DNA from: Rhizophagus irregularis | Lineage: Eukaryota | NCBI RefSeq assembly: GCF_026210795.1 | Contig: NC_089436.1 | Location: forward strand, 2,108,001-2,172,000 | Reading direction: 5' to 3' | DNA length: 64,000 bases | Shown here: in pieces, positions 1 through 64,000 of the stretch | Layout of the letters: every line of letters begins with the position of its first letter | Numbering within the stretch: position 1 is the first letter of the stretch | Made by a program: the position numbers and the translations under genes | The notes under the pieces: generated by a model | Seen by the model: only the letters and a program-made list of their open reading frames with translations | Databases searched by the model: none | What the model was told of the DNA's origin: nothing

Positions 1-84
1 ATTATTCAGATTCATCAATGACTTCGATAAGTATATGAGAGATTATTAAAAGAAGGTACTTTAAATATGATGGATTTAATTTAG

Positions 85-567
85 AGCGAACGTGCAATGA
101 ATCAAATGAATTCAATGTTAAATTCTATGCCCGAAATGTCGGCAGAAACCACAAACGGTACTTCTAATAGTACTCGTTCAATGAATTATGGTATACCAAA
201 TGGAACTGTCAAGTCGGATAACGAGAGCAAGTCTAGTAAAAGACGAACATCTGAAAGAATTAAAGCTAAATCTCAGTCCAGTCAAGAACCATCACCATCT
301 GCCACATCAACGAAACGTCTCAGAGAAATTGAGAATGAGCGGGATGTGAAAGAAGAAGTTCAAAATCTCAAGCGCAAATTGGATGAAACAGAAGAATACT
401 TGAACTATGACGTAAATAGTAATAAGAGACGTGCTATTTGGGCAGGAATTGGTGCAGCCGTAGGTGCAGGAATTACAGCATTAGCCCTTCATAATATGGG
501 TATAGGATTGTCTGATATAGCATCCGGGATCTCTGATTTCTCATCTAAGTTCGCAGAAATGTTTTGA
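85..567 (+). CDS. Last exon of a gene starting upstream; Ser/Lys-rich region, coiled coil and C-terminal Gly/Ala-rich transmembrane helix (probable tail-anchored protein)
   Basis: ORF 97-567 is preceded by a ttag(ag) acceptor near 84-86. It has a coiled-coil-like segment (LREIENERDVKEEVQNLKRKLDE) and a hydrophobic AIWAGIGAAVGAGITALAL near the C-terminus. Confidence 0.7.
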   Translation, partial: SERAMNQMNSMLNSMPEMSAETTNGTSNSTRSMNYGIPNGTVKSDNESKSSKRRTSERIKAKSQSSQEPSPSATSTKRLREIENERDVKEEVQNLKRKLDETEEYLNYDVNSNKRRAIWAGIGAAVGAGITALALHNMGIGLSDIASGISDFSSKFAEMF

Positions 568-2703
568 TTAAAAGTTTTGTCTCGATTAAAATTTATAGGC
601 GTAAAAAAAAAAATGTTCGGTTATTCTCATTATTAATTCAAAATTTTTATAATATCTTGATATTCCGAATGTTCCTCTTCAATTGACTGATCAATATTCT
701 TTTTTACTTCTAGATGTTAGATTTTTGAAGGAGGGAATAAATTTTTTTTACGTATTGATTATATTGAACTTATTTGCATATATCGAAGGATTGCTGTTCA
801 TAAACTAGAGATATAAAATGATGTCAAATAACAAAGTAGACATTTCATTTTGCAAATTTTGTATATTTTTTTTATATATCTTCTTTTTTTTTTGCTTATA
901 TCTCTTTTTTCTTTGATACATCAATCATATATTAATACATCATCAGTAATCTTAAAAATCATTTATTTACGTGAACGTTTTTATATACTAAAAAATTATT
1001 TAATATTCATTAATATCTTCCGTTTAACGAACAAAAATACAGTTATTATAGTAATTTTTGAAAATTTCCGATATATAATATATATATAAAATTTTTTTTT
1101 AAAATTACATTATTTTTTTTTCTATTTTGGTCTGGTATCAAATTGATTTTGTAATTGATTTTGTATTATATTGGATTTTGTTGGGTATTTTCGAATATAG
1201 AATTGTTTTTTGATCAAAATATATTATTAAAAAAAAAAATAGATTTGATCAATAACTTTTTTTTGGTTTTTTTTCTGATGATGATTTTCGATGATTATAC
1301 CTTGTTAAAAATTATATGCATATATAAAACATTGATTTGCTCCGGAGTTACCGCAGTAACGCATCTCCGGACTCATAAAAATTCGATAAATATACATAAA
1401 AGATAATTCAACCAGAATATTGAAAAGTAGTAATAAACTATTATTAGATTAAAACAAATAAAATCAGATTATTAATCAGTAATTACTTCAAAACCCGTCG
1501 AATATAACCAAATTGAAATTAATTTATCGTCTAATTCTTACGTTAAATTTTGTTTACGTAACGTATTGCTGAAATCCAAATTATTGAATTCTAAACCCGA
1601 AATACAAATTGTTGGATTTATTGTAATGCAAATACTTGAATTTTTTTTTCAATTCACAAACTTACATAAATTTACAGTATAAATTTTTATATCTCTTATT
1701 CAATTCATATAAATACTATTTAATGAAATTATATGATGCAATTAATATTAATATTAATATTTAGTTAATTGAAACCTTCAATATCAATATCATATTCATA
1801 AATGAAATTAAAATTTTATAAGGGGGTATTTTTTTAGATGTTGGTACTGTAAAAGTGGACATATTGCTACTACCATGTTAGAAAATCTATGAATTCAAGT
1901 AAAATTGAAAATTGACTGGAAGCAAAATAACATTTTTGTATTACTAGAATTATTTCAATTATTCAATTTCAGATAAACTTGTATTAGAAAATTAAAAAAG
2001 TTAAGGACGATATAATTAATTCGTGTAATTTCTTAATGTCGTAATGCCGGTCAAAACTACTGATTTAGACGACCCCAAAAAAGGGTAGATCTGAACTACT
2101 ATTTTTTAAAAATTATTTGACTTCATATTTTTGGTTTATTTTTGAGTTAATGTCAAACCTCTATATATTCACCGATTAGTTTACAAAATGCAGAATTAAA
2201 GGTCTAAAAAAATAATATGATTTTAAAAGTGGAAATTTATTAACAATAGAAAGGTAATAACAAATTCTTGCATTATATTTGAAAACTCATAATGACTATT
2301 TTGACAAAGTAGTATATTAAGTCAAGTAATTTAGCACTTCTATACAGTAAAGTGAATAGTCATCAAAAGTTCAATAAATTGACTGATGATATTTTCCTAA
2401 ATTATACTTTTGATAAGAATGATTTTGCTATGATTTGTACATTTAAAGAAGACATATTTCCTAAAAGAAGAACTGCAACTAAAGAAAATTATAAAGTGAT
2501 GCGTCATATATTCACAAAAGGACATCTTACTTTTATGAAAACTGCAGCTATAAATATAAATGTAGTAGAGATAATATAATTTATGATATAAATATTATCA
2601 ATTAATAGTACAAAGGCTTAGTTTTTTTTATTATAAATGCCAATTTTAAATTTCTTCTTTATCTTTGAGATAAAACTTACCTTATAACCAATTTATTATT
2701 TTA

Positions 2704-3638
2704 TATCTGACAGTGTTTATATGTAGTTAGCTTTAGTTAAAAAAAAAATATGGTTTTAATCATTGGTTAAATTTTTAAGTTTTTTATAATGTATCATTCA
2801 GTGTATGAAATCTATTTATGAAATTTGCAAAGCACAAACTGCTTTTTGATTTTCACAAATTATATATAATTTTAGTTTATGTATAGTGCAACTTATAATT
2901 TTAAAATTTAATATTTAAAAACTTAAGATTTTGCAAATACATTATTAGTAATGTTGCTGCCTGAAACTAAAATTCAAAAATCTGAAACTTAAAAACTTTA
3001 TTTTTAATGAAAAACTTGGTAAATCTGAAATTTCTTAAATTATAATTAATTTCAGAAAAGTATAAAAACGTTTAGGCAATTAAGTTTATTATAAAAAATA
3101 ATTTCAAATTGAATTTTGACTAAACTAAAATTTTGAAAAAATAGTTTTAGCAAGCATCTTTAATTGTTAAATATGTAAATTAGATTTATTTTTATGCAAA
3201 TTGCATATAACTTTTTATTATATATTGTACAAAAAGTATTTGACTTGAATTTTATATATTGGTGTTGCTTTTGATCTCAAAATAACAGATCAGTTTTTTC
3301 TTTTAAGAAGAACAGTATACTGATAATGTTTAAATTTATTTTATTTTATTTTATTTTACTTTTGTAATTTTTTTTTTTATTATTTATTTTTATTATAAGT
3401 ACAGTTTTGTTATATTATAATTATACTTACTTATATATACTAAACTTATAATAATAAAAAAATAAAATACATATAAAAATTAAGTATTAATATAACTACT
3501 TCTTTAAAGAAAAAATTGACCTGTCATTTATGTGATTACATCATTATTTAAAAAATAATAATACAACCAAAATCTTTAGGTCAGTTTTAGTCAAAATCCA
3601 TATTTTCTTTTTAACTAAAAGTTAAATACTGTCAGATG
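2704..3638. mobile_element. Degenerate TA-flanked TIR element (Tc1/mariner-like), with a decayed taaggttgc-family MITE nested at ~2950-3162
   Basis: Inverted ends atctgacagt..ttagttaaaaa..aatatgg / ccatatttt..taactaaaa..actgtcagatg. Confidence 0.45.
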
Positions 3639-4415
3639 TAAAATATTTAACTTAAGATAAATTCTATCTAAAAAAATAATAATAATAAAAATAAAACAGA
3701 AAAATAAAGAAACTATAAAACAAAAAGTTCTATTTCTAATCTAATTAATTGCTGAATAAATCAAATTATTACTTATTATGCAACTTCATTTTTTTTTGAA
3801 CTTTTTATTTTTGTTTAGTAGTCTTAATTTTCATTAATTCTTTTATTTTTTTATCATACTATTAGTTGATAATATTTATATTAAAAATTATATCATTATT
3901 CAAGTATTTCAGTTTAAGTATTTTACTTTATTAATTGGAAGACAATTCTTTGTATATAGATAGATATATTATATATTTGTAATTCACTTCTAGTCACTAG
4001 TCTTCTTTTAGAAAGTTTTTCTTATGTAATTATGTATTATATAGAAATTATTTTCATTATACATATATATGGTTGAAAATAATTTTTTTGATTTAGACTA
4101 TTAAATATACAATAAATTAAGATCTTGTTAAATAAAAATACTAGATCACTTGATTTAATAAACTGTTCTTTAAATATTGATTCTTTCATTTTCAACAAAT
4201 AATAAAAAAGGTGGAAGGCTATCAGTATATCACTATTACTAAGTAGTCTTCACTTTTTCATATTATTGGCTAAACTTTTAATTTATCTTTTCATAAATAA
4301 ATCTATTTTCTTTGTATTAGGATTTAATCCTTCTTCTTTATATTTTGAATAGATTACTTAGTATTATATCAGCCCATTATCCTTATATTTTTTATAAGAT
4401 CTTTTTCCTTTATAT

Positions 4416-4595
4416 TATACATACCATTCAAATTATTTTGGGCTGCCGTAATTATAAGTAAAATTCCAAATTCAATTATAGTATCCCAAATTATTTTGGC
4501 ATTTTATTTACATAGTAAATTATATATAAATTAAATAAATTATAGCATTTCAAATTATAATTATACATCTCAAAATAATTTGGGCAACATATATA
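4416..4595 (-). mobile_element. hAT-type MITE, family A (tatacatgc TIR), decayed copy
   Basis: Reverse-complement copy of 44850-45026, flanked by ctttatat / ctttatag (8-bp TSD, 1 mismatch). Confidence 0.8.
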
Positions 4596-5187
4596 CTTTA
4601 TAGTATACAAATTGTTAATACTTTTACGCTTTAAATAAATTTCTTTTTGCTTAATGCATATATCTTTATTAAATATGACTTTCATTAATAGAATCTTAAG
4701 TAAAAGTTGAATGATCTGTTTCTTACATTTTCAACAAACTTTTCTATTATTTGATAGTATAATATTACATAATTGTAAACATAAGTTACAATACATGGTA
4801 ATCTAAAACTAAAATACTATATAGTATATTTAACTGAAAATCTAATATAAGTTATTATTTTGTTAATTCTAGATAATATTGAAGCTAATCATTTAACTAA
4901 TGATTAATATTTTTCTAATAACAAAAATCAAAATTTATTAAAGTATTTAATTCTTATTCTCTTTAATATAGTAATACAAATATTATTGCAATCAGATATT
5001 TAAATATACGAAATTTAATGTTCATATACTTTCTATCATTGATGATATCATATGAGAGTTTATACCTTTCCATTAGTATTGAGAACGGGATAAAGATAAG
5101 AACAAGATAAGATGGAATAATAACAGAACAATCTATAGATATAAACAAAAATTTTTTAATTTCTAAAACATTGGGATATTTATATTA

Positions 5188-5358
5188 CAGTCAAACCTTA
5201 ATATAGCGAATCCTTGATATAGTGAATTTTTCAGACAACTATAATAAATTTCCCTCGCAATAATGAATTAACCAATTAAATCTCTTAAAATCTTCACTAT
5301 AGTCTTATAGCGAAGTTGAAGTCTGGACCCTAGGGTTCGTTATAATAAGAGTTGACTG
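5188..5358. mobile_element. Tc1/mariner-pogo-type MITE
   Basis: TA|cagtcaaacc...gagttgactg|TA; second copy at 29493-29664. Confidence 0.8.
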
Positions 5359-6104
5359 TACATGATATTATAATATTTATTTAATTTATTTACAATTTAT
5401 AAAATTATTATTAAAAAAAAAAAATTTCTTAAAAAATGAACTTAAATTCCATTCAATTATTATAAATATATATTATATTATTTTGATTTTTATTTTCTTT
5501 AAATTCATAAGTTTCTTCTTTTAACATTTCTGATTATCCTTACAAATAATTATTAAATTCTTTTTTAAATTTTCTTTTCTTTTTTTTTTTCTTTAATAAT
5601 TACTAGATTTTCTTCAACTTCTTTTTCATTATTATTTTTCTTTTCATTACAAGTTATAATACTTAATGGAATTAAAATTGCAGAATCAGAATTTATATGA
5701 TATTTTCATATTATATCTGCGAATCTGCCTTAATTTATTCATATTAAGAACTTTTGATGACTAAAAAAAATAACATGTTAATTTAATATTTGTTTATGAA
5801 TGTTGCTAATTTGCATTTGAGGTGAAATCACCTAAAGGTGATTTCACCCAAGTCACAATTAATTTATTAAATTTATTAAATTTGATTATTGTAAATTTAA
5901 TATTTCTCACTTCATAATTTAACATATAAATCCTCTGTAAATTTTTTAAAATTTTTTGATTGGCTAAATTTTTTTAAATATACTGTATAATAAACATGCT
6001 TAAAATATTTTCGCACTAAAGTTTATAACAATTTATTAATTTTTAATAGATTACATGATTTATTGATTGAAAAAAACAAACTCATACTATCCAAAATTCT
6101 AAAT

Positions 6105-7010
6105 TTTTTAATAGGAATGATAAAAAGAATGAGTCACAATGATAAAGAAAAGAGAATATATGAATGAAAAAAGGAAAAAAGAATGAGGGTAAATGAAAAA
6201 AGGAAAAAAGAATGAGGGTAAATGAAAAAAATAGGGAGTGAAAGGGAATGAAAGAAATGAAGGGGGAGTGAAGGAGAAATAAAATAGAGCAAAGGGAGAG
6301 TGAAAAAATGAAAGGAACGAAAAAGATAAAGTGGGAATGAAAAAAAATGAAAAGAATGAAGAGGAACAAAATGGAGCAAAGGGAAATAAAAAAATGAAAA
6401 GAACAAAGGATAATATAAAGAAATAAAAAGGATGAAATGGGAATGGAAAAAAAATGAAAATAACAAAGGATAATATAAATGAACGAAAAAGATAAAATAG
6501 GAATGGAAAAAAATGAAAGTAACGAAGGGCAGTGTAAAGGAACAAAAAAGATGAAGTAGAAATGAAATAAAAATGAATGAGAGGTAGTGTAAATGAATGA
6601 AAAAGAAAAAATGGAAACGAAAAAAAAGAAAGGAATGAAAAAAATAAAGTGGAAATGAAAAAAAAAGTGGGAATGAAAAAAAAATGAAAGGACTGAAAAA
6701 GAAATAAAAACAATGGAAAAAATGAAGGAAGGGAAAAACAAAAAAAAAGCAAAAGAAATAAAGAGACAAAAGGAGAGCAAAAAATGGAAAAGGGATGAAA
6801 ATGAGATAAACAGAAGATCAAGTAACAATCAAACCCATAAAATAAAAGAAGAAATAAAGTTAATAGGGAACAGAGATTATATGTAATAAATAAATAAAAA
6901 CAAAAAAATAAAAACATACCTTAGTAGTTGCAGAAAAGAACTAAAAGACTTAAAAAAAATGAAATACAAAATGTAAGAAATGAAATACAAGAATGAAATA
7001 AAAAATAAGA
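6105..7010. repeat. Purine-rich (A/G) low-complexity degenerate tandem repeat
   Basis: Runs of aaaatgaaaa/gggaatg units; the overlapping Phe/Ser-rich minus-strand ORFs are compositional artefacts. Confidence 0.8.
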
Positions 7011-7034
7011 AGAACGGCCATGTAGTGCTGGATA

Positions 7035-7463
7035 TATACATGCTGCCCAAATTATTTTGGGATGCCATAATTATAATTTGGGATGCCATAATTCATTCAG
7101 TTTATATATAATTTACTATGTAAAGTGCCAAAATAATTTGGGATGCCATAATTGAATTTTGGATTTTACTTATAATTACGGCAGTCCAAAATAATTTGGG
7201 TGGCATGTAAGGTTGCTTGCCGAAACCTAGGGGTTTAGGCAAGATGGCGTTTCGCCGAAAAGCGAAATTCTGCTGAAACTATATTAAATTTATATTAAAA
7301 AACTGGCGAAACTTTGGAGAAAGGCGAAACTGCCGAAACTTATTATAAATGCCGAAACTGCCAAAACTCTGCCGAAACTATAATAAATCTATAGTAAAAT
7401 TTTGACAAAACTAATCGTAGGATTTTGAAGAGGTTTAGACAAGCAACCTTAGTGGCATGTATA
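7035..7463 (+). mobile_element. hAT-type MITE, family A, carrying a nested MITE in its right TIR
   Basis: TIRs tatacatgctgccc / gggtggcatgtata; perfect 8-bp TSD gctggata (7027-7034, 7464-7471). Confidence 0.9.
7208..7451 (+). mobile_element. hAT-type MITE, family B (taaggttgcttg TIR)
   Basis: TIRs taaggttgcttg / caagcaacctta; perfect 8-bp TSD gtggcatg (7200-7207, 7452-7459); internal gccgaaact repeats. Confidence 0.9.
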
Positions 7464-8928
7464 GCTGGATATACTTAATTGCAAAACCAAAAAAACCAAA
7501 GGACCTAAAAAAATGAAATAAAATTAGTAGGAAACAAAATGCAAGAAGTAAAAATGAAAAAAAAAGAAAACGTATTTGAGTGCCATGTAAAAGAGTGAAA
7601 GTACCTAAAGAAAAAAAAGATTATCCAAGTATGTTTAAAAAAAAAATAAACAAACATAAGCCAGAAATGATCAGTACATTAATTAGCCAATAAAATTTGA
7701 TAGGATGCACATGTACAAATTTAATAATGAGGTGTATCACTGGGTAAATTATTTGTTATATAAATTATCAGGTTAAATCATTTTAGATGAAAATAATTAA
7801 AATCATTCTGAGTGTAAATTAGTTATATTCTTTGTTTATATTATTTATAAAATAAAAAATTAAATACCTTTAAATGATTTTGATGATTAGTTTGCAAAAA
7901 ACCTATACAACTCTATAAATATTTAATAGAAGTAGTATTTACATAAATACCAAATAATGTATAAGCAACTAATTCTAATTTATTTGTAGATACTTTTACA
8001 AAATACCAATATCTTCAGATATTATTATTAAATTGTTTATATTTATTATCATTAAACAGATATTTGCCTAAACAAAAATTATCAAATTTACTTAAAATAT
8101 AGGTGAATTTCTTTTCAAACTATACTCAGTTACTCCATTTTTTTTTTAATCATATACAGCAAGTTGAATATTTGCATAATTATTTCAAAATTGAAAAAAA
8201 TATGCAAAATAGTATGTAACTTGAAATAAATATATATGTTTTATCCTTTTAAAAAATATTTAGTATTTTGCAATATAAATACAACATTTTTACAATTAAA
8301 TATATGTTCGTTCAAAATAATTCAGAATCAATGATTTCAAACATTTCACATAAAATAGTTGGAATTTTTCCTGCTTATTGTCAAACTTAATTAAAAAATG
8401 GTTTAAAATTAATTGCAAGTATCTAAATTATTAAATTTTCATAAGTTAATTAAAATATAATATAATTAATAATGAATTTAACAATATATTGGTAAATTTG
8501 CTTGTAATACTTATTGAGTTCTCAAAAGACTTGAATATATTTTGTAATAACTATTCCACCAGATTTCTTCTGGAGCTGCTAATGCATAAATTTTATTATT
8601 GTAAGTAATTTTTTACTGTTCATGTAATTTTACTATAAAAAATTTATGATTAGAATTTCTAAAGTAAATTGTAAGTTTAATCGCATTACACTGGCCTATA
8701 AAAAGTATTTAATTTTATTATGTGATTTTGCATTTTTATATTACGATTGGTAATTTTTTTCTATCATATTTATAAATAAAAAAGATAATAAAATATTTAT
8801 TTTTAACTTTTCTTTTAGTTTTAAATGTATAAAAACGAAGTTTTAAAGATTTACAAAAAATAAATTATTAGTGTATATCTTAGTAATACTAAATAAAAAG
8901 TTGTTTCTGCTCAGCTTGGTATTCTGGC

Positions 8929-9835
8929 TAGGGATTGAAATCAATTCAATTGAAAATTGAATCTTGAGAATCGATTAAAGATTCGATTTAGCGATTCGAT
9001 TTTTAGTTTTGATTAATTGAATCTTAATCGAATTTATGTATAATAATTTCACAGCACCAATCATTTTTTTTTTGCATTTGTTGCACAGCAATTTTGATGA
9101 TCTCGACGCATGAAGTTTTAAGTGGATTTAACTAATAAATTTAACTAATAAATTTAACTAATGAGTTTTATTTATAATAAATTTTATTTATTGAAATATT
9201 TTAGAATGTTTAATACAAATTTATCAAAAAAACTAATTCATTTCCAATTTAATAAGTTATTTTTTCACTGCAAATATATCCACATGTTCTCTATTTCTTT
9301 TTAAAAACATAATTTTGTTAATGATACTTGAATCTAAGCGAGTTCTTTGGAAAGTAACTAAATTATTAGCATCAGAAAAAAGTCTTTCTGATGGTACAGA
9401 GGTGGCTGGAATAGAAAGATACTTCATTGCCATTTTATACAATATAGGATATTGAGCTTTATTTGTTGTCCACCATGTAAAGGAATCATACTCCTCAAGA
9501 GCTGGTAATTCTGGTAAATTAAGATAATGCTAGACTTCATTCTTTATTGGAGTTACATTTCTTTCATTTTTTTTCATCCAAAAGCTGCCCATTGTTGTTA
9601 ATGTTAAATTAGATCTCACAGGAATACTAGGAATTGAATCATTTTTAAGAACTTCATATTCTGTTTCTAATTGATTAATAATTTTCTCACGTGTTTCTTG
9701 AGATACAAAGTCTAAGCCTTTGAAACGAGGATCAAGAAATGATCCTTTTATACAAAGTTCTTGAGGAAATTCCCATCTTGATCGTAAATCTTCTAAGATT
9801 GCTTTCAAAAAGTTAGTTATGATATTGTGATTCAC
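8929..9835 (-). pseudogene. 3' remnant of a hAT transposon: C-terminal dimerisation domain plus terminal TIR
   Basis: FLDPRFK and KYLSIPATSVPSERLFS..RTRL motifs are interrupted by stops. The terminus tagggattgaaatc at 8929 matches the TIR of the MITE at 31390-31615. Confidence 0.85.
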
Positions 9836-12800
9836 CTTTTTATATGATTTTAATATAAAAAAGTGAATTGCAATATTTCAAAAAAAAAATGTTTTGCACT
9901 ATTATTTTTTGATATTTTAATAAAAATCCTGAAAATTTTCAGGGTTTAGTTCAAATCAGGTCAAACAGATAATCTGATATAACCTGACCTGACTTGTTTT
10001 AAAAAAAATTTCAGGTTAGGTTTATCAATTAACCTGACCTGACCTAACTTATTTGGAATTCTATGTTTTCTATTGATTTTATTATTTAAAATAATTTAAT
10101 AAATATCTAGGTATTATACATAATAAATATCCAATTATTATATAAATTTTATACATATCTACTAATAATAAAAATTCATGCAATGATAAAAGGTATAAGG
10201 TCAAAACTTCTGAAATCTGTATTTCCATTATAAGTAATAAAGTAAAATAGTTAAAGTATTTTCTTTATTTAAAATAATTATTTATATATTATTAAAAATA
10301 TTTTCAGAATTTAAAGTTAATAAAAGAAATAAAATAAAATAATATATTACTAATAAATAAACTAATAGATAAAATAAGAAAATTTTATTCTTATTCAGAT
10401 AATTTTTTACTTCTCTTTAGTAAAACAGGTAAAATTACTTATAAATTATAATTTAAAAAACTATATGAAATTTATATTAAATTTTTTTTTATCAAAAATT
10501 ACATTATTTCTCTTTTAAAAATAATTAGTATGACATCATTTTTATATATTTATAAATACCATTTTTAACATTTTTAATAATAATACAATATAATATTAAA
10601 TACTGTAGTATGATTTATAATTTAATATAAAAATATATTTTTATTTTAATAAATTATATTAATTTTTATAAATTTATATTAATAATTTTAGCAAATTAGT
10701 ATTTTAATATAATTGAGAATAATAATTTTATATAAAAGTATTAAAACACTGTTAAAACATATCTTCCTTTTTTGAAAACTATTATATAGTAAATTTGCTG
10801 ATCATTTGATATCATAAATTCATTTTTTTGAATAATAAATGTAGTGTAAACTTTATATATTTATTATAAAACCTTTAAAATACATATTTTATATGTATTA
10901 TTGCCTGTTTTATAACTTTACTTATAAGGCTAAAAAGAGTTTGAAATATTAATTTTGACTTTTACATATAATATAATATAGGGGAATACATTGCTATACA
11001 TTTATGTATAAATTTTTAAACTCTATATAATTTAATAAAAATTTAATTATTACAATTAATAATTATTAATATTAAAAAATATGGATTTTATTTCATAATT
11101 AAATTTATTTTAATGAAATATCAAAAATTTTTAAGTATATAATATACAAAAAATATAAAACTGACTTATATAAAAACAACATTTTTTATATATATTTTAT
11201 ATATAGTGAATTGATTCAAAAATTATAAATTTATTTAACTTTAAAATTATATATTTTTATAAAAACTTGTATAATATTTTATAATTACTGAATATTTTTA
11301 TGAAAGAAAAAGCTTTTTTAATAAAATATTTAAATGGTTTTATTTATATTATAAATAAATATTTTTTATTATTTATACTGCTAAATTATAATTATTTATT
11401 AATAAAAATATTCAAAGTTATTTAAAAAAACCAATTATTCAATTATAAAACATTAATTGAAAAATATTTTTATATTAATTGTTTTCTTGATACACTTCAT
11501 ATTACTATTTTATATACTACATTATTTAAGTAGGTGATATAGGTCAAAAAGGTAACTTTTGCATCCCTTGCTGTGCCACGCACGTAACTAAATTGACTAA
11601 ATTGACTAAATTGACTAAATTTACGGTTTACCGGAATTTTTTTTAATTTTACCATATAAAATTCAGTCTAACTTTACAATAGAATGTTAATAAAATCAGA
11701 TGACTTGGAATACAACCGAAATGCAACTCGTTCCGTAAGTACGCTAAAATTCATGTGAAGGAAATAAAATTTCATTAATCACTCGGAGCTTTTTAATCAC
11801 ATATGCACTTTTGATTCTGAAACGTAAACCTTGAATCTTTGAGAAAAAAAGAAGTTACACATCTTTGTAACAAATTATAATGAGCCTTTTTTTCGAGTTA
11901 TTTAAACTTAATCTTCTCTCTAATTCTTCAAAGAAAAAAATCTTTTAACACATGTATAGAACTTTTACTTCCACATTTGTTTTAATGTTCTGCATGAAAA
12001 TGAAAAACATTTGATATTAACATGACTTATCTACCACAAAAAATTTTAAATTCACACACTTATCTTAAAATAAAAAAGCCAAACTTCTTTAAGAGTATTT
12101 ATTTTATTTCCTTAATATATTTTGCATTTCGCGATGTTTTAATATAAACCATACATAGATATTTAAGTGTTACTACATTCTCTCCTTGCATTAAATCTCT
12201 ACGTCATCTGTTAGATAGTCATTTTAGCTTCATTATAAAGACACGTTAGTGTTATAATCGGTCTGTAGCCTCAACATATGAAATGTCCGAAATTTGGCGT
12301 ACTTTTCAATATATCCATTTTACAATAATAAAAAAAAAATTTTTTTTTTTTTTAGCGCGCATTTTAATTTTATTTCAGTCCAATCTTTTTTTTTTAGATC
12401 TTGTCATTTTTATAAAATTTTAAGATAGTGGGAAGATATAAACACATAATTATCAGATTGTATCGCACTTTTAAAGATAATCAAGTTTTATAACAAGTTT
12501 TATAGTTTTTTTATTTGTTAAAAATTTTTTTTTTAAAAAAAAAACCAAACATATTTATCATGTTACTTTTTATTTGTTACCTATCAAATACAAACTCATG
12601 AAAAAAAAGAAGAAAAAAAAATAAAAAAAGATTCTTTAGATTTTTTTTTTCATCTTTTGTTAAAACTGATCATTAAAATTTAAAACAAGGGATTTAAAAC
12701 AAGGGGTAGTCATACAAAATACTCCCAAGTTTATATTGCTATTAAAGTTACGTTTTACTTTTGTTTTAGATGAGAATTTTTTTTTTTTTTTTTCAATAGA

Positions 12801-14270
12801 CAAAGAAATAATTTTTTTCACGAATGCATGTAAATTACAGAGAGGAGTCATCAATACGTTTATTCAGCGACATTATCATATCGTATATGCGTAGCAACAT
12901 GGCGCAGTATTTTTGAAAAAAAAAATGATTGACATTGTTTATTTTACAATAAAAGACAATAGATGGTTACACTATTTCATTTTTTTTGACAGTTGGTTTG
13001 TGCACGTTGCAAATCAAATGTAATTTTTTTTTTGTTTGTAAAAAAGTGTCATTGTTATTAGTATAAAGTAAATCACGTAGTCAAATTAATCGTGCCGGGG
13101 AGAGAAAAAAAAAAAATATATATATATTTATTAATTATTTTTTTTTCTCGTGAAAATTAATTATACATTTACATTCTTATGCAACAGCTAAAAAAATGTT
13201 CATTGTTGAAAGATCTTTAAATAAATTTCTCGACTCAAAGATCTCTGAGTCAATTTTAAAGATTACTTAATCACTAAATAAATTCATTTGAATAAAGCGA
13301 AAAGGTGAAGAAAACGATGATAAACAATGTAGAAAGTCAATGGAGCTTTTTTAATAAAATCGACTTTAGAAATGTTAAAGTTAATGTAATATCCATTGTT
13401 TTCTTTTGCATTTGCATAAAAAAGAAAAAAGAGATCATTAAAGTGTTCTTTTCATATTCTGTAAGGAAGCGGCATGTATTATGTGCAATTATTATTATTA
13501 TTTATTATTTATTTTTTTTTTTTATTTTTATTCCATTTTATTCTACTTCTTTGTAATTACTTGCTTGAATGAGTTTTGTAGAATTCATAGAATACTGTAA
13601 ATAAATCAATCAATCATTCAACATAATTTTTCCTTGAAAAGAACTTAAATTTTTTTTATTACTTTAATTGTTGTCATATACATTTTCTTTTTTTTTTTTA
13701 ATCATATATAGTTTTTTCTCTAAAAAAAAATTTGTAATTTGAAGATAATTGAAATATTTGAGATTTGAGAAGTAAAGAAAAAGTAAAGAAAATAGAAAAA
13801 AAAGATAATCATCGAAAAAGGTAAATTTATATATATAATAGTACTTATTACATACGGAGTAAATAATAAGTAAAAAGAAATTCATTTGTTCAAACTAAAA
13901 AGAAACGAGTAAAATTAAAAGGTACGTCTCATGCGTTCAAGATTAAAAGCCATGCATTTTACTTGCATTACTTTACGAATGCTGCGTAAAAAAAAACCGA
14001 AAACTCTTTTAAACTAATAAGAGGTTATATAATCGATAAAAAAAAAAAACAACGATAATGATTAACGCCAAACTTCGGAATACCTTAACGAGCAAGGTAA
14101 AGAAAAAAAAAAGGAATATTAATAGAATTAATATTCTGAATGATAAAAAATCAAGAAAATTGCGGGAAAAAAGAATTCAATACATTCAATACTTTAAGAT
14201 AAGTCTTACTATTTTTAGGAACTGCCAAACAAAAAAAAAAGAACAAAAACCCCCTTCAAATTTCTATCCC

Positions 14271-17200
14271 TCATTTCATATTTTTATATCCTCGTAATAA
14301 AATTGTTCTTTTTTGTCGTAATAAGTTTTGTCCTTCTTCTATTGAAACTTCGACCTCCTCAAATAACCTTTCTCCCCATTCTGGTACTTTCCCTTTTTTC
14401 TCTTCTCCATCTTCATTGCCTGCAGTTCCGTTCAATCGAGGATATTTATTCAAAATTGCTTCAAAAAGTTCGAGCTTTAGCTCTTCTTCGAGTGCCATTT
14501 GAAATTTGGCATTAATGCCATATAATGTGTACGTGTACTGATCTATCGCGTACTGAAGGCATGCCGAAGCGTAAAGCAAAGACTCGAAGAATGGTTTCAT
14601 TATGTGGGTTTTTGAAATGTTGTTCCCGCTGGGTGCACGGTGATCTTTCAATACGGCGGCATCCGCAGCGGATGAGAAGTTATGAAAAGTAGTTGTCTGC
14701 TCGGTTGTTTCTTCGGTTTCGTGTCTTGCTACTTGTTCTCCCCCACTTCCAGGGCACAAAGAATATTCAACGCCATCGCCTCGTCCTCGGCACTGTTTCA
14801 CCATCACCCAATTTCCTTCCTGTTCCTCCCTCAAAATAACGCTAGTTTCATCATTGTAAGCATTACTTTCTTTTTCTTGCCACTCTCTTCCAGTCAACTG
14901 CCAAGCTCCTCTCCTTAATTTTTCTACAATTGTACTTGCGACTTTATCCTCATCTCCGCATATTCGTATGCCCTCGTAGAGCATTTGGCGAGCTAAAATC
15001 ATCCTTTGTACGCACCTTATAAACCACTCAACTCCATCTGAGTGAGCTGGTGCTGCATATGGTATTTTTGCCATGTTCTCGCGGAAAAGTCGCATCCTAC
15101 CTTGCTGATCGTATTTACAATGGTGGGATAAAAAGTGTTGAATGGTAGTTGAATTTAAAATACCAAGGAAAAAATATGGTGGAAGTCTTGTGGTAGTTTT
15201 TACAGTAAAATAAATACACTAGTGTTATATAAGAGATAATTTAGCTTTTTTTTTTTTCCCCTCCCCATCAAAAAAAGGTACCGGATTAATGGAGAAGGTT
15301 TAACACACCTGATTAGTCACGCACACGTTGTCTTCGTCTATAAAGAACCGTTGGCGAGGCTATCATAAGATAAGGAAGAAAAAACAAATTTTTTTTTATT
15401 TTTAAGAAATTTTATCTATGAAATTTTTCATCTCGTGCTTCAAATATGTTATTTATTTTTAAGTAATTTAATAAATTCAACATGCTTACTTGGTTTTTCG
15501 AAAAATATCCATAATTAATAGGATGGATAATTTTAGTTTGTACATCAATCCTAGAATTTTAAGAAAAAAAATTAAAGTTTAATTTAAAAATAAAAATTGT
15601 TTAATTTGTAGCCAAATATAGTTTGTTTCCCACAAAAATTTCTACTGTTTATTTGTGCATGCTATTTTAAATATAAATATTAAAAGAAATACTAAAACTA
15701 TAAAGTATATAGTAATTGAAGTTGTCTGATAGCATGTAACTAATACTTAATACAGCTAGCTATCAGGTATTAATAAAAAAGCCAACAATAATAATAAACA
15801 TAACTTACCCGCATTTGCTTGTACCACAGTATACCACTTCTCTGGAAGTAAAACCTGTTTGTAAATACTTACGGGCTTCCTTCAAATACTTCCAGAATTC
15901 ACTATTTTCACCAAATTCCCTTCTAACCTTATCAACAGCATCTCGATCGACCATTATTAACGAATACATCGATCTATCTTGTTCAAGTCCATCTTTTGCA
16001 ATTGTCGTTCCTCCAGAATTATTCACAATAAAAGGTACATAAGCTTCAGCGGGTGAACTTTCTTTTTTTTCTAACCTCAGTTCATCTCCCATTTTCTGCC
16101 AAAATTCTGCCTCTTTTCCACCATTTTTTCCGTTCCAATAAAATACTGGACGCAACCAGCGTCTACACACTTCGGGACCAAATTTACTGTACGCCCAAGT
16201 TGTACGAACTACAAGAGCGTATACTGGATTTGTGTTAGGGCCTCTGTGCCAAATTAATGGATTATTTTCAACCCAGGTATGTTTCATGCTAGCATGGTCA
16301 CATAGAGAAGGTAGATGAGCGGTAATGGAATGTAAATATGCACTCACTGCCGAAGAAGGCATTAAAAATGTGAATGAGTATGAATTTGTAGATGATGGAA
16401 GTTGTGTCATCGGATATGGAAGTGAGAGTTTATATTGCATATCCTTTTCATACTGGGCATTATTTGGGTCAAAATTAGAATAAGCTTGAAGTGTTTCATG
16501 AAGAGTTGCCTTACGATTCATATAACGTAGGAAAAGAATTGAAGATTCCGTTAAAACAGGTTGTATGGGAGGAACGCTAGTTGATAAAATTGGTTCGCTT
16601 CTACGACGAAGTCGAAATATTAAAGAATCTGTTTGGATTTTACGCCAAACTTTGAACGGTTCGAATTGGAAAAATTCGACCAAATGGCATTTTTGCCACA
16701 TCCAAGCCCTATTATGTGTAAAAATAAGAATTTAAACCATTTAGAATATGTTAATATGATGTCCCTTTGACAATCGAAAGTGTGTGTTTATGTCATTATG
16801 AGAAAAGTTGTTGCATCAAATCCGAATTTGGCATCAACTTATTCTCGATTTCGTACTAAATATCATTTCTATTGCAATAAAAAAAAAAAATATACATATT
16901 TTTTTTTATTCATTACCTTAATTTGTCGGCAAATTCTAATCCCATCCATTGACTCGCTATTTTAATTGTAAAAGAATATAAATAAAACGAGTTTTTTAAA
17001 TTTAGTAATTATTAAATGCATGGTAAACATTATCAATGAACACTTTTTAATATTAACATTGTTTCAGCGCATAATTTGATATTATCATCACAAACAAATG
17101 TGAAAATCTCTACCATAAAAACAAGTTTCAAAACAAGAAATGTATAATATCAAAACAAGTTTGTCAAACTTACCGCTGATAAGACAAACCTCTCCAATTT

Positions 17201-19095
17201 CTTCTCGGCATCTTTCGACACAGAACCAAAAGAAATATGCATAAGCTTGCATTCCACCTTTACCCAAAACTCTTTCATCGAAAAGCTCACTATCAGGTTC
17301 TGAAATAAATCCAGTCTTTCTAATCATATATGGGGGATTAGTGACGATAAAATCAAACTTAAGACGTTGGGGTGATCGCAATAACCATAAATTTTCATAT
17401 TCCCATGTATGTTCTCGTTTCGGAAGATATAAATTTAAAGTGTCATTACAAAATAAGTGAAGTCTCGATAACTTAAGGTCATTTATGAGACTTGTAAGGT
17501 GAAGATAACGTTTATATAAAGGTAAGATATGCAAAGTAATATTTATCTTGCAGAGATGATATGCAAATGCATCTATTTCTATTCCCCAAAGGTTCACGGA
17601 CAATGAATGAAGAAGATTGGAAATTGCCACTGAATTATTCCAAACAATAGGACATTGTTGAGCTGCAAGTATTAAACGGCTTATATATTCACAAAGAAAC
17701 GAGCCTATTCCCATACAAGGATCTAGTACACTAGGAGCTTGAGGAAGAACTCCCCAATTAGAAGACGATTGATTTGGATATAAACTAGAATTTTGAAATG
17801 AACCTCCTAAAAGTTTTTCTATCCAAGTCCTATTTCCTTTTCCAATTAAAACACGATCCCACATGAATTGCATAACCTCCCTCGGGGTATAGAATTGACC
17901 ATGATCTTTTTGTTGTTCTTTGGCCAATACATTAAGAAAGTGTTTCGTATACAATATTGATAATATTGATTCAATTGGCTCCAATGTAGTAAAATGGATA
18001 TTTAGAGAATGAAATCTCACCGAAAGGTCACATTGGTATTGAGGCTGAGATCTTACGACCAAACGATAATACCAAGTGAAAGCTTCTAAATTTTCGCTTG
18101 CATTAGGCGGTTGATCATCAAATGGTATATTTCGCTTTAAAAAATTGTCATCATCATGAAAAATGTTCATGAATGTTTCTACACTTAATTGACGTATTGA
18201 TATCTCCTCGTTATTCTCGCATAAAAAATCCATGACCACAGTATCAAATAACATATGAACTACGGTAATAAAAGATGTAATCTGACAATAAGAATTTAAA
18301 GCATTTTTAAATAATTCTATGTCAGGAGATAAGTAAGATGATTGAACTCTGGAAATAAAAGAACGAAATTCTTCAACGCATTTGATAAATGGAGTTTTGA
18401 CATTATTCGGGTGTGAGTCATGAACGAGTTTATTAAATTCGCGAAGAAAGCTTGCTGGGATTAAATGGTCTAATTTGGAAAGATTTGAAGTATGTAAAAG
18501 AATTGAATTAATAGATATTAGGGACGTACCACCAAATTTGGAATTGATGCATTGACAAATCAAATTAAACAACTAATAACATATAAAACAGGATCATCTT
18601 CCTCGAAATTCTTTAAAACAACTCATTAAATTCTCACTACTTTTAAATAATCCTATTCTATTTTTTTTTCTTACCTTTATTAATTATTGTTATCCAAATA
18701 TCTTTTTTAACTTCCTCTAATAAAATACCTAACACTTCTACCACTTTTCCTACTAAATCTTCTGAAAGAAAGTTTGTTGAGAAAGATGACAAATTTGAGG
18801 AAAATTCTTGTCTCCTTTGTGAGTTGGATTCAGCTCCGTTGACAAGATTTTGAGCGGGGTTGACTGACTTGAATATGAAGGGAGTGTTGAACGTAATTTC
18901 AGAATTTTGAGGTTTATGTCGCGACACGTGAGAATCTTGAAAGAAGCAATTCCAAGTATCAATTCTTGGATCCACTTCAACTTCGTTAAGAACAACGCTA
19001 AGCCAATCGTCACTCTGTGAAGATACCTCGTCCGAAGACTTTAGTCTCTTTGGCGGAGGGGCGACGGTTTGCGTATTATCGTTTGCATTCGACAT
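14271..19095 (-). CDS. Bacterial-type gamma-class amino (probably N6-adenine) DNA methyltransferase, M.TaqI/Eco57I/HsdM-like, with C-terminal TRD-like region; 7 exons, ~1238 aa
   Basis: Exons 19095-18675, 18469-17174, 16956-16917, 16708-15809, 15550-15490, 15359-15309, 15218-14271 are all GT-AG and total 3717 nt in one open frame. Motifs in order: GQFYTP (X), VLDPCMGIGSFL (I), GIEID (II), NDTL (III), FDFIVTNPPY (IV), then TRD-like RFFIDED..VTNQCIYF..FFLGILNS..KIPY. Confidence 0.9.
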
Positions 19096-22000
19096 TTTTC
19101 TAAAAAATGACTTATAAGTGTGTATGTATTCTATATATGTTTCGAAAATGATGATCTTCCTAAAGGAAGGTGAAGTCTATTTGTGATGAGATTTTGAAAA
19201 GCCACCGCCTTTGTGCATATTCAGAACCGCCTTTCAATACTTCGCAAAATTGGAAGAATACGGTCTTTTTATACACGAAGTCCGCCTTCCAACTACTTTG
19301 GCCTACTCAGAGCCACAAGCGTATTATTTTAGCGATTTCTTTGGTGGAACAGCAAAGCACACAACGAATGGCGAAGAAGTAGTGGTAAGCATTGTTTTGC
19401 GTTTTATTATTTTTGATTTCTAAAACTAGTGTCGTCACAAAAAAAGCTTTATTTATTAGCACGTGATCTAAAACTTTCGGTCTGAAATAGTGGGGTATAA
19501 ACCCCGATATTCTCCATCAAACCCCATTTTAACCCGTTTATAAACCTGTTTTAATAGAATGTTATATTCAACAGATCTTGTTTGCAGATACGTTGTGCCA
19601 AGTAAACTGCATAATAATAGAATAGAAAAGATCTTCGACGTCCAAATGAAAGGATTGTACAAAACTTTAATGTGGCGAAGCGGGAACCTAGTAAATTCTA
19701 TGTTTTTTTGGCGAAGAATTTTTTATCTGTTTTATTTGGAGGGAAACAAGCCGAGTGCAAGGGTAATTAATTTATTTATGATAATCTTATTTCATATGTA
19801 TATTATAGTATGGAAAACATGAATTCTCAAATGAATTTTTGATTGAAAATCTTGTTTTAAATAGCAACTGCATCGACGAAACAGAAATGCATTTGATTTT
19901 TAATTAAAACATAATATATGTATACCTACCCCATTACCTGTTTTGACAATACTATAATATTATTTATATTATATTTTATAATATTATTAATAATAAATTC
20001 TTTTATAATAAGTAATTTAGACGGACGCGCTTTCCCAGAGAAATTTTTTTTTTCTTCGAATAACGAATAACACTCGCGGTCTATAATAAGGAGGTGCTTT
20101 CTAAAAAAAAACGCCAAAAAAAAAAAAAAAAAATTTCAACAAAAGGGTGAGATATAAAGATGGATGCATTAATATAATTCATTTAATGACATAATCATAA
20201 TTTTGCTAAGCCAAGATAATACTAATGAACTTCCATAATTAATTTTGTATTCATTAGATGTTTACGTTTTTCGTACAAAGTTTTCTGCGAGAAAAAAAAA
20301 CAGAGCTGAATAAGTGATTGATCGACCAAGAAATTCACGTCCATAATGCACAACCTGTTCGTTGATAAAAAAATTTTTTTTTTTTTTTTCCTTTTAAAAT
20401 ATATATTTATATATATTTATTCTAAAACTTGCGTTCGATTACATCATAATATAGTTCAAAAGAGGAAACATCCGTGAAACGCCCTTTGATAACGCAATCT
20501 AACAAATGGAAGAAATGGAAGGAAAAGTCCTTATGACCTGTTGCATCTAAGGAAAAAAAAAAATAAATAAAATAATTCACAATGAACTTTATTTTATAAT
20601 TTATACATTAATAATAATATATATTGTAAGTAAAAGCTCATTCTTGTCCACTCTTGTCAAAAACGGAATTATTATCATTAATATCTTTCATTCACAAGAT
20701 AATCCAACACAAATATGGTACTAACAGGTAACTCAAATCAACAATCGCGAAACCTTTTTCTAGTTTTTATCAGTTTTTATCACTTATTATCGTGTATGAT
20801 TCCGGTAGAGTTGGTAACATTACTTACTATTATTTAATCCCCCATATTTTGAACCCTAATTCCACGTTCGGGACCGCATGTACGGGAGCAAAAGAAAGAT
20901 TGGGCATTTCTTTATCAGGTCATATATTTTGTATTATTTAACAATCCATTGAATCTTAATATTATTACCATGTTTGACTCTTGTCATATGGGTTTGTGAT
21001 GTGTTAAAAATGTTTGTGACATATATGTGACTATAATTGTTTTCGTGAATCGTTCCCGGTGATCCATTTTATTAGTCAAATTTCGTCCTGAAACGCGGAA
21101 AAATCTAATACATCTATTACGCCACAGAAATTTTTTTTAAGGATCTAAACCCAATCTAGGTAGAATTATAATAGTAAATTAACCGGATTGAGCAGTATAT
21201 TATAAAGTAATCCCTGTAGTTTCGCGTTTTTTTATCACAGTTTCACAATTGCTTGGCGATCAAAGTAAAAGAAACTCTTTGTGTGCGTCCTTTAAAAAAA
21301 GAATTTTGAAATTTAAAGTTTAAGATTATCTCTTTATACCATTTTTTTTGTCTTTAAATTGTAAGCACATCTCTGCATAATATAAATCTTAAATAAAGAA
21401 ATAATCATGACTATATCGACTATATCAATTTCATTGTCACGGGAAGTACTAAAAAAAAAGGTTTTACTGCGGATGATTGAAAGATTGAACTAATTTTTTT
21501 GTCATTTTTTGCCAAAAAAAAAAAAAAAAAAAAATTGTGAAGGTAATATATTTTTTCCCCATTTTTCACACCCCCTAACGCCCATTGAAATTTTTTTAAA
21601 AAAATGTCTTTCCCACCCCCGAAATACAACATATGATGGTAAGCAAGCTTACAAAATCCTTTATTACTTTCAAATATTAAGCCCAAATTATTATTATTTT
21701 TATTATTTCGCATAACTTAAAAGATAGCTGTCAAGATAATTAAATAAGTCATACCCCACATTTCAAATATTATATAACTTACCTTTAATGGCAACTTGGT
21801 ATATTTTTTATGTAAGCACGTTGAAAAAGAAATATCTCCGTTTTGAACTTCAAAATACTTTGTTTCTATGATTACATAGAACAATATCTTGCTATAATAC
21901 TTTGTTTCTGTTTTTTTTTTATGTGAATTATAGTAACAAATAATTTATTATCTTATCATAACAAAAAAAAAATTTTTTTTACGCGTGATACATCAAATTT

Positions 22001-22099
22001 ATTACAAGGCTTTTCGGTTTACTATAAGATTTTATTTTATGGGGAGAGGGGCTTGTCCCCAATTCTAATAAATTTACATTCTTTAACCAATCTTACCAT

Positions 22100-23075
22100 T
22101 CTTTCTATTTGCATTTTCCATTTGTGGCTAACCAAATCTTCTTACATCTCTAAGAAAGCAATCTTTTCTTTCGCTTTGTTTTTATACTTAAAAAAGGTAG
22201 TTGTACATTAAATCTTTCCTAATGTATTTGTGGAAAGTTTTCCCCGATGAAAGAAAAGTATCGCGCGTCTTTCTATGAGGAGAATTTTAGACAAGGAAAT
22301 TAAACAGGTTTGTTTGATTGTTTTCCTCGTGTGGTAATGAATTTCCATCAGAGATTGTTTGTGATTCCATATCTGAAGATTGTACCTGAGAAGTAATTAA
22401 TGGTCGTGCTTCTGTTACTATTTGGTTCACACATCCCGTGTTCTGAAGCCCAGGGGTACGGATTTTTCTCGAGGTATCTGCGTTGTATATCTTATCAAAT
22501 AAAGTTATAAAATTGCATTGTTTCTAAATAAATTAATATAAAATGTTAACCCTTGAATTACTATTTGTAACCCTTTTTTTCGAAGTAATCTTTTCATTCC
22601 AGCTTCAATCACGCAATTCATTGGTTTTGCGTTTTCACGAGTTGGAAACGAGATTGGTGAATATTACTCGATAAGCCGTTTAGAAGATGGTGGTACTGAA
22701 AAAAAAAAAGATAATCCTCATACATTTAGCGAAATTTGTATACACTACAAAAAAGCAAAGGTATTATTAAATGTTTAGATCGTGTTCTTATAGTGTGTCC
22801 ATAAAGGGATGGATAATATAGACCATCTTTTAAAATTCTCATTAACTCTATGGCAATTTTCTTACAAATTGTTATTTTTAGAACTATTAGATATCGCGTG
22901 AGAAGTAAAAAAAAAAGCCGTCTGGCGTTTGGGGATAAATAATTAATTTGCATCCACTTTGATATATGGGATTTTGTATTGTGAAACGTCGTTATACTGC
23001 GGTTCTAAATGATATTAATAAATCAAGTAAATTCAAAGTCTTTGTTGTCTTACCAAAATTAATTTAGATTCACTT
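22100..23075 (-). pseudogene. Possible decayed multi-exon gene, divergent from NOP2
   Basis: ATG GAA AGT..TTG|gtaag start, several donor/acceptor-like sites and coding-like pieces (VIEAGMKRLLRKK; ARPLITSQVQSSDMESQ), but no continuous frame could be built. Confidence 0.25.
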
Positions 23076-23740
23076 TCCATATTTAATATAATAATTGTTA
23101 TATCGTGCAAAACACCTTTAAAGCATTGGCAAAATTTGTATATGATCTTCAAAAAAAAAGGCAGGAAAGTACTAAGAAATTTGTTTATTGATATATTTGT
23201 CATCATTTTCCATTTTTCGAATTAATAAGACTATTTTCGAAACTATATATAATTCTAATTTTCTAATTATTTTTATTGATTGATTGCTTTACAAATCATA
23301 ATTTTCGTATTTTATGATTTGTTACTTTTAATTTATCATTTATAATCAGATTTGTGAAAAATTAAATCCTTTTGATTTGTAATTTCTCTAAAAAGAAAAG
23401 GAATTTCCGATACATGATTCCGATATATGGATATATGATTTGAGATTTAGGAATCGATCGGATTATATACATATCGGCGATTATTGCCCCAAATGTTATT
23501 TAACGTAAAAAGCCATTAAAATATAATAATGTATATTAATTAATTTGCATCATTATCATCTTGTCTTATGTAGGAAAGTGAAATACAATAAGTATGGCAC
23601 GTGCCAAAAAGAACCAGATTAACCAGATTTATGTAGTACAATTTCTAAATAAAGGTGCCAGCACGTGATGATTTGCAATACTAATTTTGATTCGTACATC
23701 TCATCTGATTTTTTTTATTCCGTCTAAATTATTTTTTCTC

Positions 23741-25518
23741 ATGGATCAATTCGTTTTGCCAGATAATCAATTACTTGGTAAAGAGCAAGTTGAAACAGAA
23801 GATTTACCAGTTATTTCGCAACGAATTCAAGATATAATAGAAGTGCTTAATAATTTTAAAGAGCTAGGAGATCATGAAAGGTTGATTTCATATTTCGTAA
23901 ACGTTTTTTACTTTTTTACTTTGATTTTAAATTATATTGATGTTAGCTTTTTCGTGAATTTTTCAGAGGAAGATCTGCTTATGTCGAACAACTTATTAAA
24001 GATATGGCAGTATACTATGGATATTCGGAGTATTTGTTAGAAAAACTTTTTAATTTATTTTCTGTATCTGAGGTTTAAAATTTTCCTTACGTTTATTTTT
24101 TATTTTATTTTATTTTTTTAAAAAAAAGTTAAATGCCATCACCTAATTCTAATGAATAGATTCAACATTTTTTAGGCTTTGGAATTTTTTGAAGCAAATG
24201 AAGTTCCAAGACCAGTCACAATACGAACAAATACATTGCGAACACGTCGAAGGGATTTAGCCCAAGTATTTAAATTAACATCTTTTTAATGTTTGTTTTT
24301 GATTAAATATTTAGCATTTTAAATTTATTAATAGGCCTTAATAAATCGTGGAGTAAATTTGGAACCAATTGGAAAATGGACGAAGGTCGGATTGACAATA
24401 TTTGATTCAACAGTTCCAGTAGGCATGTTTATTTTAATTTTTGTATGATTAAGCCAAAATATATGTAATATCAATTAATATTAATCCGTTATTTTAGGAG
24501 CTACACCAGAATATCTTGCTGGCCATTACATATTACAGTCTGCGTCGTCTTTTTTACCCGTTATGGCATTGGCGCCTCAAGAAAATGAAAAGATACTAGA
24601 CATGGCATCTGCGCCTGGTGGAAAGTCCACATATATTGCAGCATTAATGAAAAATACTGGTATAATATTTGCTAACGATTCAAACAAGGAGAGAACTAAA
24701 GGTCTTGTATCCAATATACATCGATTAGGTATTAAAAATACCGTAGTTTGCAACTATGATGGACGCGAGTTTCCTACTGTACTTGGAGGATTTGACAGGG
24801 TTCTTTTGGATGCTCCTTGCAGTGGAACTGGCGTTATATCAAAAGATCCATCTGTCAAAATAAATAAGGTAAAAATATTTATATAATTTTGCTTTAGTTT
24901 GCGTCATCAAAAAATAATAATTTTCAAACTCCATTTTTTAAAATAAATAATAATAAACTAAGACCGAGAAAGATTTTATTTTATTACCTCATTTGCAAAA
25001 AGAACTTCTTTTATCGGCTATTGACTCTGTAGATGCCAAATCGTCTAAAGGGGGATATATCGTATATTCAACTTGTTCAGTAACCGTTGAAGAAAATGAA
25101 GCTGTTGTAAACTATGCTTTAAAGAAACGACCAAATGTAAAATTAGTGCTAACCGGATTGGATTTTGGAAGAGAAGGATTTACAAAGTACGTAATTTGAA
25201 TATTGAATTAAAAAAAATGGTTCTTTTTTTCATTATATAAACATTATATTTTATACTCGACTTAGTTATAGAGGCAAGGTTTTCCATCCTTCACTGAAAT
25301 TAACAAGAAGATTCTATCCTCACGTTCATAATATGGATGGATTTTTTGTTTCAAAGTTTAAAAAATTTTCAAACAAGTATGAACTGAAAAGAAAGAATGA
25401 TGATGAAGATCATAAAGGTATGATTAGATTAAATTTAAATATCTTGTTTCAAAATAATGTTTGCTAAAATATTTGTTTAAATATATTTTTAGTTTCAAAA
25501 ACTAAAATCGATAAGTAA
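23741..25518 (+). CDS. NOP2: 25S rRNA (cytosine-C5) methyltransferase Nop2/NSUN1; 8 exons, ~398 aa from ATG 23741
   Basis: Exons 23741-23880, 23967-24072, 24176-24265, 24335-24422, 24498-24868, 24963-25186, 25266-25417, 25493-25518 (1197 nt, in frame). Motifs [57 protein letters not shown]. Start codon uncertain. Confidence 0.93.
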
Positions 25519-26477
25519 TCAAGTGAGTTAATATTAATCAATCCATGGAAATTCGGTTTAATTCATAAGATTACTTTTGGATGTATTTTAAGCAATTTAA
25601 CACTTTAAAATTACCAGTTTAGCTGGAAAAATAAAATTATTATTAATCAATAAATTATAACCAAATATCTTGTAATAGATAAATTCGCTAATTGATATTT
25701 GCTATTAATATTTATTTCTACTATATAATTAATTATTAATTTAAATCATTTAATAATATTAATACTAAAAGTATAATATTTTAATTTTTAAAAGTAATTT
25801 CATTAAATTTAAATTTTAATAGTGTATCATAATACTATCATAATGATTAAAATTTAGAAATGGTAAAATTTATGTTTAATTTTTTAATTTTATTTATTAT
25901 TTTATCATTTATTTTATATTGCTATTTGCTATTTTGTGATTAATATATAGCGATAATAAATAATTTACAAATAAAAAATATTTTTAATATAAAAACCATT
26001 TATTTTTAATAAATAACTGAATTACTGAAAAAGTAATTAAATAATATAAAACTGGATTTTATTAAATTATACATTATCATCTTTACCAATATTTAAAAAT
26101 CAAATATATTAAAAAATCAGATCAGACTAAATTAAAATAACTGACCTGATCCAATCTAGTCTTAAATTGGATCTGAAACAATTTTTTGTCTCCAACCTGA
26201 ACCAATTCAAACCATTTAGCACTTTAAATATAAAACTTTTCAAAGAGATCTATATAATAAAGTTTACTATATAAAAAATTTTTTATTGAGATTTTTAGCT
26301 TAAAATAATTATTACTAAAGTTTACTAGTACTATTGGTAATTAATACTATTAATTTTAATTTAATTATTAAAATTACCTAAAATTTAAATATATAATAGT
26401 AATTACCTATTATTTATTATTATTAATTTATTTCAAATATTAATACTAATTATATACTTTGTTTATTTACTTATTTA

Positions 26478-27564
26478 CAGTGCGCAAAAAAAATAATTAT
26501 AATAATATTTTGTCTATTTGTGTAATAAATATTTATTGAAAATTCATAAAAATTTAAACATATATGCTTTATTACATTGCGAAAAAGTTTGACTATGCAT
26601 AATTAATAATTTATCTTATTACCATTACCTTTAATTATTTGTTCTAATCTTGATGGCATACTTTTAATTAAATTAATAAAAATCTTCAGTTCAATTCTTT
26701 TTCACTCTTTTTGAATTATATCCTGGAAAATGTCTACAGTAATTGATTTTTTTTTTACCACTATAATGGTATATTATAAGGAGTGGAATAAAGGTTAAAG
26801 AGTGTAAAATTTTAGTTTTGTGCCATCGTAAATACTATTTTCCCATATCATTGTATAATATTGCGCAAAAATTCTATATGCCATTTTGCTATAGATAAAA
26901 TATAATTCGTGATCCGCCAGTGAACCATAAAACTTGGCTATTAAATTCCGGTAAAAAGTTATATATATATTTACTAATAGCGCGGAATCTACAGTTTTGG
27001 CAATGCAAGGTACAAATTACTAAAATATAATATGAAAACTAATATTATAGCCATAAAAATATGCCATTTGGCTGTCTTAATAATAAAAGACCGGTAAAAA
27101 TTTCATGCACCAAAAGACACTTTCATAAGAGCTGAAAATTTGAATTTGAAAAAAAAAAAATTTAGTATTTTAAAAATTTTAAAGATAACTCATCATCTAG
27201 TGGTCGTAGGAAAATAAAATTTGGTTCATCGGATTCGTCTCATCGAGACGCATCTAATGGTAATAATTTTATGTCTCTATGACTAATAGAAGGCGAGTTA
27301 TCCCATATTTTTTCTCTGGAATCGCAGATTCTAAATTATTGATAAAAATATATATGAACTTATCACCGCCTTTTAATAGTCAAATTTTATGGTTCACTGG
27401 CAGATCACGAAATAACTATCGTAAATGAATATGTAAACAAAAAATGATCAGCATATAATTATATATTTACTGTGTAACTAGATAAAATTATTTGCCAAAT
27501 GAATGTATATTGCAGGAATTATTAAACATATAATTTTTATTATAATTATTTTTTTCATACACTG
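26478..27564. mobile_element. Non-autonomous Tc1/mariner-like element
   Basis: TA|cagtgcgcaaaaaaaataattataat ... attataattatttttttcatacactg|TA. Internal inverted pair ttcgtgatccgccagtgaaccataaaa (~26907) / ttttatggttcactggcagatcacgaa (~27385); one gtctcNNNgagac motif at ~27230. Confidence 0.7.
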
Positions 27565-27904
27565 TATGAATTTTAAGGTATAATTTAAATATTTTAATAA
27601 AATAAATCATTTATTATTAATACTTTTTAAATGAAATTATTTATTATTATATTAGTATTATATTTATTTTGATTTAAAATATTTTATAAATGTAGAAGAA
27701 TCATTTAAGATTACTGATAATAATAGTAATTAGTCTTAATATATAACAAAAATACAAAGTATTATTTTATTTATTTAAAATAAAGTTTAAATGAACAACA
27801 GATTTTTTTTTTACTTTTTTAATCATAATTTTCTAATTTTATTAGCTAATTTTTCATTATTTTGTTATTTAAATTTATCAAGTAATATTTATTATCTTCC
27901 ATAT

Positions 27905-29096
27905 TAAAGCTCTGAACGATTTGGGTTAAACCAGAGAACTGATCTGAAACTGGCTTAAAATTCGGTTCAGTTTGGTTCAGGTATTAGAACCGAAAAACTG
28001 GCAGTTCAGTTCAGTTTAATTTGATTTTTTATAAAAATGCAAAAAATCGAATAGCCGTCCATCTAATGATCGTACAAAGTTAAGCCATATATCATTGGAT
28101 TCGTCTCAATGAGACGCGTTGAATGGTGGTAAGATCATATCTCTAGTATCGATAGATCACGCACATGTTAACCCATGCTAAATAGTTTATAAATAATTGG
28201 AATTAGCAAGCTATCTATCAGTGCTAGAGACATGATCTTAGCATCATTCAACACGTCTCATCAAGACGAATCCAATAAATATAAATTTGTCTGTGTACAG
28301 CCACTGGATGGCGAATAATGTCAAGTTTTGCATTTTTTTAAAATTAAAAATTAAAAATTCCAATACATGAATTTATTCATCGTCTAATGGTTATACAAAT
28401 ATGAATTAGAACTCATTGGATTCGTCTCAATGAGATGAGTTGAATGGTAGTAAGATCACGTTTCTAGCATTGATAGATAGCTTGCTAATGCCAATTTTTT
28501 ATAAATCATTTAGCATGAATTAACCTACGATCTATTAATGCTAGTGATATGATCTCACCACCATTTGACTTGTCTCATTGAGACAAATCCAATGAATCCT
28601 AATTCATATTTGTATGACCATTGGATGACAAATAAATTTATGTATCTGAATTTTTAATTTTTAATGCTCAAAAATTTTTAAAAAAATGCAAAACTTGACA
28701 TTATTCGCTATCCAGTGATTGTACATGGACAAATTTATATTCATTGGATTTGTCTCACTGAGACGTGTTAAATAGTGCAAAGATCATGTCTCTAGCACTG
28801 ATAGATAGCTTGCTAATTCCAATTATTTATAAACTATTTAGCGTGGATTAACGTGTGATCTATTGATACTAGAGATATGATCTTACCACCATTCGATACG
28901 TCTCATCAAGACGAATCCAATGATATATGGTTCACTTTGTATGATTACTAGATGGAAGGCTTTTTGATTTTTGCATTTTTATAAAAATCGGATTAAACTG
29001 AACTGAACTGCCGGTTTTTCAGTTCAGTTCTTACGGATTTCAGCTCTAATCCAAACCGTCTATAATCCAGACCAAATTAACCCATTCGGAGCTTTA
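27905..29096 (-). mobile_element. Palindromic fold-back hAT-type element, older copy
   Basis: TIRs taaagctc / gagcttta, perfect 8-bp TSD ttccatat; inverted copy of 35740-36937. Confidence 0.9.
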
Positions 29097-29492
29097 TTCC
29101 ATATTATATTTATTTATATTAGTATTAATATTATTTAAAATATATATTTATTTTAAAAATAAAGTTAAACTGAATTTTTAAGTATATAAAAATTACTTAA
29201 AAAATAATATATACAAAAAAAAATGTTTTTATATATTGCAAATTATTATGATATATTAAAAAAATAGCATGCAAATTGCAAAATAAAAGAAGCTAATTGA
29301 ACTATATGATATTTTTATCATTTAATTTATAGGTAAAAAATGATATTTAATTGCATTATATATAATTTTAATATGTATAATATAAGATTAACATTTTAAC
29401 TGTTTTTTAAATAGTTACATAATTATAATTATATAAAAAATATAGAGTTGCAATTGTGAATTGCAAGTTGCACACATCTTTAATATAATATA

Positions 29493-29664
29493 CAGTCAAA
29501 CCTTGATATAGTGAACCTTTGATATAATAAATTTTTCAGACAATTATAATAAATTTCCTTTTGCTATAACGAATTAACCAATCAAATCTCTTAAAATCTT
29601 CACTATAGTTTTATAGTGAAGTTGAGGTCTAGACCCTAGGGTTCGTTATAACAAGGGTTAACTG
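29493..29664. mobile_element. Tc1/mariner-pogo-type MITE (same family as 5188-5358)
   Basis: TA-flanked cagtcaaacc...ggttaactg; internal sequence alignable to 5188-5358. Confidence 0.8.
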
Positions 29665-30042
29665 TATATAATTTATATATTATATATTGCATAATTTTAA
29701 ACTTATAATATACATGATTTTAAGCCTAATTCAGTCTAATCTGGATCAGTCTATTCAATGCAATTTAGGTTAAAGTTTAATCTGAAATTAGAATCAAATT
29801 ACTATTAATCAAATTTTGAATAAGTAAATTTGGGACAAATTATATTCAAAATTTGGCTTAAATTGGCTAAATATTATACTAAATATTTATATTAAATGGT
29901 ATAATTCAGACTGCTATTTATCTGAATTTCAGTTATTTTTTACATAATTTTTAGTAGAATTGGTTAATAAATTTTATATAATATTTAGTTGTTTTCTAAT
30001 ATTTGCATTATTATATTGTATTATAAATTTATATTATAGTAT

Positions 30043-30230
30043 TTATTTAATTTTAAATATCAAAAAATTATATAAAAACTGAGAAAAATAAAAAATATAT
30101 TTAAAAATTCCAATATTTTTCCAATCATCAAATGAAAGAGTAATACCAGCTTGCTCATGTATCTGATTTAACTTTTCTTTGTATAATTGTTCAATACTTT
30201 TAATAGCTTGATCTAATATTGGACCAGCTA
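30043..30230 (-). pseudogene. hAT transposase fragment cut by the pogo-like insertion
   Basis: GITLSFDDWKNI matches GVTLAFDGWTNV of the hAT transposase at 47272-47601. Confidence 0.6.
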
Positions 30231-30528
30231 CAGTCAACTCCTTCTATAGTCACTCCTATTTATATAGTCATATTCTACTATATAGTCACACCAGTTGAAT
30301 GTTCAAAACACTTTATTATTAAAATCTTTCCTATATAGTCACAATCTATCTATAGTCATTATCACATCTATCCTCAAAAATCTTATATTAAAAAGAACTC
30401 TTTATAATCACAGTCATATGAAGAATATATTAAATAACTTGACATCTAATAATCATACAAAGATGTACCATAACTTGTTAGAATCGTCTTACTGAGACGA
30501 ATCGAATGGTGGTAGTTTTATCCTTTTA

Positions 30529-31747
30529 CTTTACTAGTGTTTATGGCCAAGCCTCCTACTACCTCTTATAAGACTAGTTATCAGCTAGTATACTATCATT
30601 CCTATTAATTACAAATATATACCTGAGTACTTAATTCCTTGCAGTAACAGCACTATATACGAGAACATCTCCCATCAGGCCACTTTTAAAGCTGATTTGA
30701 AGCTAGGAATATGCCGCTTACTCATCCTTAACCTATTGCATGATATTAGTACTCAATTTATTTTACGACCTTTAAAAAGCATCTACTTTCATGGAGGACT
30801 TTCGACAGATAACATCAACCATTTAGTACCCTTCTATACCACTATTTTAGGTACGAAATCTCACTCAAAGATCATTACAGCCTGTGATTACTCAGTACTA
30901 ATAGTACAGTTGTTTACCTCAAGTGGTATACTTTGTAGTGATCATTCAAACAGGAAGTAGCAGGCATCTGTCCAGAATCACCCCTTATGGTGGATATCAA
31001 CCACTAAAGATCACCAATCAGGACCTGAATCGAACTTTATAATCATGTTACCTGTTCTCAATGCATTATCCACTTGATCTTGGTCTACGACTTAACAGAA
31101 GGTCAGACTACCACTAAGTTATTGCACCCTCAGCTTTACCATCTAAAATGACCATCTAGCCATTACTGACCCCAAGCGGTATCATGGAGTAACCATCTGG
31201 ACAGAAAGTCCCTCTAAGGTATAGTACTAGTGACCTCAAGGACAGAACTGCGCACATGTTAATGGCCTCATAAAGAACGTTAGAAGGACATCATGACCCT
31301 TAGTTAAAATGTGCGACCTAACTGTATACACTAATTCACCATGATGCAGTCTAACTACACTAATCCCTGTATCTTCATGCTATTGGTTGTAGGTATTAAA
31401 ATCGATTAATCGAAAATCGACAAAACATAGTAAAATCGATTCTTGAGAATTGATTCTCAGCAATTTTTTACATATAAGTTAACCTGACTCCAAAGTAATT
31501 TTTCATGCCGGCCAAGTGCTGATTATTTTTGCTGAAATTAGAAACTTATTCAAAGTCAGGATGGTTATTTATAAGAAAAATCTTGAAAAGATTCGATTTT
31601 CGATTCCAATCCCTAATTGGTTGTAGCACTCACAGTAAAATTCATTTTATTTTCATGATCAGTGAAATTGAACCTGCAACTTCACCATACTCAGGCTATA
31701 TGAGAGAGTGCTGCCTTAACGACTGCACTAGGGTGATCAGCCTTTGT
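30529..31747 (-). mobile_element. Candidate tRNA-derived SINE (~1 kb without the nested MITE)
   Basis: Flanked by the 15-bp direct repeat agttttatcctttta. The minus-strand 5' end has an A-box-like TAGTGCAGTCGTTAAGGC (31730-31713) and a B-box-like GGTTCAATTTC (31674-31664). GC-richer body with no convincing ORF and a short gtaaa tail. Confidence 0.65.
31390..31615. mobile_element. hAT-type MITE (tagggattg TIR) nested in the SINE
   Basis: taggtattaaaatcg ... cgattccaatcccta; perfect 8-bp TSD attggttg. Confidence 0.85.
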
Positions 31748-31762
31748 AGTTTTATCCTTTTA

Positions 31763-32456
31763 TTATGCAAACAGTCTTATGATTTTATCTTTTATTTATA
31801 TTTTAAAATCGAAAATTTAAAATTTGAATAATATTACAAAATAAGAAAATAAACTAATAAAAAATAAAAAGAGTAGTTTCACGGCTCATACAAGCAAAAA
31901 AATCTAAACTAAAATAAAATTAAAGAAAAGAATAACTAAACTATTACAGAATCATATACCCCAACTTTACTCGAAGGCCAGTGTGAGTTAACTATTTAAC
32001 ATCCCAAAATCCAGTCCATTACCAGAAAGAGACTCTAAGAGGTTGAACTGTTAAGCGGTGCAGAAAATCCAAATGTAAGATCTAAAATCCACCTTGAATT
32101 ATAAAAGAGGATATCCAAGAAATCCAGGAATTCTGAGAAATTAACGCTAAAGAAGAGTTGTGATAATGTGGAAAAATAATAGAAGAGAAAATGGCAGAAG
32201 GGCCACATGATTTTGATGAAGCAGAAATTCCCTGAGATTTTTCCCAGGTGTGAAAAAGAACATTTCGATATAGCCAAATTTCACCATATAATTCGACTTG
32301 AAAATCATTAAGAAAAGAAGAAATAGTCTTGTACACGACAAAAAGAAGAAAATAATTCTTCAAAAATATTGTTAGATGGGCAGGAAGTAATTATCTAGTA
32401 AGCTATAGACAGGACAGAGAATGAACATCAAAGTTCCAATAATCTAATGCAGAAAA
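31763..32456 (-). mobile_element. 5'-truncated non-LTR retrotransposon (LINE) 3' end
   Basis: Flanked by agttttatcctttta direct repeats. Broken ORF with EIWLYRNVLFHTWEKSQGI (an IW..R..WEK..GI pattern I associate with C-termini of fungal LINE ORF2), T-rich 3' UTR and taa tail. Confidence 0.6.
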
Positions 32457-34729
32457 AGTTTTATCCTTTTACAATAACTGGCTGATGAGTTATTTAACAA
32501 AATATTAAACATCAGCCTTATCATATTTCTTGATTTACATTTACTGCACCATTTAACATTTTGCTAAATTTCTCAGTACCTAGTAATTGTAAAAAAGACA
32601 ATTAATAGCTCATTGAAATCATCTCATCAAGACAAATCAAATGGTAGTAAGCTCATCTCTTTGTGATCAATATTGATGGAGTTACTACTTAAAAACCATT
32701 TAATATTTTTTAATTTCAGAAATTGATCTAGTGATTGGATTTCGATATATTTTATATCATTAGATTCGTCACATTAAGACGAATCGAATGGTAGTAAGAT
32801 CGTCTCTCTAGGATCAATATTAGCAAAGTTATTATACAAAAACTATTAATATTTTTTTAATTTCAGAAATTAATCTAGTGATTGGATTTCGATGTATTTT
32901 ATTAGAACCATTTCATCAAAACGAATCAAATGGCGGTAAGCTCGTCTCTCTGTGATCAATATTGACGGAATTACTACTTAATAACCATTTAATATTTTTT
33001 AATTTCGAAAATTGATCTAGTGATTGGATTTTGATGTATTTTATATTATTAGATTTGTCATATCAAGATGAATCGAATGGTAGTAAAATCGTCTCTCTAG
33101 GATCAATATTGGCAGAGTTATTGCACAAAAACTATTAATATCTGATATTTTTTAATTTTAGAAATTAATCTAGTGATTGGATTTCGATGTATTTATACCA
33201 TTAGAACTGTCTCATTAAGACAAATCGAATGGCGGTAAGATCATCTCTTTATAATTAATATTGGCAGAGTTATGATACAATAAAATTTTAAGTATAATTT
33301 TGGCCAAAATTTATATTAATTTTTGGCCGGAATTATGATATACTAATATAAGAAATTTTTTATGTAGTCACATCTCTTTTATATAATCACCAAATATAGA
33401 CTGTCCCAAATGTGTGACTATAAAGAGAGTTGACTGTAATTAATTAATTAATCAATAGGTTTAATGAAACTTGCAAAGCTTAAACTTTTTAAGCAAGATT
33501 TAAATAATTTGAAATGGCTTTAGAGAATACTAATCAAAACAAATATTAAATTAATTACAATATACTATAAAGAAATTTCTAATTCTGACCAAATAATCAA
33601 AGCAGAAAATTATTGAAGTTTAATAGTAATATTCTTTATTTTATAAAAAGAATACTAGTAATTTAAAGCAAATTGATATTTTTAATTTTAAAAAATCAGT
33701 TTTTTGTTATTTTCTCAGCATTTATTTTATAAAATAAAAAAAAGTTCATCTAATTGAATTATTAGATACTAAGATAATTGCAAAAAATAAAAAAGTAAAA
33801 AAAGAGCAAATTTGATTAATTTTAGCAAAAAGTCAGTTATGAATTTTATACTAAATGTCACAGAATTTTAATAACTTCTAATCAATTTGGCTCTAATTTG
33901 AAAATCTGTAATCTAAAATATATTAGCCATATAACTTTTGGTTAAATTTTAACCAAAGTTCAGTCTGTATAAAGCTTTAACCAAAATTTTAATATATAAC
34001 TTTCAAATATCATTTTAAAGTTAACGCAAAAATTATTATATACTGTATATATATGATAATTTTTTTTAAACTCTTTTTTTTATTTAATTCAACACAAGTT
34101 TTAAATATAGTTTTATTTCACTTCAAAATTTTAAAAAAACTTTTTATTAAAAAAAAAATTTATTGTTTTTTTTTTATTTTGTAAATTTTAGCTTCAAATC
34201 TTAAATATTAAATAGATATAAATAAGTTTTATTTTAAGTAATATTTCAAAACTTTATTTTTTTTTATTTTATAGATTTTGGCTTTAATTCTTAGACTTTA
34301 GATAGGTAAGTTTCAAAGATTTTACTTAATTGCTGATTTATTATTTAACAATATGCCTATGCTTAGCAAAATACTATCTTAATAATCTGAAAATAAACAC
34401 TTTGTATATGTTAAAATACTCATTTAAAAAGTATCACATTAATTATACAAATTTTAAAAATTTAATTTCATTGAATTATTTATTTAGCATTAAAAATAAA
34501 AAAAATTAAAATTTTTTTAAAATTTAAGAAATTTGATGCATTTTTAAGCTGTTAATTCTAATTTGTAAAATATTTCATATTTTTTAAATTGGATTTTTTT
34601 TGAAAATCTAATGAAAGTATATATTAATTAATTTTGAAATTTCTAGTTAATATTTTTATTAAACAAAAAATCTTGATGAAATTTTACTAAAAATTTAGCT
34701 AATTGACAATGTTTAGAAATTAAAATCAC

Positions 34730-35321
34730 TTAATTGCCGATCCGCCTAAAATCAGCACTGCGTTACTAATAAAATTTGGGAATAATAGCAATAATAAAAA
34801 AGCATTTTTTGCATCTCGCGTGCGAAATAAGTTTCAACCATTTTACAAACAGAAATATTATAAATACAATATTTTCTTTCATTTTATGACAAGTCATATT
34901 TGCCAAAAAATTTTATAATTATATTTCTGTAACTGGTTTTCTTCAACTTTCACTTGTTTTTAATAATAAAAATATTTCAAAAAAGCTTTTAAAAACAACT
35001 TTAAAAGCTAAAAATTATAGGGTTTTAATGTAAATAATGCAATATAGTAAAATGAAATATTGAAATTTCGTATATTATAAGATGTAAATCTGACGCGCGC
35101 ACATAGTAAACTCATTATTTTGCATATGAATGTATAACTTTTTTTTGCAAATTCGTTTTTTTTAAGTATTTTTTCAGTATATTATATGATTTTTTTTTAT
35201 AGTTAATATGTCATCTATGAGATATCCTTTTTTGAAATTTGTGTTTTAGCACAAAATCGGCAAATTTAACCCCGAATTTTATTAGTAACGCAGTGCCGAT
35301 TTTAGGTGGATCTGCAATTAA
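34730..35321. mobile_element. MITE with ~50-bp TIRs ending in TTAA (piggyBac/Kolobok-like target; superfamily uncertain)
   Basis: ttaattgccgatccgcctaaaatcagcactgcgttactaataaaatttggg / cccgaattttattagtaacgcagtgccgattttaggtggatctgcaattaa. Confidence 0.75.
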
Positions 35322-35739
35322 ATTTTTTGGATAAAAAAACAAAGTTTTTCCAGTAAAAATTTTAAGTGATTTGGTTAGAAATTGATGAACTTTTACTATT
35401 TAGGAAAGTAGTATTCCAGTTTTGCTAATTATTTGTATCATTAAGTGGTAAATTAACAATTAAAACTTTTTCATTAAAAAAATTTTTTTATAATTTTTTT
35501 TTTTCTTTTATTTTGTAAATTTTGGCTTTAATTCTTGAGTATCAGATAGTAAATTTTGAAGATTTTACTTAAAACTTTTTGTTAAAAACACTTATTTTTT
35601 TATTTTATAGTTTTAGTTTCAGTAGAACTCTGAACAATACTGGCTGATACAACTCACATTTGAATTTGCATAGAGTTTATATTAAAATTTTTCAAAAATT
35701 GCATATTACAAGAGTATTTTCAAAATTTTGTTATCCTAT

Positions 35740-36937
35740 TAAAGCTCCGAACGGGTCGGTTTGGTCCAGATTATAGACGGTTCGGATTAGAGCCGAAATC
35801 CATAAGAACCGAACCGAAAAACTGGCGGTTCGGTTCAGTTTAATCCGATTTTTATAAAAATGCTAAAAATCGAATAGCCGGCCATCTAGTGATCGTATAA
35901 AGTCAAGCCATATATCATTGGATTCGTCTCGACGAGACGCGTCGAATGGTGGTAAGATCATGTCTCTAGCATTGATAGAACACACGTTAACCCACGCTAA
36001 ATAATTTATCAATAATTTGAATTAGCAAGCTATCTATCGGTGCTAGAGACATGATCTTAGCGCCATTCGACGCGTCTCTGTGAGACGAATCCAATGAATA
36101 TAAATTTGTTCGTGTACGACCACTAGATGGCGAATAATATCAAGTTTCGCATTTTTTTAAAAATTTCGAGCGTTAAAAATTAAAAATTCCGATACATGAA
36201 TTTATTCGTCGTCTAATGGTCGTACAAATATGAATTAGGATTCATTGGATTCGTCTCGATGAGACGAGTCGAATGGTGGTGAGATCATGTTTCTAGCATT
36301 AATAGATCGTAAGTTAATTCACGCTAAATAATTTATAAAAAATTGGCATTATCAAGCTATCTATCGATGCTAGAGACGTGCTCTTACCACCATTCGACTC
36401 GTCTCATCGAGACGAATCCAATGAGTCCTAATTCATATTTGTATGACCATTGGACGACGAATAAATTCATGTATCGGAATTTTTAATTTTTAACGCTCGA
36501 AAATTTTAAAAAATGCGAAACTTGATATTATTCGCCATATAGTGGTCGTACACGAACGAATTTATATTCATTGGATTCGTCTCACAGAGACGCGTCGAAT
36601 GGCATTAAGATCATGTCTCTAGCACCGATAGATAGCTTGCTAATTCAAATTATTGATAAATCATTTAGCGTGGGTTAACGTGTGTTCTATCGATGCTAGA
36701 GACATGATCTTACCACCATTCGACGCGTCTCGTCGAGACGAATTCAATGATATATGGCTTGACTTTATACGATCACTAGATGGCCGGCTATTCGATTTTT
36801 CGCATTTTTATAAAAAATCGGATTAAACCGAACTGAACCGCCGGTTTTTCAGTTTTAATATCCGAACCGAACCGAACCGAATTTTGAGCCAGTTTCGGAT
36901 CGGTTCCCCGGTTTAGCCCGAACCGTTCAGAGCTTTA
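35740..36937 (+). mobile_element. Palindromic fold-back hAT-type element, younger copy
   Basis: TIRs taaagctccgaacgg / ccgttcagagcttta, perfect 8-bp TSD tatcctat. The interior ~35815-36850 is a near-perfect palindrome built from six alternating gtctcNNNgagac units. Confidence 0.92.
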
Positions 36938-37644
36938 TATCCTATATACCTCTGTTTTTAACACAACCAGTAATTTTATTTTAATAAAATTTATATTATT
37001 AGATTCATCTCAATGAGAGAATTCTAATGATAGTAAAATCAAATTCTTAGCTTCAATATTGACAAAGTTATGTCATAAAATGTATTTTTACTTCAATACT
37101 TAAAGTTTACTTGTGAGTTATATTAGTATTATTCAGGTCCTGTTTCAGTTCTTTATATTAAATAAATGAGTTTCATTTTAAATAATACTTTGAGATTTTA
37201 TTTTATTTTTTAAAAAATAATTTAATTTTTTTTTATTTTATAGATTTCAGCTTCAGTTTTTGGATATTGAATAAGTAAGTTTCATTTTAAATAACACTTT
37301 AAAACTTTATTTTTTTTTAATTTAATTTATTGATTTTTTTTTCTATTTGGCTCTAATTTTTAAGTTTTAAATAGGTGAATTTTATTTTAAACAATACTTC
37401 AAAATTTTATTTTTTTTAAAGTTTTGAAGATTTTGCTCAAATCTTTTTTATTAAAATAATTTTTTTTATTTTTTTTTCTTTTATTTTGTAATTTTGATTT
37501 CAGTTCTTAAATATTGAATAGATGACTTTGTTTTTATTAAAAAAAATAATTTAATTTTTTTTTTATTTTGAATTTTAAATAGATAAGTTTTAAAGATATT
37601 GCTTAAAAAAAAAATTTTTTAATATTTTTTTTTATTTTATTTTA

Positions 37645-37931
37645 TAGGGTTTAAATTTTAAACGTACCTGCGTTTGAATGCACCCCCATAGTATAGCTCA
37701 AAAATGAAGTTTTAAACCCCTTTTGTCATAGTAAGTAAAGTTGTAGAGGAGGCAAAAATACGCATATAATGTGAGTTTATTTATAGGTATATAAGGTATA
37801 AATTGCATTTATTCAAAAAATTAGAAATTTGCCAGTATTACGTGATAAAATGATCAGCATTTTTATTATATAAAAATTTCCAAAAAAGAGAGGTGCGTTC
37901 AAACGCAAGTGCATTCAAATTTTAATCCCTA
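37645..37931. mobile_element. MITE with ~40-bp imperfect TIRs (taggg...cccta)
   Basis: tagggtttaaattttaaacgtacctgcgtttgaatgcacc / ggtgcgttcaaacgcaagtgcattcaaattttaatcccta; TSD not clean. Confidence 0.7.
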
Positions 37932-38052
37932 TTTTATAAATATTGAATTAGTTTTTGAAATTTTTTTTTTTTTTTACAAATTTTAGGATCAGAGAAACGA
38001 AAACTTTTAATTTTAAAGTTTAAAGTAGTTTAATTTTGAAATGTAATATAAA

Positions 38053-40333
38053 TTGATAAATCAAGAATTACTTGAAATTATGATTATATTACCTTCTGGT
38101 AAAACTTTGATATGGAAAGCAGTAGATATAAGTGATCAAAGAGGACGTGCAATTGATGTTATACCAAAAATAGAAGAAATAATATTAAATGATTTAAAGG
38201 AACAATCAATTAAAGTAGCTTGCGGCATATGCTTCAGCATGGTAAGTTGATTATGTAATTATTATATATTAAATTTATTTATTTTTTTTTTAATTTATTT
38301 AATGAATTTTTATTTTATTTAGATGGCAGCTTTATCTCAAATACTTTCAATATGTATTTTTGTCATACTTTGCATATCAATGCAATTTAGCTGTTAGAGA
38401 GATTTTTAAAGAATCTAGTATCTTGAAAAATGCATCTACTAATGCCATCAAATTGGTTAATTATTTTAATCATTCTAATAATGTATATTTTATTGGAAAA
38501 TTACAAAATATTCAACGAGAACTTTATTCAAAATATTATGCAATAATAAAATCTGGCGATACAAAATAGAATTCTTATTATGAATGTTATTTAAGTTTAA
38601 TTCAGACTAAATAGACATTGAAGGTAAGTGAAATTTATTAATTTAAATATTAAAAATTAAATACTAATTTATTATTCTTTAAATAGAATTTAGTTACTCG
38701 TTATGAGCCTTCTGAAGAAACTTCATCAAAATCTACTGAATTATATTTTCCAACTGATATTTGCCAAATAATTATAGGTGATTTATTTTGGTCCCGTATT
38801 TCGCAACTTGCAATATTAATAAAACCTTACTGTGGAGCATTTGGTAAATTGCAAATAGATAAGGCTCAACTATATGATGTTGCTTTATCTTTTGGATATT
38901 TTATTAAATTTTGGGAGCAGAATACAGATCAATTCTTGTCTGAAGGCATAATTTCACATTTTGAAAAATGTTGGAATAACTGGGAACAATTTATACTATT
39001 ACTTTCTTTTGTACTTCATCCCAAATATCACCTTGACAAATTTAATCCTAACTTAGAAACAATCAATTTTGTAACAATAGGAATTTGGCTTGATTATTAT
39101 TATAAAGCTTGGACATCTGAAAAACCAACAAAACTACTTGCATAATTTGAATCTTATTGAGTTAAAAAATTACCTTTTAATAATGAAATATATGAGCAAT
39201 TTGGTGATGATGTTTTGGCATATTAGTACTATTGTTCTATAATGTGTAAGGAATTAGGATTTATAGCAACAAAATTTTCAGTATTTGTGTAAACTCAGTT
39301 TCTATAGAACAATTATTCTTATTTATAGGATTTTTGCACACTTCTTGAAAAAACAAATCAAAGGCAATATTATTTTATTTTGAGTAAATTTATTCATCGC
39401 ACGTGCGATGCATCGCCACTTTCCTTTTTTGTAAATTATTTATGTTGATCAACCTGCTTATACATCGCCACCCCCCTTAAAATGGCAATGATAAACATAA
39501 AAATTTGCATCGCACGTGCGATAAATAAATTATTTCTTTTATTTTTTATATATTATTGATATTTACTAATTATTTTTTTTTTATTTATTTAGCATGAAAG
39601 AGTTGTAGCTATAGCTCAACTTCAAGCAGATATTCATCAGACTGAAAATAAAAAAAAAAGGAAACATGAATCTGAAAAAATAAAGGTAAATATTGCACCA
39701 CCAATTATTGAATCAGCAGGTGAACAAGAAACTGGTAATACAGAACAAAATGAAGCTGAAAGAATACTTGAAGACTTACAAGAAACATCTGATTACATAA
39801 CAACTGAACAAGATTGGATTGAATGTCTGAATGAATGGAATGAGCTATTAATGAAAGAAGAAAAAGCACAAAATTTGGATGTTACAAAGGAATCATTAAA
39901 TTGTAGTGATAATGATCTATTAAATTCATATATATATCCACCCTACTATTAATGCTGATGCAAAGTGGAACTTACGAGATCTTTTTATTAGAGAATTGGA
40001 AAGGCCAGAATTTATATCTGTATTTTCAAAATTTAATTAATTAAATATGTAATTAGTTTATTATAATTTTTTTCATTCAATAACATAATATTAATAATAA
40101 ATAATTATTAAATAATGGTTTAAAATTTAGTAATGCTAATATAAATTTGTAATTAACATTTATTTTATATAATGTTTACCAGAATTAGTTATAATTTTGG
40201 CCCAAATTAATTTAATAATCACGTGATCTATCTAAAACTTGTCCAATGAAAAAAGGTTTTAGTTTTGGACAGATTTTGGATAGAATTTTGGGCAGATGTC
40301 CAAAATATCAAATTGTTCAATTACCTAATACTG
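38053..40333 (+). pseudogene. 5'-truncated, decayed hAT transposase (to ~40040) plus probable right terminus (..ttacctaatactg 40333)
   Basis: LIWKAVDIS, FAYQCNL, GDTK*NS, LHPKY and acidic tail, with many stops and frameshifts; paralogous to 45497-48158. Confidence 0.85.
39387..39531. mobile_element. Small palindromic MITE in an intron of the hAT relic
   Basis: aatttattcatcgcacgtgcgatgca ... tgcatcgcacgtgcgataaataaatt inverted ends. Confidence 0.65.
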
Positions 40334-41021
40334 CATTATATTATTTGCTTTTATATTTGGAAGAGAATATAAGCATGATTCAGAATGTTCTTGGTATTGT
40401 CAGTCATTCTGATCAGGAAATAAATGGATTAGAAGAAGCCAATAAAAATGCAAAAGTGTATCTTTAAAACTTTTGATAGTTTCTTACCTTTAGTGCCTTT
40501 GGTCCAGGTATATTAATACAGAAATTCATTTATAAGAAGTGGAAATATTTTATTTTACTGGAAAGTAACTATCATTATTTTAATTGTGTGAAAATTCAGC
40601 TAGTGTCTATGTCTAGAATATACTTTTTGTCAAAATGACAAAATACTAATTAAATTTATTTTGATAAACGTAATGTATTTTGATAGACATAATTAATTCA
40701 TAGTAATTTTATAATAAATAGTGAATTGGTCTGTTCACCAAAATATAACGTAATTAATTAGCAGAGAAGTATAGTCTAGAACAGGTTAGCTAATATATAT
40801 ATTTTTTTGTTACATAGGAGTACATATGAAGTTCAGCAAAAAATCTTCTAAGCTGATGATTACCATTCCGAATTATTAGTTAGATTGATAAAGTACAACT
40901 ATTCTGCTTGATCGGTTAGTAATCTCTAAAAAGAATATTGTGAAAAGTTTTCCCTATATACATCTAATGGTAAATCTGGCAGAGATAATTGAAAAAAATG
41001 TGATATCTTTTGAACTGAAAA

Positions 41022-42240
41022 TCAGCACTCTGATTCAGTTTTAGAACTAGAAGATTCTGAATCAGAACAGTAAACTTCATCAAAATTTTTGATATGAATA
41101 TTTGGATTTAACTGGTCCATAGTTTTTTTGCTAATATTTTTACATCCTTCCAAATCTAGAAATTTTAAATTGAGACATGAGCAAGCAATTTCTTTAATAG
41201 TCATACTTGTAATATTGCAGTGAATAAAGTTAAGATGTTGGAGGTTTGGACAGGAACATATAATATTACAAATCAATAGTTCGCTAACAAACTTATAGCA
41301 ACTTAAATCAAGATATTCTAATTTATAGTAAGAATAAGCCAATACTTCAGTAACCTCATCACCAATATCATTATGTCTGATCTCTAAATATCTTAATTCA
41401 GAAATGCTCTGATATTGCCACAATTAATGCATCATTACAAAAAGCCATGACACCAACAAAATCAAGATACTTTATGTTAAGACATCTCTGTATTAACATA
41501 TTAGCATATTTGACATCCTTCTTACTATATACAATATTAAGATTTTATAAATTTGGGCATGAGTTTAAGATGCAACTTATAGATTTATCTGTAATCTGAT
41601 ATGCTTTAGCAAAATGAAACACTTGTATATCATAACAATTTTCTGTGATTTCAAACAAAGATTTATTGGTAATATTTCTGCAGTAAGAAATATTAAGATA
41701 TTCTAATTTATGGCATAATCGTATGATTGCATATAAGCCTTTATCGGTTATTGCTTGAGCATCCTACAAATTGAAATATCTTAAATTAAAATATGATTCT
41801 GCTATTATAAATAGTGATCTATCACTAAAACCTATACTATTTTTAAAATCTAAATGAATCATATTTGAAAATATATCCACAATACTTTTTATTTTTTATC
41901 TGAAAGTGAATAGTAATAAGTAATTTCTAGATGGGTTAGATTTGAAACATAAGCAGGCTTATGCTTTTCGCACATTATTTTTACAAATCTTTTCAAACAA
42001 GTATGTTTTCTTGCACAATAATTATAATCTTCTGGAAAATGATATCCATATTTCAGGCCATTTCCCTTTAGTTCAACATGTTTTCATAAAATAGGAGTAC
42101 TACATCTGTACTACAATTAGAAAACAAATAGAGTAGAATAGAAAGATTTATTTATCGCTAAAAAATGTAAAATCTGTTCTAATACTTCTGCTATATTAAA
42201 AATACTTGATTGTGCTATAAATGATATATGTTGTATCTTT
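41022..42240 (-). pseudogene. F-box-like / cysteine-containing LRR (RNI/AMN1-like) pseudogene
   Basis: N-terminal IFNIAEVLEQILHFL and repeats such as [31 protein letters not shown]; multiple stops and frameshifts upstream of 41423. Confidence 0.75.
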
Positions 42241-42359
42241 AAATAAAAAATAAAATCCTGGTTCAGCCCACTTCAAATTACCACCTGCTTAACCTTTCTT
42301 GGTCACGCTCTCCTTCATTATTTATGAGGGACATCCTTTTTTTTTTTTTACCTAATACC

Positions 42360-42703
42360 TATAGGATTCCTCAATTATTCTTGCTTTTCAGTCCTTTTTT
42401 ACCAATTATCAAAAGAACTATTTCTTGTATTAAATCGATTACAGTCTTCCTATCTACACATTTATCCAGATCATCCAATTCAACTTCCAATAAATTAACC
42501 TTCTTTTTAAACTTTACATATTCGAAATGATAATCTTCCAGCTTTTTTTCTAATACTCAAATCTGTCCAGAGAGTGCTTTATATGCTTTTGTATTTTACT
42601 CATCCAGTCCAAATAACTGAGCTATTTTTTCTATATGTCTAATAATTTTCTCTTTGCTAGTTATACTATTAGATAAATGCTTTTGATTGGTTACCATTTT
42701 CAT
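42360..42703 (-). pseudogene. Decayed small coiled-coil ORF
   Basis: MKMVTNQK..LEKKLEDYHFEYVKFKKKVNLLEVELDDLDKC.. with in-frame stops. Confidence 0.4.
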
Positions 42704-42891
42704 GATATTTTATATATAATATATCTATTTTTTTTCTTATATTTATTCAAAAAAAAGTAACTCTATCAGATAAGATATTAGAGCAAGTTGCTCTAGTTAA
42801 AAGGGTAGACTATCTTTCACAGATTAATAGATCAAAAGAAGCAAAAAAAATAAAATTAATAAATGATATCCTGATTTTCTAATCATATATG

Positions 42892-43139
42892 TAAGGTTGC
42901 CTACCTAAACCTCTCCAAAATTCTATGATTAATTTCTCCAAAATTTTACTATAGTTTTATTATAGTTTTGGCAAGGTTTCAGCAGTTTCAGCATTTATAC
43001 TAATAAGTTTCATCAGGTTTCGCTTTTCTCCAAAGTTTCGCCAACTTTTTAATAAGACTTTCATATAGTTTTGGCAAAATTTCACCATTTCAGCATTTCG
43101 CCAATTTGTCAAAATCCCCTAGTTTCTCCAGCAATCTTA
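42892..43139 (-). mobile_element. hAT-type MITE, family B
   Basis: taaggttgc...gcaatctta, perfect 8-bp TSD catatatg; inverted homolog of 7208-7451. Confidence 0.88.
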
Positions 43140-43148
43140 CATATATGT

Positions 43149-44730
43149 TATACTTAAGTGCCAAAACCTTTTGGCTATATGCTGAAATCGAAACACTTTT
43201 CAGCATATAATAGTTTCTGAAATCCATAAATCCCAAACTATTGCCAAAATCCCAAATCATTGCCAAAATCCCAAACTATTGCCAAAATCCCAAATCATTG
43301 CCAAAATCCCAAACTATTGCCAAAATCTAAAATCATTTCCAAAATTCAAATCATTGCCGAAATTCACAATCATTACCAAAATCCCAAACCATTGCCAAAA
43401 TCTCAAATCATTGCCGAAATCAAAACCATTGCCAAAATCCAAAATTAGAGTTCTGAACTGAACCAAAATTTTTTTTTCGGTTCAGTTTAGTAATATTAAG
43501 GTTGCCTGCTAAAACTAAAAAGGAAATTCTAAAAGATTTCAACCAATCAAATCAAATGCTGAAAATTCTGAAATTAGGCCGAAATTCGGTCTTAATTTTG
43601 GCCAAAATTAAAATTCGGCCAAAATTATGATATTGTCACGTGACATTACACTGATTTCCAAAAAAAGGAAATTTTATTTCCCAGTAAAATTGGTGAAATC
43701 AGTTTCACAAAGATTACACAAAGTTCCAAAAAAGGAAATTTATAATGTCGATCATTTTCTGGTCAGAATAACGTCCTAAAAATAACCAGAATTATACCAA
43801 TAATTTTGGTCAAATTTCGAACTTTTGGCAATAATTTCGGCATTATAAATTTTGGCAAATTTATTTTTGATTGCCTAAACTTTTGGTTACAAAAAAGTTT
43901 CGGTCTTGGCCTAAATTACCTAATTTCGGCAAGCAACCTTAGGCAATATACGGTAAGTTTTTATAATAATTAATATTAATTTTTCTTTTACTGAATTACT
44001 TATAAACATTAACTTTATTATTTGAGTGATAAAATAATAAGATCAATACGACCTCTATTAAGATGAGGACTTTGATACAATGCCTTCAGTATAGTGTTTT
44101 GCATGAATCAAATTTCTCCTTTAAAATTCAATTTGATTCGGACTCGATTTAGACTTGATTTGACTTCCAAAAATTATTATCTCAGGATCTAGTAATCCAA
44201 TTTTAATGATCTTTTTTTTTAATCGATAGGACTCATTGCTCTGATCAAAATAAGAAAAGATCGTCAAAATCGGACTGCTAAATCAAAAGTTATTCGCAAA
44301 ATACGGTTTTATTATTCGGGAGCAATTAGGGTCACACTGTATCATGAATCGATTCGTGCAGAACACTACTCCAGTAGGATGTTGGTAGGTATCACTACCA
44401 AAACTTTTATGAATTATTCTACTGTATCACCTCCTTCGTATCCTATATAAACCATGGGTACTAGAAAAAAAGTACTGGCTAGTTTTTTATTATATTATAT
44501 AGATTATACTTTTAGGATTTGGCAACAGTTTTGGGTTTTGGCAATTATTTGTGATTTCGATAAAGGTTTAGGATTTTGGCAACAGTTTGGGATTTCAGCA
44601 ATAGTTTGGAATTTTGGCAATAGTCTGGGATTTGGAATTTGGAATTTCAGCAAAATTCTGAAACTATATTTCAGCATATGTCAAATCCCAAACATATTTT
44701 GGCACCTATAGGTTTTAGCATTCAAGTCTA
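43149..44730. mobile_element. Non-autonomous hAT-type element with 20-bp subterminal tandem repeats
   Basis: TIRs tatacttaagtgccaaaacc / ggttttagcattcaagtcta, perfect 8-bp TSD atatatgt. (ttgccaaaatcccaaactat)n at 43230-43445, inverted at 44510-44650. Confidence 0.88.
43497..43941. mobile_element. hAT-type MITE with family-B TIRs, nested
   Basis: taaggttgcctgc ... ggcaagcaacctta; TSD agtaatat / ggcaatat (6/8). Confidence 0.75.
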
Positions 44731-44849
44731 ATATATGTGATTAATTTAGTTCCTTAGGAACCATTTTTATCAAAGAGCTTGCATAACAGATGATAAACTT
44801 TTTGAATTTTATTAGATCTTTGGATAAGGTCTGAATCTTTGGCATAGGT

Positions 44850-45026
44850 TATACATGCTGCCCAAATTATTTTGGGATGCCATAATTATAATTTGGGATG
44901 CCATAATTCATTCGGTTTATATATAATTTACTATGTAAAGTGCCAAAATAATTTGGGATGCCATAATTGAATTTGGGATTTTACTTATAATTACGGCAGT
45001 CCAAAATAATTTGGGTGGCATGTATA
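44850..45026 (+). mobile_element. hAT-type MITE, family A
   Basis: Near-identical to 7035-7463 without its insert; TSD gcataggt / gtataggt. Confidence 0.9.
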
Positions 45027-45335
45027 GTATAGGTATTAATAATTTTGAGATCCACCCCAGCTTTCACTAATTTCTCACAAAATCAATATTAGTATGAGAC
45101 GCCTGCTTTTACTTTTTTTTTATCATTATTTTTCAGTCCTAAATTTATACTATGGTGGTGAATATCCCACCTATTAGCAGTCTTAGCACAATATTTTGCC
45201 CTCTTCTCTATAGTAAACTTTTTTTTTCTTTTATCTGATATGAGAGCCCCTATCTTCTTTTTACTAAATTTGCATCAGGTTAGGAGATCTTTAACATATT
45301 TACGACCCTTCCAATCCTGTAGTAATGCATTAAGT

Positions 45336-48307
45336 TAGTGTTGGCCATTGGCCATTTGGCCAGGCTTAGACATTGCCTGTTTGGCTGACCAAAAAATGGC
45401 CAAAAATTTTTATATATAAATATTAAAAAAAAGTAACTACTTAAAATTTGTAACATTTAAATTCAATTATTTAATTCATTTTTATTATAAATTTAGTTAA
45501 TTTGAAGTATTTTCATTAACAAAAAATGGGACATCTAAATTATCAATAAAAATGTCTCTTATATTCCATTTAGCTTCATTATCTAATGCAGGATGTGTTC
45601 TATTTAATAAAAATTTATCAATATTTATATCATCATCACAATGTAAATCAGTTACAGCACTCAACTTTGCTTCTTTTTCCTGTAATAATAATTACCTCCA
45701 TGTATTAATTAGATTATTCCAATTTAATGAAACCTGGAATTTATTATTTTCACCTTCTTCATCTGAATCATCATCTTGAGTGTTAGAATTTCCTTTTTGG
45801 ATTTCTAAGTTAATAGGATTTTTTTCTTGATTCTCTAAATTTGTATTATCATTACTATTAATAATTATAGGAACTATTAGTTCAGCAATATTTTCTTTCA
45901 TTTTTTGTTGTTAAATAGTTTTCACTTCATCAACCCTATATTTATATGAAATTGCAGCACGTAATTTGCTCATTTTAAGTGTTTTTTCATACTATTTAAA
46001 AAATAAATTATTTATTATTACATTAAATTATAATTTTTTTAAAATAATATTATTTTACTTACATTTAATCTATTGCACCTTTTGGTATGTAGAAATCCCA
46101 TATTTGACCAAAGCCTTTCTACTGATGCTGCATTAATACAGATTCCAAAAATTTGTTGTGCGATATATTCAAGTTCTTTTGCTAATGGAACAACAAATCC
46201 CCAATATTTTAAAATATCATCTTCAAATTGATTAATTGTTTGTTCATCAAAAGGATATATATTTCTTCTAAAATTTTCATATTCACGTAAAATTGATTTT
46301 GATTTTGTTTTCGTCCAAGCTTCGTAATAATAAATTAGCCACTTACTAAGATATACATGATTTAAATTTGGGATATTATCTTTAAATTTTGACATCTTGT
46401 ATTTAGGATGTAGGAGCCATAATAAAAGTAAAAGTGGCTGTTCCCAACTTTGCCATCTTGTTTGAAGTCGATCAAGTATTTTCTCATTAAGTTCTATGTT
46501 ATCATAATCTTTCCAAAATTTTATAAAATATCCAAATCCATGCAGTACTTTATGCAGTCGTGCTTTATCACATTGTAGAATATCCAAAATTATACAGTAT
46601 GGTTTAAGTATTTTTACAAGTTCTGAAAGTGATTGCCACCAGGTTTCGTCAAGTAGAATATAAGAAATATTATCAGGTAGATATAATATATTATCAGAAC
46701 TTTGATAAGATGTTGATTGCTCAGAAGATTCAAATTTTGAACCTAAAGTCTTTAGAAAAATAGAAACAAATTATTTTCAAATGTTATATAAAAATAAATA
46801 AAACAAAATATATTATAATACCCGTAATGCCCCTTTTGATTTAATTAAAGTGCGAAAACATTCATAATGGTTATTCCATCTTGTATCATTTCCAATTGCG
46901 ATTTGAACATATTTTCCATATGATTCTTTTTGTAAAGTTCGAAGCTGTTCAATAAAATATTTATGAAGTGATGATTTAAAGTAAAGTGCAATTTTTATTG
47001 CCTTTATTGATGCTTGCTTAAATTTTTCAGATTCTTTAAAGATTTCGCCTACAAAAAGATTCATCTGATGTGCAAAACATGGAAAAAACGTAATATGCAG
47101 ATATTTAAGTCGAAGCTTACGTCTGTTAAAATATAAAATATAATTAATATTTACATAAAATATTAAATAAATATTTTAATAACTTAATTTTTAAAAAAAT
47201 ATGCAAATATACCGTGCAGCAGCATAACTTGGAGTACTATCAGTTACAACAGAAATAAGATTAACTCCCATTTAATTAATTTTCTTAAACATTGTTTCAG
47301 TTTTTTCAATAACTTCTTTCCATCTTTCTAATTCACTGCTTACATCTACTGCTTTCCAAATTATTACTTCCCCTTCTGATGTAATAAAAACAGAGCCAAG
47401 AATATTCTGATTTAACACATTAGTCCAACCATCAAAGGCTAAAGTAACACCAACAGAATCATTCATTAATTTCTTAGTCATTTCATTTTCAAGAATTTTT
47501 GATTCGTCATTTAATATACGTCCTCCTAAAGTTTTACGTCCTGGTAAAATTAATGCTGGATTTAAAAAATGAAAAAGTTCTTGAACTTTCTTATTTTCCA
47601 CCCATCTTAAAGGAAAACCTGCAGAACTGTTGCTTGAATCATTAATTTTTCAAATATAGCTTATTCACCCTTTATAAATAATCAAGTTGCAAGTGGTCTA
47701 GTAATGAAAGAATCAAGTGTACCAACTGATGAATTATTGCTGCCTATATAAAAAAATATTAATAATAGTTTTAATATAAAATTATCAAGTATTATTATTA
47801 ATAAATAAAATAAAAGATAAATACTTCTCAATGATATAGAAGTTATAGCACTATGAACTGAACCAGTTGATTCTCTACGCAATCTTTTTGAACTTACAAT
47901 ATTTTCGTCAAATTCATTAATTTCCATTCTTTTTGTTTCTGATGCAAATAATTCAAAAAATATTTCAGGATATTTATTTTTAAAATGTTGACATTTTTTC
48001 AAGTGATTTCTAACTCGTTCAGTTTTAAATGGAAATTTTTGAAGCAATGCATTTGGACAGCCATTAACATCTCTACACGCAATACAAATACAATAATTTT
48101 GCCAATTATCAGCTTTTTCTGGTAATATTTTCACAAAGGTTTTAAAATTAGCAGCCATTTATTTATATTTTATTTGTTTTTAGTTGGTGAGTTAGTCAGA
48201 TTTGAACACAAAAATCAAATTATAAATACCGGAAAAAAAAGATGATAAAAAAAAAAGATTGCTGATCTTGGCCAATCTGGCTGATTTAGCCGTTAGCCAA
48301 TCGGCCT
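45336..48307 (-). mobile_element. hAT transposon with decayed multi-exon transposase (48158-45497); one TIR lost
   Basis: BED-like finger (CICIAC..HLKKC), LAFDGWTNV, CFAHQMNL, DTRWNNHY, LHPKY, ASVERLWS, with stops and frameshifts. Terminus tagtgttggccattggcc at 45336 and tggcc subterminal repeats at both ends. Confidence 0.9.
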
Positions 48308-49034
48308 TTGTGGTATCCAATCTAAAAGGCCACGTTTAAGTAAATAATTTATAAAAACACCAGATGTATTTGAATTATTTAAAATTTTTTCTAAATGCTT
48401 AAAATATTCCTTATTTCCTTTATATCAAAACGATACATTTATGTTTATTACCCATTTCAATGTGAAGTGATGCATCATGATTACTTAAAACTATATACCC
48501 AGCAAAATCTTTAGTAATTGTCTTAGGCTTGAATTCTTTGCACTCCATTGTTATATATGGTTTAGTGATAAGTGATTTTAAGTGATCATTGGCTTTATGT
48601 CATTCTCCAAAAGCCATTCCGGCTTCATTTAAAAGGACTATTAAATATTTCCAATACTTTTCTAAGATTTGATGTCGCAAAGAATAATTCTGATCTTAGT
48701 ATTTCTTTTCTAATAAAATCTGTTAAGATATTTTTTCCAGAACATGGAGGAGCGTAATACTAAAATAGTATCAGGTTTTTTATCAGGATATTATACAAGA
48801 TATGCAAATTAATTAAGAACATATTTTAAAAGAACTTTATTTTCATCACACCAAACATTTTCTATATGCTTCAATAATAGGGCTTTAAACCCTAAGAAAA
48901 AGTTGAAAAACTTTGTATTCGGTAGGGCTACATGGTGGGTATGATTTTACCACTTTTCTTCCTAGCTCAATTAAATTAATTTTATACTTAGTAATTTTGA
49001 GCTTAGATGACATCTTAAAGAAAAGACCACCATT
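48308..49034 (-). pseudogene. D5-like SF3 helicase part of a decayed primase-helicase gene
   Basis: KYVLN*FAYLV*YPDKKPDTILVLR, Walker-A-like PPCSGKNILTDFI, LKSLIT and DFAGYIVLSNH, with frameshifts. Confidence 0.75.
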
Positions 49035-50530
49035 CATTGGGAAATTTTTTGGGGAGCAGATCTGCGCAGATTTTCAGAAATTATATCTGCACAGATCTTA
49101 TATCCTGGCGCAAAACATTAAAGAAAAAATCCAATAAAAAACTGCGCAGATTTTAAAAATAACAAAGTTCTGCGCAGATTTTTAAATAAAAAACCTTCGA
49201 AATACCTCAGCAATTTTTTTTGATAAAAATCTACATCACAATAATACAAATTAATTTATTGCATTAATTACTACTAATTTATTTATATAATCAAAATTAC
49301 TTTTTTATTATTATTATATATTAACAAGTTTACAAATACAATTGAAATCTATTACTAGTCATTGCTATTTATCATCTCTTTACTGCACATTTACATGTTG
49401 TTAATGGTTTGGACATTGTTCCAGTTGGTTCGATTCCAACAAACAACAAAATAAAATAGAAAATCAGAGATGTTTGTTAGAAATAAGAAAATCATTTCAA
49501 AGTTATTACTTTCGAAATGTTTGACACGAAATCTCAGGATCTAAAAAATAAAGTAAAATGAACGTTAGTAGAACGTTTGTTAAAGAAGAATAAAAAAAAA
49601 ATCATAAAGAATTTTGAAGATATACCTTCAAATTCTTTCGTCCAGGAGCCAGAGAAAAAAACCCTACAGAAAAAAACAACTGAAACGTTAGTAAACGTTT
49701 CGCAAATTAAAAAACATGAAAGAATTTCGAAGGAATTTTACCTTCGAAATTCCGTCCAGAAGCCGTAAACCTGCAAAAAGTAAAAATAAAAGACAAACGA
49801 AACGTTAGTAAATGTTTCGTTAAATATTAAAAAAAAATTAATTTCGAAGGTAAATACCTTTGAAATCCTGAAAAAATCTCCAAGTCTGGTTCGTCTAAAG
49901 AAGCCCGGCATCCCTATATAAAGAAGAAAGAACGTTAGAAACGTTCTTTGAAAAAAAAAAAATTTTAAAGTTTCGCAACGAGAGTTGCGAAACTTACCAT
50001 TTACCCGTTTCGGGAACCTTGGAGTACCAAAACCTACAACAAAAAAGAAAAACGAAACGTTAGCTAACGTTTTGTTTAAATAAAAACAAAAAAAAACAGA
50101 ATTTCGAAGGTTACCTTAGAAATTCTGTTCAGGAGCGTCCAGAGAGCCGTGTTCCTACAAAATACAAAAACGAACATTAGAAAACGCTTCGTTAAGTATA
50201 ATTATTAAAAAAAATTTTTTTCAAAGGTTTCACCTTCGATATGGGAGACCGAACTCATTTTCGGCTTCCTTTACCTAAAAAAATAAAATACGAACGTTAG
50301 TTAACGTTCGTTTAAATAAAAAAGAAAAAAAAATTTCGAAGGGTTTACCTTCGATATGGGAGTCCGGAATTCGTTTTTGGATTCCCTTGCCTAAAAAAAA
50401 GGAAATACGAACGTTAGTTACGTTCGTCAATAAATAAAAAAAAAAAAATTTCGAAGGTTTTACCTTCGATATGGGAGTCCAGAACTCGTTTTCGAATTCC
50501 CTTGCCTAAAAAAAAAGAAACACGAACGTT

Positions 50531-51638
50531 GAGATCCCCCAATTCCCTCTGTCATCAATTTACAGAGTTGCCACATCGAACGGGCATTCTCATGGTCGAA
50601 CGAACGAATAAACGAACGAACGAATAAACGAACGAACGAACAATTAAACGAACAAGCAAATAATCGACGGCATAATTAACAAATAATATAATCAACGCAC
50701 AACAACAATATACAACAACATTCTTGGTTTACAACATAAATAGCGTTAGTAATATAAAACGTTGAACGATATAAAATAAAATTAGCTTCTCTAAATTTTC
50801 CCCAAATTATATCCACTTTTACCTTTAATTTCAAACTTCGATAGCTCTCGCTACGAATTATTACTTTAATTAACATTAAACTTCATTAACAAATAATTAA
50901 ATGAAACTTATATTTTATTGAGTTCTGTGGATGAGAACTATGGAATTACTTTGAATTCCGCTCTCTATATATACAATTTTTATGCTACTTTCTATTCTGT
51001 CTATATACTATCTTTTATGTTCTTTTTACATATTATCTTTGAACTATTTTTCTAATATACTATCTATATTTTAAATACGCTATCTTTTAATATGCTATCT
51101 TTTAATATGCTATCTTTTTATATATGTTCTTTTTAATATATTATCTTTTACGTTCCATCTTTATACTATCTTTTTATATTATCTTTTACATTATTTTGTG
51201 TTCTTTAATCTTTCTGACATTATTTTATATGTTCCTTTAATTCGCTTTATGTGTTTTGCTTATAATCTATCTTTTGTGGCTTATAATTATTCTTTCTTAT
51301 CGTTCTTATTGTTAAAGATTGCTAAGCCGCAATTGATCGACTCTATTTATCCTATTGGTTCCTTATCAATCATTCAATAAATATTACATCATGTAGATCA
51401 TTACTCTTCCTAAATGTTTATCAACATTATAGATATCACTTAGTTTATATATCACTAAAAATTTGAGTTCGTAAAAATTATGGGATTCCTATTACTCTTC
51501 CTAAATGTTTATCCTTTTCGGCTAATTATTTATCCATCTACGCCAATCCATAATTAATTTGTTCGTTCTTAATATTTAATAATTACATTTGGTGGTTGAA
51601 TTTTATCATCTTTTCGTGCTTGATATTCAACCGTTTAC
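50531..51638. mobile_element. 1.1-kb non-coding insertion without TIRs, bounded by 6-bp direct repeats
   Basis: Interrupts an array unit: aacgtt|gagatcccc ... ccgtttac|aatgtt. Confidence 0.65.
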
Positions 51639-53992
51639 AATGTTAGTTAACGTTCGTTAATAAAAATATTAAAAAAAATAAAATTTTCGAAGGGTTTTAC
51701 CTTCGATATAGGAGTCTGGAACTCGGTTTCAGATTTCCTTGCCTAAAAAAAAAAGACGAAACGTTTGTTAACATTTTGCTAAATAAAAATATTAAAAAAA
51801 ATTAATTTTTTTGAAAAGTCTTACCTCCGATATGGGAGTCCGGAACTTGTTTCGGATTCCTTTGCCTAAAAAAAAGAGACAAAACATTAGAAACGTTTCG
51901 TTAATAAATTAATTAAAAAAAAAATTAATTTTCGAAGGTTTGTTTTACCTTTGATATGGAAGTCCGGAACTTGTTTCGGCTTCCTTTACCTGAAAAAAAA
52001 GAAACAAAACATTATAAACTGAACGTTTCGTTAATAAATTAATTAAAAGAAATAATTTGAAAGTTTTACCTTCAAACAGAACTTTCAAATGGGTCCGGAA
52101 CATACCTTTAGCATTCTGGACCTATAAAATACAAAAACGAACGTAACTAACGTTCGTTAAAGTTAAATTATAAAAAAAAAATATTTCAAAGATTTTTACC
52201 TTCAAAATAAACGTCCGGAGCCATTCTTTGGCGTCCAGGACTTATAAATATAAAAATGAACGTTAATTAATGTTCGTTAAATAAAAATATAAAAAAAAAT
52301 TCAAAGGTAAAACCTTTACCTTCGAAATAAGAGTCTGGAGCCGTTCTTCGGCGCCCAGGACCTAAAAACATGAAAAACGAACATTAATTAACGTTCGTTA
52401 AAATAAAATTAAAAGAAATATTTCGAAGGTAAACTTTACCTTCGAAATAAACGTCTGGAGCCATTCTTCGGCGCCCAACACCTAAAAACATGAAAAACAA
52501 ACGTTAATTAACATTCGTTAAAATAAAATTAAAAAAAATATTTTGAAGGTAAACTTTACTATCGAAATAAACGTCCGGAGCCATTCTTCAGCGCCCAGGA
52601 CCTATAAAACGTAAAAATGAACGTTAATTAACGTTCGTTAAAATAAAATTAAAAAAATATTTCGAAGGTAAACTTTACCTTCGAAATAAACGTCCGGAGC
52701 CGTTCTTTGGCGTCCAGGACCTATAAAACGTAAAAATGAACGTTAATTAATGTTCGTTAAAATAAAATTAAAAAAATATTTCAAAGGTAAACTTTACCTT
52801 CGAAATAAACGTCCGGAGCCGTTCTTTGGCGTCCAGGACCTATAAAACGTAAAAACGAACGTTAATTAATGTTCGTTAAAATAAAATTAAAAAAAATATT
52901 TCGAAGGTAAACTTTACCTTCGAAATAAATGTCCGGAGCCGTTCTTCGGCGCCCAGGACCTAAAAACATGAAAAACGAACGTTAATTAATGTTTGTTAAA
53001 ATAAAATTAAAAAAAATATTTCAAAGGTAAACTTTACCTTTGAAATAAACGTCCGGAGCTGTTCTTTAGCGTCTAGGACCTATAAAACGTAAAAATGAAC
53101 GTTAATTAATGTTTGTTAAAATAAAATTAAAAAAAATATTTCGAAGGTAAACTTTACCTTCGAAATAAACGTCCGGAGCCATTCTTTAGCGTCCAGGACC
53201 TATAAAACGTAAAAACAAATGTTAATTAATGTTCGTTAAAATAAAATTAAAAAAATATTTCGAAGGTAAACTTTACCTTTGAAATAAACGTCCGGAGCCG
53301 TTCTTTGGCGTCCAGGACCTATAAAACGTAAAAATGAACGTTAATTAATGTTCGTTAAAATAAAATTAAAAAAAATATTTCGAAGGTAAACTTTACCTTC
53401 AAAATAAACGTCCGGAGCCGTTTTTTGGCGTCCAGGACCTATAAAACGTAAAAACGAACGTTAATTATAGTTCGTTAAAATAAAATTAAAAAAAATATTT
53501 CGAAGGTAAACTTTACCTTTGAAATAAACGTCCGGAGCCGTTCTTTGGCGTCCAGGACCTATAAAACGTAAAAATGAACGTTAATTAATGTTCATTAAAA
53601 TAAAATTAAAAAAAATATTTTGAAGGTAAACTTTACCTTCGAAATAAACGTCCAGAGCCGTTCTTCGACGCCCAGGACCTAAAAACATGACATATGGGCT
53701 GATCACTGACGCTCATTTCACTAAGTACATTTTGTGACATGATCCTGATCTGTACTACCAAAATGCGTGATAACTTGAATTTCGAGCCAATTGTCGTTCT
53801 GATTAACAAGAAAAAAAATTTTTTTACTATTGAAATCATTTGTTTCAAATGAGTTGTAAATGGGTTTGGAAGAGTTCATCGCGAAATTAAGAAAATATTA
53901 AAAGAAGGTATTTTTATTTTTAATATTCAAGTTTTAAAAGTTTTTTTAATTAAGAAACAAAATTTATATAAAACAACTCTTTATAACGCGTT

Positions 53993-56562
53993 ATGGTAAG
54001 TAATTTTACTTTGTAAAATAATATATGTATTTATTAACTTAACTATTAATTATTTACAAGTAGACTGCAAGAATTTTTTACCATAATTATCCTAATGATC
54101 CTTATATATATGCTCAATACACTTCTGGAGGAAAAAATTTTTGTTCAAAATATAAGATAATAACACTCGGACATTACCCACAGAATATTAAATATACACA
54201 AAAAAATAACCATAATGCTGTTCAATATCCGATACCAGATGGATATAATGTGAAAACGGAAATTGCAGATCAAATGCTATGTTGTGAAACAAAGTATACT
54301 TTGGCAAATAAGGTTTTATACACTATTACATGGAAAGAAAGACGAGCAGAATGGATGGTATCTAGTGAGCGATCTGCTAGTGGGGCTGTAAATGAGTTCC
54401 TAAAGGTATCTTAATTATTTTGCGCAACACGTTTTATGCATTTTTACTATTTTATTAATTATTTTATATCAATGTAGAAAACTAATCGTAAAAAATCTCA
54501 AATTTCTGGAGTACATGTCTTTGGATTTGATATTAAAATATTGCATCAATTACGAATTGAACAACCTAGAGAACTATCAACTGATAAAATTACTATTGAT
54601 AAAAGAAAAAGACCACTTAATGAAATACAATCATTGTCACAGCAAAACAAACGATATGCATCATTTGGAAGAGATGCTTACAAGAAAGTTAAAAACCTTA
54701 TCTTAAAACATCGAATGGTCTCAGAATCTGAGGAGCCAATTTGTATACGTAGTATGGAATTAGAAAATGGGAATAATATCATTAATATAAAATATAATTC
54801 ATTATTGGATCTTACAAGGTTAGATGCATATGTACGTGTATGTGATGAGACCTTATTAAGTCGTGATGGGTATCGAAGGCTTGCAACTATAGAAGCACGA
54901 TTGATACGGGAGTATCAAGTTGCACATAGGCGAATTGAGATCACTAAATTAATAAATAACCAAATAAACATTGGAACATTTAATCTTGATAAAGGACTTG
55001 ATCAGCAATCTATACTTGATGATAATGATGAACCTCAAGGTAATCCTGATGGAATTATAGTTGATGAACAAGAAGTTGGAAATGGTGTTTATCGATCAGT
55101 CCGAACCCTTCTTCAAACACTTATTCCTATTTGGAATAAATCAGTTCCACCAATTCTACAATCAGGAGATACAATAAATTTAAAACTCAGTGGTGATGGA
55201 AGAAATGTGGGTCATAAACAGAATCATGTGATGCTAACTTTCTGTCTGTTAAATGAAAAAGATGAAGTGTTAAAGCCAGACTATCAATATTGGTAAGATA
55301 GAGTTTATAGCATATGTTTTTTTGTTAAAATAACTAAATAAGAAATAGTATTTGTCTTTATGTGGGAAAAGAAAAATACGAAACATTGGCCAAAGTTGGC
55401 CATTTATTCAAGCTTCAGCTTTTGGACCTTAAAGAAAATGGAATTTATGTTAATGGCATACACTGGCCAATTGAGTTTTTTCTTTCTAGTGATTGGAAGT
55501 TTATGTATAACGTAATGGGATTAAATGCACCAAACTCAAAATATTTTTGTTTATATTGTGAATGTGAATCTAATATTCGCTGGGACATGAATTTAAAGTG
55601 GCCAATTAATAAAAATACGCAATGTAAGTTTAAAATATTTTTATTAAATAAAGCATTTATTTATTATATTAACTTTAACATTTAGTTTAAAATTTTTTTA
55701 ATTATAGCTAAGAAAAAACCCGAATTATTTCCTGTTATCAAACAGAAAAATTACATTCCTGACGAACTACATTTATTATTACGTATCTCAGATGTATTGA
55801 TGGAATGTTTTTTTAATAACTTATTTAAAAAAAAGGAATTTGAACGGGTAATTAAAAGTCAAATCGAACAAACTATGAAATCTATTCAAGTACATTTTGA
55901 ATTTTTTAAGTCACAGGGTGGAAAATGGGATTGGACTTCGTTGATGGGACCTAATAAGAAAAAAGTTCTACAACATTTTCCAGTCACTAATTTTATCTCA
56001 GGAAGACGTGGTGAAGATATTCAAAAACTTTGGCGTGATTTTTACGATCTATATATGTTTATAAGACGAACAGATCTTAAGAATTCCGAGATTGATGATT
56101 TTGAAATTAAAGTAAAAGAATGGATTTATTTGTTTTGTAGGCCAAATCAAGGTCAGATAAATTCATCATCACAAGTACCAGGTTTATACAGAAAGGAAGA
56201 TGTCACACCGTATATGCATATCTTTTCGCAGCACATTCCTGAATTTTTGCGAATCCTTAAAGAAAAGAATTTGTCATTGCAGTTTTTTTTTGCTTCAAGT
56301 ATTGAAAAAAAAAATCATAACCAGGTAAATATAAATTATTAAATTATTAATTATTAAACAAACTTTAATTACTTTTAAATTTTTCATTTAGGTTCGGTTA
56401 TTTTTTGGTGGCACTACTATGGGTGGCGGGATTAAAGGAAAATCTGTAGTACAAGATATAATGGAATTTGAAAATCGTCAGCTATTTTATTTGCTTAATA
56501 ATACTTCGCAAGAAATCCAGATACGAAATATTAATGCAGAAGATAAAGAAAACAACAATTAA
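53993..56562 (+). CDS. RAG1/Transib/Chapaev-like DDE transposase with FYRN/FYRC-like N-terminus; 6 exons, 740 aa, uninterrupted
   Basis: Exons 53993-53995, 54064-54405, 54478-55292, 55349-55623, 55708-56324, 56392-56562 (2223 nt). Motifs KLSGDG, SDWKF..GL....SKYFCLYC, DELHLLLR, SLMG, TPYMH....H, SSIEKKNH. Confidence 0.85.
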
Positions 56563-56612
56563 TAAGGTAAAATTTTAAACTTACTATATTGATTTATATT
56601 CTGAAGTGGTGG

Positions 56613-57319
56613 TCACGGTAAAATATAACAAAACTTTCCTTTAATAGATTCTTCAGGTGATTTTTGATTATTCAATGTTGCTATTTGTTTCTCATTACTA
56701 TATTAAAAAAAAAAAAAATATGCATTTTAAAAATAGGTTTGCGTTATAAAACATACTTTTCCTGAAATTCTCCAGAATCAGTAATGAAATTACAGGTCAT
56801 TCTTCCCAACGTGAACTCTCTGTTATTCTCTGATAATGTCGTTTGATTCCACATAAATTTGACTTGATACGTATTTTCATAATCCTCAAGTAAAACATAA
56901 CCCTTAGTATTAGTAAAGGGATTCTGTCGGAAATTCCAATGATCATAGTGAAATATTTCCTTAAGTTTAGCTGCTCCTGCGAATCCTTCAAAACAACATT
57001 GATATTTGTGTTTAGCAGGACTATATTTAAACTTTTCTTCATTTTTAAAAAGATATACAAACACATTTTCTGGGAAAGTTTCGATAGAAAAACGTTTTTT
57101 CCCAATAGCATGACGGGAAAATCCAAGTTTTTTTTTAATAAGAACAATAAAAGAGTTAATATAGTAAGACATTTGTTCCGAAGAGGGTTGGGGAAGCGAA
57201 CAAAAGTGGGGTATTGTTTTGTTATGTGAATGTTTATTTCTTTTGTGAATAAGCAATTTTTGATAAGTCATAAAAGCTCTAAAACAAAGCTTGCAACTGA
57301 TAGAAGACTGGCTCGCCAT
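56613..57319 (-). CDS. C2H2 zinc-finger partner protein of unknown function; 2 exons (57319-56757, 56697-56613)
   Basis: CKLC..F....L..HKRNKH at the N-terminus. The homolog in copy 2 has the same phase-2 intron after DSGEF. The stop at 56613 is probably CGA>TGA (ILP*PPLQ vs ILPRSPLQ). Confidence 0.8.
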
Positions 57320-59352
57320 AACTACGACACGACCTCTGAAAAAAAACTAACTAATATCTGATCAGCTAATCAGAGTTCGTGATTATCACATTGTTGATCA
57401 AGGTGAAAGAATTGAAGATGAGCGAAATTAGCCCATATGAAAAACGAACGTTAATTAACGTTCGTTAAAATAAAATTAAAAAAATATTTTGAAGGTAAAC
57501 TTTACCTTCGAAATAAATGTCCAGAGCCGTTCTTTGGCGTCCAGGACCTATAAAATGTAAAAACGAACATTAATTAATGTTCGTTAAAATAAAATTAAAA
57601 AAAATATTTCAAAGGTAAACTTTACCTTTGAAATAAACGTCCGGAGCCGTTCTTTGGCATCCAGGACCTATAAAACATAAAAACGAACGTTAATTAACGT
57701 TTGTTAAAATAAAATTAAAAAAAATATTTTGAAGGTAAACTTTACCTTCAAAATAAACGTCCGGAGCCGTTCTTTGGCGTCCAGGACCTATAAAACATGA
57801 AAAACGAACGTTAATTAACGTTTGTTAAAATAAAATTAAAAAAATATTTCGAAGGTAAACTTTACCTTTGAAATAAACATCCAGAGCCGTTCTTTGGCGT
57901 CCAGGACCTATAAAACGTAAAAATGAACGTTAATTAACGTTTGTTAAAATAAAATTAAAAAAAATATTTCGAAGGTAAACTTTACCTTCGAAATAAATGT
58001 CCGGAGCCGTTCTTTGGCGTTCAGGATCTATAAAACGTAAAAACGAACGTTAATTAACGTTCGTTAAAATAAAATTAAAAAAAATATTTCAAAGGTAAAC
58101 TTTACCTTTGAAATAAACGTCCGGAGCTGTTCTTCAGCGTCCAGGACCTAAAAACATGAAAAACGAACGTTAATTAACGTTCGTTGAAATAAAATTGAAA
58201 AAAATATTTCGAAGGTAAACTTTACCTTCAAAATAAACGTCCGGAGCCATTCTTTAGCGTCCAGGACCTATAAAATGTAAAAACGAACATTAGCGACGTT
58301 CGTTAAACAAAAATATAAAAAAAAATTTTGAAGGTAAAGGTTTTACCTTCGAAATAAGAGTCCGGAGCCATTCTTTGGCATTCAGGACAAGAAAATAATA
58401 AACCGAACGTTGGACAACGTCCGGTATATAAAAAATATTAGTTTCGAAGTTTTACCTTCAAAATAGAGTCTGGAACTGGTACTTTCAGCGCTCTGGACTT
58501 ACAAAAAAAAAAATAAAACGAACTTTAGCTAATGTTTCGTTAAATTTTTTTTTTTGAAATGGAGTCCAGGACGTACCTTTTGTGTTCTGGATTAATAAAA
58601 CAAACATTTTCTAACGTTCGTTAAATAATACTAATATCAAAGTTTGAAATAGAGTACCTTCGGCGTTCTGTAAAATGTATTTTTTGAAGGAGATAAAGGA
58701 GTCCGACATCTTTTTAGTCCGAATCTCCTGCATGTTGCAGATTATATGCCGAATGTTGGACGAATTTGCCTTAAAGACTCCGAACCTTGCAAATAAATTT
58801 TTTTTTTAAAAAAAAATTTCTTTGATAAGTTTCAAAGCTTAAAAAACTATAATAGAAATATTTTTTCTTTGGAATCTTTAACAGATTATTTCCTAAAAGG
58901 TGTTGTAGAAAAAATTATTTCACTTCTTTAGTAATAAGTGTTGTAGAAAAATTTTTTTTTTAAAGTCTTGTAAAGTTTTTTTTTTAAAGAGTATTGTAAA
59001 AAAAATTAAATCAAGTTAGAGTTAATCAAAGTTTAAATATTAAATCAATGATGAAATTGCAGATCGAACTGATATTTTAATGAAAAAAAAGCAAAAATCT
59101 GCAAAATTGCAGACTTCTGCATAAATTTCACATAAAAAAAAGCAGAAATCTGCAAAATCGCAGATTACTGCAGAAATTCATACATAAAAAATCAGAAACT
59201 TGCAAAATTGCAGATTATTGCATAACTTTGTAAAAAATAAAAAGCAGAAATCTGCAAAATCGCAGACTTCCGCATAAATTCACAAAAAAAATGCGGAGAT
59301 CTGCTAATTTTACAGATCTCTGCAGTTCTGCATCTTAAAAAATTTCCCGATG

Positions 59353-60331
59353 TTAGAATCCTTAAGTTTTAATACCCATAATTTTGTATCAGTTTAAATA
59401 CATGCTATTATTGCTTGAATGACTTCGTATATAGTATTGCAAGTGAATTTTTCTTTTGTATCACACATGTCAATTAGATCATCCCAAATGAAGGATTTTA
59501 CGTTTCAAGTTTTTGATCCTGATTGGCACAGTAGCAATAAAATCTATATATTTTATTTTTTCATATAATATAGACATTTTTATTAATATGCTTCCGATTA
59601 CATAATGGGCAGTATGATAGAAAGTTGCAAATTAATAGGAACAAGTCTGAAATATTATTTGAGGAAGGTGAGAGAGTTATACCCTTTGACACAATTATCT
59701 TTAAGTAACGTTTTCACAAATTCAAATTCTGCTTAATTCGTTTCATCATTAGTATCATTACACCCTTTAGCTTCTAGTTTTGAAACAATTAAGAGAGGAT
59801 TTTCTGCGATTTCTAATTCATCATTTGGCAAGCGAATCATGAAGTCAAAAATGGTTCTATCTTTTGGATGTATTGCTTTTTTCACATGAACGTACTTCTT
59901 TATTTTTTCATTGTACTTGAACAAACTAAGCATTCGCAAGGAAAATGAACGTTTATTTACAATATTATTTATAATATTATTTTCCTGAAGAGACGCTAAA
60001 AGTTTCTTATGAACAAGTTCAGTAAATAATGCAACTTGAACATCAATAATTTTAAGTCTCATACTGAAAGTGAAGATATGGAGAGACATTTTTTTGCATT
60101 ACTACTACTGGCAATAGTTGTAGTTTTACGATCCCAGTCTGAAAATATATCTTTACACATTTTTGCAAAAGCGCAGACAAGTGAATTTTGTATCTCTTTG
60201 CCTATTAGTTTAGGTTCAATAGAATTATATATCTCTCGTGGCAAATCAAAGTCTATAATAGGCTGGAATGGCTCATTTCCATCAATAAATTCGTGTAAAA
60301 AATATAATTGTTTCCGAAATTCAATTGGCAA
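59353..60331 (-). pseudogene. Archaeo-eukaryotic primase (PrimPol-like) part of the decayed primase-helicase gene
   Basis: LHEFIDG..PIIDFDL (DxD motif), K.SLH, SLRML and a decayed Cys-containing segment, frameshifted; continuous with 48308-49034 across the insertion. Confidence 0.75.
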
Positions 60332-60652
60332 ATCTGAAATCCAAAATTACAAAATCGTAATTAATTACGTATTCCGAAATTCTGAAATTTGCATAATAGT
60401 ACGAAATTGCGAATATCTCGGGATATAGTGATCAGATTTCGATGATCTTACTACCATTCGATTCATCTTATCGAGACGAATCTAATGATATGTGTTTCAT
60501 TTCTATAGCACCGATATTAATGGAGTAAAATTACTATAAACATTTAATAAATTTTGGTGTCGAAGCACGATCTAGTGATTAGATTTGAATGAATTTACCA
60601 CCATTCGATTCATCATAACGAGACGATTCTAATGGCGGTAAGATTATCTTTC
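60332..60652. repeat. Fragment of a gtctcNNNgagac-motif repeat element, target of transposon copy 2
   Basis: ccattcgattcatcttatcgagacgaatctaatg (~60453) and ccattcgattcatcataacgagacgattctaatggcggtaagat (~60601). Confidence 0.65.
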
Positions 60653-61100
60653 CATATGGGCTGATTTGAATCTGATCACATAGTAAATTTGGGTGATAAG
60701 ATCAGGTGTAACGTGATACTATTATGCATATAAGCTGCATATCATAGTAAAAATTTGTGACTTTATCATGAAGAACCAATCTTCGTTAAATCAAAACAAC
60801 TGTAATCGCGAGTTGCAAATTGGTTTCAGATTGGTTTTTGCTGCATCGCAAAGAGTTAGGGAAAAAACTTTTAAAAAGTTTTTCGCTATAAAGTTAGTTT
60901 TGCTTGTAATAATAAAATATTTTTACGCGTATTCTGTATTAAAATGGCGTATGTGTTAGGGTCAAGTCAAGAAAATAACTGAAGTAACCAAAGTGAAACG
61001 CTATTTTTTATAAACGGTACTTTTTTTCTTTAATTATAATTAAACTTGGGATTATATAGTTAATATATTACCAAATACTTTCTAATAAAATATTATTTAG

Positions 61101-63598
61101 ATGGCTATTTTACGAGAAATTTTTCTTATCAATATCCTGCAAGTTCTTTTATAACATCACAATACATATCAGGAAACCGACCCTTTTATTTTTGGTATAA
61201 AGTAGTGTCTTTAGGATATTATCCAACACCAGTTAAACTTACACAAAAAAATTCTAAAGATTGTATTCAATATCAAATACCTGATAACTATAGTGTTGAA
61301 ACTGAAGTTTCTAAAATGAAGATCCGTTGTGAAACAAAGTATCAACCAAATGGAAAAGTAAGGTTTACAATTGTGTGGAAAGAAAATAGATCAGAGTTGA
61401 GTATATACAGTGATCGCTCTGCAACTAGTGTTGTTAATGCGTTCTTAAAGGTATTATTATTATTTTTTTTTCAAAACTGAACTTTTAATAATTATTTTTA
61501 TTGATCTTATTAATTATACAGAAAAATAATCGCTCAAATTCTAATTTATCGGGAGTATACATTTTTGGGTTTGATATTGGACGATTGCATGAATGTCGCT
61601 TAGAAACAATGGGTGCTTCTATTACATTAGTTAACAAAAGAAAAAGGCCTCTAACAACGATTCAAACCATCTCAGGGCAAAATAAAAGATTTGCATCTTT
61701 AGGCAGAGAATCTGGAAAGGCAATTAGATCTTTGATTAAAAAACATCAATTGACTGATGAAACTAATCAACCAATTATTCATATTCATAAAATTGAATTG
61801 GATTTTAATGGCGAAAGTATTATTTTAACTTACAATCTACCTGATAATAAAAATGAACTTACAAAAATAGATGCTATTGTTAGAGCTTGTGATGAATCAT
61901 TGTTAGCACGTGATGGATATCGGCGGCTTGCTGCAGTTGAAGCATTTCTTATACGTGAATATTTGATAGCTAATCGTAGGGTTGAAATTACAAATCTTAT
62001 TAATAAAGATCTTAGAATTGGAACATTTAACATCAATAAAAGTGATAATGATCTGTTAATCATTTAGAATCTGATGATGGTATAATAGTTGATGAGGCAG
62101 AAATTGGAAATGGTGCATACAGGTCAATTTACACGATTTTACAAACTTTAATACCATTATGGAAAGAATCATCTCCTGCAATCATCAATTCTGGTGATAT
62201 ACTTAAACTTAAGCTTGGTGGAGATGGTCGCAATGTTGGTCGTAAGCAAAGCCATGTAATGATGACGATTTGTCTTTTAAATGAAGGAGAAGAAGTCTTA
62301 AAACCTGAACATCAATACTGGTAATAAATTTATTGTGATTTAATAACCAAAAATTAATTTAAATTATTAAATTTTTTTTTTTTAGCATTTGTCTTTATGT
62401 TGGACGAGAAAAATATGATGACCTTGCTAAGATAGGAAAATTATTTCAACATCAGCTTCTTGATCTCCAAAATAACGGAATATATGATAAAGATGGGAAT
62501 CATTGGCCAGTGGAATTGTTTTTTTCTGGTGACTGGAAGTTTATGTATATAATAATGGGATTGAACGCCCCAAATTCGAAGTATTTTTGTTTATATTGTA
62601 ACTGTCAATCTGAGTTACGCTGGGATATGGAACAAAATTTTGAAAATTCAGGAAATCATGCCTGTAATGTTAAAGGTTTTTTTTTCATGATTATTTTATT
62701 ACCAATTAATTAAAACTATGAATATTTACTAATAATTAGGTGAAAATAGAAAACCAGCATTATTTCCTGCAATAAATCAAGAAAATTATATTCCTGACGA
62801 ATTACATCTACTTTTGCGCATTGTTGATGTTTTGATGGAATGCTTTTTTAATGATGTAATTAAAAAAAAAGAGTTTGAAAAAAAATTAAATTAGAGATTG
62901 AACAAGCAATGCAAAACATTAAAGTTCATTTTGAGTTTTTCAAGTCAAGATCTACTAGTGGAAAGTGGGATTGGACTTCTTTAATGGGTCCTGATAAAAA
63001 GAAAGTATTGGAACATTTTCCAATTTCTCAATTTATTTCTGGCACTCGTGGACAAGAAATTGAAAAACTATGGAAGGAATTTCTCCGGCTTTATAAAGTT
63101 TTAAGAAAACCTTTTCTTTCAAACCAAGAAATTGATGCGTTTGAAATTGATGCCAAACAATGGATCCGTACCTTTTATTGTGCAACTGAAGGACATCCCA
63201 ATTCAATATCACATAAACCTGGATTATATCGCAAACAAGATGTAACCCCTTATATGCATGTTTTCGCACAACACATGCATCAATTTATGCGCTAATTAAA
63301 GATGAAAAACTTATCATTACGATATTTTTCTACTTCTAGTATTGAAAGAAAAAATCACGATCAGGTAATTTGTAAATTTATTTAAAAAGGATATTTTATT
63401 ACATATATTAATATTAATAGACCTTTTAATTAGGTTCAGTTATTTTTTGGTGGTACCACTATGGGTGGTGGAACTGAAAAAAAATTGGTAGTATATAATA
63501 TTATGTCTTTTGAAAATCGTCAACTTTATTACTTAGTTAACAAAACTCCCAAAGAAATTAATACTAGGAATATTGATTCTAACAAAAAAGTAAATTAA
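61101..63598 (+). pseudogene. RAG1/Transib-like transposase of copy 2, disrupted
   Basis: KLGGDG, GDWKF..FCLYC, DELHLLLR, TPYMH, SIERKNH with equivalent intron positions to copy 1. Frameshifts near 62055 and 62880 (A-run) and a TAA at 63293. First exon unresolved. Confidence 0.88.
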
Positions 63599-63602
63599 AA
63601 TA

Positions 63603-64000
63603 TCATACATAGTGCTTTTGATCTAAGAATAATTGTTGAAGAGGAGAGCGTGGTAAAATAATTCTATATTGTGATTGATTATTTTTGGTAGTAGGCGTTG
63701 TAATATGACTTTCGGATTCTTGTAATTTTTTTTCGTCATTTCTAATAAAAAGTAATAAATACTTTAATTCATATAAATTTTGCACATAAAATTTAAAAAC
63801 TTACTCGTTTACAAATTCTCCCGAATCTGTTGTAAAAGTGCAAGTGACAACACCACATTGAAATGTCCGGTTGTTTTCAACTAATTTGGTCTGTGTCCAA
63901 CTAAAAGTAACCTCATGACTTTCCTCATAATTCACAAATAGTACATATCCAGTTGTTTTTGTTATCAGATCCTGTCGACAACTCCAATGTTCATAATTCA
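63603..64000 (-). CDS. 3' part of the partner gene of copy 2 (exons >64000-63805, 63741-63603)
   Basis: YEHWSCRQDLITKTTGYVLFVNYEESHEVTFSWTQTKLVENNRTFQCGVVTCTFTTDSGEF aligns by eye with copy 1 YDHWNFRQNPFTNTKGYVLLEDYENTYQVKFMWNQTTLSENNREFTLGRMTCNFITDSGEF. Confidence 0.8.

What the first reader, a model, noticed from the sequence alone, without database searches (positions are those of the whole stretch)
49330..58800. Transposon-borne satellite that reads as a ~35-micro-exon spliced transcript
Seen: on the minus strand nearly every ~120-bp unit has a pyrimidine-rich acceptor (TTTTATAG/TTTTAG), a GC-richer 29-56-nt block and an AAG|GTA donor. The central units are near-identical 42-mers that are open in all three frames. 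Toward the 3' end (49500-52100) the blocks diverge in sequence and length (41, 40, 36, 56, 29, 38 nt) while splice signals and intron palindromes persist. A plausible first exon lies at ~58790-58658 and a terminal exon with AATAAA near 49440-49300. No transposase of the host element's own was found. Inference: a multi-exon non-coding RNA, or a combinatorially spliced repeat peptide, built by exon-intron tandem amplification and carried as transposon cargo. It resembles a repeat-spacer array processed by the spliceosome and might act as guide, small-RNA source or decoy.
Basis: partly seen in the sequence, partly recalled or inferred. Interest (0 to 1): 0.82.

Follow-up and report, generated by a model that had tools for sequence, protein, structure and literature searches.

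The report
Transposon-borne spliced micro-exon RNA family
In the root-symbiotic fungus Rhizophagus irregularis, a stretch with DNA-transposon ends carries about 36 tiny exon-plus-intron units, most with predicted hairpins over their splice signals; RNA data show the 42-base exons of a related copy joined to each other, so this is likely a family of heavily spliced non-coding RNAs, and this particular copy is probably broken.

Summary
Observation confirmed. The window is R. irregularis. There are 36 exon blocks: 36/36 have GT donors and 32/35 YAG acceptors. Anchored on the intron palindrome alone, 25/28 minus-strand versus 1/27 plus-strand units have a YAG at the right distance. One raw-read run and one contig set show a paralog's 42-nt exons joined exon-to-exon at the predicted sites (2 of 4 runs). 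No splicing was seen in the diverged 3' part (0 of 4 runs). Twelve R. irregularis gene models reuse these exons, mostly in the same order but in all three frames, and no frame shows selection, so the RNA is likely non-coding. The unit has CA..TG ends (15/16 TIR) and a TT duplication, and it splits a primase-helicase relic, so it likely transposed. Predicted hairpins cover 32/36 donors and 18/35 branch regions. This copy carries two nested insertions and three damaged acceptors. The repeat-spacer or guide idea is not supported. Function is untested; I found no description in six literature searches.

The parts
49035..49050 (+). Left terminal inverted repeat of the outer element (CA.. end); TT duplication at 49033-49034
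   Evidence: 15/16 match to the right end
59337..59352 (-). Right terminal inverted repeat (..TG end on +); TT duplication at 59353-59354
59054..59304 (.). Subterminal ~50-bp repeats; the GCAGA/TCTGC motifs also occur inside the left end (about 49056-49180)
58658..58790 (-). Candidate first exon (donor AAG|GTA; transcription start not mapped)
   Evidence: no RNA laid on it
58456..58590 (-). Exon 2 (58498-58456, acceptor damaged to TAA) and a degenerate unit near 58590-58545 that lacks its donor
57440..58388 (-). Central array, part A: 8 units of 42-nt exon + ~78-nt intron (exon 3 acceptor lost)
53691..57439 (+). Nested 3749-bp DNA transposon in an intron: CATATGGGC ends, RAG1/Transib-like transposase on + (54064-56516), a second ORF on - (56744-57346)
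52118..53686 (-). Central array, part B: 13 units (exon 23 acceptor damaged to TAA); a paralog of these exons is joined exon-to-exon in RNA data
51701..52121 (-). Exon 24 (52 nt) and type-2 exons 25-27 (41, 41, 42 nt)
   Evidence: order matches gene model P0050
50530..51638 (.). Nested 1109-bp insertion with TG..CA ends and a 4-bp near-duplication, inside the branch-point palindrome of intron 27; read as a solo LTR (inference)
50234..50505 (-). Type-2 exons 28-30 (42, 42, 41 nt)
49510..50154 (-). Diverged 3' exons 31-36 (40, 29, 56, 29, 38, 31 nt)
   Evidence: order and phase match gene model P0049
49260..49446 (-). Terminal exon (acceptor uncertain in this copy), ending in an AATAAA-rich tract
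49397..49448 (+). 52-nt piece with a B-box / T-loop-like motif (GGTTCGATTCC at 49427) and complementary ends, antisense to the spliced transcript; the most heavily covered piece in RNA reads, with several different flanks
   Evidence: no ARAGORN or Rfam hit
60062..60346 (-). Flank: N-terminal AEP_C962R-like primase fragment of the gene interrupted by the outer element
   Evidence: score 0.96, 201 shared features; recognition 2234, just under the tool's 2300 mark
48423..48599 (-). Flank: DUF5906 (D5-like helicase) fragment, inferred C-terminal part of the same interrupted gene
   Evidence: E 1.1e-5; 26.4 bits, below the 27.6 cut-off

Best explanation
The stretch 49035-59352 has DNA-transposon ends and is likely a non-autonomous CMCT-type element whose 5.5-kb core is one non-coding transcription unit of about 37 micro-exons, inferred to have grown by tandem duplication of a 120-nt exon+intron unit; exons of a paralog are joined exon-to-exon in RNA data, while this copy is probably inactive. 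How it works. SHOWN: splice signals lie on one strand only; exon-to-exon joins fall at the predicted sites in a paralog; at least 7 annotated copies lie on 5 contigs of one assembly; there are TIRs and a TSD; two nested insertions interrupt the array. PREDICTED: each unit folds into three hairpins, one in the exon, one over the 5' splice site and one over the branch point. INFERRED: a transposase of the CMCT clade moves the element in trans; the RAG1/Transib-like family nested here, with similar CAT..GGG ends, is the nearest candidate. What was conserved during divergence of the 3' units is splicing plus the hairpins, not a reading frame. The mechanism I commit to (about 0.35 on its own): splicing removes the two splice-site hairpins and leaves a chain of about 35 short A-loop stem-loops. 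That chain would act as a multivalent RNA scaffold or decoy, most plausibly for the element family's benefit against host RNA silencing. No binding partner or phenotype has been tested.
For: Strand-specific splice signals, 25/28 vs 1/27. X24 reads (7 and 9 at the two ends of exon 18, 3 and 5 at exon 19) and an X9 contig (243 nt, depth 55, against an unspliced contig at depth 3.45) continue into exon-like sequence exactly at the exon ends. By my comparison, the X9 loose ends match the exon at 25/30 and 26/30. Gene model P0049 follows exons 31-37 in order, with 5/5 phase agreement. Twelve R. irregularis models use all three frames, each a singleton cluster. No excess of synonymous change and no deficit of stops in any frame. 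TIR 15/16 and TT duplication; AEP and D5-helicase fragments on either side, same strand, in N-to-C order. Donor hairpin z<-2 in 32/36 units, branch region 18/35, random windows 8/100, candidate ordinary introns 0/4. Exon ends fold better with their own intron than with another's (p 6e-5 to 1.3e-3 over four unit sets). Three of 8 predicted branch-hairpin pairs have double-sided changes.
Against: No GT..AG joint in the 3' part in 4/4 runs (15 of 17 joints and 24 of 262 loose ends shown). In one search, X22 (58 reads) showed no exon-exon end among the rows shown, X10 laid nothing, and the joint table was empty. X24 and X9 are only guessed to be RNA, and the DNA control for the joined form was not available. 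Gene models may rest on ab initio prediction from the same signals. The fixed-register covariation test of the donor hairpin was not significant (p 0.19-0.40). In this copy exon-stem variants break pairs as often as they keep them (6 vs 6), and the expressed paralog also has stem mismatches. Only 7 of 20 exons folded singly reach z<-2, and none of exons 31-36 does. Transposon ends were shown only for this copy. Nothing tests the decoy role.
Confidence: 0.6

Rival explanations
1. Functionless satellite. A once-spliced unit was amplified by unequal recombination inside a transposon. Splice signals hitch-hike, low-level transcripts are spliced as a by-product, and the palindromes are kept symmetrical by DNA-level template switching, not by selection on RNA.
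For: CpG-biased decay in central exons (13.7% at CpG sites vs 4.3% elsewhere); no selection on frame or exon stem; fixed-register covariation not significant; family found only in R. irregularis among annotated proteins; low expression. DNA palindromes would co-vary without RNA selection (inference).
Against: AG, GT and a branch motif persist in 13 units whose exons have diverged in sequence and length; the same exon order recurs at several loci; the hairpins sit on the splice signals and not elsewhere.
Confidence: 0.25
2. The spliced RNA encodes an amphipathic 14-residue repeat protein (VLDAKERLRTFISK frame), varied by exon skipping.
For: This frame has no stop in 20 central exons and gives a 414-codon open stretch in the predicted spliced product. 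The loose-end exons of the expressed paralog are also open in it (read). 14 residues are two heptads (inference).
Against: Only 0.2 stops are expected in that frame from the mutation spectrum, and synonymous changes are 9 vs 9.0 expected. No ATG opens the 414-codon stretch. Gene models switch among all three frames, and exon 36 is read in different frames in P0049 and P0052. All models are singletons, and P0049-P0051 have no Pfam family at cut-off.
Confidence: 0.07
3. The exons are disposable and the products are intron- or hairpin-derived small RNAs (mirtron or host-gene logic), or siRNAs triggered by spliceosomes stalled at the hairpin-masked sites, as in Cryptococcus.
For: Perfect or near-perfect palindromes in most introns. 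PolyA runs hold many unspliced reads of related hairpin introns. The species makes abundant TE-derived small RNA (PMC8647823 passages). Stalled spliceosomes trigger siRNA in C. neoformans (PMC6643885 passage).
Against: A whole central intron does not fold end to end (z -0.28). The stems are 10-14 bp, short for Dicer (recalled). In about 3,590 plant-AGO-bound fungal small RNAs, 18 motif look-ups gave no clear array read; one 4-read sequence matched an intron end at 19/22.
Confidence: 0.12
4. The joined 42-mers come from an intronless DNA copy (retrocopy or ancestral minisatellite), and the intron-bearing arrays are not spliced today.
Against: The joins fall exactly at AG|GT; X24 has RNA-like uneven coverage; a retrocopy would itself imply splicing.
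Confidence: 0.05
5. A repeat-spacer array that acquires variable exons as guides.
For: Constant intron 'repeats' alternate with variable blocks in the 3' part.
Against: The variable blocks share motifs with the central exon and recur in the same order in independent paralogs, so they are inherited, not acquired.
Confidence: 0.01

Closest known systems
Firre lncRNA with its exonic RRD repeat (PMC4820808, passages read)
   Same: Non-coding multi-exon RNA in which a repeat makes up whole exons (RRD: 7 of 13 human exons, 11 of 23 mouse exons), giving a multivalent mature RNA.
   Different: Firre repeats are local to one conserved locus; here the unit is dispersed over at least 5 contigs and sits between transposon ends. 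The exons are 29-56 nt, number about 36, and have predicted hairpins over the splice signals. No function is tested here.
Non-autonomous CMCT-clade (CACTA/EnSpm-Mirage-Chapaev-Transib-Plavaka) DNA transposons (PMC12730594 passages; presence in R. irregularis, PMC11075540 passages)
   Same: CA..TG termini, short TIR, 2-bp TSD, no own transposase.
   Different: The body is a micro-exon array rather than a deleted transposase gene or a captured gene fragment. The ends match neither PlavakaA (TGT) nor PlavakaB (CATCA).
Fungal same-gene intron duplications (SGD) and introner-like elements (PMC3609843 passages)
   Same: Near-identical introns in one gene with flanking exons duplicated too (segmental SGD); structured introns as in ILEs.
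   Different: 35 related introns in one unit, against at most 16 SGD members per species in that survey. The paper reports SGDs as no more structured than ordinary introns. ILEs insert alone into unrelated genes and are about twice normal length, while these are about 78 nt and travel with their exon.
Schistosome micro-exon genes (recalled, no call)
   Same: Long runs of very short exons that could be skipped combinatorially.
   Different: Those are protein-coding with a signal peptide and frame-preserving exons; here the frame is not conserved and many exons are not multiples of 3.

Membership tests
CMCT-clade DNA transposon (non-autonomous) | 5'-CA..TG-3' termini with terminal inverted repeats | tested here: met
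   15/16 TIR at 49035-49050 and 59337-59352; definition
CMCT-clade DNA transposon (non-autonomous) | 2-5 bp target-site duplication | tested here: met
   TT on both sides; 2 bp is weak alone, but the flanks read as two halves of one primase-helicase relic
CMCT-clade DNA transposon (non-autonomous) | Own DDE transposase (absent in non-autonomous members) | tested here: not met
   No stop-free stretch of 100 codons in the 5.5-kb core other than one 125-codon read-through of exons and introns; the transposase inside belongs to the nested element with its own ends
CMCT-clade DNA transposon (non-autonomous) | Dispersed copies sharing the same ends | not testable with these tools
   No genome held; 0 hits in metagenome, viral and prokaryote collections; dispersion shown only for the exons
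Firre-like exon-repeat lncRNA | Repeat confined to exons of a spliced transcript | tested here: met
   (paralog). Introns are repeated as well
Firre-like exon-repeat lncRNA | No conserved reading frame | tested here: met
Firre-like exon-repeat lncRNA | Repeat local to one locus | tested here: not met
   7 models on 5 contigs of one assembly
Firre-like exon-repeat lncRNA | Nuclear retention or protein binding through the repeat | not testable with these tools
   needs experiments
Introner-like elements | Near-identical introns in unrelated genes | tested here: inconclusive
   RNA reads show related hairpin introns with other flanks, but the flanking genes could not be identified
Introner-like elements | About twice normal intron length, with a stable whole-intron fold | tested here: not met
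   73-91 nt vs 67-71 nt for 4 candidate ordinary introns; whole-intron z -0.28
Segmental same-gene intron duplication | Intron duplicated together with flanking exon sequence | tested here: met
Mirtron cluster | Intron ends pair into one pre-miRNA hairpin and yield end-defined small RNAs | tested here: not met
   Fold not met for one central intron; small RNAs checked only in plant-AGO lists
Protein-coding micro-exon gene | Conserved frame, frame-preserving exons, purifying selection | tested here: not met
   (definition recalled)
CRISPR-like repeat-spacer array | Unrelated, locus-specific spacers | tested here: not met
   3' exons shared in order among paralogs

The most novel reading that the evidence does not exclude
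A DNA-transposon family in a mycorrhizal fungus encodes its own regulatory RNA instead of a protein: a roughly 36-exon transcript in which nearly every 5' splice site and branch point is gated by a hairpin. Splicing would then switch the RNA between a hairpin-rich, spliceosome-stalling form that feeds the siRNA pathway and a spliced chain of A-loop stem-loops that titrates silencing or splicing factors. A tRNA-like B-box piece in the last exon would act as an antisense Pol III promoter or a boundary.
Probability: 0.15. Interest if true: 0.88.

Novelty: new variant of a known kind. Interest (0 to 1): 0.62.

Why it matters
Cut-and-paste transposons need no RNA intermediate, so a non-autonomous one that keeps about 35 working splice-site pairs with matched hairpins, but no reading frame, implies selection on an RNA (or on splicing itself) for an unknown reason. 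At least 12 'hypothetical proteins' in R. irregularis annotations appear to be mis-called pieces of this family. It is also a ready test system: dozens of sibling introns per copy and several copies per genome allow a direct test of whether splice-site hairpins or intron density govern RNAi and methylation of transposons in a fungus rich in small RNAs.

Tried and rejected
No RNA holder was listed for the stretch; this is not used as evidence. No whole genome is held, so copy number and the ends of paralogs were not counted. Motif scans found 0 hits in metagenome contigs, viral contigs and prokaryote genomes. Rfam gave only 5 sub-threshold miRNA-family matches in subterminal or T-rich DNA, and ARAGORN found no tRNA. 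PDB gave nothing for the nested transposase fragment, PHROGs gave nothing convincing for the flanks, and a phage tblastn gave nothing. A frame-3 exon+intron ORF found no homolog, although frame-3 models exist, so that search was insensitive. RNAalifold on the donor regions was misaligned across loops and showed only 4 pairs, 1 with a double change. The fixed-register covariation test was not significant. The z of -4.9 for eight joined exons was set aside because shuffling destroys periodicity. The bacterial promoter scan is irrelevant for a fungus. Of the 13 hits, P0060 (pseudoscorpion repeat protein) and P0059 (19% identity, no exon match, name not looked up) were dropped as chance. Supplement searches of PMC11982788 for 6 motifs (U and T spelling) found nothing. 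The supplement of PMC10234402 could not be read, so RNA support for the individual gene models is unchecked. Earlier-finding look-ups by sequence and place returned nothing.
Full report
Organism and layout. A transposase fragment inside the region is 96% identical to an R. irregularis protein, and all 48 hits are from Glomeromycotina. The finding lies in a 10,318-bp unit, 49035-59352, bounded by 16-bp inverted repeats (15/16; CA..TG ends) and a TT duplication. Subterminal repeats lie inside both ends. The right flank holds an AEP_C962R-like primase fragment (score 0.96, recognition just under the tool's mark) and the left flank a DUF5906 D5-like helicase fragment (E 1.1e-5, just below the curated cut-off). 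They are on the same strand in N-to-C order, about 1.6 kb apart once the unit is discounted. I infer that the unit inserted into a decayed primase-helicase gene. CA..TG termini with 2-5 bp TSDs characterise the CMCT clade (PMC12730594, passages), which is present in this species (PMC11075540, passages). Two later insertions lie in introns. One is a 3749-bp transposon (53691-57439) whose transposase family resembles RAG1/Transib proteins (scores 0.85-0.88, a lead only; the D, D, CxxC, LH, YxH and E motif order agrees with what I recall for that family). The other is a 1109-bp piece with TG..CA ends. The core is 5460 bp.

The observation. I parsed 36 exon blocks plus a terminal exon. All 36 donors are GT; 32 of 35 acceptors are YAG, and three are damaged. 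In 13 diverged 3' units AG and GT are invariant while neighbours vary, but that count is partly circular. Anchoring only on the intron palindrome, the first downstream AG is a YAG at 12-32 nt in 25/28 units on the minus strand and 1/27 on the plus strand. Only the consensus 42-mer is open in all three frames; the real central exons have 0, 6 and 5 stops.

Is it spliced? Laid on two central units (4 runs), raw reads of X24 and a contig of X9, from different studies, cover the exon only and continue on both sides into exon-like sequence exactly at the predicted boundaries. For X24, 7 and 9 reads do so at exon 18, and 3 and 5 at exon 19, of 19 laid. The X9 contig is 243 nt at depth 55, against an unspliced contig at depth 3.45. 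By my comparison, the X9 loose ends match the exon at 25/30 and 26/30 and do not match the intron. Their diagnostic variants are absent from this window, so the expressed copy is a paralog. Against this: X22 (58 reads, mostly on intron palindromes of other loci) showed no such end among the 12 of 14 rows shown; X10 laid nothing; the joint table was empty; both positive runs are only guessed to be RNA; and the DNA control was not given. On the diverged 3' part four raw-read runs gave no GT..AG joint (15 of 17 joints and 24 of 262 loose ends shown). Splicing is therefore shown for the family's central exons, not for this copy.

A family, and not a protein. A profile of the 14-residue exon translation found three R. 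irregularis gene models. A full HMMER search with one of them gave 13 hits, of which 11 are R. irregularis models including the query. In all there are 12 models, each a singleton cluster; 7 carry the OCT59 tag and lie on 5 contigs. No other fungus appears. P0049 runs through central exons, a type-2 exon, exons 31-36 and the terminal exon in this window's order, with 5/5 phase agreement for exons 31-36. The models read the central exons in all three frames, often switching within one model. Among 23 distinct variants of the central exons, synonymous changes and stops match neutral expectation in every frame. The simplest reading is a non-coding transcript on which gene finders place chance ORFs. 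Caveat: these models may be ab initio. One published annotation used RNA-guided BRAKER2 plus Nanopore refinement (PMC10234402; abstract, passages and sections 8, 18, 25 read). That the OCT59 models come from it is my recollection, and its supplement could not be read.

Structure. A central unit folds into three hairpins: exon bases 1-29 with an A-rich loop, a 14-bp stem over the donor, and a stem over the branch point (whole unit z -5.5). Donor regions reach z<-2 in 32/36 units (11/13 diverged) and branch regions in 18/35 (10/13 diverged), against 8/100 random windows and 0/4 candidate ordinary introns. Exon ends fold better with their own intron than with another unit's (p 6e-5 to 1.3e-3 in four unit sets). 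A fixed-register pair count did not confirm this (p 0.19-0.40). Three of 8 branch-hairpin pairs show double-sided changes. These palindromes are symmetric in DNA, so RNA selection and DNA palindrome repair are not separated. Exon hairpins reach z<-2 in 7 of 20 exons tested, none of them among exons 31-36. The array is CpG-rich (observed/expected 2.1-2.6 vs 0.9 outside) and decays fastest at CpG, consistent with a methylated, silent copy.

How it most likely works. Shown: one-strand splice signals, exon-to-exon joins in a paralog, dispersion, transposon ends, nested damage. Inferred: growth by tandem exon+intron duplication, with older rounds at the 3' end and a recent burst in the middle; mobilisation in trans by a CMCT transposase; and conservation of splicing and hairpins rather than a frame. 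One annotated model, P0055, joins exons 33-34 to a fragment of the same transposase family (85% to P0018). That shows a second locus where the two lie together, but not which came first. I commit to a structured non-coding RNA acting as a multivalent scaffold or decoy (about 0.35 for that step), ahead of a functionless satellite (0.25), a small-RNA source (0.12), a repeat protein (0.07) and an intronless-DNA artefact (0.05). The small-RNA reading has context: abundant TE small RNAs (PMC8647823, passages) and stalled-spliceosome siRNA in Cryptococcus (PMC6643885, passages). It found no support in a list of about 3,590 plant-AGO-bound fungal small RNAs (PMC13106029; passages, 18 motif look-ups and part 1 of 12 of supplementary file 6) or in the supplements of PMC11982788. 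Those lists do not cover the fungus's own Argonautes.

Comparison and novelty. It works most like Firre with its exonic RRD repeat (PMC4820808, passages) but fails the 'local repeat' criterion. It is a segmental same-gene intron duplication at larger scale than the fungal survey reports, and it fails the length and whole-intron-fold criteria of introner-like elements (PMC3609843, passages). Six full-text searches (listings only, except the papers named above) showed no description of this family; subscription papers and repeat libraries were not searchable. Earlier AI notes on other genomes describe similar non-coding exon-intron arrays. They gave me the Firre and SGD leads but are unchecked and not independent support, and they suggest such arrays may recur in fungi. 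Verdict: real; a new variant of a known kind (exon-repeat non-coding RNA as cargo of a non-autonomous DNA transposon); interest 0.62.

Noticed in passing
window 49397-49448 (+): tRNA-like piece: the only perfect B-box in the window, in a 5-bp stem, with complementary ends. RNA reads pile up here (depth about 130-290) with several different flanks and a common 5-nt longer variant; with that variant I can draw a D-armless cloverleaf with a TCA anticodon-position triplet (by eye, not computed).
   Followed up: partly
window 53691-57439 and 60653-63600: Two copies (67% DNA identity over 2.4 kb) of a transposon with CATATGGGC ends and a RAG1/Transib-like transposase; the first has a divergent second ORF with a C2H2-like motif (seen by eye) and a weak DUF7953 match.
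   Followed up: partly
P0055 (gene model GLOIN_2v1815132): Exons 33-34 of the array fused to a fragment of the same transposase family at another locus: a second association of array and transposase.
   Followed up: partly
window 48200-49034 and 59353-60400 (-): Decayed AEP + D5-like primase-helicase gene of large-DNA-virus type, split by the outer element.
   Followed up: partly
window 14271-19176 (-): Gene with N6-adenine DNA methylase / Eco57I-type domains (E 1.7e-13) and a weak TaqI_C match nearby, resembling a bacterial restriction-modification methylase in a fungal genome.
   Followed up: no
window 27905-29096 and 35740-36937: Two copies (87%) of a ~1.1-kb element that is almost wholly palindromic (foldback-like); its sub-repeats recur at 30443, 32610-33300 and 60420-60650.
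   Followed up: no
window 4411-4595, 7035-7209, 44850-45031: Three copies of a ~180-bp MITE-like element with 40-bp inverted ends.
   Followed up: no
window 46039-48158 and 38267-39950: hAT-like transposase relics (DUF659; weak Dimer_Tnp_hAT) in opposite orientations.
   Followed up: no
window 23672-24886 (+): RsmB/F-type (NOP2-like) RNA methyltransferase gene, apparently an ordinary host gene.
   Followed up: no
RNA reads on window 49928-49962: Dozens of polyA reads from another locus carry an unspliced intron of about 77 nt with the same branch-point hairpin but different exons, hinting at frequent intron retention or at related introns elsewhere.
   Followed up: no
P0051, P0062: More diverged paralogs carry an additional 13-14-residue repeated block upstream of the central exons, suggesting independent exon bursts in different copies.
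   Followed up: no

Follow-up and report, generated by a model that had tools for sequence, protein, structure and literature searches.

A two-gene transposon family of arbuscular mycorrhizal fungi that pairs a RAG1-like transposase with a conserved C2H2 zinc-finger partner

RAG owes its origin to a Transib-like transposase that acquired RAG2. Another lineage of the RAG clade, with a different partner, would serve as a natural control when asking why enzymes of this sort gain a second protein. RAG1-like motifs are common to the whole CMCT (EnSpm/Chapaev/Transib) clade, and fungal CMCT elements carry TET/JBP genes that are proposed to counter silencing (PMC12730594). MuDR, Harbinger, and En/Spm likewise carry second genes (PMC1131882), and in KolobokP the second gene lies downstream on the opposite strand (PMC9587614). 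Transib has been described as absent from fungi (PMC5751038), and 'Transib' has been reported in Rhizophagus irregularis by HMM, without a description of structure (PMC11075540); the two-gene family presented here may sit under this label. No Glomeromycota member of CMCT appears in the main text or table of PMC12730594, nor did a search of the PMC9435367 supplement give any Glomeromycota name.

Here, we analysed a window of 64,000 nucleotides of R. irregularis (contig NC_089436.1, 2,108,001–2,172,000; coordinates below are positions within this window). It contains an element that is a variant of the CMCT clade with an accessory gene. The kind itself is ordinary and its parts are unusual: what appears to be new is the pairing of two genes, with a conserved C2H2 protein as the partner. 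A literature search that included PMC8245031, PMC13465315, PMC3985635, PMC4411706, and bioRxiv 2021.09.26.461848, with Repbase outside its scope, found no description of the family; that it is already present in Repbase or Repbase Reports, in the library of PMC11075540, in the FASTA and tree supplements of PMC12730594, or in the Lanisha supplement is possible, though we lean towards doubting it. The family gives a name to a block of 'hypothetical proteins' (a 242-member Atlas cluster) in mycorrhizal genomes, where most repeats are unclassified.

A transposon inside a tandem array

Copy 1 is a DNA transposon of 3749 bp (53691–57439, plus strand). Its ends are CATATGGGCT(G/A)AT. The 13-bp terminal inverted repeat (TIR) CATATGGGCTGAT on the transposase side (53691–53703, plus strand) recurs inversely, with one mismatch, on the partner side (57427–57439, minus strand), and a third occurrence lies at 60653; with up to two mismatches allowed, the motif has five matches versus 0.80 expected (0/100 shuffles). 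Ends of the type CATATGGG are present in the window and at most of the metagenome loci introduced below, with a CG variant in L025 and L026. Rfam gave no match across 51500–61000.

Between these ends, two genes converge. The transposase gene (53993–56562, plus strand) comprises six exons (53993–53995, 54064–54405, 54478–55292, 55349–55623, 55708–56324, and 56392–56562) joined across five GT-AG introns, and its spliced product of 740 aa contains no internal stop. The partner gene (56613–57319, minus strand) has two exons (57319–56757 and 56697–56613); its spliced 215-aa product—a C2H2 finger, an alpha/beta domain of ~145 aa, and a stop inside a conserved tail motif—is identical to database protein P0049. 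Both the 3.75-kb element with inverted ends and the convergent zinc-finger gene had been proposed in an initial annotation and are borne out. Its 'intact' transposase stands as a stop-free six-exon frame and falls short in conservation, as copy 1 departs from consensus at 14/249 sites conserved across elements. Half of these deviations are C-to-T or G-to-A; at the same sites, 8/16 other elements show 0–5 deviations and the most divergent one up to 75. In the partner of copy 1, a TGA occupies a position that is Arg in relatives, inside the conserved tail motif. 'Intact' therefore refers to the open frame only, and copy 1 is an open frame in decay.

A second copy from a diverged family (60653–64000, plus strand) is cut by the end of the window and is 67% identical to copy 1 over 2390 nt. 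It agrees with copy 1 in orientation, in its left end, in where four transposase introns lie, and in having the partner intron; the 3′ part of its partner lies at ~63600–64000 on the minus strand. That this copy keeps both genes, as was initially claimed, is true of layout, introns, and left TIR; its transposase is broken, with frame shifts near 62060 and near 62890 and a stop codon at 63293–63295.

Copy 1 has inserted into a 120-bp tandem array, splitting a single unit; the left part of the array spans 52093–53690 and the right part 57440–58465. The interrupted unit carries six A, one more than the five A seen in all intact units compared from 52118 to 58264, suggesting that integration at this one site duplicated one base. 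A 5-bp target duplication is present in 0/6 complete elements, the one in the window included, and a duplication of 2–5 bp is absent from 5/6, the remaining one (L016) showing a 2-bp AA; metagenome contigs may join unrelated flanks. In the five complete metagenome elements, flanks match at 1 bp in two and mismatch in three, with no match of 3–10 bp. Neither a fixed target nor a fixed TA was seen in 30 flanks, and the DNA searched contained no empty site for the five metagenome elements. Among the metagenome matches listed, five groups of 98–100% identical copies diverge in their flanks precisely at the terminal repeat, CATATGG, as expected after recent movement; short-read assembly can produce the same pattern. 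The phrase '1-bp TSD' was not found in the literature searched, and a 0–1-bp target duplication would, if confirmed, be new for the CMCT clade.

Just inside the ends, the 4-mers TCAC and GTGA are ~ninefold denser than in the element body (55 in 1008 subterminal positions versus 41 in 6647), although such counts are not independent across ends because the ends share descent. The first TCAC falls at nt 24 in 5/7 transposase-side ends and at nt 32–34 in 12/14 partner-side ends, and GTGA at nt 40–41 in 5/7 and at nt 51 in 6/14, respectively, so that the two ends are offset by about one helical turn. In copy 1, the partner-side motifs are at nt 34 and 51, and the left end is an exception: its TCAC starts the pair at nt 28, where relatives have it at nt 24, and its GTGA lies at nt 44 instead of nt 40–41.

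The transposase core and its N-terminal region

How close is this transposase to RAG1? The protein contains D355 (SGDG), D435 (SDWK), D497/H500, and E678 as DDE and associated residues, together with a zinc site formed by C454/C457 and H649/H654, which fall between D435 and E678 and align to the RAG1L motifs. A profile of 22 relatives matched RAG1 or RAG1L in 11 of the 13 matches listed (E 2.7e-7 to 1.7e-4), with the second Asp, CxxC, His pair, and Glu in register with RAG1 and the first Asp assigned by motif only. HzTransib was not matched by this profile at E ≤ 10. Only deeper profiles matched PDB sequences, a shallow one of 35 sequences giving none, and no single member among the 35 searched matched a known transposase family in Pfam.

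For structural comparison, a model was made from the full-length relative P0009, 55% identical to the window transposase. Confidence varies along the model (mean pLDDT 56.6, with most of the RNase H part below 50), and the fold match is confined to residues 484–665 for this reason. Foldseek placed RAG1 chains at ranks 1–14 and in most listed rows down to rank 28, the best with E 1.7e-3 (prob 0.99) and none at E ≤ 0.001. In VIA, residues 484–665 aligned with BbRAG1L at Z 12.2 (rmsd 3.4, 153 aligned) and with RAG1 at Z up to 12.9. Profile and predicted fold thus support a RAG1-like core; the RAG1/Transib-type motif series read from the letters alone holds up, and so does the structural check that had been proposed for it, run here on P0009.

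Where else does the transposase occur? In a first search, all 48 named relatives were Glomeromycota, the closest labelled R. irregularis. A search of 1.84 billion representatives then gave 2766 matches at E ≤ 0.001, and the 20 looked up among the best 150 included a second Glomeromycota clade, the nucleariid Lithocolla, Nematostella, Clytia, and Argopecten. In a tree of the core, the window transposase falls within a well-supported clade of eight rows whose named members are Glomeromycota; built without reference sequences from RAG1, Transib, or Chapaev, the tree does not bear on placement among these families. Neither transposase nor partner had relatives in the viral and prokaryote contigs searched.

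Upstream of the core, a domain at ~residues 9–150 (54085–54582, plus strand, across intron 2) is predicted to be FYR-like in fold, from one fold match: in the well-predicted part of the P0009 model, residues 22–164 align with the FYR structure 2wzo_A at Z 12.0 (rmsd 3.9, 120 aligned of 146; VIA). At the sequence level, Pfam gave no FYR match, the N-terminal profile matched no PDB sequence, and the first 150 residues contain one Cys pair region only. FYR domains in JMJ14 bind sequence-specific NAC factors (PMC4659397), making the FYR-like domain a possible dock. The literature searched holds no FYRN coupled with a transposase in a comparable sense, and such a domain would, if confirmed, be new on a transposase of the CMCT clade. 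A basic segment follows at ~residues 157–190 (54601–54702, plus strand; profile domain 1), and its weak alignment with a stretch of RAG1 in the 22-sequence profile (0.9 bits, conditional E 0.006) is a hint only of likeness. We take this stretch of RAG1 to be the nonamer-binding domain.

The partner and its possible role

Partner proteins across the family measure 188–241 aa, with one C2H2 finger (matched in Pfam by 22/29 members), a mixed alpha/beta model, and a pI of 9.0–9.4 in 5/5 tested. Their second exon is variable and ends in a conserved motif, (Y/F)R(Y/F/I)ILPRxPLQ, which 23/30 sequences match. Fold searches with the partner domain returned no clear match (VIA best Z 4.2; Foldseek best E 0.15 in the PDB; viral best E 3.9e-3), and scores this weak are no evidence that the fold is new or different. 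A PDB sequence search yielded C2H2 fingers and one stray match, Atlas matches were all under 0.9, and no similarity to the transposase profile was detected. In Pfam, 29 members matched 18 families, and these include neither kelch nor PHD—in agreement with the initial annotation and the reason why we reject the partner as RAG2—and no enzyme or chromatin-reader family; DUF7953 (12/29) and DUF7066 (8/29) matched weakly, below cut-off. One longer protein among 6542 candidates for a partner fusion looks like a gene-model chimera. All 46 named relatives in a first search were Glomeromycota, the closest labelled R. irregularis. The protein searches also contained five transposase–partner pairs on contigs of equal length, and one pair with adjacent gene names.

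Is the partner a regular part of the element? Scanning metagenome DNA with an alignment of partner sequences, over 593 of about 920 stretches, confirmed at least 28 loci, all selected via the partner. A convergent transposase lies 204–331 bp downstream of the partner in 22 of the 28 listed loci by tblastn, and in 23 once the last bases of L018 are read; after merging near-identical loci, the convergent pair is found in 16/20. This layout is kept down to 39% transposase identity (L025). A TIR, a CG variant in one case, precedes the partner in 21/28 listed loci; two of the 23 with at least 130 bp upstream (L007 and L020) have no recognisable TIR, and the other five are too short upstream. In L009, L012, and L026 (3/28), the partner is followed by at least 990 bp of other DNA without a transposase, in L008 no transposase occurs within 377 bp downstream, and L017 is too short to judge. 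None of the 28 listed loci shows a partner outside element ends.

Median dN/dS is 0.174 for the partner (90 pairs) and 0.227 for the transposase (83 pairs), taking pairs with dS 0.2–1.5 among 21 elements and placing codons by profile column, which adds some noise at exon edges. Within the partner, the value is 0.27 for the finger and 0.18 for the main domain. In 16 elements, chosen so that each near-identical group is represented once and both genes are sufficiently complete, partner and transposase trees have 7/13 splits in common (random mean 0.26, maximum 3), and their distances correlate (Mantel r 0.73, p 1e-4). Full congruence is rejected (AU p 0.007 and 1.5e-9), chiefly because of a partner swap in L007/L028, where the partner is 86–87% identical to that of L014 and the transposase alongside only 60%. 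The data support the partner as a core gene of the element under purifying selection, as the transposase also is, and, given its fixed place inside the ends, it most likely serves the element. The initial annotation had likewise seen a core component and not random cargo; its proposed co-occurrence check, made here starting from the partner, gives the counts above, and partner homologs lying mostly outside elements or evolving neutrally, the outcome it had named as contrary, is not what we found.

We favour a two-gene transposon of arbuscular mycorrhizal fungi whose partner is a likely DNA- or chromatin-binding helper, like En/Spm TnpA or the Harbinger Myb protein and not a RAG2 counterpart, a reading to which we give an even chance. 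The RAG1-like transposase would, by homology, cut and paste the element, its DDE/zinc core presumably cleaving at the CA..TG ends as in RAG1/Transib. The TCAC/GTGA motifs, 24–61 nt inside each end and ~10 bp further in at the partner side, are putative protein-binding sites, and what reads them might be the basic segment of the transposase, the partner, or both. Being basic, the partner may bind element DNA and help load the transposase or keep the element accessible, possibly via the FYR-like domain or via its own conserved tail motif, and integration would duplicate about one base or none. The basic charge, the zinc finger, and the phased subterminal motifs are what favours this helper. Specific DNA binding rarely comes from one C2H2 finger alone. 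The weaker constraint on the finger than on the main domain counts against a DNA-binding helper, as do the four loci without an adjacent transposase (L009, L012, L026, and L008) and the tree incongruence. The transposase may also read the subterminal motifs alone, in which case the partner would be a regulator.

Alternatively, the partner could be an anti-silencing or transcription factor only that never contacts the transposase, with the latter working alone like Transib; we regard this as a possible though tentative reading. VANC of VANDAL elements offers an anti-silencing parallel. The swapping of the partner between transposases 40% apart would suit such a factor—and in general speaks for a loose role more than for a subunit closely fitted to its transposase—and a short conserved tail motif in most sequences is what one would expect if the partner docked onto a host factor. 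The share of C-to-T/G-to-A changes among the deviations of copy 1 is consistent with methylation decay, and TET/JBP genes set a precedent in fungal CMCT elements (PMC12730594). However, the partner matches no enzyme or chromatin-reader family in Pfam, and long-term co-divergence fits the helper equally.

A stronger version of the partnership, the furthest-reaching reading of the initial annotation, makes the partner an obligate subunit on the catalytic core, needed for cleavage and thus an independent functional equivalent of RAG2. The profile matching RAG1/RAG1L and not HzTransib, the conserved convergent layout, and a partner as constrained as the transposase speak for it, but the swap in L007/L028 does not, and relatives of the transposase extend to a nucleariid, cnidarians, and a mollusc, whereas partner relatives were found in Glomeromycota and metagenome records only, in a search limited to close relatives; we consider it quite improbable. 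A broader scenario, in which an undescribed RAG1-like branch acquired a second subunit of its own, separately from RAG2, inner sites of the ends lie one helical turn apart in parallel to the 12/23 rule, the FYR-like domain, of a type seen elsewhere in histone-modifying enzymes, docks the partner, and a one-base stagger is unlike that of any CMCT element, is unlikely to hold as a whole. Finally, captured cargo that benefits the host or the copy and has no part in transposition or element control could account for partners with a TIR and no adjacent transposase (L009, L012, L026), but is very unlikely in view of the fixed position and orientation in 16/20 distinct loci, a dN/dS of 0.17, and no listed partner locus shown outside element ends.

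Comparison with known systems

With the CMCT clade (EnSpm/CACTA, Mirage, Chapaev, Transib, Plavaka, ESTA, Lanisha), the family has in common the DDE core with C(2)C, H(3–4)H, and a third His, the CA..TG ends of most members, and the extra genes that fungal members often carry (PMC12730594). It differs in its predicted FYR-like N-terminus, in an unrelated C2H2 partner, and apparently in target duplication, none of 2–5 bp being seen in 5/6 elements. Compared to ProtoRAG/RAGL (PMC7204232, PMC9435367), a distantly homologous RAG1-like transposase, convergent genes between short TIRs, and unequal ends are alike; the kelch-PHD RAG2L, the CTT1 cysteine motif, and the 5-bp duplication are missing, structural alignments reach 11–15% identity only, and all ends found begin CAT or CGT in place of the CAC of RAGL and Transib. 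The ProtoRAG parallel first drawn for this locus is therefore a resemblance of layout only: the convergent pair inside TIRs stands, and the rest was overstated, as the motifs are clade-wide, second genes are known elsewhere, the partner is not RAG2, and CAC ends and 5-bp duplications are absent.

Transib itself resembles the family in the zinc-binding helical domain (HzTransib, 6pqn: Z 10.1, rmsd 3.7, 144 aligned; VIA) and differs in encoding one protein (PMC1131882), in its CAC ends, and in its 5-bp duplications. Chapaev/Chapaev3 (DUF1280) is echoed by weak DUF1280 matches in 4/94 relatives (best E 2.7e-5, 24.3 bits against a cut-off of 25) and by transposase kin in cnidarians, where Chapaevs occur; the N-terminus of the window transposase, however, has neither a Chapa nor a RING zinc finger, and a second gene is present. 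On the features tested we reject membership in RAGL, Transib, Chapaev, ESTA, and Plavaka: the TA target duplication of ESTA was not seen, the 30 flanks having no fixed TA, and with respect to Plavaka the ends are CATAT, not TGT or CATCA, and the Plavaka family is absent among Pfam matches of 35 members. The combination of a transposase with a dedicated second gene is the one also found in En/Spm (TnpA), Harbinger (Myb protein), KolobokP, and Kol0 with its accessory genes, with no homology of the partner to En/Spm, Harbinger, or Kolobok second proteins detected in Pfam. En/Spm has repeated subterminal motifs as well, a further likeness to the family described here.

Variant ends and atypical loci

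Several metagenome loci found through the partner gene, the convergent companion of the RAG1-like transposase, depart from the usual element. In the most divergent family, CG replaces CA at the extreme terminus (L025, position 3518; L026, position 2). At L024 (4300-4361), the transposase-side end is of the partner-side type, and its terminus is tandemly duplicated (30 bp). L009 (59-2342) and L012 (327-2610) are 99.6% identical over stretches that both begin at the terminal repeat and lie in different flanks; here, the partner gene is present and is followed by DNA other than the transposase. This shared stretch could be a partner-only derivative or, alternatively, an assembly join. L017 (624-1015) is a copy with an internal deletion, the terminal repeat being joined directly to the middle part of a broken partner gene.

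Surroundings of the two copies

The 120-bp tandem array into which copy 1 is inserted spans 52093-58465 of the window, with a 31-bp near-perfect palindrome in its unit; an Rfam search over 51500-61000 returned no match. Copy 2, the diverged relative, lies in a dispersed repeat (60420-60652), further occurrences of which lie at ~28400 and ~32600-36800. Upstream, the minus strand harbors two disrupted frames (59733-60346), neither of which gave a match in a Pfam search. One contains a DFD motif that may be primase-like.

Other remnants and a methyltransferase-like gene

Remnants of hAT-like transposases are found at 46039-48158, with a weak match to the hAT dimerisation domain (E 0.004), and at 38687-39145. 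An intron-containing gene on the minus strand (14271-19176) encodes N6-adenine methyltransferase domains (N6_Mtase, E 1.7e-13; Eco57I, E 4.3e-11; TaqI_C, weak). Although it lies in a fungal genome, its product resembles a bacterial restriction-modification enzyme.
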